From an uncultured Puniceicoccaceae bacterium (lineage in GTDB: Bacteria > Verrucomicrobiota > Verrucomicrobiia > Opitutales > Coraliomargaritaceae): a stretch of 48,176 nt of DNA. Positions 1-48,176 of the stretch are shown here, one piece after another. Where the stretch lies: positions 1 to 48,176 of the forward strand of contig CAJWRZ010000001.1 of assembly GCA_913045955.1 (NCBI GenBank), read 5' to 3'. The notes beneath the pieces are model-generated. The model saw only the letters and a program-made list of their open reading frames with translations. It had not been told where the DNA came from and did no database searches. A program made the translations under genes and the position numbers. Position 1 is the first letter of the stretch. Every line of letters begins with the position of its first letter.

Positions 1-2
1 CA

Positions 3-572
3 ATGGAAGCGGGCGCGGAGAAGAAGTTTTATCGCTTTAAAATGTCTGACGACTCTGATGGAGATGGAATTCTTGATAAGGATGAACAGGGCTATCCTAC
101 AAGCTTAGAATCGGGAGTTTCATTGGATTTACGAATTATTACTGGTTCTTTTTCATGGAATAGTGCAAAGTTGGACGCAGAAACAAGAGGCGGTAGGCTA
201 GCAGTACTAGATAATGCTTCTAAAATAGAATATTTTCATCAATTTTTACAGTCACAAGGTGGATGGCCAAATTTATATTTAGGAGCATCTGATTCAGAAA
301 ACGAAGGTGATTGGAAGTGGTTAAATGGAAGTAGCGTAATAGCTAATAATTGGGGTCCTGGTGAGCCTAATGATAAGAATGATGAAGATGCAGTTGCCGT
401 AAGCGGTGGAATCTTTTTGTGGAATGATGTAAAAGATGACGTATTATTTTCAGGCTTTGGGTATGTTTTGGAACTACCTATTAATATTACAGATCCTAAT
501 AACCCAGATACCGAAGGCGATGGCTTAAATGACGCGGATATTAGTGAGTCTGGTTTGAATTATATACCTTAG
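3..572 (+). CDS. C-type lectin-like domain protein with thrombospondin type-3-like Ca-binding repeats (likely 5'-partial; the ORF is open to the window edge)
   Basis: CTLD landmarks YLGASD / EGDWKWLNGS / NWGPGEPND / EDAV / WNDV. DxDxDG-type repeats DSDGDGILDKDE and DTEGDGLNDAD. No cysteine in the 189 aa. Confidence 0.6.
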   Translation: MEAGAEKKFYRFKMSDDSDGDGILDKDEQGYPTSLESGVSLDLRIITGSFSWNSAKLDAETRGGRLAVLDNASKIEYFHQFLQSQGGWPNLYLGASDSENEGDWKWLNGSSVIANNWGPGEPNDKNDEDAVAVSGGIFLWNDVKDDVLFSGFGYVLELPINITDPNNPDTEGDGLNDADISESGLNYIP

Positions 573-600
573 TTTTTATGTATATCGAATAGTCGCCTAG

Positions 601-2460
601 TTAATGAATTACATTAGGTTCTCCGGTGCAAAGTCCTCTGTGGTCGAATGTTTTCTTTATCATTTCAATAGACAACCAATTTTTGTACCCTTTAAAACCT
701 TTGCTCTTGTATTGATTACCTTCCTTAGTGAATTTGACATATCCAAGAGTTTTGTAACCTAAAACAGTATTTTTTATCGAATCTAAATCTAGAGCAATAT
801 CTTTATTATTAGTTCTATTTGAGATCGTTAGTACTTTGTTATTAATCGTATATTTCAAATCAATATTCTTCCTTAAATTATCTTTGTAGATTGCTTTTTT
901 AAATAATTCTAAGATCTCCTCTTCTAAGACTTTTTCATTAATATAAGAAGCATAGTATATAAGATAATAGTGATATTCTATGTTTAGGCTATTGGCCAAG
1001 CTGGCTTCTTTTATTATTTTATAAGCTGCATTAGGCTCGCCTTGTCTGAATTTGTAGCTAGCTAGAATACTATTAGCTTTTTTATAATTAGGATGGATTG
1101 AATCTAAGGTCTCTTTTGTTCTGTAGAAATCTTCTTTAGCGTTTAGATTATTATGCAGTAATTTTAATTTTACGTAATAGAAATAAGGCTCATGGCTATT
1201 GAGATTAATTGCCGCATTAATATTTTTTATGTTCGGAGACCTCAAATTTTCGAAAGCTCTAAATTTACTGGAAGTAGCAATTAATAATGTAGGTATTAAG
1301 ATCAGATAAAATAGGAACGTAATTCTGTTTATTGATTTGCTGCTTATAGTATTGATTGCCTTAAAGCCGTAGGACAGTGCAAATAATGGAAGTATGGAAT
1401 ACAGGACGCCATTTCTATACGAGGAATAAATTTGTATAGTGATTAGGAAGACAATTATGAATAATGCTTTTTCCCTTAATCTATTTCCTTCTTTTATATT
1501 CCTATAAAAAAAATAGAAAAAGCTTATTAAGATTACGAGTAGCCATAAAATCCCACCTTCAATCAGTGATTCTATTAATTCATTATGAACATGCTTAAGC
1601 CTAGTAATATCAATAAAGGGGAATTTCCCCTTGGTGTTTGTGTTGTCAGCAATAATTTCAGCTGACCCAAACCCATTTCCGATAATCTTATTATTGGTAG
1701 TCCAAAAATAGTCATTAAAAAATTCACAAGTAGCAACTCGACTACCGTATGATTTGCCTAGAGCTTCCTTTAGGTGATTTAAATCTGATATGTTTATAAA
1801 AAAAGGCGCTAAAGCAAGACTACTGAAGATTATAGACAAATAAATTTTCCTATAGTTTTTCTTTTTAAGAAAAAGAAATGGAATAATTATAGAATATAAG
1901 ATTAAACAACCTTTATTCGATAGTAATACTAGTATTAGACAAACAATTGAGTGGTTTATTATAAATTCGAATCGGCTACGGCTTTGTATCTTAATTCCAA
2001 GAAACAAAGTTATCAGTGCTACGATATTTGTGTTCGACAAATTTAAGTGATTTTGACCTGAAGGTGTATCTGAAAAATATCCAAATAGTAGTATTACAAA
2101 AAATGTATATAGTATCAGTTTAACGTACCCTTCTTTAATTGATAGGCCCTTAAGTAAGTAGAAAGGGGCAGTTAATAGAATTATCCAATTAAGGAGATTA
2201 TAGTTCAATAAACTGTCATTTAAGAAAAAGTAATGAAGTGATACTATTAACAGGGATCCAACAATAAGTATGTGTTGTTCAACCGAACTTTCAGGGATCT
2301 CTCTTCTTACAATATAGTCGACCAACTTAATTGATAGGAAGGCATAAAGGCTCAAAATTACTCCTATTTCTGGATTTACTGATAAGGCACCAGAAACAAG
2401 TAGAATAGGAAGCCAATAAGTTTCAAAAAGCTTATTTATGATTACAAGCAATGTTTTCAA
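601..2460 (-). CDS. O-antigen ligase/polymerase-family (Wzy_C-like) polytopic membrane protein with C-terminal TPR-like region
   Basis: Many hydrophobic segments over the first ~400 aa. Wzy_C-type signature HVHNELIESLIEGGILW. The C-terminal ~200 aa is soluble and looks like a helical repeat. The gene is visibly more AT-rich than its neighbours. Confidence 0.6.
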   Translation of the reverse strand: MKTLLVIINKLFETYWLPILLVSGALSVNPEIGVILSLYAFLSIKLVDYIVRREIPESSVEQHILIVGSLLIVSLHYFFLNDSLLNYNLLNWIILLTAPFYLLKGLSIKEGYVKLILYTFFVILLFGYFSDTPSGQNHLNLSNTNIVALITLFLGIKIQSRSRFEFIINHSIVCLILVLLSNKGCLILYSIIIPFLFLKKKNYRKIYLSIIFSSLALAPFFINISDLNHLKEALGKSYGSRVATCEFFNDYFWTTNNKIIGNGFGSAEIIADNTNTKGKFPFIDITRLKHVHNELIESLIEGGILWLLVILISFFYFFYRNIKEGNRLREKALFIIVFLITIQIYSSYRNGVLYSILPLFALSYGFKAINTISSKSINRITFLFYLILIPTLLIATSSKFRAFENLRSPNIKNINAAINLNSHEPYFYYVKLKLLHNNLNAKEDFYRTKETLDSIHPNYKKANSILASYKFRQGEPNAAYKIIKEASLANSLNIEYHYYLIYYASYINEKVLEEEILELFKKAIYKDNLRKNIDLKYTINNKVLTISNRTNNKDIALDLDSIKNTVLGYKTLGYVKFTKEGNQYKSKGFKGYKNWLSIEMIKKTFDHRGLCTGEPNVIH

Positions 2461-2468
2461 AGAGATCT

Positions 2469-3845
2469 TTAGATTTTTTTAATTCGCATTTTCTTGAAGC
2501 GATTTGAGAAATTAGTCGCCTCTTTAAAATGCAATCTGGCGGGGACTTTATAAGTTGATAGTTTTTCGCGGCAGAAGTTCTTAATCGCGCGCTTCATTGG
2601 TTTTGAGTCTATCCCTTCCTTCAATACAATTTCGGCTGCGACAATTTGCCCAGTCAGTGCATTTGTTTCTGGATAGACTAGGCAATCGGCAATCTCAGGC
2701 ATCTCAAGTAGGGTACTTTCAACTTCAGAGGGGGTGACTTTCTCGCCGCCAACATTGATTATCTCTTGTTTGCGACCGACTATTCTGAAAAATCCTTCGC
2801 CTTCTTTTTCATTGGCGGGCTCAAGTAGATCGCCTGTCTTGAACCAGCCGTCTTCTGTAAATCGAGACATTTCATGATTCAGGTAGCCTAATATTTGACT
2901 TTTTGAACGTAGCCATAGCTCGCCCTCAACAATTTTATATTCGGTATTAGGGTCATCGAATTTAATTAAGGTACTCGAAGAAGATCGGCTAATGGTTTGG
3001 CTAATACCCGTCTCACTGGTGCCAAAGGTTTGGATCAAGGCCGTGTCGGGGAAAGCTGCTTTGATTCGATTAAGTAAGCTCTCGGGCATCGGCTCAGTCC
3101 CGTATGTTATATAGCGTAAACTCGATAAATCGTACTGCTCAGCTACGCTACTGATCAGGAATAAATTTAAAAAAGTAGGGGATGCCGGTAGGAGTTTTAC
3201 TGAGTATTGCTCAATGGCTCGAGCGACATTCTCGGGCTTTCGATCTTGTGGAACGACGATGCGTGCCCCGGTTGAGAGCCCATTAAATAAGGTATTGATG
3301 CCCCCTACATGATCGAAAAGTAAGAATATTAAAATCGATAATTTTTTGGTTCTCTTCCCCTTAAAAGGCTCCAGTAAACGCTCCGCTGAATGGATCATTG
3401 CTTTGGGCTTCCCGGTGCTCCCACTACTGAAGAGTATTAGACCTGCTTGCTCTGCTTGAATTAACTCCTTTATATAGCTGTGGACTTCGTTTTGTCCTTC
3501 AAGCATTTTGACCTCAGGTTTCTTCGACTTTTCTGTGTGAATTTCCCAGCGTGCATTTGAAGCTTCGATTCGTTGTTGGCGTTCGCTTTTTGCATCAATA
3601 GCTGCCGGTGCTACCATAGCTTTTATTTCAAATAAAGCCAGTAAGCTAGCAATCGCTTCAAGTGTATAATCACCGTGTAGGAGGACGACATCACCCGCTT
3701 GAATCCCTTGAGCTTTAAAATATTTTATTTGCGTGGTGATGGATTCGGAGAGCGCATCATAGCTGTAGGTCACATCGGGCTGAGCTAAGAAGGGACGATC
3801 TTCGAAGTTCGCAATACGATCAATCAGCCAAGATGAAGAGTTCAC
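2469..3845 (-). CDS. AMP-dependent synthetase/ligase (adenylate-forming enzyme, DltA/acyl-CoA-synthetase superfamily)
   Basis: Core motifs FSSGSTGKPKAMIHS, YGTEPMP, WFKTGDL, GRKQEIINVGGEKVTPSEVE. 458 aa. Confidence 0.85.
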   Translation of the reverse strand: MNSSSWLIDRIANFEDRPFLAQPDVTYSYDALSESITTQIKYFKAQGIQAGDVVLLHGDYTLEAIASLLALFEIKAMVAPAAIDAKSERQQRIEASNARWEIHTEKSKKPEVKMLEGQNEVHSYIKELIQAEQAGLILFSSGSTGKPKAMIHSAERLLEPFKGKRTKKLSILIFLLFDHVGGINTLFNGLSTGARIVVPQDRKPENVARAIEQYSVKLLPASPTFLNLFLISSVAEQYDLSSLRYITYGTEPMPESLLNRIKAAFPDTALIQTFGTSETGISQTISRSSSSTLIKFDDPNTEYKIVEGELWLRSKSQILGYLNHEMSRFTEDGWFKTGDLLEPANEKEGEGFFRIVGRKQEIINVGGEKVTPSEVESTLLEMPEIADCLVYPETNALTGQIVAAEIVLKEGIDSKPMKRAIKNFCREKLSTYKVPARLHFKEATNFSNRFKKMRIKKI

Positions 3846-3867
3846 AGAGAAGAAGTTACAGCTTTTA

Positions 3868-4566
3868 TTAGTTAACGCCTCCGAGATAGAGAATTTGCCC
3901 GGTTATAAAATCACTTTCAGGTTTCAATAAGAAATCGACGCAATTGAGGATGTCTTCTTGGGTGCCTAATCGCTTGATGGGTTGTTGCTCAAGGAGGGCG
4001 TCAATTTTTTCTTTGGGGACGAGCTTTATTAAATCAGTTTCAACCGGAGTCGGTCCGATTGCATTGACCGTGATATCCATACTCGCGAGTTCTTTAGCCG
4101 CAGTTTTTGTCAGAGACTCTACCGCCGACTTACTGGCAGCATAGAGGGCTTCTCCCTCTAGGTTAAGGGGACTAGCGATACTAGAGAAATTTATAATACG
4201 TCCACCGCCATTTCGGCTCATTTGCTTAGCGGTTTCTCTAAGAACTAAAAAGGTGCCGAGTACGTTTGTTTTAAAAATCTTTTCATAGGACTCCACTGGA
4301 GTGAGCAAGATATGATTCATTGAGGCAACGCCCGCATTATTGATCAAAGCGCGTATTGGCCCATGCAGCTTCTTTATGGTTTTTATGGTTTCAATAACCG
4401 CTGCCTCATCAGCCACATCAATTTCAAAATGATGATAATTCTCATGCACTAGGTCAGTGCTTCTTCGGCTGCAACCTCCCACAATCCAGCCTTGAGAAAG
4501 TAGGTGCTCGGCGATTGCTCTTCCAATGCCTTTTCTTGTTCCGGTTATGAAGGCTACTTGACTCAT
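3868..4566 (-). CDS. Short-chain dehydrogenase/reductase, FabG-like (3-oxoacyl-carrier-protein reductase type)
   Basis: TGTRKGIGRAIA cofactor motif, NNAG, catalytic YAASKSAVE. 232 aa. Its start overlaps the upstream carrier-protein gene by 4 nt. Confidence 0.85.
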   Translation of the reverse strand: MSQVAFITGTRKGIGRAIAEHLLSQGWIVGGCSRRSTDLVHENYHHFEIDVADEAAVIETIKTIKKLHGPIRALINNAGVASMNHILLTPVESYEKIFKTNVLGTFLVLRETAKQMSRNGGGRIINFSSIASPLNLEGEALYAASKSAVESLTKTAAKELASMDITVNAIGPTPVETDLIKLVPKEKIDALLEQQPIKRLGTQEDILNCVDFLLKPESDFITGQILYLGGVN

Positions 4567-4892
4567 GATGGGTTCTGGGCATCAGCGGCTTCGATTAGCT
4601 CCATTATGTAATTCACACAAGAGCCCACTTTCCTGAAGGGTGAGTGTGTCCGGCTCATGGCACTTTGACTGGCTAAAGTTATATGGATATCATGCTCGTC
4701 AGAGAGCTGCTCTTCAATATCCGTGATTAGGTTGACTAAGCCCATGCTGTCTAAGGCACTTCTTGAGCCAAAAAGTCTAGTTTGCTCATCAGTAGCGGAT
4801 AATTCTTTTATTTCTAGGTCTTCGCCAAGTTCTCTAAGGATCGTTTGGACGAGTTCTAGGACAGTATTTCTCTCTAATGGCATATCATTCAC
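4563..4892 (-). CDS. Acyl/aminoacyl carrier protein (phosphopantetheine attachment site)
   Basis: LDSMGLVNLITDIEEQL matches the DS(L/M/F)G Ser-attachment helix of ACP/DltC-type carriers. It lies between the sugar transferase and the SDR. An alternative start at ATG 4883 would remove the 8-nt overlap. Confidence 0.65.
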   Translation of the reverse strand: MNDMPLERNTVLELVQTILRELGEDLEIKELSATDEQTRLFGSRSALDSMGLVNLITDIEEQLSDEHDIHITLASQSAMSRTHSPFRKVGSCVNYIMELIEAADAQNPS

Positions 4893-5460
4893 CTAAAAAT
4901 TCACTTCTAGTCGCTTGGTCTTCTTCGTTTATATTTTTTCTTTTAAGTACGACTCCTATTGTCAATAAAAGTATCTTAAGGTCGAGCATTATTGAAGCAT
5001 TCTCAACGTACCAACAATCTAAGCGAAACTGTTCTGCCCAAGAGATGTTGTTGCGACCATTCACTTGAGCCCAACCGCTGATTCCTGGAAGTACTTGGTG
5101 CCGTTTACTTTGTTCATCCGAGTAGCGGTCTTTGTAGGCTTCCGGTAAAGGGCGCGGGCCGACCAAACTCATGTTTCCAATCAGAACATTCCAGAGTTCG
5201 GGCAATTCATCTAAACTTGTCGATCTAAGCAATTTCCCCCAAGAGCTGAGTCGCTCCTCATCAGGACCCGAGCCTTCTTTCATGGTTCGAAACTTAATGA
5301 TCTTAAAGGTTTTACCATTAAGGCCCAAACGTTTTTGTGTGAAGAAAATAGGGCTCCCTAAAACTATTTTTTGTATAATACATAGAAAAATCATTGGTAA
5401 CAAGAAAAGTACCAATAATACTGAAGATAGAAGCAAATCTAAGATCCGTTTTTTTATCAC
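4885..5460 (-). CDS. Small monotopic phosphoglycosyl transferase (bacterial sugar transferase, PglC/WbaP C-terminal type)
   Basis: DELPELWNVLIGNMSLVGPRP and PGISGWAQVNGR motifs. One N-terminal hydrophobic helix. GTG start at 5460. Confidence 0.85.
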   Translation of the reverse strand: MIKKRILDLLLSSVLLVLFLLPMIFLCIIQKIVLGSPIFFTQKRLGLNGKTFKIIKFRTMKEGSGPDEERLSSWGKLLRSTSLDELPELWNVLIGNMSLVGPRPLPEAYKDRYSDEQSKRHQVLPGISGWAQVNGRNNISWAEQFRLDCWYVENASIMLDLKILLLTIGVVLKRKNINEEDQATRSEFLGE

Positions 5461-5539
5461 AAATAACTATTAAAATTATTAAAAAAATAGTCAAACTTCC
5501 CGTTGACACAAAATAACTTCGCTATTTATTCCTAAAAAT
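5461..5539. promoter_or_regulatory. Divergent promoter region with back-to-back -35-like boxes
   Basis: Plus strand: TTGACA at 5503-5508, a 16-nt spacer, TTTATT at 5525-5530, and ATG at 5540, which implies a very short or absent leader. Minus strand: TTGACT (complement of 5489-5494) with only weak -10 candidates before the GTG at 5460. Confidence 0.3.
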
Positions 5540-6706
5540 ATGATTACTGATGCCTCTAAAAGATCCTTTGAACCCTTTTCTTTAACTCGTCTCCTAAAAA
5601 CATCTTTCGGTGGCGGCAATGGAGAGCGCGTCTGCGTATTGATCGATTTGCCCAACCCTGCGGATATCAAAAACTTCGCATTTTTGAAGGATGAATCCTT
5701 ATCCATTCAAAATTACGGTTATGAAGTATTTTATAAAGGATTCCAAGCAGGCGCACTTGAAGTAATGAATTGGAAAGGTGGAGAACTTTTTGCCTACAAA
5801 GAGACTGGTGGCAGTAATTTAGATATGGAAGATATATGTTTTGATCCCGAAGGTCATGAACTGAGCCTCGACCATGATATATATTCTAAATATGACATTA
5901 TTTTGGTCGTATCCACTTTCTCAGCTACCGCTCCTTTAACTGCAAAATGTAAGGAATTTGGGTTTAGAGGTGCGACGCTTCATGGTCTTAACCAAATAAT
6001 CTTAGATACGGGATTAGCGGTTGATTATGTTTCAGTCAGTGATGATTCAGAGAAAATGCGCTTGGCGCTGACTCAAGCCGATTATTTTGAAGTAGATTTT
6101 GAAGTTGAAGGCTCCACTTACACTTTAAAGTTAACGACCAATGGACAAGAAGCGCAAAAAAGCCACGGCTTGTGCCTCCCGGGTAACCCAGATGTTGCCA
6201 ATTTACCGGCTGGCGAAGTTTATTTTGTGCCAGAAAGTGTGGATGGTGTATTTCCATTTAAATATGCCGAAGAAACTATCGGGTTATTGCACGTTAAAGA
6301 AGGTAAGATTTTTAAATCTCAATTTGTTTATGGGGATTACTCATTAATTAAGGATCACAATGAACGTTTGGAAGAAGATCCTATGATCGGAGTGATTGGA
6401 GAGCTTGGTTTTGGCACGCAAGTACTGCCATTTTCTGGTCGAGATATTCAAGATGAGAAGATCTTGGGCACCGTCCATATTGCCACAGGAAGAGACGATC
6501 ATTTAGGAGGACACATCACTCCAGATTTATTTAAAGAGCATAAAAATGCTTCACATGATGATGTTTTGTACGCTCCACATAAGACACCGGAGATTCGCTT
6601 GCCCGAAGTTAGAATGATAAAAGACGGTAAAACAGAAGTGCTCATCAGGAAATATAAGCCTTCATCCTTTGTTATCGATACCATAGAATCCAAGCAATTG
6701 GTTTAG
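5540..6706 (+). CDS. M29 (aminopeptidase T/PepS)-like metalloprotein, function uncertain
   Basis: The segments ANLPAGEVYFVPE, IGELGFGTQ, DEKILGTVHIATG and SHDDV resemble conserved M29 metal-site blocks. The N-terminal ~200 aa are not recognisable. Confidence 0.45.
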   Translation: MITDASKRSFEPFSLTRLLKTSFGGGNGERVCVLIDLPNPADIKNFAFLKDESLSIQNYGYEVFYKGFQAGALEVMNWKGGELFAYKETGGSNLDMEDICFDPEGHELSLDHDIYSKYDIILVVSTFSATAPLTAKCKEFGFRGATLHGLNQIILDTGLAVDYVSVSDDSEKMRLALTQADYFEVDFEVEGSTYTLKLTTNGQEAQKSHGLCLPGNPDVANLPAGEVYFVPESVDGVFPFKYAEETIGLLHVKEGKIFKSQFVYGDYSLIKDHNERLEEDPMIGVIGELGFGTQVLPFSGRDIQDEKILGTVHIATGRDDHLGGHITPDLFKEHKNASHDDVLYAPHKTPEIRLPEVRMIKDGKTEVLIRKYKPSSFVIDTIESKQLV

Positions 6707-6735
6707 TTCTTATACCAAACCAATAAAAATATTTT

Positions 6736-7485
6736 ATGGGAGATACTTATGAATCCGAAGCGCTCCTGAATCAGTATTTGCTCTTTCATTATGGCACCGC
6801 CAAAGATCAGTTCCCTTATGATTTTAACATTTCAGAAGCTTTCGACTTTCCCGTTCGTTGTGCTCAAGAAGGTATTAACTTAGGAGCTTTAAACGAAACT
6901 GGGCGTGCTTTAGATCTTGGCTGCTCAGTAGGGCGATCTACTTTTGAATTAGCAAAGTCTTTTGATTCAGTAACCGGTATTGATTATTCGAGCTCATTTA
7001 TTCAGGCAGCCCAAAAGCTTAAATCTAAAGGCAGTCACGCAGTCAATTATCTAGAAGAGGGTACGCAGTTTAATCAAAGTGAAGTCTTTGTGGATTCGGA
7101 TATAATCCGTGAGCGTGTTTCTTTTGAATGTGGCGATGCCCAGAACTTAAGGTCAGACTTAGGCAGTTTTGATTTTGTCCTAGCCTGTAATCTTATATGT
7201 CGACTTCCCAGTCCGATGGCGCTCCTAGATCGATTACCGACCTTGGTTCGGCCGAAGGGGCAATTATTTATTACAACACCTTTTACTTGGCTTGAGGAAT
7301 ATACCCCGAGAGAAAATTGGCTAGGTTCTGGAGGAGAAGATTCTTTTAGCGGACTTCAAAATGCCTTAGGCAAACATTTTAAACTTTTAAAGCATTGGGA
7401 CATGCCTTTTTTAATCCGAGAGCATTCAAGGAAGTTTCAATTCAGCATCGCTCAAGCCAGTCGTTGGGTTCGAGTTGAAGATTAG
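6736..7485 (+). CDS. Class I SAM-dependent methyltransferase; resembles the OvoA C-terminal / putative 4-mercaptohistidine N1-methyltransferase family
   Basis: SAM motif I is LDLGCSVGRSTFELA, and there is an acidic post-I D in GIDYS. The N-terminal YESEALLNQYLLFHYG block is as I recall it for the ovoA_Cterm family. The subfamily call is from memory only. Confidence 0.7.
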   Translation: MGDTYESEALLNQYLLFHYGTAKDQFPYDFNISEAFDFPVRCAQEGINLGALNETGRALDLGCSVGRSTFELAKSFDSVTGIDYSSSFIQAAQKLKSKGSHAVNYLEEGTQFNQSEVFVDSDIIRERVSFECGDAQNLRSDLGSFDFVLACNLICRLPSPMALLDRLPTLVRPKGQLFITTPFTWLEEYTPRENWLGSGGEDSFSGLQNALGKHFKLLKHWDMPFLIREHSRKFQFSIAQASRWVRVED

Positions 7486-7486
7486 A

Positions 7487-8182
7487 CTAGCAGTCGCTGT
7501 ATTTTAAGAACTGCTCTGAAGCTTCAATTTGAGTCTTTAATTGCTCGGCAATCTTTAATTCGAGGTCATCGGGATGAATTGAAATCCTCAAAGGTAGCTT
7601 AGATTTTCTTGCTTTAAATTCCTGGAATCGGTTCCAATAGCTTAAGAAAAAAGCTCTAAAATTGGTATCGGCTTCATAACCGGTTAGGGGCAGTGCGACG
7701 AATCTAGTTTGGGCATCTGAGTTCAGTTGGATCACGCCCAGGGTCGTTTCAATTTGTTGATAGGGTGCTTCCTTAAGTTCTTTTTTTCGAATAGGTCCTA
7801 AAGCCCAAGCAGGTGGTACGTAGAGGTCGGGTGAGGGTAAGTTATGTTCTAGAAACCAAGCTTTTGAGCGTTGGATTAATTTTAGGATTTCTGTGCTCGA
7901 TAAGTCCAAGTGCTCTGCTACATCCCTTGAGAGAATAAATGAGTGCAGCCGATGATAGATGCGCCTTGGTCGTGTCTTATGGTGCCATCCGTGCGCCGCT
8001 AATGTGTAACCTTTTTTAGATAATGAATCGAGTTGCCTAATTTGAGCTTCGGTCCAGTCCTTGCCCGGAACTACAAGAAGGGTACTCGGTGGAACCTTAA
8101 GTGCTTCTAGCCATTCAATAAGCTTAAGCACTCGATCCATTGTTTCAGGCATGACGTCATGAATAGAAATGATCGATTTCAT
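7487..8182 (-). CDS. DUF2334-type predicted polysaccharide deacetylase-fold protein
   Basis: N-terminal SIHDVMPET and HGWHH motifs are typical of DUF2334. 231 aa. It is the last gene of the gtrA-sulfotransferase-GT4 operon. Confidence 0.5.
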   Translation of the reverse strand: MKSIISIHDVMPETMDRVLKLIEWLEALKVPPSTLLVVPGKDWTEAQIRQLDSLSKKGYTLAAHGWHHKTRPRRIYHRLHSFILSRDVAEHLDLSSTEILKLIQRSKAWFLEHNLPSPDLYVPPAWALGPIRKKELKEAPYQQIETTLGVIQLNSDAQTRFVALPLTGYEADTNFRAFFLSYWNRFQEFKARKSKLPLRISIHPDDLELKIAEQLKTQIEASEQFLKYSDC

Positions 8183-8200
8183 CTTTATTTCTCCAAAGGC

Positions 8201-9292
8201 TTAAAGTTTATTTAAAAGCGCCATCCAATGCTCTAAGGTCATCGTGTTAAATTGGATTGCAGCAGCTCTAGAGCGTGCTCCTAAAGAAGCTCTTTCCTCC
8301 GAGGTCATATCAATAAGCGATTGAATTGCTCGTATGAGATTCCTTTCATCTTTTAAGACGACAATATTCTCTCTTAAGGAATCCCACTGATTGATTCCTG
8401 AGTTTTCTGAAACGATAGTGGGTCGACCCCGAGCCATTGCTTCATAGGCGACTGAACCGAAAGTCTCTAATTTAGAGGGGAGGAGTAAACAATTAGAAGC
8501 ATCAATTATTTTAACTAACTCGCTTCGATTCACCCAGCCCGTAAAACGCACATTTGTCAGTTCAGTCGAGGATTCTTTAAGTGAACGCTTCAATGGACCA
8601 TCGCCTACAATAATGAATCTTATCTGCTTAAAGTGTTTCGCTGCATCAAGGATTAAGTCTATGTTTTTCTCTGCAGCCAAACGCCCCGCAAAGCAAACTT
8701 GCTCAAAAGCTTTAGGAGCATTATTAAGAGGCTCGCTGAAATGAAAATCAGGCAGTGGCGTTCCCATTACTTTATGTTTTTGGGCACCTAGTTGCTCAAC
8801 TTGAGGAATGAGCTTTTTGTTGTTGATGAGCGTATATTCGCTATGGCTACAAAAGAGTTTATTGATGAAGCTTAAGTAGAAATTAGCGAAAGACCGGTTC
8901 AAAGGATTCCAATAGATTTTGGTTAGCTGCTCAAAATCCGTATGAAAAGCACTGACAAATTTTAAGTTATTTCGCTTGGCATAAAGGTATCCGAGGATGC
9001 CAAAAGGCCCCGGGGTTATCGATATTACAATCTGAGGTTTTAGCTGTTTTAAACCTCTGTAGATTCTAAATAAGTTTGGCGTGATCAGTCTTTGTGAAGG
9101 GTCGCCGGGCATCGGTATCGAGAGCCAGTTCAATCGCACCTGTCTCCTTGGCTGGAAAATCGCCATGGATAGAGGGAAGGCAGATAGTTGCTTCAGAAGG
9201 TCAAAATAATAAGCCCCTGTCCCGTTTCTTTCAGGCAATGAATCGGAGAAGAAAGCAATCCTTGGTTTTTTGTGATGGGTGGGTGAAGTCAT
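8201..9292 (-). CDS. Glycosyltransferase family 4 (GT-B, retaining)
   Basis: The C-terminal block LPSKLETFGSVAYEAMARGRPTIVSENSG carries the E-x7-E region. 363 aa. Its start overlaps the sulfotransferase stop by 4 nt. Confidence 0.85.
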   Translation of the reverse strand: MTSPTHHKKPRIAFFSDSLPERNGTGAYYFDLLKQLSAFPLSMAIFQPRRQVRLNWLSIPMPGDPSQRLITPNLFRIYRGLKQLKPQIVISITPGPFGILGYLYAKRNNLKFVSAFHTDFEQLTKIYWNPLNRSFANFYLSFINKLFCSHSEYTLINNKKLIPQVEQLGAQKHKVMGTPLPDFHFSEPLNNAPKAFEQVCFAGRLAAEKNIDLILDAAKHFKQIRFIIVGDGPLKRSLKESSTELTNVRFTGWVNRSELVKIIDASNCLLLPSKLETFGSVAYEAMARGRPTIVSENSGINQWDSLRENIVVLKDERNLIRAIQSLIDMTSEERASLGARSRAAAIQFNTMTLEHWMALLNKL

Positions 9293-10434
9293 GATCCAAT
9301 CGAATCTTTTAGGATTAGCTGATAATTTTCAAATACAGAACCTGCAATTATGTCATTATTTACAGCAAAGTTATCATGTTGATGCTTACTTTTAGTATGA
9401 ATGGGTAGGGGTTCTTCACTTGTTCCTAAGCTTTGAATATCTAAATCCAATAATTCCATTGCTTCATTCAATGTGCTGTGGGGTTGATGTAGGAGTCTCT
9501 GCTGATCAATGATAACCCTTTGTTTAGGATCGGTGTTTTGGGTGAAGCTATAAATACTTTGAAAAGCATACTCCATCGACTCGAGTATAATTTTTTGGGT
9601 AGTGGCACCAGAGGGGTCAGTTCCAAAAACACTGCGCGCCGGTTTGAGTGAACTGAGCTGAGAACTCAGCGCACTCTTTGGCTCACGGATAGACAGTAAA
9701 AATTTTGCCTTAGGGAAAGCCTTTTTAATCTCGGGTAGCCAAGTTGAAAAAGCAGCATTTTTAGATAAAAAACAAGTATCAAGGCCGTGGAAATATAAGT
9801 GCCTTTGTATGTTTTCTTTGTAGAAGCCAATAATAGCTGTGCGCTCTTCCTGCGTAAAATTATCAAGTGAGGTGAGCTTTCTAAGTCCTTGGGATTTTGG
9901 GAAGGCAAAGAGCAATATAAAACAGGCTCCGATAGGTAAAAGTGTGAGGTAATCTTCTTCGGGCTCGTTCATCGCCACGCTGTGAATGTCATGGAAATTC
10001 CCTCCAATTTTTTTGATAGAAAAGTTTAAAGTCTTTTGAAAGGGACTTCCAAGGCACCCATCTAATTCAGATAGGAGGCGAAGGCATTTCTTTTGAAAAA
10101 TTGAGGGCGCAAGGATTGCCTCCCAGGTCGAAAAGGTCGTACACGCCATAGATTTTGAGAGGGTACGATGAATGTAAGTCGTTCCACTTCTTGGAATCCC
10201 GATTACAAATAGTGCCTTATCGCATGATTGTTGCTTAAATTTTCTGTAGAGAAGGTGATCAAGAAGGAAGCCAAGGCAATGGATGAGCTGGAGTACTGCG
10301 AAAGCCGGAAAGATAAAGACTAAGAATAAAACTCTATTCAGGCTGAACGGTCTTTGCTTTTTGCTGTTAAAACAGAAGGCTTCTAGGTAAGCAGGGAGGA
10401 ATAGCTTTAAGCTCCTTAATAAAAGAAATTGCAT
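9289..10434 (-). CDS. Membrane-anchored PAPS-dependent sulfotransferase
   Basis: The 5'-PSB loop is IGIPRSGTTYIHRTL and the 3'-PB-like block is SIREPKSALSSQ. One N-terminal hydrophobic helix (FLVFIFPAFAVLQLIHCLGFLL). Confidence 0.7.
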   Translation of the reverse strand: MQFLLLRSLKLFLPAYLEAFCFNSKKQRPFSLNRVLFLVFIFPAFAVLQLIHCLGFLLDHLLYRKFKQQSCDKALFVIGIPRSGTTYIHRTLSKSMACTTFSTWEAILAPSIFQKKCLRLLSELDGCLGSPFQKTLNFSIKKIGGNFHDIHSVAMNEPEEDYLTLLPIGACFILLFAFPKSQGLRKLTSLDNFTQEERTAIIGFYKENIQRHLYFHGLDTCFLSKNAAFSTWLPEIKKAFPKAKFLLSIREPKSALSSQLSSLKPARSVFGTDPSGATTQKIILESMEYAFQSIYSFTQNTDPKQRVIIDQQRLLHQPHSTLNEAMELLDLDIQSLGTSEEPLPIHTKSKHQHDNFAVNNDIIAGSVFENYQLILKDSIGS

Positions 10435-10437
10435 CGA

Positions 10438-10887
10438 TTATTTATTATCAAAAACAATTTTCTTTGAAAAGAAAAAGTTAAAGGACAACCCGGCAATGCC
10501 TCCAACCCATACGGCAATTAAGGGCATCAGTTCTTTGAGGGCTCCCTCTAGATTAAAGTTATTGGCTAATGAAATTGTGGTTAAAAATATGCCAATATTA
10601 AGGAAACTTCCAAGTCCATGAACCCCAAAGTGACGCATGACGGACGCCCATAAAGCACGGTTTACTTCAATATGATGAAAGGTGAAGTAGCGGTTCAGGG
10701 AATAACCTAAGAGCATTGATGAGGAAAGGGAGATTAATCGGCTTATCAAAGTATTAAGCCCGAGTTCCATCAGTAAATATAAAATAACTATATCAATCAG
10801 TGATCCCATTAAGCCTACGCCCGCAAACCTTAAAAACGTCGCGGTATCACTCGGGCTTTTTTGGAATTTTTGAAATAATTTTAGCAT
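10438..10887 (-). CDS. GtrA-family small membrane protein (polyprenyl-phosphate-sugar handling family)
   Basis: 149 aa with four hydrophobic segments. The N-terminal FLRFAGVGLMGSLIDIVILYLLM is typical of the GtrA family. Confidence 0.7.
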   Translation of the reverse strand: MLKLFQKFQKSPSDTATFLRFAGVGLMGSLIDIVILYLLMELGLNTLISRLISLSSSMLLGYSLNRYFTFHHIEVNRALWASVMRHFGVHGLGSFLNIGIFLTTISLANNFNLEGALKELMPLIAVWVGGIAGLSFNFFFSKKIVFDNK

Positions 10888-10911
10888 CCAGAAGTCGTCC
10901 TTTTGGGCAGA

Positions 10912-11481
10912 TTAGCTCCCGGGTTTTGTCGCTGTAATCTTTTCTAGGGCTGCCGGAAGGTTTTCTGGATCATAGGTTGGGAAATTAAGATTAGCTAAGC
11001 TATGATGGGGTATTTCAAAACTGGTACTGCCGTTGCTACGATCGACAATTACGCCAACGGCTACTGGATTAGCGCCCTGTGCTTTTAATTCCTTAATTGC
11101 TTCAAAGACTCTGCCTCCTTTTGTAATGACATCTTCAATAATTAATACTTTTTCATCGGGCTTAAACTTGAAGTTTCTTCTAAGTGCTAGCTGATCATTG
11201 ACTTTTTCGAGGAATACATAGCGTAAATCCATTTGCCGAGCGACCTCTTGCCCGATTACTAGTCCTCCCATGGCATTACCTACAACGGTGGTAGCCCCAT
11301 ATGATTTTAAGCTTCCTACGAGAATCTCTGCTAAACGAGTGACCTTATCTAAGTATTGGCATACCTGAGCGCACTGAAAAAAGTGTCCGCTTCGTAATCC
11401 AGAACGAAGGATAAAGTGACCTTCTAAGAGGGCGCCACTGTCTTTGAAGATTTCAATGATTTCAGTATCTAATTTAGACAT
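10912..11481 (-). CDS. pyrE: Orotate phosphoribosyltransferase
   Basis: GHFILRSGLRSGHFF N-terminal block and the PRPP-binding loop VLIIEDVITKGG. 189 aa. Confidence 0.85.
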   Translation of the reverse strand: MSKLDTEIIEIFKDSGALLEGHFILRSGLRSGHFFQCAQVCQYLDKVTRLAEILVGSLKSYGATTVVGNAMGGLVIGQEVARQMDLRYVFLEKVNDQLALRRNFKFKPDEKVLIIEDVITKGGRVFEAIKELKAQGANPVAVGVIVDRSNGSTSFEIPHHSLANLNFPTYDPENLPAALEKITATKPGS

Positions 11482-11630
11482 AATAACTTAGTTTTGTTGG
11501 CTGATTTGAGTGGTTGAGAGGCATAAATTGCCTGAGAAATTTGAGATATAATTCGATTAGAAAAGGGGATCAAGATACTGTGCTTGTTATTGTTTAAATT
11601 ATTTGATTTATATTCTTTTACTAGATTCTT

Positions 11631-12773
11631 ATGATCAATCTACTGCATCGCTACATTCTAAAAGAACTTCTTGTTTCTATCGGCATTTCTTTTGGTTTCT
11701 TTGTATTTTTGCTCATTTTGGGAAATGCGTTTCAAGATTTGTCAGAAATGCTAACTACTGGCAAGCTAGGCTTTCAACTATTTTGCCAATTATTATTACT
11801 GCTCATTCCTGCAGTTTCTATCTATGCAATACCTTTAGCAGTCTTATCCGGGACTCTAATTGCTTTCGGGCGCCTGTCTTCAGATTCTGAAATAACCGCC
11901 ATGAAGTCCGTAGGCATTAGCTTACACCAAATAGCTGCGCCAGTTTTCTTTATCGCCTTTATGGGTGTGTTAATCAGCGCAGTCGTGACCTTACAATTAG
12001 GGCCAAAATCAATTGCTACTTATAAGTCACTTATTGGGAAAGCCATTACGGAAAATCCCTTAGGTTTTATTCAAGAGAAGAAATTCATAAAAGATTTCCC
12101 GGGGTACATTATTTATTTAAACAATCGTGAAGATTCTAAATTAAAAGATTTATGGATTTGGGATTTGGATGACGAAAACCATGTTGAAGTATTTTTACGC
12201 TCAGAAAGCGGAGAACTGAAATACGACAATGATAACAATTCTATTATCCTTAACTTAGAAAATGGTAGTATAGAGCGCAGATCTATAACCGATAGTACAA
12301 TCAGTGTGGATAGCGCAAAGATACTTTTCTTCAAAGAATTGCCCGTAGAACTTCCCTTGTCGGATATATTTGGGGGAGATTCCTCCAAGCCGGTGAAGTA
12401 TAAGAATATGACATTTGCCCAATTAATGAAGGAACGTCAGGAAATTCTAGCTGAAGAAGCCAAGACAGGGCAACGTTTCTCAAAAAAACGCGGGCAGCTT
12501 CAATTATATATCCAACAAAATCTATCGCAGGCCTATTCTATCATTTCCATGGCTATTATTGCCATTCCTTTAGCGATTAGGGTTGGTCGTAAAGAGTCTT
12601 ATGTGAATGCAATGTTAGCTTTATTAATAGCCTTATTGTATCATTTTCTTTTCGTGTACATGTCTTGGTTTGATGGGATCCCTGGTTTGCGGTCCGATCT
12701 ACTGATATGGTTACCTAATATTATTTTTCAATCCATAGGCTTATGGCTGTTTGCAAAAGCAGTTAATCGCTGA
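11631..12773 (+). CDS. LptF/LptG-family LPS export permease
   Basis: N-terminal HRYILKELL signature, three TM segments, a periplasmic beta-jellyroll-sized insert, then three more TM segments. 380 aa. Confidence 0.8.
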   Translation: MINLLHRYILKELLVSIGISFGFFVFLLILGNAFQDLSEMLTTGKLGFQLFCQLLLLLIPAVSIYAIPLAVLSGTLIAFGRLSSDSEITAMKSVGISLHQIAAPVFFIAFMGVLISAVVTLQLGPKSIATYKSLIGKAITENPLGFIQEKKFIKDFPGYIIYLNNREDSKLKDLWIWDLDDENHVEVFLRSESGELKYDNDNNSIILNLENGSIERRSITDSTISVDSAKILFFKELPVELPLSDIFGGDSSKPVKYKNMTFAQLMKERQEILAEEAKTGQRFSKKRGQLQLYIQQNLSQAYSIISMAIIAIPLAIRVGRKESYVNAMLALLIALLYHFLFVYMSWFDGIPGLRSDLLIWLPNIIFQSIGLWLFAKAVNR

Positions 12774-12795
12774 CACTTTAAGTTAATCCTTAAAT

Positions 12796-14148
12796 ATGCA
12801 AATCCTGAAATATGAGTGTGACTTAACCGGTCATGATTTGGTCGATATTTTTTGCCGCAGGTCTTTTGGTTTTGCGCTCGATAGCACATTATCCTTAGAG
12901 GGCTTAGGCAATTGGAGCTTCTTTGGCTCGGATCCATTTCGCGTCATTGATGGATCAGAAGGAATGGAGCATTTCAGTCAGGTTATGCGAGAGTACAAGA
13001 CAGCCCAAACCAGCGACATTCCTTTTACGGGCGGAGCCGTCGGTTTTTTGAGCTATGACTACGGCCGGCAACTAGAATCTTTGCCGAATATTGCGACCGA
13101 TGATTTGTCGGTGCCCCCATTCTTATTCGGATTATACGATGGCGTGGTTGCCTTAAATCATCAAAGCAATGAAGTCTTTTTAATCGCTGCAGAGATAGTA
13201 CAGAAAGCTAAGCCTACCTTTGATCGGCTGAAAGAAATCATAACAGGTGAAGGTGAGGGTGAAGGTGAGGGTGAAGTCACAGGAAGCAAAAAGGCTCAAG
13301 GAAGTGCTGAAGCATTTAAGTTTAAAAACTGGAAATGGAATACCTCAGAAGCTGTCTTTTGCGATTCTGTTCGAGAAATACGTTCATGGATAGCCAAAGG
13401 AGATGTTTATCAGGTCAATCTTTCCCGGCGTAGAGATACTGAATTCGAAGGGGATATTGTGGCACTCTACCAAGCTTTGCGTAGCGGTAATCCTTCCCCC
13501 TATAGTGGGTTTTTTAATGCGGGTGACCTGCAGTTAATATCCACTTCTCCCGAGCAATTTATTCAGAAACGTGGGGAGGCTTTAGTGACGCGGCCGATTA
13601 AAGGAACCCGGCCTCGAGGGAAAGATTTCATAGAAGATCAGCAGCTGGCCCATGAACTAGAAATGTCGGAAAAGGATAAAGCTGAGTTATTGATGATTGT
13701 GGACCTAGAACGTAATGACATGGGTCGAATCGCCGAATATGGGAGTGTGTGTGCCGATAAAAAATTCACCATCGAATACTACCAAAGTGTGATGCATGCA
13801 ACGGCACAAGTTAAAGGAAAATTATCTCCTAAAAAAGATATCTTTGATGTGATCAATGCAATGTTTCCCGGGGGGTCGATAACGGGCGCACCCAAGATTC
13901 GCGCCATGGAGATTATTGAAAGCTTAGAGCCGAATAGGAGGGGTATCTATTGTGGCTCTTATGGCTATATAGGCTTTAATCAGGATGCAGAGTTGAATAT
14001 ATCTATTCGGACTTTGCAGCATGTCAGTGGGCACTTATACTATAATGTCGGCAGTGGGATTGTCTGGGATTCAGACCCGAAGGATGAATATCATGAAACG
14101 ATTGCAAAAGGCCGGGCCATTGAAGAAACTTTAGATCAATTATGCTGA
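12796..14148 (+). CDS. pabB: Aminodeoxychorismate synthase component I
   Basis: Chorismate-binding motifs TRPIKGTRPRG, LMIVDLERND, FPGGSITGAPKIRAMEII. Followed by pabC and folP. Confidence 0.85.
   Translation: MQILKYECDLTGHDLVDIFCRRSFGFALDSTLSLEGLGNWSFFGSDPFRVIDGSEGMEHFSQVMREYKTAQTSDIPFTGGAVGFLSYDYGRQLESLPNIATDDLSVPPFLFGLYDGVVALNHQSNEVFLIAAEIVQKAKPTFDRLKEIITGEGEGEGEGEVTGSKKAQGSAEAFKFKNWKWNTSEAVFCDSVREIRSWIAKGDVYQVNLSRRRDTEFEGDIVALYQALRSGNPSPYSGFFNAGDLQLISTSPEQFIQKRGEALVTRPIKGTRPRGKDFIEDQQLAHELEMSEKDKAELLMIVDLERNDMGRIAEYGSVCADKKFTIEYYQSVMHATAQVKGKLSPKKDIFDVINAMFPGGSITGAPKIRAMEIIESLEPNRRGIYCGSYGYIGFNQDAELNISIRTLQHVSGHLYYNVGSGIVWDSDPKDEYHETIAKGRAIEETLDQLC
13246..13275 (+). repeat. In-frame tandem repeat (ggtgaaggtgag x2.5) encoding GEGEGEGEGE inside pabB
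   Basis: Direct reading of the sequence: ggtgaaggtgagggtgaaggtgagggtgaa. Confidence 0.9.
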
Positions 14149-14972
14149 ATATTAAAGTCATTCATTCTGCCGAAAAGGTCTCTATCAATCCACAGGATTC
14201 GGGGTTCAGCCATGGCTTTGCTTTATTTGAAACTTTGTTAGTCGAGGGCGGGCAATTATTTTTCTGGGCACGACACTGGGAGCGACTTTTTAAGTCTGCG
14301 CAATTCTTGGAGTTAGATGTCTTTTTAATCGATCAAGAAGCCCTTGTTTTAGAGGCAATTATCGCATTAAATAAAACGCAGGGAGCTGCGCCTTACGCTT
14401 TGAAATTATCTCTGATGCCCTCATTGAAAGGCGCGACGCTTTATATTTATACTAGAGGATTAGAGGCTGAAAATCTGCCGATCCGGCTCTCATTAAATAC
14501 GGTTCATCCAATTAATGAGAAAGCGCCACTTGCCGGGCTTAAAACTCATAATTACATGGAAAATATTTGGCTCCTTAAAGAGGCTCGGGCTCAAGGTTTT
14601 GATGATTACTTGAGAATAGACACTCAGATGCGAATTTCTGAAACTTGTATTGGGAACATTTTCTTTGTTAGGGAGGGCCTTATAAAAACTCCTTCTACTG
14701 CCTCAGGAGTTTTGCCGGGTGTTATCCGATCGATAGTCTTGGAAAGTGAAATTGTTGAAGCTTGTGAAATTGTCGAAGAAGATCTAACAACAATGAGTGC
14801 CGCGTTTATGACCAATTCTTTAAGACATATAAGTCTTGTGAGTGAAATTAATACAAAAAAGGCTACGTTTAATTTTGAAAATACGCCGGCTAACCGCCGG
14901 CTGATCGATCAAATCGAAAGCCACTTGCTCGTCGCCCAAAAATCAGAATCCATTCAATTAAGTGTAGTATGA
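14142..14972 (+). CDS. pabC: Aminodeoxychorismate lyase (class IV aminotransferase fold)
   Basis: Class IV fold blocks (FETLLV.., GLKTHNY, GVLPGVIRS). It sits between pabB and folP with 7-nt and 4-nt overlaps. Confidence 0.7.
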   Translation: MLNIKVIHSAEKVSINPQDSGFSHGFALFETLLVEGGQLFFWARHWERLFKSAQFLELDVFLIDQEALVLEAIIALNKTQGAAPYALKLSLMPSLKGATLYIYTRGLEAENLPIRLSLNTVHPINEKAPLAGLKTHNYMENIWLLKEARAQGFDDYLRIDTQMRISETCIGNIFFVREGLIKTPSTASGVLPGVIRSIVLESEIVEACEIVEEDLTTMSAAFMTNSLRHISLVSEINTKKATFNFENTPANRRLIDQIESHLLVAQKSESIQLSVV

Positions 14973-15817
14973 GCATTCAATCAAAACGGATTTTTAAGAC
15001 CACAAGGAGGCCGCTCAGTTTGGGAAAAAAAACCCATATAGTAGGTATCTTGAATTTAACCCCCGACTCATTTTCTGATGGGGGTCAGTTTGAAGATTTA
15101 AAGGATGCCGAAGCCTTCTTTTGTGAAATGGCCCGTCAAGGTGCTTCGATTATTGATATTGGAGGAGAGTCTACGCGCCCTAATCATAAGCCTGTTTCTA
15201 TCGATGAGGAAATTAATCGAATTTTGCCTTTTTTAGAAATGATCCGAGGCAAGAGCGATTGTTTGATCTCAATTGATACTTCGAAGTCAGAAGTAGCTGA
15301 AGTCTGTCTTCAGGCAGGGGCTGACATCATCAATGATGTCTGGGGTGCTCAAAGAGACAAGCAAATGGCCCGTGTCATTGCTAAATATGATGCCGCCTGT
15401 ATCCTTATGCACAATCGTTCAGATACGAATAATTCAAAACTAGGTTTAATTAAGGATGTGATTCATTTTTTAGCAGAATCGATTTCAATAGTGACTGAAG
15501 CTGGAGTGGATCCTCAAGCCATATGTGTAGATCCTGGATTGGGCTTTGGTAAGTCCTTTGAAGATAATTGGACGATTATGAGAAATCTTGAAGCCTTGAA
15601 AGCACTTGCTGTGCCCGTTTTAATTGGGGCATCTCGAAAATCAATGATTGCTCAGCTACTGAATATTGATAAGCCTAAAGATAGAATTTTTGGAACATTA
15701 GGCACCACGGCCTTAGCCTCATCAAGCGGGGTTGATTTCATACGTGTGCATGATGTCAGCGAAAACATTCAATGCACAAAAGTTATAGATTATTGTAAAC
15801 GATATGAAGAAAACTAA
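14969..15817 (+). CDS. folP: Dihydropteroate synthase
   Basis: GILNLTPDSFSDGG, DIGGESTRP, DPGLGFGK, IGASRKS motifs. Confidence 0.9.
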   Translation: MSIQSKRIFKTTRRPLSLGKKTHIVGILNLTPDSFSDGGQFEDLKDAEAFFCEMARQGASIIDIGGESTRPNHKPVSIDEEINRILPFLEMIRGKSDCLISIDTSKSEVAEVCLQAGADIINDVWGAQRDKQMARVIAKYDAACILMHNRSDTNNSKLGLIKDVIHFLAESISIVTEAGVDPQAICVDPGLGFGKSFEDNWTIMRNLEALKALAVPVLIGASRKSMIAQLLNIDKPKDRIFGTLGTTALASSSGVDFIRVHDVSENIQCTKVIDYCKRYEEN

Positions 15818-16169
15818 GATTATTCTAAAAGAATTAGCCTTTTACGCGCGTCATGGATTGACCGAAGAAGAAGCAAAACTAGGGCAACGGTTTAAAGTAG
15901 ATATTGTGGTTGAACTGAACCCTCAAGCTACTGGAAATAACGATGTCGTTGGGGACACCGTTAATTACGTGGATATTTATGAAGTCGTGCAGGCAATCTT
16001 TGAAGGAGAGCGCTATAACTTTATTGAAACTTGTGCAGATTCTATTGCGTCCACTTTGATAGATAAATTTTCCTCAATTGATCAAGCGACGGTCACGGTA
16101 AAAAAACCATCGGTCCCCGTTGATTGCATCTGCGATTACTTTGCCGCGGAGGTTACGGTATGCCGCTGA
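15804..16169 (+). CDS. folB: Dihydroneopterin aldolase
   Basis: FYARHGLTEEEAKLGQRFKVD and TVNYVD blocks. 121 aa. Confidence 0.85.
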   Translation: MKKTKIILKELAFYARHGLTEEEAKLGQRFKVDIVVELNPQATGNNDVVGDTVNYVDIYEVVQAIFEGERYNFIETCADSIASTLIDKFSSIDQATVTVKKPSVPVDCICDYFAAEVTVCR

Positions 16170-17146
16170 ATCAGGTCTATATTGGATTAGGTTCAAATTT
16201 AGGTGATAGAATCAATAATTTAAGGCGTTCCATTGAGCTCCTTGAAAGCACCAAGGCAGTGATTATTACCCAAGCCAGTGCTGTCTATGAAAATAGGGCA
16301 ATTGGTATTGAAGGAGGTAGTGATTTTTATAACGGGGTTATTGAACTTTATACAAATTTAAGCCCGCTAGAATTGCTTGAATGTTGCCAAGGTATTGAAA
16401 GAGCAATGGGGCGTAAAAAATCCGACATTTGGATAAATAGAATTATTGATATAGACCTTCTAGCTTTTGGAGCACATGAGCTAGAAAGCGAGCGCCTTAA
16501 CTTACCGCATAAGGAGATCTTTAAACGAGATTTTGTTTTAAAGCCGCTCAATGATATTGCCGATAGCCTTGAAATTATGGGTCAAAGAATCCAAGAATAT
16601 GTGGCAACTAAAGACTTAACTGGGTTAAAGGAAACGGGCTTACGTCTTTGGCCCACCAATCAAATTAACCAAATCGTTGCAGTTTCAGACAATGGAGTGA
16701 TTGGCAACTCGGGAACATTGCCTTGGTCTATTAAGGAAGATTGGGAGATTTTTCTTAAAAAAACTAAGCGAGGTGTTCTGATTATGGGAAGGCTTAGTTT
16801 TGATGAAATGCTTAAAGAAAAGGATTGGGCTGATGAGCGCTTTTATATTGTTTTATCCAAGGGGAAAGCGCTTAAAATTAATAAGAATTTTGAATATGCC
16901 CAAAGTATTGAAGAAGCCTTGGTTAAAGCAAAATCTCTGAATAAAACTATCTGGATTTGTGGGGGCGCAGCCGTCTATGAAAAAACCTTTGAGGTGACGG
17001 AAAAATTACACCTTACGAGAATCCACGAACATTACCAAGGGGATACTTTCTTCCCAAGTCATCAAGAATTCTTCCCGCATAAAGAATCTCAAATAAGCTC
17101 GAAATCAGCTAACTTGAATTATACTTTTGAAATATGGTCTCACTGA
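16160..17146 (+). CDS. Bifunctional HPPK (FolK) - dihydrofolate reductase (FolA) fusion protein
   Basis: The N-terminal half has VYIGLGSNLGDR, DIDLL and LPHKEIFKRDFVLKPL (HPPK). The C-terminal half has IVAVSDNGVIGNSGTLPW, IMGRLSFDE, WICGGAAVYE and GDTFFP (DHFR). The start is taken at ATG 16160 (MPLNQVY...) rather than the ORF-track ATG 16124. Confidence 0.85.
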   Translation: MPLNQVYIGLGSNLGDRINNLRRSIELLESTKAVIITQASAVYENRAIGIEGGSDFYNGVIELYTNLSPLELLECCQGIERAMGRKKSDIWINRIIDIDLLAFGAHELESERLNLPHKEIFKRDFVLKPLNDIADSLEIMGQRIQEYVATKDLTGLKETGLRLWPTNQINQIVAVSDNGVIGNSGTLPWSIKEDWEIFLKKTKRGVLIMGRLSFDEMLKEKDWADERFYIVLSKGKALKINKNFEYAQSIEEALVKAKSLNKTIWICGGAAVYEKTFEVTEKLHLTRIHEHYQGDTFFPSHQEFFPHKESQISSKSANLNYTFEIWSH

Positions 17147-17430
17147 ATCCAATTATAGAAATTGAATATTGTATTGGTTGTCGCTGGCTGACACGCGCTT
17201 CCTGGGTCGCTCAAGAGTTACTGATAACCTTCGAATCCGACTTACATGGTATCACATTAATTCCTTCGAGCGAATCGGGCACTTTTAGGCTTAAGATTGG
17301 CTCCAATATTATCTGGGATCGCAAAACTATGGGTGGTTTTCCGGAGCTGAAGGAATTAAAACAATTAATTAGGGATTCGATCGTTCCAGAAAAAGATTTG
17401 GGTCACAGTGATTTTAAAGAAGAGAATTAA
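17134..17430 (+). CDS. Rdx-family (SelW/SelT/SelH-like) thioredoxin-fold protein, CxxC form
   Basis: IEIEYCIGCRWLTRASWVAQELL and a C-terminal GGFPELKELKQLIRD, typical of bacterial SelW-like proteins. It overlaps the folK::folA stop by 13 nt. Confidence 0.7.
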   Translation: MVSLNPIIEIEYCIGCRWLTRASWVAQELLITFESDLHGITLIPSSESGTFRLKIGSNIIWDRKTMGGFPELKELKQLIRDSIVPEKDLGHSDFKEEN

Positions 17431-17438
17431 GGCAAGCT

Positions 17439-18167
17439 ATGATGTCCATTGCTGATCAATTAATTACCTCGACCCAAAATTTATCAAAGCAGGTTGAAAC
17501 CTTTAGATTCAGTGATCCCGTCACCCATATTTATAATCCGCTGAATTATGCTTGGGACTCCCATAAATCATATATTGAAAAAAGGGGTTCTTCAAAAAAG
17601 AAAGTTTTATTTATGGGGATGAACCCCGGCCCATACGGAATGGCCCAGACGGGTATTCCCTTCGGTGAAATTCAGCATGTAAAAGATTGGGTGGGTGTCA
17701 GTAGTCCGGTTGGCAAGCCTGACATTGAGCATCCTAAGCGCATGATTGAGGGATTTAATTGTAAAAAAAGTGAGGTCAGTGGCCGCCGTTTATGGGGCTT
17801 CTTGAAGGAACAATTTAGCAGTGCGGATGCTTTTTTTGAGGATCATTACGTGCTTAATTATTGTCCGCTTGTTTTTATGGAGGCTTCAGGTAAAAACCGT
17901 ACACCCGATAAGCTTCCTGTCAGTGAATCAGAACCACTTTATCAAGTTTGCAATGAACATTTGCTAGATGTGGTGAATATTTTAGAGGTGGATTGGATTG
18001 TTGGGGTGGGTGGCTTCGCTGAGCAAAAAGCCAGAGATTCCCTTAAAGGCAATAGCGCTATTAAAATTGGACGAATTTTACACCCAAGTCCGGCAAGTCC
18101 CTTAGCAAATCGTGGCTGGGGTCCTCAGGCATTAGCGCAGTTAGAAGCTCTAGGCATATGGTCTTAG
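17439..18167 (+). CDS. SMUG1-type (family 3) uracil-DNA glycosylase
   Basis: GMNPGPYGMAQTGIPFGE and HPSPASPLANRGW correspond to the two SMUG1 active-site motifs (GMNPGP.GMAQTG.PFG and HPSP...AN.GW). Confidence 0.8.
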   Translation: MMSIADQLITSTQNLSKQVETFRFSDPVTHIYNPLNYAWDSHKSYIEKRGSSKKKVLFMGMNPGPYGMAQTGIPFGEIQHVKDWVGVSSPVGKPDIEHPKRMIEGFNCKKSEVSGRRLWGFLKEQFSSADAFFEDHYVLNYCPLVFMEASGKNRTPDKLPVSESEPLYQVCNEHLLDVVNILEVDWIVGVGGFAEQKARDSLKGNSAIKIGRILHPSPASPLANRGWGPQALAQLEALGIWS

Positions 18168-18235
18168 ATATTATAAGGCTTTTTTAAGAAAAACACTTGC
18201 GGGTATACGCTAAAATTTAGTTAAATGGTAACTGT

Positions 18236-20836
18236 ATGTTATCAAAAGAACCCTCCCGATCTTACAACACGCCTGCATTAGAGCGGTGGTTTGATTATGT
18301 ACAATCTGACTGGGAATCGGTGTTTTCTGGAAAGGAATTAGAAGCTGGCAGAAAGCTCTATCTAGAGGGAAGTATTACCGGGATTGAGTTGACCGATAAA
18401 GATGCTACAATCAACTACGCGTTTACACGTAAAGAGATTTATTATTCTATCATAGATTTTTCCGGTGTTGATTTTAAAGTTCGATCTTCGACTGAAAATG
18501 AATCTTTAGGCAGGGCTATTGGCGTAGCTGGGTTTTACGAAATAGAAGAATTAGTCGCAGATGAGATTAGCCCAATTTCGAAAAATACCAAAACTTCTGG
18601 GAATAATCAAAATCCAGGAAAGCATACTCAAAGAAAAGTAGTTCGACAGAACGAGAAACATAAATCCACGACTGTGTGCCGGCGTATGGCTTTAGAGTTT
18701 TGTGGTAGCAAAAAAGGTCTGGTCTTAAAGCCTTGGTGGCAGGAATTAAATAATGATAAAGTTGCGGTCTTCTCAAAAGAAGAACTGGAAATGAAGCCAG
18801 AAGAACGAGAGCAAATGGTTCAATTAACCGTGCTAACGCGAGAAGTGGGTTTCCAATTTAGACCCAATAAAAAAGATTTTATATTAAATGATTTTGAGAA
18901 AATATCTGGCTTCTTTTCTCGGGGAAGAACGCGCTGGGAAGCCTTATTTGGAGCTTTCTTACTAGACAATGAAGCTCAAAAAATGGCTCAAGGAATTCAA
19001 ACAGTTGAAATAATGGGTCGAGCGGAATCAGTTGGTCGCAATAAAATGCAGCTTGATTATAGATTTAAGCTTGGCGCGGAATGGATGGATGGGGATGAAG
19101 CTTTGTCCCTAGCTCAGTCGGGTAAAGGGACGCATTATTTGGAAGGTATTGGGCTTGTTTCAATTAAAGAGTCTCAATCAAAAGCAATCTCAAATTGGAA
19201 CATTGGTGGTTTAGAGGGGGAGCCCACGCAATGGCCTCGCTATATGTTGTATTCACTTTGGTTGGATAAGGGTATGAAATTGGAGGTTGCCGGAGAATTG
19301 AAACGCTGGAGCGAGCGCTTAATTAGGGATAAAACGAGCGAAGGTCACGGCTTACCCAATTTTTTACGTCCGTACCAAGTTGAAGGAGTTCTTTGGATGC
19401 AGCGATTGCATCATAACGGTGGCCACGGCTTACTGGCAGATGAGATGGGCTTGGGTAAGACCTTGCAGGTATTAACCTTGATAGCCAAATATGCAAAAAA
19501 TCAACGGTCCAGTCTTATTGTATGTCCTGCAAGTGTGGTCCCCGTATGGAAACAAGAGGTTGAGCAGTGGTATCCTGATTTGGAAGTGAAGATTGTTAAG
19601 TCAGATGAACTCCCTAAAAGAGAAAAGGGCGTATTGTGGTTGTCTAGTTATTCGCAAATCCGTCTGAATATTGATAAGATTAAATCAGAAAAATTTGAGT
19701 ATGTTGTCTTGGATGAAGCACAATGTATAAAGAATCCATTAGCAAAGATTTCGCAGGCTTGCTCCTTAATTACTGGGGAATTTCGCTTAGCCATAACCGG
19801 AACACCCTTAGAGAATAAGCTCTTAGATTTATGGTCTATTTTTAACTTTTTGATGCCTGGTTTAATGGGTTCAATGAATCAATTTGAAGCAGTCCTTCAG
19901 TCGGAGCGGGACAAGGATGTGTCGGAATTTGTTCAGCACTTAAAAAAACAAATTAATCCGTTTATACTTAGACGATTAAAAGAACTCGTTGCTAAGGAAT
20001 TACCAGAAAAGACGGAGGTTGATTTAATCTGCCCAATTAAATCGGAACAAAGGGAATTGTATAATCAGTACCTAAATAAAGGTAGTTCTGAAATGAATAA
20101 TGAGGCTAAGGAACCCACGGAAGCTGTAGGAGCCAAACAAGACAAGCAGGTGGCGGTTGATAGCTCGGAGCTCGGAACGATCATGAAGAATAAGGCATTC
20201 AACCTCTTTGCCTTGCTGACGAGGCTTAGGCAGATTTGTTGCGATCCAGGTATTATTCCTGATGTAGAATTTGATATCGAAGAAAGTGGGAAAATTATGG
20301 TTTTATTATCGAGGCTTTCGGAAGCTTTTGATGGTAAGAAAAAGCGTAAGGTCGTTATTTTTAGCCAATTTGTGAAATTGATTGATCGCTTGAATCCATT
20401 ACTGAAAAAGCATTTCCCGAACTTGAATATCTATGAACTGACGGGTTCCACGAGGGATCGAAGTAGGCCAGTTCGTGAATTTCAAGAAGATACAAATCCT
20501 GCAATTATCTTGGTCAGCTTAAAGGCTGGAGGAACTGGCGTGACTTTAAATACCGCAGATTATCTTTTCCTAATGGATCCTTGGTGGAATCCAGCCGTTG
20601 AGAATCAAGCAATTGATCGTGTCCATAGAATTGGACAGAAGTCGCCTGTATTTATATATCGCATGATCACCAAAGGCACGATTGAAGAGCGTATACAAAT
20701 TCTGAAATCTGAGAAGAAAGCCTTGTTCGATTCGGCGCTAAAAGATGTCAGGATTATAGAAGACATTCAGCAATACTTTGGGGATCTCAAAAGCTTGGCG
20801 GCGCTTACGGAAGATACCCAAACAAAGCTTAAATAA
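18236..20836 (+). CDS. SNF2/RAD54-family helicase-like ATPase with an uncharacterised ~370-aa N-terminal region
   Basis: LRPYQVEGV, ADEMGLGKT, DEAQCIKN, TGTPLEN, GGTGVTLNTADYLFLMDPWWNPAVENQAIDRVHRIGQ. Confidence 0.9.
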   Translation: MLSKEPSRSYNTPALERWFDYVQSDWESVFSGKELEAGRKLYLEGSITGIELTDKDATINYAFTRKEIYYSIIDFSGVDFKVRSSTENESLGRAIGVAGFYEIEELVADEISPISKNTKTSGNNQNPGKHTQRKVVRQNEKHKSTTVCRRMALEFCGSKKGLVLKPWWQELNNDKVAVFSKEELEMKPEEREQMVQLTVLTREVGFQFRPNKKDFILNDFEKISGFFSRGRTRWEALFGAFLLDNEAQKMAQGIQTVEIMGRAESVGRNKMQLDYRFKLGAEWMDGDEALSLAQSGKGTHYLEGIGLVSIKESQSKAISNWNIGGLEGEPTQWPRYMLYSLWLDKGMKLEVAGELKRWSERLIRDKTSEGHGLPNFLRPYQVEGVLWMQRLHHNGGHGLLADEMGLGKTLQVLTLIAKYAKNQRSSLIVCPASVVPVWKQEVEQWYPDLEVKIVKSDELPKREKGVLWLSSYSQIRLNIDKIKSEKFEYVVLDEAQCIKNPLAKISQACSLITGEFRLAITGTPLENKLLDLWSIFNFLMPGLMGSMNQFEAVLQSERDKDVSEFVQHLKKQINPFILRRLKELVAKELPEKTEVDLICPIKSEQRELYNQYLNKGSSEMNNEAKEPTEAVGAKQDKQVAVDSSELGTIMKNKAFNLFALLTRLRQICCDPGIIPDVEFDIEESGKIMVLLSRLSEAFDGKKKRKVVIFSQFVKLIDRLNPLLKKHFPNLNIYELTGSTRDRSRPVREFQEDTNPAIILVSLKAGGTGVTLNTADYLFLMDPWWNPAVENQAIDRVHRIGQKSPVFIYRMITKGTIEERIQILKSEKKALFDSALKDVRIIEDIQQYFGDLKSLAALTEDTQTKLK

Positions 20837-20854
20837 GCGATCTTATCTGATCGC
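20837..20854. terminator. Weak hairpin between the convergent SNF2 and aroQ genes
   Basis: gcgatc-ttatct-gatcgc: a 6-bp stem and 6-nt loop with no flanking T-run. Confidence 0.2.
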
Positions 20855-20933
20855 ATTAACTTAAAGGTAACCAACGCAATTAAGGCTAGTGTGCAGAAAA
20901 GTCCTAGCCCTATTAACAAGTGCACAAACAGTT

Positions 20934-21371
20934 CTAAAGGATACTGGATAAATAGCGTAGCGCTGCACGATACCCTTCAAACCCTAAGCCTGAGATCACC
21001 CCTAGACATACCGGAGCAGATATTGAGTGCTGGCGTATGGCTTCCCTTTTGTAAATATTGCTTATGTGTACTTCGACGGTGGGCAGGTTAGCTCCAGCAA
21101 TAGAATCTTTAAGGGCTAAACTGGTATGGGTTAAAGCACCCGGGTTTAGGATAATTCCATGAACTGAGCCATCGGTCAGTGTGTTATTAATTGTGTCGAT
21201 AATAACACCCTCGTGATTTGATTGGTGGAACTGTAGACTTATTCCGAGAGCTTCAGCTTCTTTATTAAGAAGTGCCTCAAGGTCAGCTAAGGTCTGGTCT
21301 CCATAAATAGTAGGTTCACGTTCACCTAGACGATCAAGGTTTGGGCCATTAATAATTGCGATTTTTTTCAT
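20934..21371 (-). CDS. aroQ: Type II 3-dehydroquinate dehydratase
   Basis: IINGPNLDRLGEREPTIYG, HQSNHEG, ILNPGALTHTS. Confidence 0.9.
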   Translation of the reverse strand: MKKIAIINGPNLDRLGEREPTIYGDQTLADLEALLNKEAEALGISLQFHQSNHEGVIIDTINNTLTDGSVHGIILNPGALTHTSLALKDSIAGANLPTVEVHISNIYKREAIRQHSISAPVCLGVISGLGFEGYRAALRYLSSIL

Positions 21372-21389
21372 GGTTTTACTTAATTGTTT

Positions 21390-22148
21390 TTATATTAAAC
21401 ACGCTTGATCTAAAAACGTCCATTCGATTTTGAAATGATCTGCAACTTCTTGTGCGAGTGCTTTGACCCCGAAAACTTCAGTCGCGTAATGCCCACAATG
21501 ATAAAGATTGAGCTTTAATTCTTGCGCTAGGTTAAAGTGGTGTTGTTTGAGCTCTCCAGTAATCAGCGTATCCACGTTGTTTTCAATTAGTTCTGAAACA
21601 GCACTTTGCCCACTTCCGGTGAGTATCGCAATTCGCTTAGGATTTGGGTCCCCAAATAAGGTCGCGCCATAAGTTTCCGGGAAAAGGGCTTTAAGTTGAT
21701 CGCTCAGTGCCGTGCGGTTTCCTTGGGGCGCTTCACAGATCAGCCCAATTTTTGTACCTTTATATTCTATGAAGCTATCGACAGGCTTTAGCTTGAGTGC
21801 TTTTGCTAAGAGGGCATTGTTCCCAATCTCTGGGTGACAGTCTAATGGTAGATGGGCGCTGTATACGGCTAGATTATGATCCAGTGCTGTTTTGATTTTT
21901 TTATAGTTGTGACCGGCGATCGGTGCTAGCGGTGACCAAAAGATCCCATGATGGCATATGAGAAAGTCTGCATTGCTTTTAATCGCATCTTCAAAGGGAA
22001 TTTGCCCTGCGTCAACGGCGGCCGCTATTTTGGTAACGATCCCATTATTTTCAATTTGGAGACCGTTGTGTGCATTTTCAAAATCTTGAATTTCGTTGAT
22101 CCGAGTCCGCGAATCGCAGAATGATAAAACTGAATTTAAATCAGGCAT
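21390..22148 (-). CDS. Nif3-like dinuclear metal centre protein
   Basis: LICHHGIFW and C-terminal HCGHYATE blocks. 252 aa. Confidence 0.8.
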   Translation of the reverse strand: MPDLNSVLSFCDSRTRINEIQDFENAHNGLQIENNGIVTKIAAAVDAGQIPFEDAIKSNADFLICHHGIFWSPLAPIAGHNYKKIKTALDHNLAVYSAHLPLDCHPEIGNNALLAKALKLKPVDSFIEYKGTKIGLICEAPQGNRTALSDQLKALFPETYGATLFGDPNPKRIAILTGSGQSAVSELIENNVDTLITGELKQHHFNLAQELKLNLYHCGHYATEVFGVKALAQEVADHFKIEWTFLDQACLI

Positions 22149-22230
22149 TCTTATAATGTGTAAAAAAACACTGGAAGTGGAAGCGAATTTTTATATTGAA
22201 TTGGAATTATATAAATAAAGTTTCTTTTTT

Positions 22231-23010
22231 ATGGATGATTATTCAATTCGTTTTGGTTCTATCAGTCGCCTTTATGGGGATCAGGCTGTGGAAAGTTTTA
22301 AACGATCCCACATTGCAATTGTTGGATTGGGTGGGGTTGGCTCTTGGGTAGTCGAAGCCTTGGCAAGGACCGGCATTGGGACTATGACCCTAGTTGATAT
22401 GGATGAGGTTTGTTTGAGTAATGTGAATCGACAGATCCAAGCTCTTAGCTCCACGGTGGGTCAGTCTAAAGCGCAGTCCTTAAAGGAGCGTATTGGTTTA
22501 ATTGCGCCTGATTGTAAAGTGATCGCGCAAGAAGCTTATTATACCGAAAAGAATTCAGAGGCATTATTAGAAGCTGGTTTTGATTATATTGTAGATGCAA
22601 TTGATTCAGTGGCCCATAAATGCCTCCTAATTTCGCAAGCAAAGAAGAAAGGTCTTAATATCATCACATGCGGTGGCGCGGGTGGTAAATTAGACCCTAC
22701 AAGATTGAAGGTCGCTGATTTGTCTAAAACCAGAAATGATCCATTACTCACTCAAGTAAGAAAGCGGCTGAGGAAAATGCATGGCTTCTCCAAGTATTCT
22801 AAGAAGAAATTCCACATTGATTGTGTCTATTCTGACGAGATCCCCAAATTCCCCCAATTGGACGGCTCTATAAGTTGTGAGCGGGAAAAGGGTGCGGATT
22901 ATCGGTTAAATTGTGATACTGGATTCGGCTCTTCAACAATGCTCACAGGTAGCATGGGCTTTTTTCTCGCCTCGGCGGTTTTGAATAAGCTTAAAAGCAA
23001 AGAAGCTTAA
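22231..23010 (+). CDS. tcdA: tRNA threonylcarbamoyladenosine dehydratase (ThiF/MoeB-family E1-like)
   Basis: RFGSISRLYG, IVGLGGVGSWVVEALARTGIG, DMDEVCLSNVNRQ. Confidence 0.85.
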   Translation: MDDYSIRFGSISRLYGDQAVESFKRSHIAIVGLGGVGSWVVEALARTGIGTMTLVDMDEVCLSNVNRQIQALSSTVGQSKAQSLKERIGLIAPDCKVIAQEAYYTEKNSEALLEAGFDYIVDAIDSVAHKCLLISQAKKKGLNIITCGGAGGKLDPTRLKVADLSKTRNDPLLTQVRKRLRKMHGFSKYSKKKFHIDCVYSDEIPKFPQLDGSISCEREKGADYRLNCDTGFGSSTMLTGSMGFFLASAVLNKLKSKEA

Positions 23011-25298
23011 GTGCGTTTCTCTAAAAATTTGAGGCGCTCAACTAAATTAGTTCTTCGGACTTCTGTTTTATTGTTTTTAACGGCCATAGAGAAGGCATCT
23101 AACGAGCCAATAAGAAATAGCTTCTGCTTTGCCCGAGTACTAGCGGTGTAGAGCAAATTTCTTTGAAGCATTATGAAATGCTGCTTTAAAAGTGGTACAA
23201 TGACCACGGGATACTCGCTGCCCTGGCTCTTGTGGATCGAAAGAGTATAAGCTAGCTGAATTTCAGACAGTTCATTTTTTTTGTATTCAACTAAGGCCTC
23301 GCTAAACTTTATGCTTAGGGTTGATTGATCTGCACTGATGGATTGGATTATACCCAAGTCTCCATTAAACACATTTTTGTCATAATTATTAGTGGTTTGG
23401 ATGACCTTATCGCCGATTCTGAAGGGCTGTTCCCCATAAAGGATTTCTGAAGGCAATGGTTTTTTGCTCTTCTCTCTAAAAAATGTTTGATTAGCGCTTT
23501 TGTAATTAGGCGAAGCTTCTAGGCGCTTCTTTGCGGCAGCGGAATTATTTAAATGTTCCTGGAGTGATTCGTTGAGTGCTTTAATCCCTCCGCTACCTTT
23601 GTGCATAGGCGAGAGTACCTGTATATCTTTGATCGGATTTAATCGGTTATGTTTAGGCAAGTATTCTTTCGTCAAATAATGGATTGCTCTAATCATTTGT
23701 TCGGGCTCCTCGACTTCAATAAAGTTAAAGTCATCATCGGGATTTAAATGGTGCAAACTTTGTATGACTTTGCAGGGCTCTGTAATGCCTTTGAGAATAT
23801 TATGTGCGGTAGTTATGATCCGACTTTCTTTCGCCTGCCTAAAAATAATATCAAGGCGAACTACTTTTGAAAAAGGCCCATTGATTAAGTCACTAAGAAT
23901 ATTACCAGGTCCAACGGAAGGTAATTGATCAGAGTCGCCCACTAAAACCAAATGGGCCGAAGGTGGGATCGCATCTAAGAGCGAAGCCGCGAGCTGTGTA
24001 TCAATCATACTAGCTTCATCGATTATTATACAATCGCAGGCCAATGGGTTGTCTTTATGATGGAAAAATGCTCGAGTGGAAGGATCGTATTTTAGAAGTC
24101 GATGGATGGTAGTTGCAGTATGCTTAGTTGTTTCTGAAAGACGTTGGGCCGCTCTTCCTGTAGGCGAAGCTAATAATATTTTACATTTTTTGGCTGCTAA
24201 TATGTCAACAATAGCTCTTAGGATTGTCGTCTTTCCGGTTCCGGGTCCGCCGGTAATAATACTGAATTTATTGCAGAGTGCTGATTTAACTGCGCCACTT
24301 TGTAGTTGCTCAAAATCAAAGCCAGCTTTTTGTTGAGCCCACGCGATGGCTGCATCTAATTTTATATCAGGCAACTTAGACTCAGCGTCGTGGATTAGGC
24401 AGATTGTTTCGGCAATCTTTTTTTCGTAGAAAGAAAAAACTGAGCTCTGAACAGAAGCACCCAAAGATTGGTTGTTTTGATCATAGGCTTGAATCGAGTA
24501 TAGGCGCTTTTCGTTTATTAGAGAATCGACCCTATTTGCAACTAAGTCCCGTTTGAGCCCAAGTAGCTGAGCAGATTGGTCCAAAAGTATATCAATCAAG
24601 GCAATCGTGTGTCCTTCATCCTGCAACTTGGTGACAGTATGGAGAATGCCTGCATCTATTCTTTCACTAGAATTTGTTGGGAACCCTAAGTTCAATGCAA
24701 TCTGGTCGGCAGTCTTAAAACCGATTCGATCAATGTCTTCGGCAATTTTATAGGGCTGATCTTGAAGAATACGCTTAGTTTTATCCCCGTATTTTTTAAC
24801 TAATTTTAAACACTGCGCTGGGGTGACACCGTAGGTTTGGAGGAATAACATAACGTCTCTAACGGTAACTTGTTCTTCCCAGGCTTGTTTGATCGATTTT
24901 GCTCTAGACCTTCCAATGCCCGGGATTTCTTCGAGACGAGCACTTGAGCTACTGATGATATTAATCGTATCAATCCCAAAATGATCAACGATCTTTTCGG
25001 CATAGGATTTACCAATCCCATGAATAAGTCCGCTGCCTAGATATTTCTTTATGCCATAAATCGAAGCAGGGAGCTCGGAAGAGAATTCGTGAACTTTGAG
25101 CTGTTGTCCGTGAGTTGAATGTTCAGTCCATTCCCCTTTGATTTTTATGGTTTCTCCACATTGAACCCCTGGTAATGTTCCATATATAGTCACTTTTTCC
25201 TTAGTTTTTGCGTTTGAGATCTCGGCTACACAATAGGCATTATCATCATTGAAAAAAATGATTCGTTCTACAACGCCTGTTAAATTAGTGGGGTTCAT
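23007..25298 (-). CDS. recD2: RecD2-type ATP-dependent 5'-3' DNA helicase
   Basis: N-terminal OB and HhH regions, ITGGPGTGKTT, IIIDEASMID, VGDSDQLPSVGPG, SIHKSQGSEYPVVI. 763 aa. Confidence 0.9.
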   Translation of the reverse strand: MNPTNLTGVVERIIFFNDDNAYCVAEISNAKTKEKVTIYGTLPGVQCGETIKIKGEWTEHSTHGQQLKVHEFSSELPASIYGIKKYLGSGLIHGIGKSYAEKIVDHFGIDTINIISSSSARLEEIPGIGRSRAKSIKQAWEEQVTVRDVMLFLQTYGVTPAQCLKLVKKYGDKTKRILQDQPYKIAEDIDRIGFKTADQIALNLGFPTNSSERIDAGILHTVTKLQDEGHTIALIDILLDQSAQLLGLKRDLVANRVDSLINEKRLYSIQAYDQNNQSLGASVQSSVFSFYEKKIAETICLIHDAESKLPDIKLDAAIAWAQQKAGFDFEQLQSGAVKSALCNKFSIITGGPGTGKTTILRAIVDILAAKKCKILLASPTGRAAQRLSETTKHTATTIHRLLKYDPSTRAFFHHKDNPLACDCIIIDEASMIDTQLAASLLDAIPPSAHLVLVGDSDQLPSVGPGNILSDLINGPFSKVVRLDIIFRQAKESRIITTAHNILKGITEPCKVIQSLHHLNPDDDFNFIEVEEPEQMIRAIHYLTKEYLPKHNRLNPIKDIQVLSPMHKGSGGIKALNESLQEHLNNSAAAKKRLEASPNYKSANQTFFREKSKKPLPSEILYGEQPFRIGDKVIQTTNNYDKNVFNGDLGIIQSISADQSTLSIKFSEALVEYKKNELSEIQLAYTLSIHKSQGSEYPVVIVPLLKQHFIMLQRNLLYTASTRAKQKLFLIGSLDAFSMAVKNNKTEVRRTNLVERLKFLEKRT

Positions 25299-25370
25299 TA
25301 GAAAGCTTTCAGGTTTTAATATAAATAATTGTAATTGATTTAATACGCTTTACTATAAAGATTTTTAAAA

Positions 25371-28109
25371 ATGAGCGACAAATTTAAAAGATTTGATGAT
25401 GAACATAGTCGTTCTCGGCATTCGCGCAATAGGCGTTTTATAGGATCTAATAAGAAAAACTCCAAGAAGTACTCTTCGGAAGTAGAAAGGCGCAGAGGCC
25501 GTATTGAAGCGGGGAAGCTTAGGACGAGTCGTAAAAATAATTCGATAGCCAAAACTAAAGACTCCAAGGCTGTTTCCTCAGAAATGGAGTTGATCAATAA
25601 AAAAAGGTTAGAGCGTAAACGTTTGGGGCTAAAGATTCGGCATGAATCAGCTCTTAAAACCTCTAAAAAGTCAGGTAATAATACCAGGGCCACCTCACCA
25701 AAAACTTCCTCTAGGGGTAATGTTTTACACACCAAAAGAAGCCCCATGCCAGCAGAATGCGTAGGTTATGGTAGCGCTTTCGTGGTCGCTTTGTTGCTGC
25801 TGTTTGTAGGTGCTACGGACTCAGTGATGAGCGATGGTATATTGCTTATTTTTATTGGATTTATGCTCTATAGAGTTCCTGAGCTTTATTCAAAAGGTTG
25901 GCACATTGATATTTGTGTTATAGCGTTTCTTCTCCTTTGTTTGACTTCTTTTACTCCCGCGTTAACTGAATTTTACTCTAATTGGAGGGGGTTAGCAGCG
26001 GATGAACATGGGCTATACTTTGGTTTTTTCCACTCGCTTAGACCTTTGCTTGGATTAGAGGGACTACTTCTCTTTTGCGCGCTTATTGCTTTTTATTACA
26101 ATATGGGTGCCTGGAAAGTGAATAGCTATGGTAAGGATAGATTATTTTTTATTACATCATTAATATCGTTTATTCTTATTTTTTCGGACTTTTATTTTGG
26201 TGCAAATCCTCTCAAAATATTTTTATCTGAGGTTAAACATTTCAGCCCGATAGAACATTATCGGGAGAATTTTGCTTTATTTCTTTTTATTTTGGGCATC
26301 AGTTCACTGGGTTTCTGTATTAACGGATTTAAGTATAAAATATTTGGCGCATTCGTAGGGCTTCTCGCTTCAGTTTTCTGCTATTTGTTTTTATTAAAAT
26401 CAAATGCAGTCTTATACGGTAACCTCTATCTAGGATTTAGTTTCCTCGCACTTTTTGTTTGGTTTAAAAAACAGCATTCTAGGACAGTTGGGCTTAGGTT
26501 TGCTTGGATTTCAGGCTCAGGTTTAATTTCTATTATACTGCTCAATTGGCCCTCATTTTTTTACTACTTAAAGGGCTCTTGCCAATTATTCCTGAACCAA
26601 TTTAAAGCACTTTACCTAGCATTGATGGGTGTTTTAAAAAACAGCGCCTTTCTTGGTTTTGGATTGGGCTCTTCTAAAGGATTAATGCCCCAGTTTAATT
26701 CTGATTATAACTTTGAAAGTGGTTTCGCCTCAAGAGGAACAGACCTAATGAGTTGGGTGGTTGATTTCGGGTTATTGGGAATGGTAATCCTAATTTTATT
26801 CCTTGGACAATGGGCTATAAAAAACATCCCCAATAAAGGCGGCTTTGAAAATCGGCATAAGCCTTTTTACTTAATCATACTCTTCGTTTTTGCCCTTAGA
26901 TTTATAAGTGATTCGAGCTCGACTGGGGTTGCTTTGATCCTACTTTTGTTGCTTTTTTTCCAACTTGCTTCCAGTCGGCACAAGCGCAGGAAGCAATTAA
27001 TGCCCCGTCTGCTTTGCCGTATTTTGGGCATATTTTGGATCGTGGTTGGATCCTTCTGGCTATTCTCAACTATTTTCAATTGGCCATTTCACAGTGATAT
27101 CCGCAGTAGAATTGCCTTAGGAGAACATCGAAATTACTTAGATTCATTTGAATACGAATATGAACTTAGACTAGATCCAAAATTAGATCCAAAATTAGAT
27201 CTTAATAGCACCGTACAAAAGGCATCTTTAATCCCATCATTGCATCCGGCAAAGCCTTTCTCAAAAGCGCGTAAGCTAATCAGTGAAGGGGGCGATCCGG
27301 ACTTGGTTGCTAAGGCGATTGAGCAAGGACGCTTCTTGGATCCAAATAATGAACGCCTAGCTCTAAATATAGGCTACTGGACTTTGGAATCAAATCCTTC
27401 TTATGCTTTGGAATCATTCGATCGATATTTTCGAATAGAGCCTCGTAGAAAACTAAATCAGTATAAGGCATTGCTGCATTACCTGTTAAGGTGCTCCGAA
27501 GCTCAATTTCAAGAATTAGAGACGCTTTCTAATTTTAACGAAGAATATAGAGTTCATTATTTGTTGCTACTGAAAGATCAAACTAGTGACAGGCTCCGCC
27601 CCGAATCGTTTGAAGGATTCTCGCTTTTAAATCAGGATTTGAAATATAAATTTCTAGAGCACTTACTTAAGAGGGGCCATTTTGAAATATTTGATGCATA
27701 CGTGATGCTTTATTTGGGTCAATTGGAGGACCTATCAATTTTAAAAGCAATTAAAGCTAAAGAGTTAGCTGATTTTGAGGGCGCTCTATCGATGATTAGG
27801 GCAACTATCGATCCTCCCCAAATCCCACTTTCTGAAGCTCAGAAGAACTCTAGAGAGTCGCACCATTATAGAGTGTTTATCGAGAATAATCCTGACTTAA
27901 GTATGGGAATTTCTTTATTAGTTAATGCCCTAGATTCTAATAAATATCTAGAAGCTGGAGGAATCCTTAAGCATCTTTTACGCTTAGAAAAGCCTCCTTT
28001 ATTTGTTTATTATTGGTATGCAGAAGTGCTTTACATACTTAAAGATTACGAAGAGAGTTGGTTTGCATTCGAATCTTATATACAAAAATCAAAAATTCGG
28101 CTTCAATAA
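25371..28109 (+). CDS. Polytopic membrane protein, divergent Wzy_C/O-antigen-ligase-like, with a polybasic N-terminal extension and a C-terminal TPR-like region
   Basis: About 125 aa of K/R/S-rich N-terminus, then more than 10 hydrophobic segments. There is a degenerate Wzy_C-like block SRGTDLMSWVVDFGLLG, and the C-terminal ~330 aa is soluble and helical-repeat-like. An alternative start is ATG 25746. Confidence 0.5.
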   Translation: MSDKFKRFDDEHSRSRHSRNRRFIGSNKKNSKKYSSEVERRRGRIEAGKLRTSRKNNSIAKTKDSKAVSSEMELINKKRLERKRLGLKIRHESALKTSKKSGNNTRATSPKTSSRGNVLHTKRSPMPAECVGYGSAFVVALLLLFVGATDSVMSDGILLIFIGFMLYRVPELYSKGWHIDICVIAFLLLCLTSFTPALTEFYSNWRGLAADEHGLYFGFFHSLRPLLGLEGLLLFCALIAFYYNMGAWKVNSYGKDRLFFITSLISFILIFSDFYFGANPLKIFLSEVKHFSPIEHYRENFALFLFILGISSLGFCINGFKYKIFGAFVGLLASVFCYLFLLKSNAVLYGNLYLGFSFLALFVWFKKQHSRTVGLRFAWISGSGLISIILLNWPSFFYYLKGSCQLFLNQFKALYLALMGVLKNSAFLGFGLGSSKGLMPQFNSDYNFESGFASRGTDLMSWVVDFGLLGMVILILFLGQWAIKNIPNKGGFENRHKPFYLIILFVFALRFISDSSSTGVALILLLLLFFQLASSRHKRRKQLMPRLLCRILGIFWIVVGSFWLFSTIFNWPFHSDIRSRIALGEHRNYLDSFEYEYELRLDPKLDPKLDLNSTVQKASLIPSLHPAKPFSKARKLISEGGDPDLVAKAIEQGRFLDPNNERLALNIGYWTLESNPSYALESFDRYFRIEPRRKLNQYKALLHYLLRCSEAQFQELETLSNFNEEYRVHYLLLLKDQTSDRLRPESFEGFSLLNQDLKYKFLEHLLKRGHFEIFDAYVMLYLGQLEDLSILKAIKAKELADFEGALSMIRATIDPPQIPLSEAQKNSRESHHYRVFIENNPDLSMGISLLVNALDSNKYLEAGGILKHLLRLEKPPLFVYYWYAEVLYILKDYEESWFAFESYIQKSKIRLQ
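27172..27201 (+). repeat. In-frame 12-nt tandem repeat (tagatccaaaat x2.5) encoding LDPKLDPKLD
   Basis: Direct reading of the sequence. It lies at the junction between the membrane and TPR-like regions. Confidence 0.9.
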
Positions 28110-28142
28110 AATGCTCATAAAAAATAGCTTTCTCTTGCTCAC

Positions 28143-28916
28143 GTGAATACAAAAAATATCAAAGCTCTAAAAGGGCAACGGCCAATTGTTGCAACGACCG
28201 CTTATGATGCAGTCCTGGCTAAGTTAGCCGATCAATCGGGCATCGACCTCTTACTTGTCGGAGATTCAGTGGGGACGACACAGTTAGGATTCGATTCTAC
28301 AGTACAGGTGACCCTAGAAATGATGCTTCACCACACCGCCGCGGTGACTCGGATAAATCCTAAAGCCCTTGTTGTAGCGGATATGCCTTTTGGCTATAGT
28401 TTTGATGATTATGAAACTATTTTTAACGCAAGCCGAAGATTAATTCAAGAAGGGGGTGCCTCAGCAGTTAAAATTGAAGGGGGCTTAAAATTAGCGCCAA
28501 CAATTCAGCGCTTAGTGGATTCAGGTATCCCTGTATTAGGGCATATTGGACTTATGCCCCAGCAAATAAAAATTTTGGGAGGCTACCGAAAATTCGGTAA
28601 AACAGAAGTTGAAAAAAAATCTTTAATTGAAGATGCCCGAGCACTGGAGGCAGCAGGCTGCTTTGGAATTATAGGAGAAATGATTGAAGCAGAGCTTACA
28701 AGAAAACTGACGGAAACAATCAACATACCCTTAATAGGAATCGGAAGTGGGTCTCACTGTGATGGGCAAATTTTAGTATCCAATGATCTTTTAGGTTTTT
28801 CTACCGAGAAGTTGCCGAGCTTTGTTCAAACATTCGGTGAAGTCTCCAAAGCAGTTTCAAAAGGATTCGAAGATTATAAAAAAGCAGTTCTAGGAAGGAA
28901 TTACCCAAGTGAATAA
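28143..28916 (+). CDS. panB: 3-methyl-2-oxobutanoate hydroxymethyltransferase
   Basis: TAYDAVLAKLADQSGIDLLLVGDSVG, VKIEGG, GHIGLMPQ. GTG start. Confidence 0.9.
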   Translation: MNTKNIKALKGQRPIVATTAYDAVLAKLADQSGIDLLLVGDSVGTTQLGFDSTVQVTLEMMLHHTAAVTRINPKALVVADMPFGYSFDDYETIFNASRRLIQEGGASAVKIEGGLKLAPTIQRLVDSGIPVLGHIGLMPQQIKILGGYRKFGKTEVEKKSLIEDARALEAAGCFGIIGEMIEAELTRKLTETINIPLIGIGSGSHCDGQILVSNDLLGFSTEKLPSFVQTFGEVSKAVSKGFEDYKKAVLGRNYPSE

Positions 28917-29910
28917 TTGTATTTTAGGATCAGGCGCCTGGGGAACAGCCATGGCCCTCCATTTAAATCGTTGCGACCAAACGGTCTCTATCGCTCCAAG
29001 AAGAATTGAGCAGGCAATGTCTATTACGACAACACGAGAAAATAGTAGCTATCTTCCAGGGTTTAAATTACCCGATGCGATTCAGGTCGGCTATGAGTTA
29101 GAGCCGCTTCTAATGGAAGCAAATGTCCTTATGCTGGCCTGCCCATCCAAAGGCATCAGAAATCTTTGTGATCGCATTTTAAAAGAAACCAAAGCTCAAG
29201 AACAGGTCGATTTAATTTTGATTCTTTGCAAGGGATTGGAAAAAGAGTCTTTGAAATTCCCTTATGAAATAGTCAAAGAAGCTTTTCCCTCAATATCCGT
29301 TGGGGTACTTTCGGGTCCAAGTTTTGCCGGAGAGGTTGCGCAAGGAAAGCCCACTGCATTATCCCTAGCCGTTTCTCAGATCACACCCAAAATAGAGCAG
29401 ATTCAAAATCAAATCAGTAATAACAAATTAAGGGTGTATCTTTCGGAGGATGTTCAGGGGGTTCAGTTAGGTGGTATTTTAAAAAATATTTATGCGATTG
29501 GCGCGGGACTTTGTGACGGCTTAAGTTTAGGTGATAATGCTAAATCAGCGTACATCACACGCGCTCTAAATGAGATGGTTGTAATCGGAGAGAGCCTTGG
29601 CGGAAAAAAAGAAACTTTTTATGGTTTGAGCGGTTTCGGGGATCTGATCGCGACATGCTTTGGTGAGTGGAGTCGTAATCGGACTTTAGGACTCGCTGTG
29701 GGGCAAGGGTCTGATCCACGGTCAATTATTGCCGAACAAAAAACGGTAGTAGAAGGTTATAGCTCAGTTGAAAGCCTTCATAAAATTGCCCAAAGTAAAG
29801 GCTTAGATATGCCCATATTAAAAGAGCTGTACGCGATCCTCTACACCAATAAATCCCCTAAGTTAGCCTTGAGTTCACTCATGATGCGCGATTTGAAATC
29901 AGAAGTTTAG
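28909..29910 (+). CDS. gpsA: NAD(P)H-dependent glycerol-3-phosphate dehydrogenase
   Basis: ILGSGAWGTAMA, GPSFAGEVA, LKNIYAIGAG, GFGDLIATC. GTG start overlapping panB by 8 nt. Confidence 0.9.
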   Translation: MNNCILGSGAWGTAMALHLNRCDQTVSIAPRRIEQAMSITTTRENSSYLPGFKLPDAIQVGYELEPLLMEANVLMLACPSKGIRNLCDRILKETKAQEQVDLILILCKGLEKESLKFPYEIVKEAFPSISVGVLSGPSFAGEVAQGKPTALSLAVSQITPKIEQIQNQISNNKLRVYLSEDVQGVQLGGILKNIYAIGAGLCDGLSLGDNAKSAYITRALNEMVVIGESLGGKKETFYGLSGFGDLIATCFGEWSRNRTLGLAVGQGSDPRSIIAEQKTVVEGYSSVESLHKIAQSKGLDMPILKELYAILYTNKSPKLALSSLMMRDLKSEV

Positions 29911-29928
29911 GCACAGGCATTTGGGGCT

Positions 29929-30459
29929 ATGGGGAATGAATCGTATGAAGTTAGGGGATCAAGTATCCACGAAAGGGGGTTATTTGCTACAAAGTCACTC
30001 AAAGCTGGAGCCAGAGTTGTTCAGTATGTAGGTGAGAAGATCTCAAAAAAAGAGGCTTCTGAAAGAGCTTTAGAATGGGAGCATAAGGCGAAAAAATCCG
30101 GAGAAGGTTTAGTTTATATTTTTGAGCTGGATGACCAATGGGATATTGATGGCCGAATAGGAGAGAATCCAGCTCGTTATATCAATCATTCCTGTGATGG
30201 TAATTGCGAAGCAATTAATGATGCGGGTGAGATTTGGATTATCGCGGAGCGATCTATCAAAAAGGGTGAGGAGTTAACTTATGATTATGGGTATGATATG
30301 GAACACTTTTTAGATCACCCTTGTTTATGTGGCACGAGTCAATGTGTTGGCTTTATTGTAAGAGAAGACCAAAGGCTAAAGGTTAGGAGACTTCTTAAAA
30401 ATAAGAAAATAAATAAGCCTCAGTCCACGAATCAGTTCAAGAGTCAGTCCAAGATTTAG
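29929..30459 (+). CDS. SET-domain protein-lysine methyltransferase with post-SET Cys cluster
   Basis: [36 protein letters not shown], post-[13 protein letters not shown]. Basic C-terminal tail. Confidence 0.8.
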
Positions 30460-30471
30460 TTAATACAGAAC

Positions 30472-30942
30472 TTATCGGGATTCATTGAGTGAGAGAAGAA
30501 GTTGCTGGCAACCATCTTCAAGCATATCCAAGACTAATTCAAATCCGTCGCCTTGACCATAGTAAGGGTCCGGGATTTCTGAGATTGCAGGATCCGTACA
30601 ATACTTAGAAAACAATTGGATTTTGTGGTGCCACGCTCCTTTAGGGTCTAAGGCTTTCGCGTCGTATAAGTTGGCGTGATCCATGGCTAAGATTAGGTCA
30701 AATTCCTCTAGGTCATTTAAGGTGAGTACCCTAGATCTGCCGATCACCGGAATCTTCCTTTTTCTTAAGGCATCTTGCATGCGTCCATCTGGGGCACTTC
30801 CGGAATGATAATTAAGCGTACCCGCCGAATCGATGAAGTAATCATGTGATTTGTCCGACTGGTTGACCAATTCCTGGAAGATACAATGAGCCGCTGGAGA
30901 TCGGCAAATATTTCCCATACATAAAAATAAGATCTTTTTCAT
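30472..30942 (-). CDS. Low-molecular-weight protein-tyrosine phosphatase
   Basis: P-loop CMGNICRSP ten residues after ATG 30942 (MKKILFLCMGN...), and DPYYG as the D-loop. The ORF-track start at 30993 would add 17 aa and overlap the dus gene by 20 nt. Confidence 0.85.
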   Translation of the reverse strand: MKKILFLCMGNICRSPAAHCIFQELVNQSDKSHDYFIDSAGTLNYHSGSAPDGRMQDALRKRKIPVIGRSRVLTLNDLEEFDLILAMDHANLYDAKALDPKGAWHHKIQLFSKYCTDPAISEIPDPYYGQGDGFELVLDMLEDGCQQLLLSLNESR

Positions 30943-30973
30943 AGTAATAAAAGTTTCTGCTATTTTATTGAGG

Positions 30974-31957
30974 TCACTTTTCGGTAGCGGCAATATGCTC
31001 CATAGCCAATTTCCTTAAGTCCTCAACTTGTGCAACGGTTCCTAAGGCCGTACGAATTTTTCTTGAGCCGGGCATTTCTTTAGTCAGTGCGATTATTTTA
31101 GGCCGCATCCATTTAATATCTAAATGTCGCTCTTTACGAAAGGACCGAGCCATGATCGACTCAGTATATTCAATAATCGTATCCCACCTCTGCGCGATGG
31201 TTGGAGGGTCGGGCACCGTGTTGTGCTTCAGGGTGTATTTGATATCTCTAAAAATCCATGGGTAGCCAAGGGCAGCTCTACCGATCATGACGCCCGCGCA
31301 GGCAGTTTCTTGCTTTATTCGAAGTACGTCACTGGCTGATTCAATGCTACCATTTCCTATAACCGGTATATTGATCGCTTCAGCGACTTCGGCGATGACT
31401 TCCCAATCAGCTTCACCTCGGTAGCCCTGAACTTTAGTTCGGCCGTGAATAGTAAGCGCTTTGGCCCCTTCAGCTTCGGCTATCTGACCGACTTCTTTGG
31501 CGATTATTTGATTTTCATCCCAACCAATTCTAATTTTTGCGGTGACAGGGATCTCGGGTACAGCCTCGGCAACATGACGAATAATAAGCCCAAGCTTGCT
31601 AGGGTTTTTAAGTAAAGAGGAGCCTGCATCCATACAGGTGACTCGATCAGCCGGGCAACCAAAATTAATATCGATGAAGTCCGGTTTTATTTTTGAATAA
31701 ATTAACCGAGCTGCCTCAGCCATTGAAGATGGGTTTGAGCCAAATATTTGCACGCCCATGGGTCTTTGAGATTCGGTAAAATCAACAGTCTCCCAAAGCC
31801 TTGCATCGCCTCTAATAATCGCGTCTGCTTGAACAAATTCCGTCACCATAACATCCGCACCCTGGCTTTTACAGAGTTGACGGAAGACCGTATCAGTAAA
31901 GCGGGCCATGGGTGCCAAGTATAAGGGGAAATCACTCTGTGTTATCCAGGGAAGCAT
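30974..31957 (-). CDS. dusB: tRNA-dihydrouridine synthase
   Basis: [31 protein letters not shown] blocks. 327 aa. Confidence 0.85.
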
Positions 31958-32038
31958 TAGTGCTATAAAAAGATATTTAAATATTGGACAAAAAGGTTTT
32001 TTGTCATACTTTCACAGTTCTATTACATTTTAAATATT

Positions 32039-32254
32039 ATGAAACACTTAATTATATTATTCTTAGCTCTCAGTCTTTCAGTCTCTGCATTTGCATGCGG
32101 TACCTGCGGTTGCTCTGATAGCAAGAAAGACAATTCTGAGAAAGCTTCTCAATCATGTTGCGCTTCTAAAGTAAAAGAAGCACCGGTTTCTTCTTGTTCT
32201 TCAAGTGATTCATCCTGTGATGATTCATCTGGCAAGTCATCTTGTTCTGACTAA
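32039..32254 (+). CDS. Small secreted (possibly lipid-anchored) Cys/Ser-rich acidic peptide
   Basis: Signal peptide MKHLIILFLALSLSVSAFA followed by C. The 52-aa mature part has 8 Cys (CGTCGC, CC, and three isolated) and 18 Ser. A strong intrinsic terminator follows. Confidence 0.5.
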   Translation: MKHLIILFLALSLSVSAFACGTCGCSDSKKDNSEKASQSCCASKVKEAPVSSCSSSDSSCDDSSGKSSCSD

Positions 32255-32276
32255 TAAGTCAGAATAATTTTTATCA

Positions 32277-32304
32277 GCCCTCCATTTTTGGGGGGCTTTT
32301 TTTT
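32277..32304 (+). terminator. Rho-independent terminator
   Basis: gccctcca-tttt-tggggggc: an 8-bp stem including one G-U pair, followed by an 8-T run. Confidence 0.75.
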
Positions 32305-32361
32305 GTAGATACATAAAAAATAGCTTGTAGCTTTAATTGATTATACGACAATTTACCCATT

Positions 32362-33243
32362 ATGGACAATTCAAATAAATTAATGCTAGGTCTGCCCAAA
32401 GGTAGCTTAGAGGATTCCACGATTAAATTATTTTCAAAGGCAGGCTATCAGATTACTAAAAGCTCAAGATCCTATCGTCCGTCATTTGATGATGAAACTT
32501 TAGCTGGACGTTTTTTAAGAGCCCAAGAAGTCAGTCGTTACGTTGAACATGGCTACTTTGACTGTGGGCTTACCGGTCAAGATTGGGTTAAAGAAAACGG
32601 CTCTGACGTCGTTGAGGTCTGTGATTTAGTCTACAGCCGGGCTTCTAATAAAAGATCTCGCTGGATCTTGGCGGTTCCTGAGGCATCCCCGATTAAGACA
32701 GTTAAAGATCTTGAGGGTAAGCGAATTGCCACAGAGATCGTTAATATAACTCGTTCCTTTTTAGACGAAAATAAAGTGAATGCCGAAGTTGAATTCTCTT
32801 GGGGCGCTACTGAAATGAAAGTGCCTGACCTCGTGGATGCCATCATCGACCTGACTGAAACCGGCAATTCACTCAAAGCCAATAAGCTTAGAATCGTTGA
32901 TACTTTGCTTTATACTAATACTGTTTTAATCGCTAATAAAAAGGCGATGGAAGATCCTTGGAAAAGGAAGAAAATTGAGACAATTGCTCTGTTGCTGAAA
33001 TCAGCCCTAGAATCTGCCTCAAAAGTTGGTTTGAAGCTTAATATTGAAGTTGATAAACTTGATTCAGTCTTATCCGAATTACCGGCGTTAAGAAAGCCTA
33101 CCGTTAACAAGCTAACAGACGAAAAATGGGTAGCGATCGATACAATCATTGATGAAACCGTTGTTCGGGAGATTATTCCAGAGCTTAAGTCAAGGGGCGC
33201 TGAAGGTATTGTTGAATACCCACTGAACAAAGTCGTATTTTAA
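32362..33243 (+). CDS. hisG: ATP phosphoribosyltransferase (long form)
   Basis: [31 protein letters not shown]. 293 aa including the C-terminal regulatory domain. Confidence 0.9.
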
Positions 33244-33268
33244 CTTTCGCGGAATGGACCGTGCTTAA

Positions 33269-34144
33269 ATGAAAAGAGACGCAGTCAATGTTGGCTTAAT
33301 TCAAGGCAAGGATCTAGGTTCCAAGGAAGCGAATCTAAATTACACGTGCGCTCAAATAAGAGACGCGGCAGAGCAGGGTGCGCAAATTATTTGTACCCAA
33401 GAACTGTTCAATACCGCTTACTTTTGTAGCGATCAAAATACCGAACACTTTAACATGGCTGAAGAAATTCCTGGACCTACCTCAGAATGTCTCAGCGCGC
33501 TAGCCCTAGAGCTGGAAGTAGTCATTGTAGCGGCTTATTTTGAGAAGCGCTCATCCGCATTATACCATAATACAGCAATTATCATTGATAGTGATGGTGC
33601 GCTCTTAGGCCGGTATCGAAAAATGCATATTCCCCAAGACCCCGGTTTTGAGGAAAAATTTTATTTCACACCGGGCGATAATGATTTTCCAGTCTGGGAA
33701 ACTGCATTTGGCAAGATTGGCGTGATGATTTGCTGGGACCAGTGGTTCCCTGAGGCAGCACGCCTAATGGCTTTAAAGGGTGCCGAAATTTTGTTTTATC
33801 CAACCGCGATTGGGTGGCTTCCCGAAGAAAAAGAAATGCTAGGACAAGCCCAATACAATGCCTGGGAAACCGTGCAAAGAGGTCATGCGATCGCAAATAA
33901 CTGTTATTTAGCAGCCATTAATCGGGTGGGTTTAGAAAAGGGTTTAGAGTTTTGGGGGCAATCATTTCTCTGCGATACTTATGGTACTATTTTGGAAAAA
34001 GCGCCGGCCTATGAAACCGGTCTTATCGTTCAGCGGTGTGATATGCAAGCTCTTGAAGATAAGCGAAAAATATGGCCCTTTTTTAGGGATCGTAGACCTG
34101 AGTTATATCAGCCGATCACTAAGAGTTTCTTAGATGAAAGCTAA
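33269..34144 (+). CDS. aguB: N-carbamoylputrescine amidase (nitrilase superfamily)
   Basis: CTQELF (Glu), RKMHIP (Lys), MICWDQWFPE (Cys) triad blocks. Adjacent to agmatine deiminase. Confidence 0.85.
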   Translation: MKRDAVNVGLIQGKDLGSKEANLNYTCAQIRDAAEQGAQIICTQELFNTAYFCSDQNTEHFNMAEEIPGPTSECLSALALELEVVIVAAYFEKRSSALYHNTAIIIDSDGALLGRYRKMHIPQDPGFEEKFYFTPGDNDFPVWETAFGKIGVMICWDQWFPEAARLMALKGAEILFYPTAIGWLPEEKEMLGQAQYNAWETVQRGHAIANNCYLAAINRVGLEKGLEFWGQSFLCDTYGTILEKAPAYETGLIVQRCDMQALEDKRKIWPFFRDRRPELYQPITKSFLDES

Positions 34145-35228
34145 TGGATATAAACTGCCTGCAGAATGGCAGCCTCAAGCAAGGGTCTGGTTTGCATGGC
34201 CGGTTCGAGATGATTTATGGCCAGGGTGCTTGTCGTCGGTTCGTAGTAGCCTGATAGATCTATATAAACTATGCGCTCAATATCAAAAAGTTGCGATTCT
34301 CTGCCCGCATCATGCTCAAGGTCACTTACGGCAAGCATTGAAAGGCTATCTAGAGCAGGAGACTATTGTTCTATTTGATTATGAAACAGATGATATTTGG
34401 ATTCGTGATTTTGGACCAATATTCTTGAAAGAGCCAAGCAATGAAACGCTCGCTGTAACAGATTGGGTTTTTAATGCATGGGGTGAAAAGTTTAAAGAAT
34501 ATGCCAAAGATAATCGCGTTCCTGAATGGATTAGTACTTCCATCTCTAGAGGTGAGGACCGGCAATCTATTTATCAAAAATATCCTCATGTGCTTGAAGG
34601 CGGGGCCATCGAAACAAATGGCCAGGGCTTAATCTGCACTACAAATAGTGTGCTTAATAACCCCAATCGTCTGCCCAAAGGAGAAGCCTTTACCAGTGGA
34701 GAAGCCTTTGCCCGGGATGAAACCTTTTGCTGGGACGAAACCTTTAAAGAGGCTTTCAATACCCAAGCAGTATTTTGGTTTAAATCTGGTTTAATTGGGG
34801 ATGATACCGATGGTCATATTGATAATTTACTGAGGTTTACCCCCAGTAAAACTATTCTTTATGCTGCTACAGAAGACCAAGGGAATGTGAATTATAAGGC
34901 GCTGAAGCAATTAGAAAAACAGCTTGAGGGTTACTTAAAGGAGGGGCTTCATGCTTACGGAATTCGGGCATTGCCCTTGCCGGACGCCATCTATCATGAA
35001 GGCGATATTTTAGCGGCTAGTTATGCTAACTATCTCGTGCTTAATGGTGCGGTCATAGTACCAACTTTTGGGCAGGAGAAGGACGGAATGGCTTTGTCTA
35101 TTATAGCGGAATGTTTTCCTGAAAGAGAAGTTATTGGATTTAATTGTTCCGATATTATTCGTGAGGGCGGTGCTTTGCATTGCCTAAGCTTAAATCAGCC
35201 TTCCTCATCTCCTTCTTCCTCTTCGTGA
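34134..35228 (+). CDS. aguA: Agmatine deiminase (PAD_porph family) with an internal repeat insertion and an S/P-rich tail
   Basis: PAEWQPQARVWFAWP, IWIRDFGP, DGHIDN, C-terminal GGALHCLS catalytic Cys block. Confidence 0.85.
   Translation: MKANGYKLPAEWQPQARVWFAWPVRDDLWPGCLSSVRSSLIDLYKLCAQYQKVAILCPHHAQGHLRQALKGYLEQETIVLFDYETDDIWIRDFGPIFLKEPSNETLAVTDWVFNAWGEKFKEYAKDNRVPEWISTSISRGEDRQSIYQKYPHVLEGGAIETNGQGLICTTNSVLNNPNRLPKGEAFTSGEAFARDETFCWDETFKEAFNTQAVFWFKSGLIGDDTDGHIDNLLRFTPSKTILYAATEDQGNVNYKALKQLEKQLEGYLKEGLHAYGIRALPLPDAIYHEGDILAASYANYLVLNGAVIVPTFGQEKDGMALSIIAECFPEREVIGFNCSDIIREGGALHCLSLNQPSSSPSSSS
34680..34745 (+). repeat. Four in-frame copies of an 18-nt periodic unit (GEAFTS-GEAFAR-DETFCW-DETFKE) inside aguA
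   Basis: ggagaagccttt at 34680 and 34698. gatgaaaccttt at 34716 and gacgaaaccttt at 34734. Confidence 0.85.
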
Positions 35229-35250
35229 GCGCCTTCTTTAGATTTTGAAA

Positions 35251-38200
35251 TTAAATCGAAACTATCTTTTTTGCTGATGTGAAAAGCAAAAAGGATTGGA
35301 TCGCACCTTCGTCTATATTTAGGAGTTTTGCAAGAGCCTCGTGATAGACCTTCATTTGAGAAAGGTGTCTTTGCGTAGCTGATTCAAGGGTGCTTTTTTC
35401 ATTTATCAAATCTGTCTTAAAATCGATGATTTCTGCCTTATAATATTCTCCGTTGGCTTTTTTAAATAAATGAACCCTGTCAAAGGTTCCGCTAATTAGA
35501 GTTTGGTGCTCACAATAAGAGAAAGATTTCTCTTTCCATAAATCATAATCATCATCGGGTTTTGAAAAGAATCTTTGTATTGCTGTGTCATCAAAACACT
35601 CATCAATCAGCTTTTGAATTGAGGGACTTAATTCTTTTGTAATGGCTTTAATTGATGCTCCCTGATTTTCATACCAGTCAATTTTTTGGAAAGCTAAATG
35701 AACTTTTTCCCCGAAGCTTTTAGCAAAACGGTTTTTGCCCGACAAGAAGAGCTTCGTATTGGTATCTTTTTTAGAAGCAGTTAGGTTGTTTAAGCGCTTG
35801 TGGGTAGGCTTGAATGGGTGGGTATTCTCAGTTGCTTTAATAGTGTCTGTATCAGTATCTACTTCTATTAGAGCTTCAGCTTCAACTTCAACTTCAGACG
35901 CTAATTGGTTATACCAATCTTTACTTCCAGTATTCCACAAGATGGAGAATAATTCCTTTGGGAATAATTCTTTTGCTTCTGTTCCATCTCCGAGAGATTC
36001 TTGCAGGAAGCCTAAGGGTGAACCGCTATTTAATCCGTCTAAGTCACTGATCATGTAGAGTGCTTTTTTAGCACGGGTCATCGCTACATAGAGCGTGCAT
36101 AAGGAAGAGTATTGGTTTTGCTCAGTTGCCTGTTTGAGGAGTTTTGAGGCATCGGGTAGGGCTTGCATCACCTCTTTTTTAAAGGGTTCGAGGATCCATT
36201 CAATTGATTGCTTTTCATTCCGGTAACCTTGGATTTGGTCTACAACCTTAGTTTTTTTATCATTATTAATTAAGAGAACGATATCATATTCGAGTCCTTT
36301 GGACTTATGGATTGTCTCAATTGTAATGACGCTACCCGGGTTAGTTTCATTAACGCGATAGTTTTTTAAATATTTGATTAAGCCTTGGAGCGTTGCGTTT
36401 TCTTCTAATTCAAATTGGGCTGAATTTTGAATTAATAAACGTAACGAACTACGGTGTCTCGTATCTTTAGGATCTAATTTTTCAATAATTGCTTCGGAGA
36501 ATTTTAAGACTAATTGAGCCATGGGGATACTAGTGGCTTCTGCGCGCAGGCTATTCACTGTTTCAATCAGACTTGAGACAGAGCTTCTAGTCGCTGAATC
36601 TATAAGCATTAGGTAGCCTTTTGATAAACTATCTGAAGGGTGGATGCATAGCTCAAGCATAGCTATAAGGGCTAAACCAGCAGAATTGTCTTGGGCTGGG
36701 CAGGCGGACGCTCCGACCCTTATTGGGTAATTAATGTTTTGCTGCCTAAGGAATTGGGCAAGTACTGATGCTTCCTTGTTGCTTCTTACTAATATTCCTA
36801 GAGATAGGGCTTCTAATTTTGTATCAAGCCCTTGGATAATTTTGATAATCGCCGATTCTTTATCCAAATCCTCATCTTTACCTACTTTAATCCATGCGGC
36901 ATATCCAGGTATATTCTGAGTTAACTTTGAAGCGTAATGAGGCCTCCAAGCTTTCTTCCAACGCTCGGCTGTAGCAGGGCTGAAGTAATTTGAGATTAAA
37001 GTATTGTCATCAAAAACCGCATTAACTGCATCCATAATTGCCGGAGATGATCGGTAGGATTCAGTCATTTGTTCGGGCTGAGCTATGGCTGACTCGTAGT
37101 GATCACAAATCTCTTGGAAGAGTCGATCGTCGCTATTTCTCCAAAGATACAATGACTGCTTGGTGTCACCCACAAAGAAAACAGAACGTTCTTTACTTGG
37201 ATCTTGAATCGCTTCGTCTACTAAGTTTGAAATTATATTCCATTGAGGTCGGCTAGTATCCTGGAATTCATCAAAGAGCCAGTGGTCAAATTGCGCGTCT
37301 AATCTGAAGTCAATAAGTGAACGTACTTCAGGGTCATGAATTGAAAAATTCGATAAATCTGAACTAGGCTTTAATACAGCAATCAGATCTGAGAAGGTTA
37401 ATTTCCCTTTTTGTCTTACATGGACATCATAGTTTTTGTTATAGATATCTAATATTGCGTGCGTACCCTGAGTGGAATCTATGGAGCGCTTTATATAATA
37501 ATTAAAGATAGCGGTTATACAGTCTGCGAGAGCGGAGCATAAAGGTCCTTCAATCGTGCGGTCTGGACGACCAATCTTTATTATGGCTTTGCCGGATAGT
37601 AGCGCATCATATGCTTCTATAGAGCGGGTGATTAGAGTAACAAAGTTTTGATTTTCTGGGAAGTTGGCAATGATTGACGCCGTTTTAGTGAACGCATTGC
37701 GTTCAGAAAGAGAGAGGTTTTCGGGGATTGCTTTTATCAGGTTATTAGAGAGTTCTAGCCAGTCGATCGAATCGGGATTATAACCCCGCATCTTTTCGCC
37801 AAAGATTTCATTAAAATTACCCCATTTAGCTATTTTAGGACTTTCAATATAGAGGCTATAAAGTTGGTCTATATAGTCGGTTAAGTTTTTTTCTATACTC
37901 CTAACGCTATCACCATAATTAGATTGTTTAAAAGCATACCAGAACTGTTTGAGGGGGTCATTGTTTTTAGAATTGGGCTGTATCTCGTGGATCAGACCAT
38001 CTTGGACTTCTTTTTGGTAATGAACTCTAGAGTTCTCGCTCAGCAATTTGAGGTTTTCGGGGAGTCCAAGCTCAGGTGTGAAGCTCGTTATTATTTTGTA
38101 AAGAAAGCTATCTAAGGTCTGTAAATTTATTTGGTTTAGGTTCTCCAACACGCAGCGCAGTAAGATTTTATAGCGACTACTATCAGCCTCAATTTTTATT

Positions 38201-38436
38201 TGGCTGGATAGCTCACTCGCAAAAACTTCTGAGCTCGATGCCTGGTGAAGTTTCTCAATGATCTTAGTGAAGAATTCTCCAGCCGAAGCCCTTGTGAAAG
38301 TTAGTGCGATGATTTTCTCGGGAGCCAGGGTATAGTGAAGGATATAAATATACCGATTAGTCAGTTGGTATGTTTTACCCGTACCGGCGGAGGCAAAAAT
38401 CGCTTTATGCTCAAATGTATTTAGGGAACTCATCAA
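35251..38436 (-). CDS. addA: UvrD/Rep-family helicase with C-terminal PD-(D/E)XK nuclease (AddA-like)
   Basis: FASAGTGKTYQLT, FDEFQDTSRPQW, TIHKSKGLEYDIV, C-terminal GTFDRVHL...IIDFKTD nuclease motif. 1061 aa. Confidence 0.8.
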   Translation of the reverse strand: MMSSLNTFEHKAIFASAGTGKTYQLTNRYIYILHYTLAPEKIIALTFTRASAGEFFTKIIEKLHQASSSEVFASELSSQIKIEADSSRYKILLRCVLENLNQINLQTLDSFLYKIITSFTPELGLPENLKLLSENSRVHYQKEVQDGLIHEIQPNSKNNDPLKQFWYAFKQSNYGDSVRSIEKNLTDYIDQLYSLYIESPKIAKWGNFNEIFGEKMRGYNPDSIDWLELSNNLIKAIPENLSLSERNAFTKTASIIANFPENQNFVTLITRSIEAYDALLSGKAIIKIGRPDRTIEGPLCSALADCITAIFNYYIKRSIDSTQGTHAILDIYNKNYDVHVRQKGKLTFSDLIAVLKPSSDLSNFSIHDPEVRSLIDFRLDAQFDHWLFDEFQDTSRPQWNIISNLVDEAIQDPSKERSVFFVGDTKQSLYLWRNSDDRLFQEICDHYESAIAQPEQMTESYRSSPAIMDAVNAVFDDNTLISNYFSPATAERWKKAWRPHYASKLTQNIPGYAAWIKVGKDEDLDKESAIIKIIQGLDTKLEALSLGILVRSNKEASVLAQFLRQQNINYPIRVGASACPAQDNSAGLALIAMLELCIHPSDSLSKGYLMLIDSATRSSVSSLIETVNSLRAEATSIPMAQLVLKFSEAIIEKLDPKDTRHRSSLRLLIQNSAQFELEENATLQGLIKYLKNYRVNETNPGSVITIETIHKSKGLEYDIVLLINNDKKTKVVDQIQGYRNEKQSIEWILEPFKKEVMQALPDASKLLKQATEQNQYSSLCTLYVAMTRAKKALYMISDLDGLNSGSPLGFLQESLGDGTEAKELFPKELFSILWNTGSKDWYNQLASEVEVEAEALIEVDTDTDTIKATENTHPFKPTHKRLNNLTASKKDTNTKLFLSGKNRFAKSFGEKVHLAFQKIDWYENQGASIKAITKELSPSIQKLIDECFDDTAIQRFFSKPDDDYDLWKEKSFSYCEHQTLISGTFDRVHLFKKANGEYYKAEIIDFKTDLINEKSTLESATQRHLSQMKVYHEALAKLLNIDEGAIQSFLLFTSAKKIVSI

Positions 38437-41258
38437 TCTAGAAATTTATAGTTTTCAAAGGCCGCCCCATCAATTGACTTTCGGATTCCATCAGGAAAGA
38501 AGTCGGAATAATCATCAAGCATAGGGTCTAAGGTTTCATTAGGCGGCCAGAAGCGTCCTTTTGATATCGCTTCAAGGATGGCTTCAGCGCAGGAATAGGC
38601 CGATTTTAAATGCGCCTGAGAGAAATCTTCCCAGCCTGCCATCGCCGTTTTCTCAGATGACTTAGGTATATTATAATAAATCAGTTCGGGGAGTTCTTTG
38701 GAATCTGTTTCAACTTCTGAATGACAGTATAAAGGCAATTGTAAGTCACACCAGTAGTAGCTTTTGTTGCCGTTATCAAAATACGCCTCCTCGGGCAAAT
38801 GAGTGGGCTCACCTTTTGTGTTCGTCGATTTTAAGTGAGCTTTTGATGGTGTTACAGCGCTATTTGCTGTCTTGTAGTCGATCAATTTCATTTGACCCTT
38901 AGCGGTATCTATTCGGTCAATAATCCCATTTATTCGAAAGCCGTTGATTGTAATGGAGAATTTTTTCTCTGTCGAAATAACATCAGTAGGGCCATTTGAT
39001 TCTAGGTTGCTAATTTGGGATTTAACAAAAGCCTGGATCCGGGCCATTAAACTTTCTTTCTGAATTTCTAGGGCAAATGAAAGTTGATTGCCGAATCTTG
39101 AGCGAATCAGCAATTCTGCTTTATCTTGAATTAACTTTGTTAGATCGGCTGCTTGAGTCGAGCGATCAAGGTGGTGGTTTTTAAGTGTCGCTACCGACTC
39201 ATGGAATAAACTACCAAAGGCTCCAGGAGACATTTCGCGATCACTGAAATTCTTTTTTTTGATATTTAAAATATGCTGTAAGTAAAAACGAAAAGGACAG
39301 GTTAGGTAATCCTTTAAGGCGGTTACCGAAAAGCTTTCAGGTAGAGCTACCGGAATAGGGTCATTGATGATCCATGGTAATTGGTGGGATGACGGCGCTT
39401 TGGGTGGATCTCTTTTTATAAGAATTGAATTTGTGAATTCTAGTAGCTGAGATTCGCAAGTTTTGAAAAGGATCCTCGAAGGCATTAATGGGTTTCCGTC
39501 ACAATCATTCTCGGGTATAATTATGGTTACTTTGGCTTTAGATTTATCAACCCTTCTTCGGCATAAAGATTCAAATAAATAGGTGTCATTGGCTAAATGG
39601 CGCACGCTATTCTCAAGTCCAAGGATCTTCTTCAGGCTTTCTGGGAGGAAAGGATCATTCGCGCTGGCTGCGGGAATAATGCCTTCATTCATCCCACAAA
39701 TGATACTGTGCGGGGCATCATGCCATAAGAGTTCTAACCAGCCAAAGAGGTCATGGCCCTTGGCCTTCCGTTCTTTATAGATTTTTTTGCTATTTAACTG
39801 AGCAAGAAAGAGCTGTTTGTAAAATATAGGATCCTTGCCGGGGAAACTTTTTTCAGAATCTATGGAATCGCTGATAAGTTCATTGATTGATTCGGCTAAG
39901 TCTAAAAATTCTGAATCAGTAGGGGCTAACTCCGCACCAGATAGAACTGCATTTAATTGCTGGCTGAACGTTTCAGAAAAACTACCGTTTTGCGTGATTT
40001 CAGAAGAAGCGCTTAAGGATTTAAGTGCTAGGAGTATTTTGAGTAGATCTCCCGAATCTTTCCTGCTGTTTGCTTTTTGTTCCAACGATGGCAGATCGTA
40101 ACAAAGGCTTTCTGAGAAAATCCGGTCAATTTGGGCTAATATTTTTTTCAGTGAACTCTTAGATTTTGTGAAATTAAAAAAGTAAGGATTCATTAACAAC
40201 TGCTTAAAGCTATCTATATTAGGTCGTTCAATTATTTGAATTAAATCTATAATTAACTTCCCGATGCCAGTTTGGCAAAGGCTGTAGCCTTCTGGATTAT
40301 TAAAAGGGATTGATTCTAGTTTTAAGTAGTGCCCCGTCGGCTCAATCAAAGCACTATCCAATAAGCCTATTTGAAGGGCTTCTAAGGGATGCTCTAACAT
40401 GCTATGGCTCAATATTTCAGGAATTTCTAGGGCCTTATTGGCTTTTTTGAAATTACAATTCCAGTCCTCTATTTTTAAAGTTCGCTCTGCCCATTTTTCA
40501 GCAACAGGGACACCCCAAGGATCAAATAAGTGTTCACCTGCCCCTTCATCTGGCCCATTAATCCAAACCTCAATAGGCATTTCTGGTTCTAAATTTTTCA
40601 AAGCCTGAAGCGGCAATGCTTGAGGGTCGGGCGTAGCGACGATTAAAATTTTTGAAATGCTTGAGCTTATTGGATAATTTGCGGCGACTATTTTATTAAG
40701 GCGAATTGGATCTAGAAGCCGCTTTTCTTTAAGTACCTTGTAGTAATGTTCTTCTAGTTCTGCTAGCGGATCCCAGATATTTTCTTCTATATTCAGACCT
40801 GCGCAACGTTGAGCGATACCCTGAAGGTCGTAGCCTTGTATCCCGATTTCTTTCCTGATTTTGTGCAAGCGCCTGGCATTAGAGGCTTTTAAGACGTCAT
40901 TTAGCGGGCTATCCCGAGGAAACAGTACCTCCAACGTCTCTGCATTTGAACCTTCAAACACTTCAATCCACGCGAGCTGGCATTGGGAATCCAGAGCTCT
41001 ATTGGATTCTTTGATTCCACGCTCAAGGAATTGAAGGGGGGTTAAAATTTGTGGGCTTAAAAACCCCCGAGACTCAGTTGTAGGGTTATCAGCGAGCGCT
41101 TCTAGTAAATGTCGACCTGACTGGTTCGTCGGAACAATTATAAGCAAATGGCTGAGATCAATCGGCTGAATGTTTAAATTGACCTGCTCTAAGAGGGCAT
41201 CCCTTATTTGAGGGATTAGGGCTTCATCCCAATTTAAATATTTTTGACTGAGTGGCAT
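38433..41258 (-). CDS. addB: AddB-like PD-(D/E)XK nuclease subunit with a degenerate P-loop
   Basis: C-terminal GIIDRID...LIDYKT nuclease motif flanked by four Cys (TCPF, WCD, LYC, SCAE). PTNQSGRH replaces a Walker A motif. 4-nt overlap with the addA-like gene. Confidence 0.7.
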   Translation of the reverse strand: MPLSQKYLNWDEALIPQIRDALLEQVNLNIQPIDLSHLLIIVPTNQSGRHLLEALADNPTTESRGFLSPQILTPLQFLERGIKESNRALDSQCQLAWIEVFEGSNAETLEVLFPRDSPLNDVLKASNARRLHKIRKEIGIQGYDLQGIAQRCAGLNIEENIWDPLAELEEHYYKVLKEKRLLDPIRLNKIVAANYPISSSISKILIVATPDPQALPLQALKNLEPEMPIEVWINGPDEGAGEHLFDPWGVPVAEKWAERTLKIEDWNCNFKKANKALEIPEILSHSMLEHPLEALQIGLLDSALIEPTGHYLKLESIPFNNPEGYSLCQTGIGKLIIDLIQIIERPNIDSFKQLLMNPYFFNFTKSKSSLKKILAQIDRIFSESLCYDLPSLEQKANSRKDSGDLLKILLALKSLSASSEITQNGSFSETFSQQLNAVLSGAELAPTDSEFLDLAESINELISDSIDSEKSFPGKDPIFYKQLFLAQLNSKKIYKERKAKGHDLFGWLELLWHDAPHSIICGMNEGIIPAASANDPFLPESLKKILGLENSVRHLANDTYLFESLCRRRVDKSKAKVTIIIPENDCDGNPLMPSRILFKTCESQLLEFTNSILIKRDPPKAPSSHQLPWIINDPIPVALPESFSVTALKDYLTCPFRFYLQHILNIKKKNFSDREMSPGAFGSLFHESVATLKNHHLDRSTQAADLTKLIQDKAELLIRSRFGNQLSFALEIQKESLMARIQAFVKSQISNLESNGPTDVISTEKKFSITINGFRINGIIDRIDTAKGQMKLIDYKTANSAVTPSKAHLKSTNTKGEPTHLPEEAYFDNGNKSYYWCDLQLPLYCHSEVETDSKELPELIYYNIPKSSEKTAMAGWEDFSQAHLKSAYSCAEAILEAISKGRFWPPNETLDPMLDDYSDFFPDGIRKSIDGAAFENYKFLD

Positions 41259-41268
41259 TGAGTTTGGT

Positions 41269-41580
41269 TTAAGATGAAAGACCTTCCAAGAGTTTTAAGA
41301 TTTCATCTTTAGGATCTTCATGATTTTGGTCGATGGCTAAATCTAAGGCTTGCTTCAATATTCGATCAGCGCCCTTAAGTTCACCTAACTCAATCATTGC
41401 TTTTCCCAGTAAAATCTTTGGTAGCATCCAATCTTCTTGAAGTTCAGCACATTTTTCTAAGTGAGGTATCGATTCTTGGTATAAGCCATTATCAAAATAG
41501 ATTTTGCTTAAACTGAAGCGGAATAGTTTGTTTTCGGGTTCTTCCTTTATTTTATTAAGAAAATAGTCTTGCTGAGCCAT
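41269..41580 (-). CDS. Small tetratricopeptide-repeat protein
   Basis: 103 aa with two or three TPR-like helical hairpins (FSLSKIYFDNGLYQESIPHLEKC..., LGKAMIELGELKGADRILKQAL). It lies 10 nt upstream of the addB-like gene. Confidence 0.6.
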   Translation of the reverse strand: MAQQDYFLNKIKEEPENKLFRFSLSKIYFDNGLYQESIPHLEKCAELQEDWMLPKILLGKAMIELGELKGADRILKQALDLAIDQNHEDPKDEILKLLEGLSS

Positions 41581-41661
41581 GGATTTAAATAGGATATATT
41601 TTAATAGTGCTTTACTTAAAAATAACTATTTTAATGCACCGAAACTTTTCGACAATATAAA

Positions 41662-43158
41662 ATGAATAATTCGAACGAAAACAATGACAATAGCCATGAT
41701 TTGTATGCTGTGCGCTTACAAAAGCTCGAAGGACTTATAAAAGAGGGAAAAAATCCTTTTCGTGCAAATTGTGAGCAAACCCACACTTCAGAATCTGCTC
41801 AAGCACTCTACGATGATGCATTAGAGGATGAGGCTCAAGCTACAGTTAAAGTTGCGGGCCGAATTGTTGTGTTCCGCGTCATGGGAAAGGCTAGTTTTAT
41901 AAAGATCCAAGATAGGGCAGGGCAAATTCAATGCTATGTGACTCGTGACGAATTACCTGAAGGGGAGTATAATACCTATTTTAAGAAGTTAGACCGTGGT
42001 GATATAATCGGAGTGGAAGGTCGTTTATTTAAAACTAAAACTGGGGAGATTACAGTTAGAGCTACTCGGTATGTCCTTGTTTCTAAATCACTTCGACCGC
42101 TTCCTGAGAAATGGGCTGGTTTGACTAATGATGACAAAATCTATCGTCAGCGTTATTTAGATCTAATTGTTAATCCCGAATCTAGACTTCGCTTCAAGCA
42201 ACGCTCTAATTTGATTAAGGAAATGCGGAACTATTTGTGGGAAAGAGATTTTACGGAAGTAGAAACGCCCGTTCTTCAGTCAGTAGCCGGGGGCGCAGCT
42301 GCGCGTCCTTTTGTCACGCAGTCGAACGCCTTGGATTGTGATTTTTACATGCGAATAGCCTTAGAATTACAACTTAAGCAAATGCTAGTAGGGGGTGAAG
42401 AACGAGTTTTCGAAATAGGGCGTGTCTTTAGAAATGAAGGGCTCTCGCGTAGGCATAATCCAGAGTTTACAATGTTGGAATTATACCAAGCATTCACTGA
42501 TTTCAGAGGAATGATGGAATTAACCCAAGGGTTGATTCAACACCTTGCACAAAAGGTTATAGGAACTTTAGATATCCAACGCCCAGATGGCACCACGATC
42601 AAGCTTGGTGGTGAATGGAAAGAGGTTGCTTATAAAGACTTAGTTATCGAAGCTACTGGTGAAAAAGGTTGGTTTGAGCTCTCCAAAGACGAGAAGCTTA
42701 CACGGGTAGAGGCGCTCGGTATTGAAGTGAACCCGACTCTCGAAGACTATGAAATAACCAATAATGTCTTTGAGAAAATTATCGAACCAACACTAATCCA
42801 ACCCACATTTGTAACGCATATTCCTAAAGAGCTATGCCCTTTAGCAAAGATTACAGAAAATGATTCGAGTACTATTGATGTTTTTGAATTATGTATTAAC
42901 GGACAGGAAATAGCGCCTGCGTATTCTGAGCAAAATGACCCAAATATTCAGCGCGAGATGTTCTCAGCTCAGATAGGCGAGGAAGTCCAAGATATGGATA
43001 CAGAATTCTTAACTGCTTTAGAGTACGGTATGCCTCCAGCGGGTGGCATGGGTCTTGGCGTTGACAGACTCGTTATCTTGTTAACGGGCGCGGAAAGTAT
43101 CCGTGATACGATATTATTCCCAAGCTTAAAGCCTTTAGATCAAGCATCTAAAAGCTAA
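41662..43158 (+). CDS. lysS: Lysine--tRNA ligase, class II
   Basis: OB anticodon-binding N-domain, RQRYLDL, motif 2 VFRNEGLSRRHNPEFTMLE, motif 3 GGMGLGVDRLV. Confidence 0.95.
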   Translation: MNNSNENNDNSHDLYAVRLQKLEGLIKEGKNPFRANCEQTHTSESAQALYDDALEDEAQATVKVAGRIVVFRVMGKASFIKIQDRAGQIQCYVTRDELPEGEYNTYFKKLDRGDIIGVEGRLFKTKTGEITVRATRYVLVSKSLRPLPEKWAGLTNDDKIYRQRYLDLIVNPESRLRFKQRSNLIKEMRNYLWERDFTEVETPVLQSVAGGAAARPFVTQSNALDCDFYMRIALELQLKQMLVGGEERVFEIGRVFRNEGLSRRHNPEFTMLELYQAFTDFRGMMELTQGLIQHLAQKVIGTLDIQRPDGTTIKLGGEWKEVAYKDLVIEATGEKGWFELSKDEKLTRVEALGIEVNPTLEDYEITNNVFEKIIEPTLIQPTFVTHIPKELCPLAKITENDSSTIDVFELCINGQEIAPAYSEQNDPNIQREMFSAQIGEEVQDMDTEFLTALEYGMPPAGGMGLGVDRLVILLTGAESIRDTILFPSLKPLDQASKS

Positions 43159-43193
43159 CCAGCGCTCTTTCTGGCTTTTATTAAGCTTCGAGC

Positions 43194-44174
43194 TTATTTC
43201 TGTGGCGGGGTTAAGAGTAATTTAGTCTTAAGTCCAGGCAGGTATTCAGAAAATTCAGCGCCTTCAGGAGCATTTCTTAGAGTTCTTTGAATCATGCCCA
43301 TTCTCGCATCGAGGTTATCAACCATTGAAACAAAAACAGCTTCAGGTGTAGCGGCCATTGCGGCAGCCCCCCATTCTTTTTCTCCTTGGTGGCTGAGGAT
43401 TATATGCTCGAGTCGTTCAGTTAAGTCCTCACTCAGTTTAGCCATGATCGCTGCTTTTCGAACTATTTTGTAGCCCAAGACAACATGTCCTTGAAGGACA
43501 CCAATCCTCGTGGTTTGAACTGAAAAATCACCTTCATATTCTTCTAGTTTTCCTATGTCATGAAGAATGATTCCGGAAACTGCCAAATCATAATCCACTT
43601 CTTGGTAAATAGGTAAAAGTGCTCTAGCCGAGCGAAGCATGTGAACTGTATGTTCTAATAATCCATTCCTGTAAGCGTGATGCATAGATATAGCGGCACT
43701 GGATGATTTGAAATGTGCTTCGTGGTTATAAATAACGTTTTCTACCGTAGCTTTTAGTTCAGTATGTTGAATGCTTTCAATACCTTCTTTGAGGTAACCC
43801 CAAAGCACGGATTCGCTTTCTGGGGGAACTTCAGTTAGTTGACCAATCGTGCCATCTTCGCTAGCTTGCTCAAATGAGTAAAGAGTCACCGTCTTAATTT
43901 CAGGCGAAAATTGCCCATTATAGTAATTTATGGCGGCAGTTGTTTTTAAAAGACAACCTTCAGATAAGTCTTCTAGAGTCATGTAGGCGGTGCTATTGAC
44001 GAAAACATTGGTCATGAATTTTCCGGTGGAATCCCCGAATTCTAGGTTTAAGTAAGGGTTTCCCGTTTTAGTAGTCTTTACGGACTTTCTTTTGAGAATA
44101 AAAACACTGGTAAAATCTGCATTTGAAGTCTTTTCCAGGGAATGAAGTTGTTTGATGGTTTTATAATCAGTCAC
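43194..44174 (-). CDS. OB-fold + HD-domain phosphohydrolase (YhaM-like 3'-5' exoribonuclease family)
   Basis: N-terminal OB (KTTKTGNPYLNLEFGDSTG), and HD motifs HTVHM and GIILHDIGK. 326 aa. Confidence 0.75.
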   Translation of the reverse strand: MTDYKTIKQLHSLEKTSNADFTSVFILKRKSVKTTKTGNPYLNLEFGDSTGKFMTNVFVNSTAYMTLEDLSEGCLLKTTAAINYYNGQFSPEIKTVTLYSFEQASEDGTIGQLTEVPPESESVLWGYLKEGIESIQHTELKATVENVIYNHEAHFKSSSAAISMHHAYRNGLLEHTVHMLRSARALLPIYQEVDYDLAVSGIILHDIGKLEEYEGDFSVQTTRIGVLQGHVVLGYKIVRKAAIMAKLSEDLTERLEHIILSHQGEKEWGAAAMAATPEAVFVSMVDNLDARMGMIQRTLRNAPEGAEFSEYLPGLKTKLLLTPPQK

Positions 44175-44233
44175 AAGTTTTAATTAAGGTTTAGTTTTTT
44201 ATAGAGGCAATTATAAAGATTCTCAAAATATTT

Positions 44234-44896
44234 CTAATGCTGGCGACGGAAATAATTTTTAAGTTTTGAAGATAAGCTTACCCCAAATGCTACTACGCCC
44301 ATTCCCATTACGGAAGCATTGTGCTCGGGGATATTTATAGTGAATGAATCCACAGAAAAGTTTTCTCCTAATTTGCTTAGCGGGTCTAAGGATAACGTTA
44401 TTTTTTGACCTGCTTGGAATGGCTCATCGATTCTAAAATCATCCTTGTAACTAAGGGCAGTGGAAACGTTTAGGCTGTAAGAATTACCCCCTTCAAATAA
44501 TAATAATGCTTCTTCTTTCTGCTCCTCTATATAGCGTAGATTTATGGTTTTAAAGATACCATCGTGGTCAAAGCTGAATACGATTTTTTCGATTCCGAGT
44601 GAATTATCAATTCTTTGAGTCTTATCACCACTGCCCTTGCTATTAATTCCAAATCCATCGTTTCCTCCGTTAAATAAGGCAATCGTTGAATGGATTCCAT
44701 TAAATGCTTCGGCCTCTATTTCAACAGAGTCGATAGTGAAAGATTCTATTCCACTATTATTGTCTAGTGATAAAGCAAAGTCCGACAAACTTGTCTTAGC
44801 GCTGTCATTAAAAAAGTTATATTCAACATTTCTTGCGTAAGCATTTTGAATTAAGGTAGTGGCTAAAAAAAAGGTTACTAAATTTATATATTTCAT
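44234..44896 (-). CDS. Secreted hypothetical protein with a PEP-CTERM-like C-terminal sorting tail
   Basis: Signal peptide MKYINLVTFFLATTLIQNAYA. The C-terminus is IPEHNASVMGMGVVAFGVSL...YFRRQH: a PE-type motif, a hydrophobic helix and a basic end. Confidence 0.4.
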   Translation of the reverse strand: MKYINLVTFFLATTLIQNAYARNVEYNFFNDSAKTSLSDFALSLDNNSGIESFTIDSVEIEAEAFNGIHSTIALFNGGNDGFGINSKGSGDKTQRIDNSLGIEKIVFSFDHDGIFKTINLRYIEEQKEEALLLFEGGNSYSLNVSTALSYKDDFRIDEPFQAGQKITLSLDPLSKLGENFSVDSFTINIPEHNASVMGMGVVAFGVSLSSKLKNYFRRQH

Positions 44897-44963
44897 TTAT
44901 AATTACTAATTTTAAAAACGTTATTAAGCAAGCCAAATCTTTCTTGATAGCTCTAGAGCGATT

Positions 44964-45509
44964 TTAAATAAGGCCCAAAATCATTTTACCTTCCTCGGTG
45001 ATCATCTCTTGATCCCACGGGGGATCCCATACAATGGCAACTTCCGCTTGCTTAACACCAGGTATAGTCTCTAGGTGTGTTTGTGCATCTTCTGCGATCG
45101 CAGGCCCCATTCCACAGCCAGGGGCTGTAAGCGTCATTTCCATAACGACTTTATATGTGCCATCCATAGCTTCATTCAACTCAAGTGAGTAGACTAAGCC
45201 TAAGTCGACAATATTAACGGGTATTTCTGGATCAAAAACTTTTTTAAGAACCTTCCATAACGCATCCATATCGGGCGGTCCTTGATGTTCCTTTACATTC
45301 ACCTTTTCATTCACGGTCACGACTTCACCAATTGCATCGGCATCTTTACCTTTAATTCGGAACATGCCATTTTCGGTCATGACTGTGAAATTACCACCGA
45401 GCCGGTGTGTGATGACGATGGATTCACCTTCGGCAAGTTCCATTGCAGTCCCTTGGGGAATTAACGTAGCTTCAACGGCCCGACTGAGTATTCTTTTATC
45501 TTCGTTCAT
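44964..45509 (-). CDS. sufT: SUF-system Fe-S assembly protein SufT (long form, C-terminal DUF59)
   Basis: [17 protein letters not shown] and [14 protein letters not shown]59 blocks. 181 aa. It lies 6 nt downstream of sufD. Confidence 0.75.
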
Positions 45510-45515
45510 GATGGG

Positions 45516-46817
45516 TTAGAGTATCTTTTTTTCAAATTTCGCATCGAGCATAGCACGAATATTTTTGGACAGAGAATCAGATTCCAATTCGTCTATAATC
45601 TCTTCAAAAAAACCAAGTACAATCAGCTGCATAGCAATTCTGTGAGGGATCCCTCTACTGAGCATATAAAAGAGTGCTTCTTCATCTATATTGCCCGTAG
45701 TAGCTCCGTGTGAGCATTTAACATCGTTGGCTAATATCTCCAAGCCCGGTAATGAATTTGCATCGGCTTTTGGATCGAGGAGTAAATTCCGGTTCGTTTG
45801 GTAAGCGTCTGTTTGCTGAGCACCTTCCGCTACTTGGATTAAGCCTGAGAAGATCGTTCTGCTCGTATCGAATAAGGCATTTTTGTAAAGAAGATCGGAA
45901 ACGGAATTGGGCGCATTATGAGTCTGAAAAGTTCTTTGATCAAACTCTTGGGTATCTTCGGCTACCGTCAGTGAGTACATTTTAACATGCGCGCCAGAGC
46001 CATTGATCTTCACTTGATTTTCAAAGCGTGCTTTTGAAGCACCCAAGTTTAAAGCGATATTTTTGACGGTGGTATCTCGATCGGCAATTGTTGTATCAAG
46101 TTGGAAAGACACAGAATCCATATTAAAGTTCTGAACCACTTTACGGAATACATTTGCCGTTGCGTGGGCATAGAGATTACTGGCCGAAATACTCAATGCG
46201 GTATTCGATGGATTGTTTGAAGACAAAACGTCGATGACTGAAACTTTTGAATGGGCTTCTGCAACTATTAGGGTATGCGGAAAGATCAGTGAATTTTCTG
46301 TATCCGTCCAATAGTAATTCACCAAAGGATCTTTGATTTCAACGCCTTTAGGGACAAATAATACAGACCCAGCTTTCACCATAGATGCATGCAGTCCAAA
46401 ATACTTTTGAGAGCCTAAGCCGGTTGATTCTTTAAGGAAGTAGGGCTCAAGTAATTCGCTATGATTGGCGATTGCTTCCTCAACTGATAAATAAAGTACT
46501 CCTTGAGCTTTCAGTGCTTCAGGTAATTCTTTTTTTTGGATTAAATGATCATCTAAGTAAATCATTTCACCTGAGGATTCCTCAGAAAGCTTGGACTTGG
46601 CGATAGCTTCAATTTTTGAACTTTCTTCCAGGCGCTCAGCGGGACGAAATTGAGCTATCTCCGTAGAAAATAATTTAGCAAAGCGCCAATTTTCATCCTT
46701 ACCTGAGGGTATGGGCAATGTAGTATAATCATCGGAGCCTTTTTGCCTTAATGAAGTTAACCAATTAGGTTCATCTGTTGAAGCTTTTGACTTCGTGTTG
46801 TTTAATACTGAATTCAT
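45516..46817 (-). CDS. sufD: Fe-S cluster assembly protein SufD
   Basis: The beta-helix region and the C-terminal blocks [26 protein letters not shown] are typical of SufB/D. 433 aa. Downstream of sufB. Confidence 0.85.
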
Positions 46818-46836
46818 AGTTACCTAAAATTAAATT

Positions 46837-48176
46837 TTATCCTACAGAACCTTCCATTTCCATGTCGATTAAGCGCTTCAGCTCAACCGAGTACTCCATA
46901 GGGAAGGCTTTGAGTAAGTCATTAACGAATCCATTAACCGCAAGGCTCATGGCATCCGCTTCAGAGATACCTCTTTGCATCATATAAAATATTTGTTCGG
47001 CGCTGACTTTAGAAACACTCGCCTCATGCTGAACTGTATTGCCTACACCGCGAGTGGTAATCGCTGGGTAGGTATCAGTACGGCTGTTAGTGTTGATCAA
47101 TAACGCATCGCACTCGGTGTTATTTTTACAGGACTTAAGGTGCTTCGGCATATGCACTTGTCCACGGTATGTAGAGCGGCCTTCACCAATCGAAATCGAC
47201 TTAGAAATTATGTTACTGGTTGTTTCATCCGCGAGGTGAATCATTTTAGCACCGGTATCTTGGTGTTGCCCATCATTAGCTAGAGCAATGGACAGCACTT
47301 CACCACGGGCTTTTCTTCCTTTTAAGACGACGCCTGGATATTTCATGGTCAGCCTAGAGCCAATATTACAGTCAATCCATTTTACTTCAGCATTTTCTTC
47401 AGCTAGGGCTCTTTTTGTCACTAGATTGAAGACATTGTTGGACCAATTCTGAACGGTTATGTATTGGATCTTGGCATCTTTGAGGGCGACTAATTCCACA
47501 ACCGCACTATGAAGGGTGGCCGTTTCGAATTTCGGTGCGGTGCAGCCTTCCATATAGGTGATTTCTGACCCTTCATCCGCGATGATCAAGGTCCTTTCAA
47601 ATTGCCCGAAGTTTTCGGCGTTAATTCTAAAATATGCTTGGAGGGGTTGCTTAAGTTTAACGCCTTTAGGCACATAGATGAAGCTACCACCAGAAAATAC
47701 AGCGCTATTTAAGGCAGAGAATTTATTGTCGCTAGTTGGGATTACTTTACCGAAGTAAGGTTTGAATATTTCAGGATATTTTTCTAATCCTTCGGAGGAT
47801 CCTACAAAGATAACGCCTTCATTCTCGAGGTCTTCCTTCATTCGAGAGTAGGCGGCTTCTGAATCAAATTGCGCTTCAACCCCCGCGAGGAACTTGCGTT
47901 CTTGTTCGGGAATGCCCAAGCGTTCGAAAGTTTCCTTCACATCATCAGGCACTTCTTCCCAAGTTCGACTAGGCTTTTGACCTTTAGATAAATAGTAACG
48001 GATATTTTCAAAGACGATATTTTCAAGGTCATCACTTGCCCAGTGTGTCGGCATGGGTTTTTTCTCAAAGATTTTAAGAGCCTTTAATCTGAAATCCTTA
48101 ACCCACGGAGCTTCGTTTTTGATATTTGAAATGTATTCAACGGTTTTTTCGCTCAGGCCTGTACCGGCATCAAATT
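46837..48176 (-). CDS. sufB: Fe-S cluster assembly protein SufB (5'-partial; continues past the window end)
   Basis: [30 protein letters not shown]. The reading frame stays open upstream of the ORF-track ATG 48054 for 40 more codons ([40 protein letters not shown]), which matches the conserved SufB N-terminal region. Confidence 0.9.

Follow-up and report, generated by a model that had tools for sequence, protein, structure and literature searches.

Three adjacent gene modules in an Opitutales genome, one of them a candidate cassette for a sulfated amino-sugar lipid

The window, i.e., the whole 48,176-nucleotide stretch of DNA analyzed here, includes two minus-strand operons that flank a plus-strand gene pair (Table 1). 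All 11 of the 11 ORFs that the original prediction placed in this region are present, with the same coordinates and strands, and its description of the two operons as tightly packed also stands, with overlaps of 4–8 bp and gaps of 3–22 bp. In operon 1, the phosphoglycosyl transferase (PGT) and carrier protein (ACP) genes overlap by 8 bp, and the ACP and SDR genes by 4 bp; gaps of 22 bp and 8 bp precede the genes for the adenylating enzyme (AMP) and the Wzy_C-like protein, respectively. In operon 2, 3 bp separate the GtrA gene from the sulfotransferase gene, the stop of the sulfotransferase gene and the start of the GT4 gene share a 4-bp overlap, and 18 bp lie between the GT4 and DUF2334 genes. 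Operon 2 may start further upstream, toward pyrE (10912–11481), which is on the same strand 24 bp upstream of the GtrA gene. The gap between the divergent PGT and M29-like genes had been described as a back-to-back promoter region; it is simply AT-rich, and its promoter matches are at chance level, with 22 sites found and 27.4 expected from shuffled sequence.

Pfam hits were judged against the gathering score, and NCBIfam hits against model cut-offs. By these standards, most of the family assignments in the original prediction hold. The exceptions are the Wzy_C call, which is sub-threshold, the TPR call, which is unconfirmed, and the carrier-protein and M29 calls, for which the evidence is weak or indirect. 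Among the window genes scanned (short ORFs such as 20934–21371 and 44964–45509 fell outside the scan), we found no Wzx, ABC exporter, Wzz/Wza, nucleotide-sugar gene, or acyltransferase, in agreement with the absences listed originally.

Table 1. Features of the region. Module A runs from 5460 to 2469 and module B from 10887 to 7487.
Feature	Module	Coordinates	Strand	Profile matches and remarks
Polytopic membrane protein, weak Wzy_C signature		601..2460	-	Wzy_C, 21.4 bits (gathering score 31.7); TIGR04370, 20.9 bits
ANL-family adenylating enzyme (AMP), 458 aa	A, gene 4	2469..3845	-	AMP-binding (130 bits) and AMP-binding_C
FabG-like SDR, 232 aa	A, gene 3	3868..4566	-	adh_short_C2, 162 bits; adh_short hits, 153-162 bits
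Dedicated carrier protein (ACP), about 106-109 aa	A, gene 2	4563..4892	-	PP-binding, 13.6 bits, E 0.08
PglC-type small monotopic phosphoglycosyl transferase (PGT), 191 aa	A, gene 1	4885..5460	-	Bac_transf, 201 bits
Divergent intergenic region, AT-rich, 79 bp		5461..5539	.	Between PGT and M29-like gene
M29-like protein (5540-6706, 388 aa) and OvoA-C-terminal-type methyltransferase (6736-7485)	C	5540..7485	+	
DUF2334 (COG3233-type) deacetylase, 231 aa	B, gene 4	7487..8182	-	Pfam DUF2334, 56.7 bits
GT4 retaining glycosyltransferase, 363 aa	B, gene 3	8201..9292	-	Pfam Glycos_transf_1, 93.5 bits
PAPS-dependent sulfotransferase, 381 aa	B, gene 2	9289..10434	-	Pfam Sulfotransfer_3, 63.9 bits
GtrA-family small membrane protein, 149 aa	B, gene 1	10438..10887	-	Pfam GtrA_DPMS_TM, 61 bits

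Module A consists of a PglC-type initiating transferase and a mobile three-gene carrier-protein acyl module, ACP-SDR-AMP. The PGT aligns over its full length (residues 4–190) with the solved PglC 8g1n (175 bits, E 9e-51). The carrier protein has weak profile matches to structures of ACP and D-alanyl carrier protein (DltC), with E 0.005–0.5; Ser49 of its LDS(M/L) motif is invariant among eight homologues, and its gene immediately precedes an SDR gene in four of four unrelated loci. The SDR scores 176 bits against the 3-oxoacyl-ACP reductase model TIGR01830, below the cut-off of 298, and the best solved relative of the adenylating enzyme is MenE (94 bits). Orthologues of all four genes, 51–56% identical (55% for the PGT), are found in a glycan locus of Vibrio breoganii, and ACP-SDR-AMP also occurs in a flagellin/NeuB locus of Hippea and a DegT-LbH locus of a spirochaete. 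The SDR orthologues in the Hippea, Vibrio, and spirochaete loci are 52–56% identical; the AMP orthologues of Hippea maritima, V. breoganii, and the spirochaete are 51% identical over their full length. The three-gene module would load a short acid onto the dedicated carrier protein and then reduce it. Elsewhere, it accompanies an aminotransferase and an acyltransferase for N-acylation of a 4-amino-6-deoxy or nonulosonate sugar; here, these acylation partners must be encoded outside the window.

Two known systems resemble module A. The V. breoganii locus (L086), of the PglC-initiated, bacillosamine-type, N-acyl kind, has the PGT, ACP, SDR, and AMP genes in common with operon 1 but adds PglD-like, DegT/PglE-like, and PglF-like genes, FabH-ACP-FabG, and glycosyltransferases, whereas the Opitutales unit comprises the four genes alone, between housekeeping and variable genes. 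In the Dlt system (DltA-DltC-DltB-DltD), as in module A, decoration of an envelope polymer relies on a dedicated small carrier charged by an adenylating enzyme. However, module A has an SDR and lacks an MBOAT protein (DltB) and DltD, and its AMP ligase is nearest to MenE-like and fatty-acid ligases rather than to DltA.

The last gene of operon 1 had been called a Wzy_C/TPR ligase or polymerase. Its product has at least eight hydrophobic segments in residues 1–400, followed by a 220-residue soluble tail in which a search for TPR families found none, even at E<=10. With a GC content of 30% (40% for the window), the gene has no homologue in any of 80 related loci, and the gene that follows AMP varies between loci. 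The Wzy_C-like gene is outside the conserved core of module A.

The plus-strand pair, module C, is a separate two-gene functional unit without glycan genes. The methyltransferase passes TIGR04345 (208 bits, cut-off 170) and also matches Pfam Methyltransf domains. The M29-like protein is 77–100% identical across Opitutales; it has no Pfam hit itself, and 8 of 28 distant relatives match Peptidase_M29. In another organism, the two are joined in a single natural fusion protein (P0362), with an M29-like half of ~50% identity and a methyltransferase half 41% identical to that of the window (E 1e-66). The pair had been proposed as part of a composite system, against which its separateness counts.

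Module B, which is the same as operon 2, encodes four proteins, among which catalytic and cofactor motifs are conserved. The GtrA protein, a putative translocase for a lipid-linked product, has 25 positions conserved at >=95% among homologues. The sulfotransferase has a hydrophobic N-terminal helix (residues ~32–62) that is conserved across the module B family, with R34, Q49, and D59 invariant; the 5'-PSB loop GIPRSGTT is likewise invariant, as are R250 and S258. The best structural matches to its AF2 model (pLDDT 84) are mycobacterial Stf9 (E 9e-9) and Stf1 (E 3e-8), with TM 0.59–0.67. The GT4 is predicted to be a HexNAc transferase acting on a membrane acceptor. Its EX7E motif (E276–E284) is conserved in 66 sequences, and its second-best NCBIfam match is the GlcNAc-PG synthase model, GpgS (51 bits, cut-off 480), a pattern repeated in GT4 homologues from Halomonas, Coraliomargarita, and a spirochaete. 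Similarity to polysaccharide and teichuronic-acid transferases is equally good, and there are weak matches to BshA (41 bits) and MshA (33 bits). The DUF2334 protein lacks an N-terminal hydrophobic segment. Its sole NCBIfam match, near end-to-end, is to GpgD, the model for GlcNAc-PG deacetylase (60 bits, cut-off 280), and GpgD is likewise the one named match throughout the family. H8, D9, H64, H68, and other His/Asp/Glu residues are conserved at >=95% in 55 sequences.

Module B is a self-contained, widely conserved cassette. Across 80 related genomes, the order sulfotransferase, GT4, DUF2334 is strictly colinear in all 70 loci with room for the three genes, and a GtrA gene lies directly upstream of the sulfotransferase gene in 57 of 75 loci with room for it, which comprise the Verrucomicrobiota loci examined and roughly half of the gammaproteobacterial ones. 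Relatives of the sulfotransferase are encoded in 275 species genomes. At least 70 genomes, spread over several phyla, carry the module itself. The hosts are members of Opitutales, marine and halophilic Gammaproteobacteria, one alphaproteobacterium, and two spirochaetes, and nearly all 80 belong to diderm lineages. In Opitutales, it lies two genes away from lptF/G, and we found no other gene family that recurs in its neighborhoods among related loci. We found no paper describing the sulfotransferase-GT4-DUF2334 cassette, nor did we find a described pathway for operon 2; the original prediction likewise could name none for its gene set.

The product of module B is probably a sulfated amino-sugar (glucosaminyl) membrane lipid. 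In the proposed pathway, for which we infer the donor, acceptor, sulfate position, and flipping step, all reactions would be located at the cytoplasmic face of the inner membrane. The GT4 would transfer a HexNAc, probably GlcNAc from UDP-GlcNAc, to a common membrane lipid, e.g., phosphatidylglycerol or diacylglycerol. The DUF2334 enzyme would then take off the N-acetyl group, the membrane-anchored PAPS sulfotransferase would sulfate the sugar on the freed amine or a hydroxyl, and GtrA would carry the product to the outer leaflet. Because module B has no PGT, polymerase, exporter, or GT-C enzyme, the acceptor must already exist in every host. The GtrA family is best known for polyprenyl-phosphate sugars rather than glycerolipids, which counts against the proposed pathway.

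The closest known counterparts of operon 2 are the gpgSDF and hexSDF aminoglycolipid operons, to which it adds a membrane-anchored PAPS sulfotransferase. In Pseudomonas aeruginosa, gpgSDF directs the formation of glucosaminyl-phosphatidylglycerol (Khan, Palmer and Guan 2025, PMC12713373), and in Clostridioides difficile, hexSDF directs that of aminohexosyl-hexosyl-diradylglycerol (PMC10128005); experiments on both show GlcN-lipids to be the joint product of a glycosyltransferase, a deacetylase, and a flippase. Both gpgSDF and module B are short operons with genes for a cytoplasmic GT4, a cytoplasmic COG3233/DUF2334 deacetylase, and a small membrane protein proposed to be a flippase. In NCBIfam, the window deacetylase has no named relative other than GpgD, and GpgS is one of the best matches to the GT4. 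However, both window proteins score far under the equivalog cut-offs; the relationship is distant, and another acceptor may be used. In addition, the membrane protein of module B belongs to the GtrA family rather than being UPF0104/MprF-like, the order is flippase-sulfotransferase-GT-deacetylase, and the inserted sulfotransferase is strictly conserved. With hexSDF, module B shares a three-step logic, in which a HexNAc is added to a membrane lipid, de-N-acetylated, and putatively flipped; the annotations are MGDG-synthase-type for HexS, polysaccharide deacetylase for HexD, and MprF-like for HexF (PMC10128005). The enzymes are analogous, with homology only at the level of the general deacetylase superfamily, and hexSDF has no sulfation step.

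The sulfation step has parallels elsewhere. The window sulfotransferase has the Sulfotransfer_3 fold and PAPS loop in common with mycobacterial Stf1 (2ZQ5) and Stf9 (2Z6V). Stf0 acts on trehalose and Stf3 on menaquinone. Rv1373 is described as a glycolipid sulfotransferase (PMC13141999). Identity to the mycobacterial enzymes is just 14–16%, however, and the Stf genes have no adjoining GT4-deacetylase pair. In animal heparan sulfate NDST, de-N-acetylation of GlcNAc is coupled to PAPS-dependent sulfation. The resemblance to module B, where N-sulfation is hypothetical, is one of logic: no homology was shown for the deacetylases, the sulfotransferases are remotely related (3-OST matches, E ~1e-3), and the substrate of module B would be a lipid-linked monosaccharide, whereas that of NDST is a polymer.

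Two alternatives concern the product of module B. The cassette might instead modify the LPS inner core at the cytoplasmic side, with the GT4 adding GlcNAc to the lipid A-core, DUF2334 deacetylating it, and a core sugar being sulfated before MsbA export, much as Klebsiella WabH and WabN add GlcNAc to the LPS core and then deacetylate it. The diderm hosts, the LPS-core transferases among GT4 enzymes, the fact that around half of gammaproteobacterial loci do without GtrA, and the nearby lptF/G genes in Opitutales are all consistent with this. Nevertheless, we consider it unlikely: the proximity to lptF/G reflects lineage synteny alone and disappears in Gammaproteobacteria, the cassette loci show no association with other core-biosynthesis genes, and phospholipid is the substrate for the deacetylase's only named relatives. 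Moreover, an MsbA-flipped substrate needs no GtrA, yet the Verrucomicrobiota loci examined include a GtrA gene. A soluble sulfated glucosaminide, i.e., a compatible solute or thiol-cofactor-like molecule made by the logic of MshA/MshB or BshA/BshB, would fit the weak BshA and MshA matches of the GT4 and the marine or halophilic hosts; sulfated osmolytes occur in haloalkaliphiles. Of all the readings, we give this one the least credence, since the sulfotransferase has a conserved hydrophobic helix, in most loci the operon begins with the gene for a GtrA membrane protein, thiol pathways use a PIG-L type deacetylase rather than DUF2334, and no ligase or acceptor-synthesis gene is associated with the cassette.

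The third alternative, which was the core of the original prediction, treats operons 1 and 2, together with the plus-strand pair and the Wzy_C-like gene, as one system that makes a small Und-PP-linked glycan, de-N-acetylated, sulfated, carrier-acylated, and ligated or polymerized. The genes are all densely packed neighbors in the window, and their adjacency is kept in eight related Puniceicoccaceae/Coraliomargaritaceae loci; the amine freed by DUF2334 is a possible acyl site, and the lipid carrier from the PGT is a possible substrate for extension by the GT4. We nonetheless regard a single system as very improbable. Among the 51 module B loci with >=8.5 kb of downstream sequence, module A is nearby in only seven, all close relatives, and at least 44 loci with enough flank carry B without A, an arrangement that also occurs in other phyla. 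Co-occurrence across related genomes, the check suggested originally, fails in both directions: at the syntenic site of Coraliomargarita akajimensis, operon 2 is present but an RND efflux system replaces operon 1, whereas the syntenic site of Coraliomargarita sp. W4R53 carries operon 1, with none of the operon 2 genes within 10 kb. Furthermore, module A orthologues sit in quite different glycan loci, the Wzy_C-like gene is missing from every relative, the intervening pair is a unit of its own, and the window lacks an acyltransferase and Wzx. We therefore favor, with slightly better than even confidence, three independent modules lying side by side by synteny, with module B making a sulfated amino-sugar lipid. 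Operons 1 and 2 adjoin only because each abuts one member of the conserved M29-like/methyltransferase pair, and the adjacency of modules A and B could be functionally exploited in this clade.

The second minus-strand operon, which encodes a GtrA-family membrane protein, a sulfotransferase, a GT4 glycosyltransferase and a DUF2334 protein (referred to here as the "cassette"), recurs as a unit in several phyla, and the first operon seldom accompanies it. After alignment of 28 sulfotransferase homologues, GTDB was scanned with one genome per species, and relatives of the sulfotransferase were found to be encoded in 275 species genomes. For the best 80 loci, sequence was retrieved with 10 kb on either side, and every window protein was run against them by tblastn. 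By record title, these loci come from Verrucomicrobiota (48), Gammaproteobacteria/Pseudomonadota (29), spirochaetes (two) and an alphaproteobacterium; the gammaproteobacterial genera include Halomonas, Aidingimonas, Aquisalimonas, Arhodomonas, Thioalkalivibrio, Porticoccus, Congregibacter and Algiphilus. The sulfotransferase, GT4 and DUF2334 genes are colinear, in that order and on a single strand, in all 70 loci with room for them, and GtrA lies directly upstream of the sulfotransferase in 57 of 75. The phosphoglycosyl transferase (PGT), carrier protein (ACP), SDR and AMP-ligase genes of operon 1 are present in 7 of the 51 loci whose downstream sequence is 8.5 kb or longer, close relatives in every case, and a homologue of the Wzy_C-like gene is present in none of the 80. 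Clustering of 1,282 neighbouring ORFs revealed no other family travelling with the cassette; taken together with same-strand neighbours within 120 bp, it gave no PAPS synthesis genes, lipid genes, GT-C enzymes or exporters as partners beyond lineage synteny.

Two relatives carry one operon apart from the other. Coraliomargarita akajimensis has operon 2 amid the same syntenic neighbours (lptF/G, pyrE, folate genes and a convergent methyltransferase gene), with an RND efflux system in place of operon 1, and its proteins are absent from the 120 best AMP-ligase matches, which extend down to 51% identity. In Coraliomargarita sp. W4R53, whose genome is complete, the M29-like gene is divergent from PGT-ACP-SDR-AMP, and no operon-2 gene lies within 10 kb. 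Given the co-occurrence counts and these two genomes, the operons largely do not occur together in relatives, and the original prediction, that both operons and the plus-strand gene pair form a single composite system for an acylated, de-N-acetylated, sulfated glycoconjugate, does not stand. A composite glycan of this kind is improbable and would be no more than a clade-specific add-on. The joined look of the operons in this clade is explained by operon 2 abutting the methyltransferase gene and operon 1 abutting the M29-like gene; here, the side-by-side placement of glycan-type genes in a single genome was no evidence for one pathway. The gene content itself was described correctly, in that all eleven ORFs are present and both minus-strand sets are tightly packed. 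Profile searches agree with the PGT, ANL, SDR, methyltransferase, DUF2334, GT4, Sulfotransfer_3 and GtrA assignments, and are weaker for Wzy_C, TPR, the carrier protein and M29. What had been taken for a promoter region is a plain 79-bp divergent gap in which promoter-like matches are no higher than chance, and scans for sigma-70 promoters and terminators at the operon boundaries gave nothing exceeding shuffled expectation.

Coordinates of features in the window and in related loci
Feature	Locus	Position (strand)	Context
C-type lectin-domain ORF	window	3-572 (+)	left edge
Wzy_C-like gene	window	601-2460 (−)	operon 1
AMP ligase	window	2469-3845 (−)	operon 1
SDR	window	3868-4566 (−)	operon 1
ACP	window	4563-4892 (−)	operon 1
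PGT	window	4885-5460 (−)	operon 1
Divergent gap	window	5461-5539	
M29-like gene	window	5540-6706 (+)	plus-strand pair
Methyltransferase	window	6736-7485 (+)	plus-strand pair
DUF2334	window	7487-8182 (−)	cassette
GT4	window	8201-9292 (−)	cassette
Sulfotransferase	window	9289-10434 (−)	cassette
GtrA	window	10438-10887 (−)	cassette
pyrE	window	region 10888-11481 (−)	
135-aa ORF	window	25340-25747 (−)	overlaps start of 912-aa ORF
912-aa ORF	window	25371-28109 (+)	housekeeping genes
ACP/SDR/AMP trio	L085, Hippea maritima	8467-11341	flagellin-glycosylation (NeuB, nonulosonate) locus carrying DegT, PIG-L and GNAT genes
ACP/SDR/AMP trio	L086, Vibrio breoganii	9000-11350	capsule or O-antigen locus with PglD-like, DegT and PglF-like genes
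ACP/SDR/AMP trio	L088, spirochaete	9009-11353	GT2/LPG_synthase_TM/YfhO locus; adjoins DegT and LbH acyltransferase
Apparent GtrA-sulfotransferase fusions	L042, L044, L050, L064, L071, L074, L080	about 9440-11180 in most	

The sulfotransferase belongs to Pfam Sulfotransfer_3 (63.9 bits; gathering score, 27) and has the features of a PAPS-dependent enzyme: the 5'-PSB loop GIPRSGTT, R250 and S258 are invariant or at least 95% conserved. The nearest Foldseek matches of its AF2 model (pLDDT 84) are mycobacterial Stf9 (E 9e-9) and Stf1 (E 3e-8). Another mycobacterial sulfotransferase, Rv1373, is described as a glycolipid sulfotransferase (PMC13141999). The cassette enzyme has a long hydrophobic N-terminal helix (residues 32-62), in which R34, Q49 and D59 are invariant across phyla and H52 is found in most sequences; these polar residues hint that the helix aids binding of a membrane-embedded acceptor, beyond anchoring. 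Seven of the fetched loci, most from Gammaproteobacteria, have ORFs of ~550-600 aa that appeared to be GtrA-sulfotransferase fusions. The N-terminal extension has no GtrA similarity in that frame, and the real GtrA gene overlaps it in another; the apparent fusions are thus artefacts of ORF calling. Automated annotation of these seven genomes may carry over-extended sulfotransferase starts.

The remaining cassette proteins recall operons for aminoglycolipids. In Pseudomonas aeruginosa, gpgSDF encodes a GT4 enzyme, a COG3233 deacetylase and a flippase-like protein (PMC12713373). Mutants and E. coli expression showed that gpgSDF and hexSDF of C. difficile (PMC10128005) direct synthesis of glucosaminyl or aminohexosyl lipids, with E. 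coli expression and LC-MS providing the approach for gpgSDF. GpgS is among the top three NCBIfam matches for the GT4 protein (37-51 bits for Opitutales, Halomonas and spirochaete members); the window protein scores 51.4 bits against the GpgS model, NF053787, and three family members score 37-44, far from the cut-off of 480. The window protein and GpgS share the CAZy-type family GT4 without being equivalogs. GpgD, the GlcNAc-phosphatidylglycerol deacetylase, is the sole named NCBIfam relative of the DUF2334 protein (40-65 bits across the same groups, over almost the full length); the window protein matches the GpgD model, NF053788, nearly end to end at 60.4 bits (cut-off, 280), and passes Pfam DUF2334 (56.7 bits versus 26). 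The GT4 EX7E motif and the His/Asp cluster of the deacetylase are kept in 55-66 sequences. Searches of PDB sequences gave generic GT4 matches only for the GT4 protein and no matches for DUF2334. The cassette follows the logic of gpgSDF and hexSDF, but its membrane protein belongs to the GtrA family (GtrA_DPMS_TM, 61 bits) rather than being MprF-like; neither an LPG_synthase_TM protein nor a UPF0104/MprF-like flippase of the GpgF type is encoded in it. It also has an extra gene, the sulfotransferase, which is never missing. We rate the cassette as a putative aminoglycolipid operon of the type represented by gpgSDF and hexSDF. It falls outside gpgSDF itself, since its scores stay below the defining equivalog cut-offs and its flippase family differs.

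In many genomic contexts the cassette stands alone, with no PGT, polymerase, GT-C enzyme or exporter, and therefore its acceptor must be a molecule present in every host. The GT4 and deacetylase translations have neither hydrophobic segments nor an N-terminal signal-like sequence. PAPS is cytoplasmic. The most likely route would begin with transfer of a HexNAc onto a membrane lipid, followed by de-N-acetylation, sulfation on N or O, and translocation of the product by GtrA. A bolder form of this proposal is that the sulfotransferase, GT4 and DUF2334 proteins, with or without GtrA, make an N-sulfated glucosaminyl membrane lipid, which would serve bacteria from several phyla in marine and hypersaline settings as an anionic, possibly phosphorus-sparing envelope lipid; this is speculative, and we consider it improbable. 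The main rival is modification of the LPS core, a reading consistent with nearly all hosts being from diderm lineages, with the use of GT4 enzymes to build cores, and with GtrA being optional in Gammaproteobacteria. However, GtrA would then be without a role, and no core gene is associated with the cassette. The membrane features of the cassette make a soluble sulfated glucosaminide an unlikely product.

The distribution of the cassette is wide and ecologically coherent, covering marine and hypersaline settings. Full-text literature searches found neither a described system that links a sulfotransferase to a GT4-DUF2334 pair or to GtrA, nor a sulfated glucosaminyl lipid in bacteria. If the sulfated-lipid proposal is true, an unrecognised class of sulfated amino-sugar envelope lipid is common to hundreds of marine and halophilic species; three or four genes would suffice to make it, and the producers include abundant ocean Opitutales as well as the genetically tractable Halomonas. 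Such a lipid would be relevant to membrane charge, adaptation to salt, resistance against cationic compounds and possibly phosphorus saving in seawater, and would assign a first function to a large branch of both the Sulfotransfer_3 and the DUF2334 family. An N-sulfated glucosaminyl lipid would also parallel, in bacteria and at the level of a lipid, the animal N-deacetylase/N-sulfotransferase step. Upstream of the cassette, pyrE (TIGR01367 passed, 179 bits) is on the same strand as GtrA and ends 24 bp from it. Six related loci have it in a similar position, and the cassette and this pyrimidine gene may therefore share a transcript in this clade.

Operon 1 begins with a 191-aa PGT (Bac_transf, 201 bits) that has the features of a PglC-type monotopic phosphoglycosyl transferase. 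It aligns with solved PglC structures over residues 4-190 (175 bits, E 9e-51), and its translation shows the LDELPE and GPRP motifs. Recognition of the carrier protein relies on a 13.6-bit PP-binding match, a serine that is invariant within an LDS(M/L) motif, and weak profile matches to ACP and DltC structures. The AMP ligase has full-length orthologues in unrelated phyla that are 51% identical, and in each of three outside glycan loci, from Hippea, Vibrio and a spirochaete, a carrier-like protein of approximately 100 aa and a 233-aa SDR are encoded directly upstream of it. Gene order is kept, with 40-56% identity per gene; in the Vibrio locus, the PGT is also 55% identical to that of the window. 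This recurrence marks ACP-SDR-AMP as a mobile acyl-decoration module. Judged by its context, the module most probably forms a short, reduced (hydroxy-) acyl group on its dedicated carrier, to be used in N-acylating an amino sugar. An aminotransferase gene and an acyltransferase gene (LbH or GNAT) are adjacent to the trio in all three outside loci and absent from the window and from the Opitutales relatives examined, where only the PglC-type transferase and ACP-SDR-AMP are kept together; both activities must be encoded elsewhere. The original prediction noted correctly that the locus has no gene for unloading the carrier, and no acyltransferase was found among the window genes scanned. Dlt-type carrier-protein acylation differs in its DltB and DltD partners, since neither an MBOAT DltB nor a DltD was found among the window proteins scanned. 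A full-text literature search aimed at the trio found no functional description of it.

The last gene of operon 1 had been described as encoding a Wzy_C/TPR membrane protein. The Wzy_C match (21.4 bits) is below the gathering score of 31.7, and the C-terminus, considered as a possible TPR module, matches no TPR family at E<=10, just ANAPC3 at 14-16 bits. With a GC content of 30% (window, 40%), a TTG start codon and a product with no exact match in the gene catalogue, the gene looks like a recent acquisition in a variable spot; what follows the AMP ligase varies by locus and includes toxin-antitoxin genes and unrelated ORFs. In one related genome (L087), this spot holds toxin-antitoxin genes. 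The locus does not resemble a Wzy-dependent O-antigen/EPS cluster, as the PGT is the sole solid component and the Wzy_C-like gene is sub-threshold. The other window genes scanned have housekeeping functions (pyrE, lptF/G, folate genes, helicases, gpsA, hisG, addAB, lysS and sufBD), and therefore the predicted absences, including those of Wzx, Wzz and Wza, extend to all genes scanned across the 48 kb.

The plus-strand pair is distinct from both operons. The 388-aa M29-like protein is 77-100% identical across Opitutales, while the cassette genes are about 40-60% identical over the same range. The window protein matches nothing in Pfam, including Peptidase_M29 (PF02073), even at E<=10. Its distant relatives were collected from 1.84 billion representatives and scanned against Pfam; 8 of 28 match PF02073 (best E 1e-10), making "M29-like" a fair description by transitive homology. 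Some sources call its homologues "aminopeptidase". A profile built from the distant relatives had no match among PDB sequences. The AF2 model, from a shallow alignment (77-100% identity), is poor (pLDDT 49) and of no use beyond its sole, weak Foldseek match, NicX (E 4e-5, with a TM of just 0.25). The methyltransferase scores 208 bits against TIGR04345, the NCBIfam model of the OvoA C-terminal methyltransferase, and so clears the cut-off of 170. In another organism, a natural 650-aa fusion (P0362) joins a half resembling the 388-aa protein (about 50% identity) to a methyltransferase half (41% identity to that of the window, E 1e-66). The two genes therefore make up a functional unit of their own, and the fusion suggests an uncharacterised two-enzyme pathway.

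The window genes also occur on TARA Oceans scaffolds, and Puniceicoccaceae, Coraliomargarita and Lentimonas supply their nearest named homologues; their origin is an uncultured marine member of the Opitutales (Verrucomicrobiota). Among the housekeeping genes is an ORF of 912 aa that matches no Pfam family at E<=1e-4; a 135-aa ORF on the opposite strand overlaps its start. C-type lectin domains are uncommon in bacteria; the ORF at the left edge of the window encodes one (Pfam Lectin_C, E 2e-7), flanked by Asp-rich DxDxDG-type repeats like calcium-binding thrombospondin-type-3 motifs.
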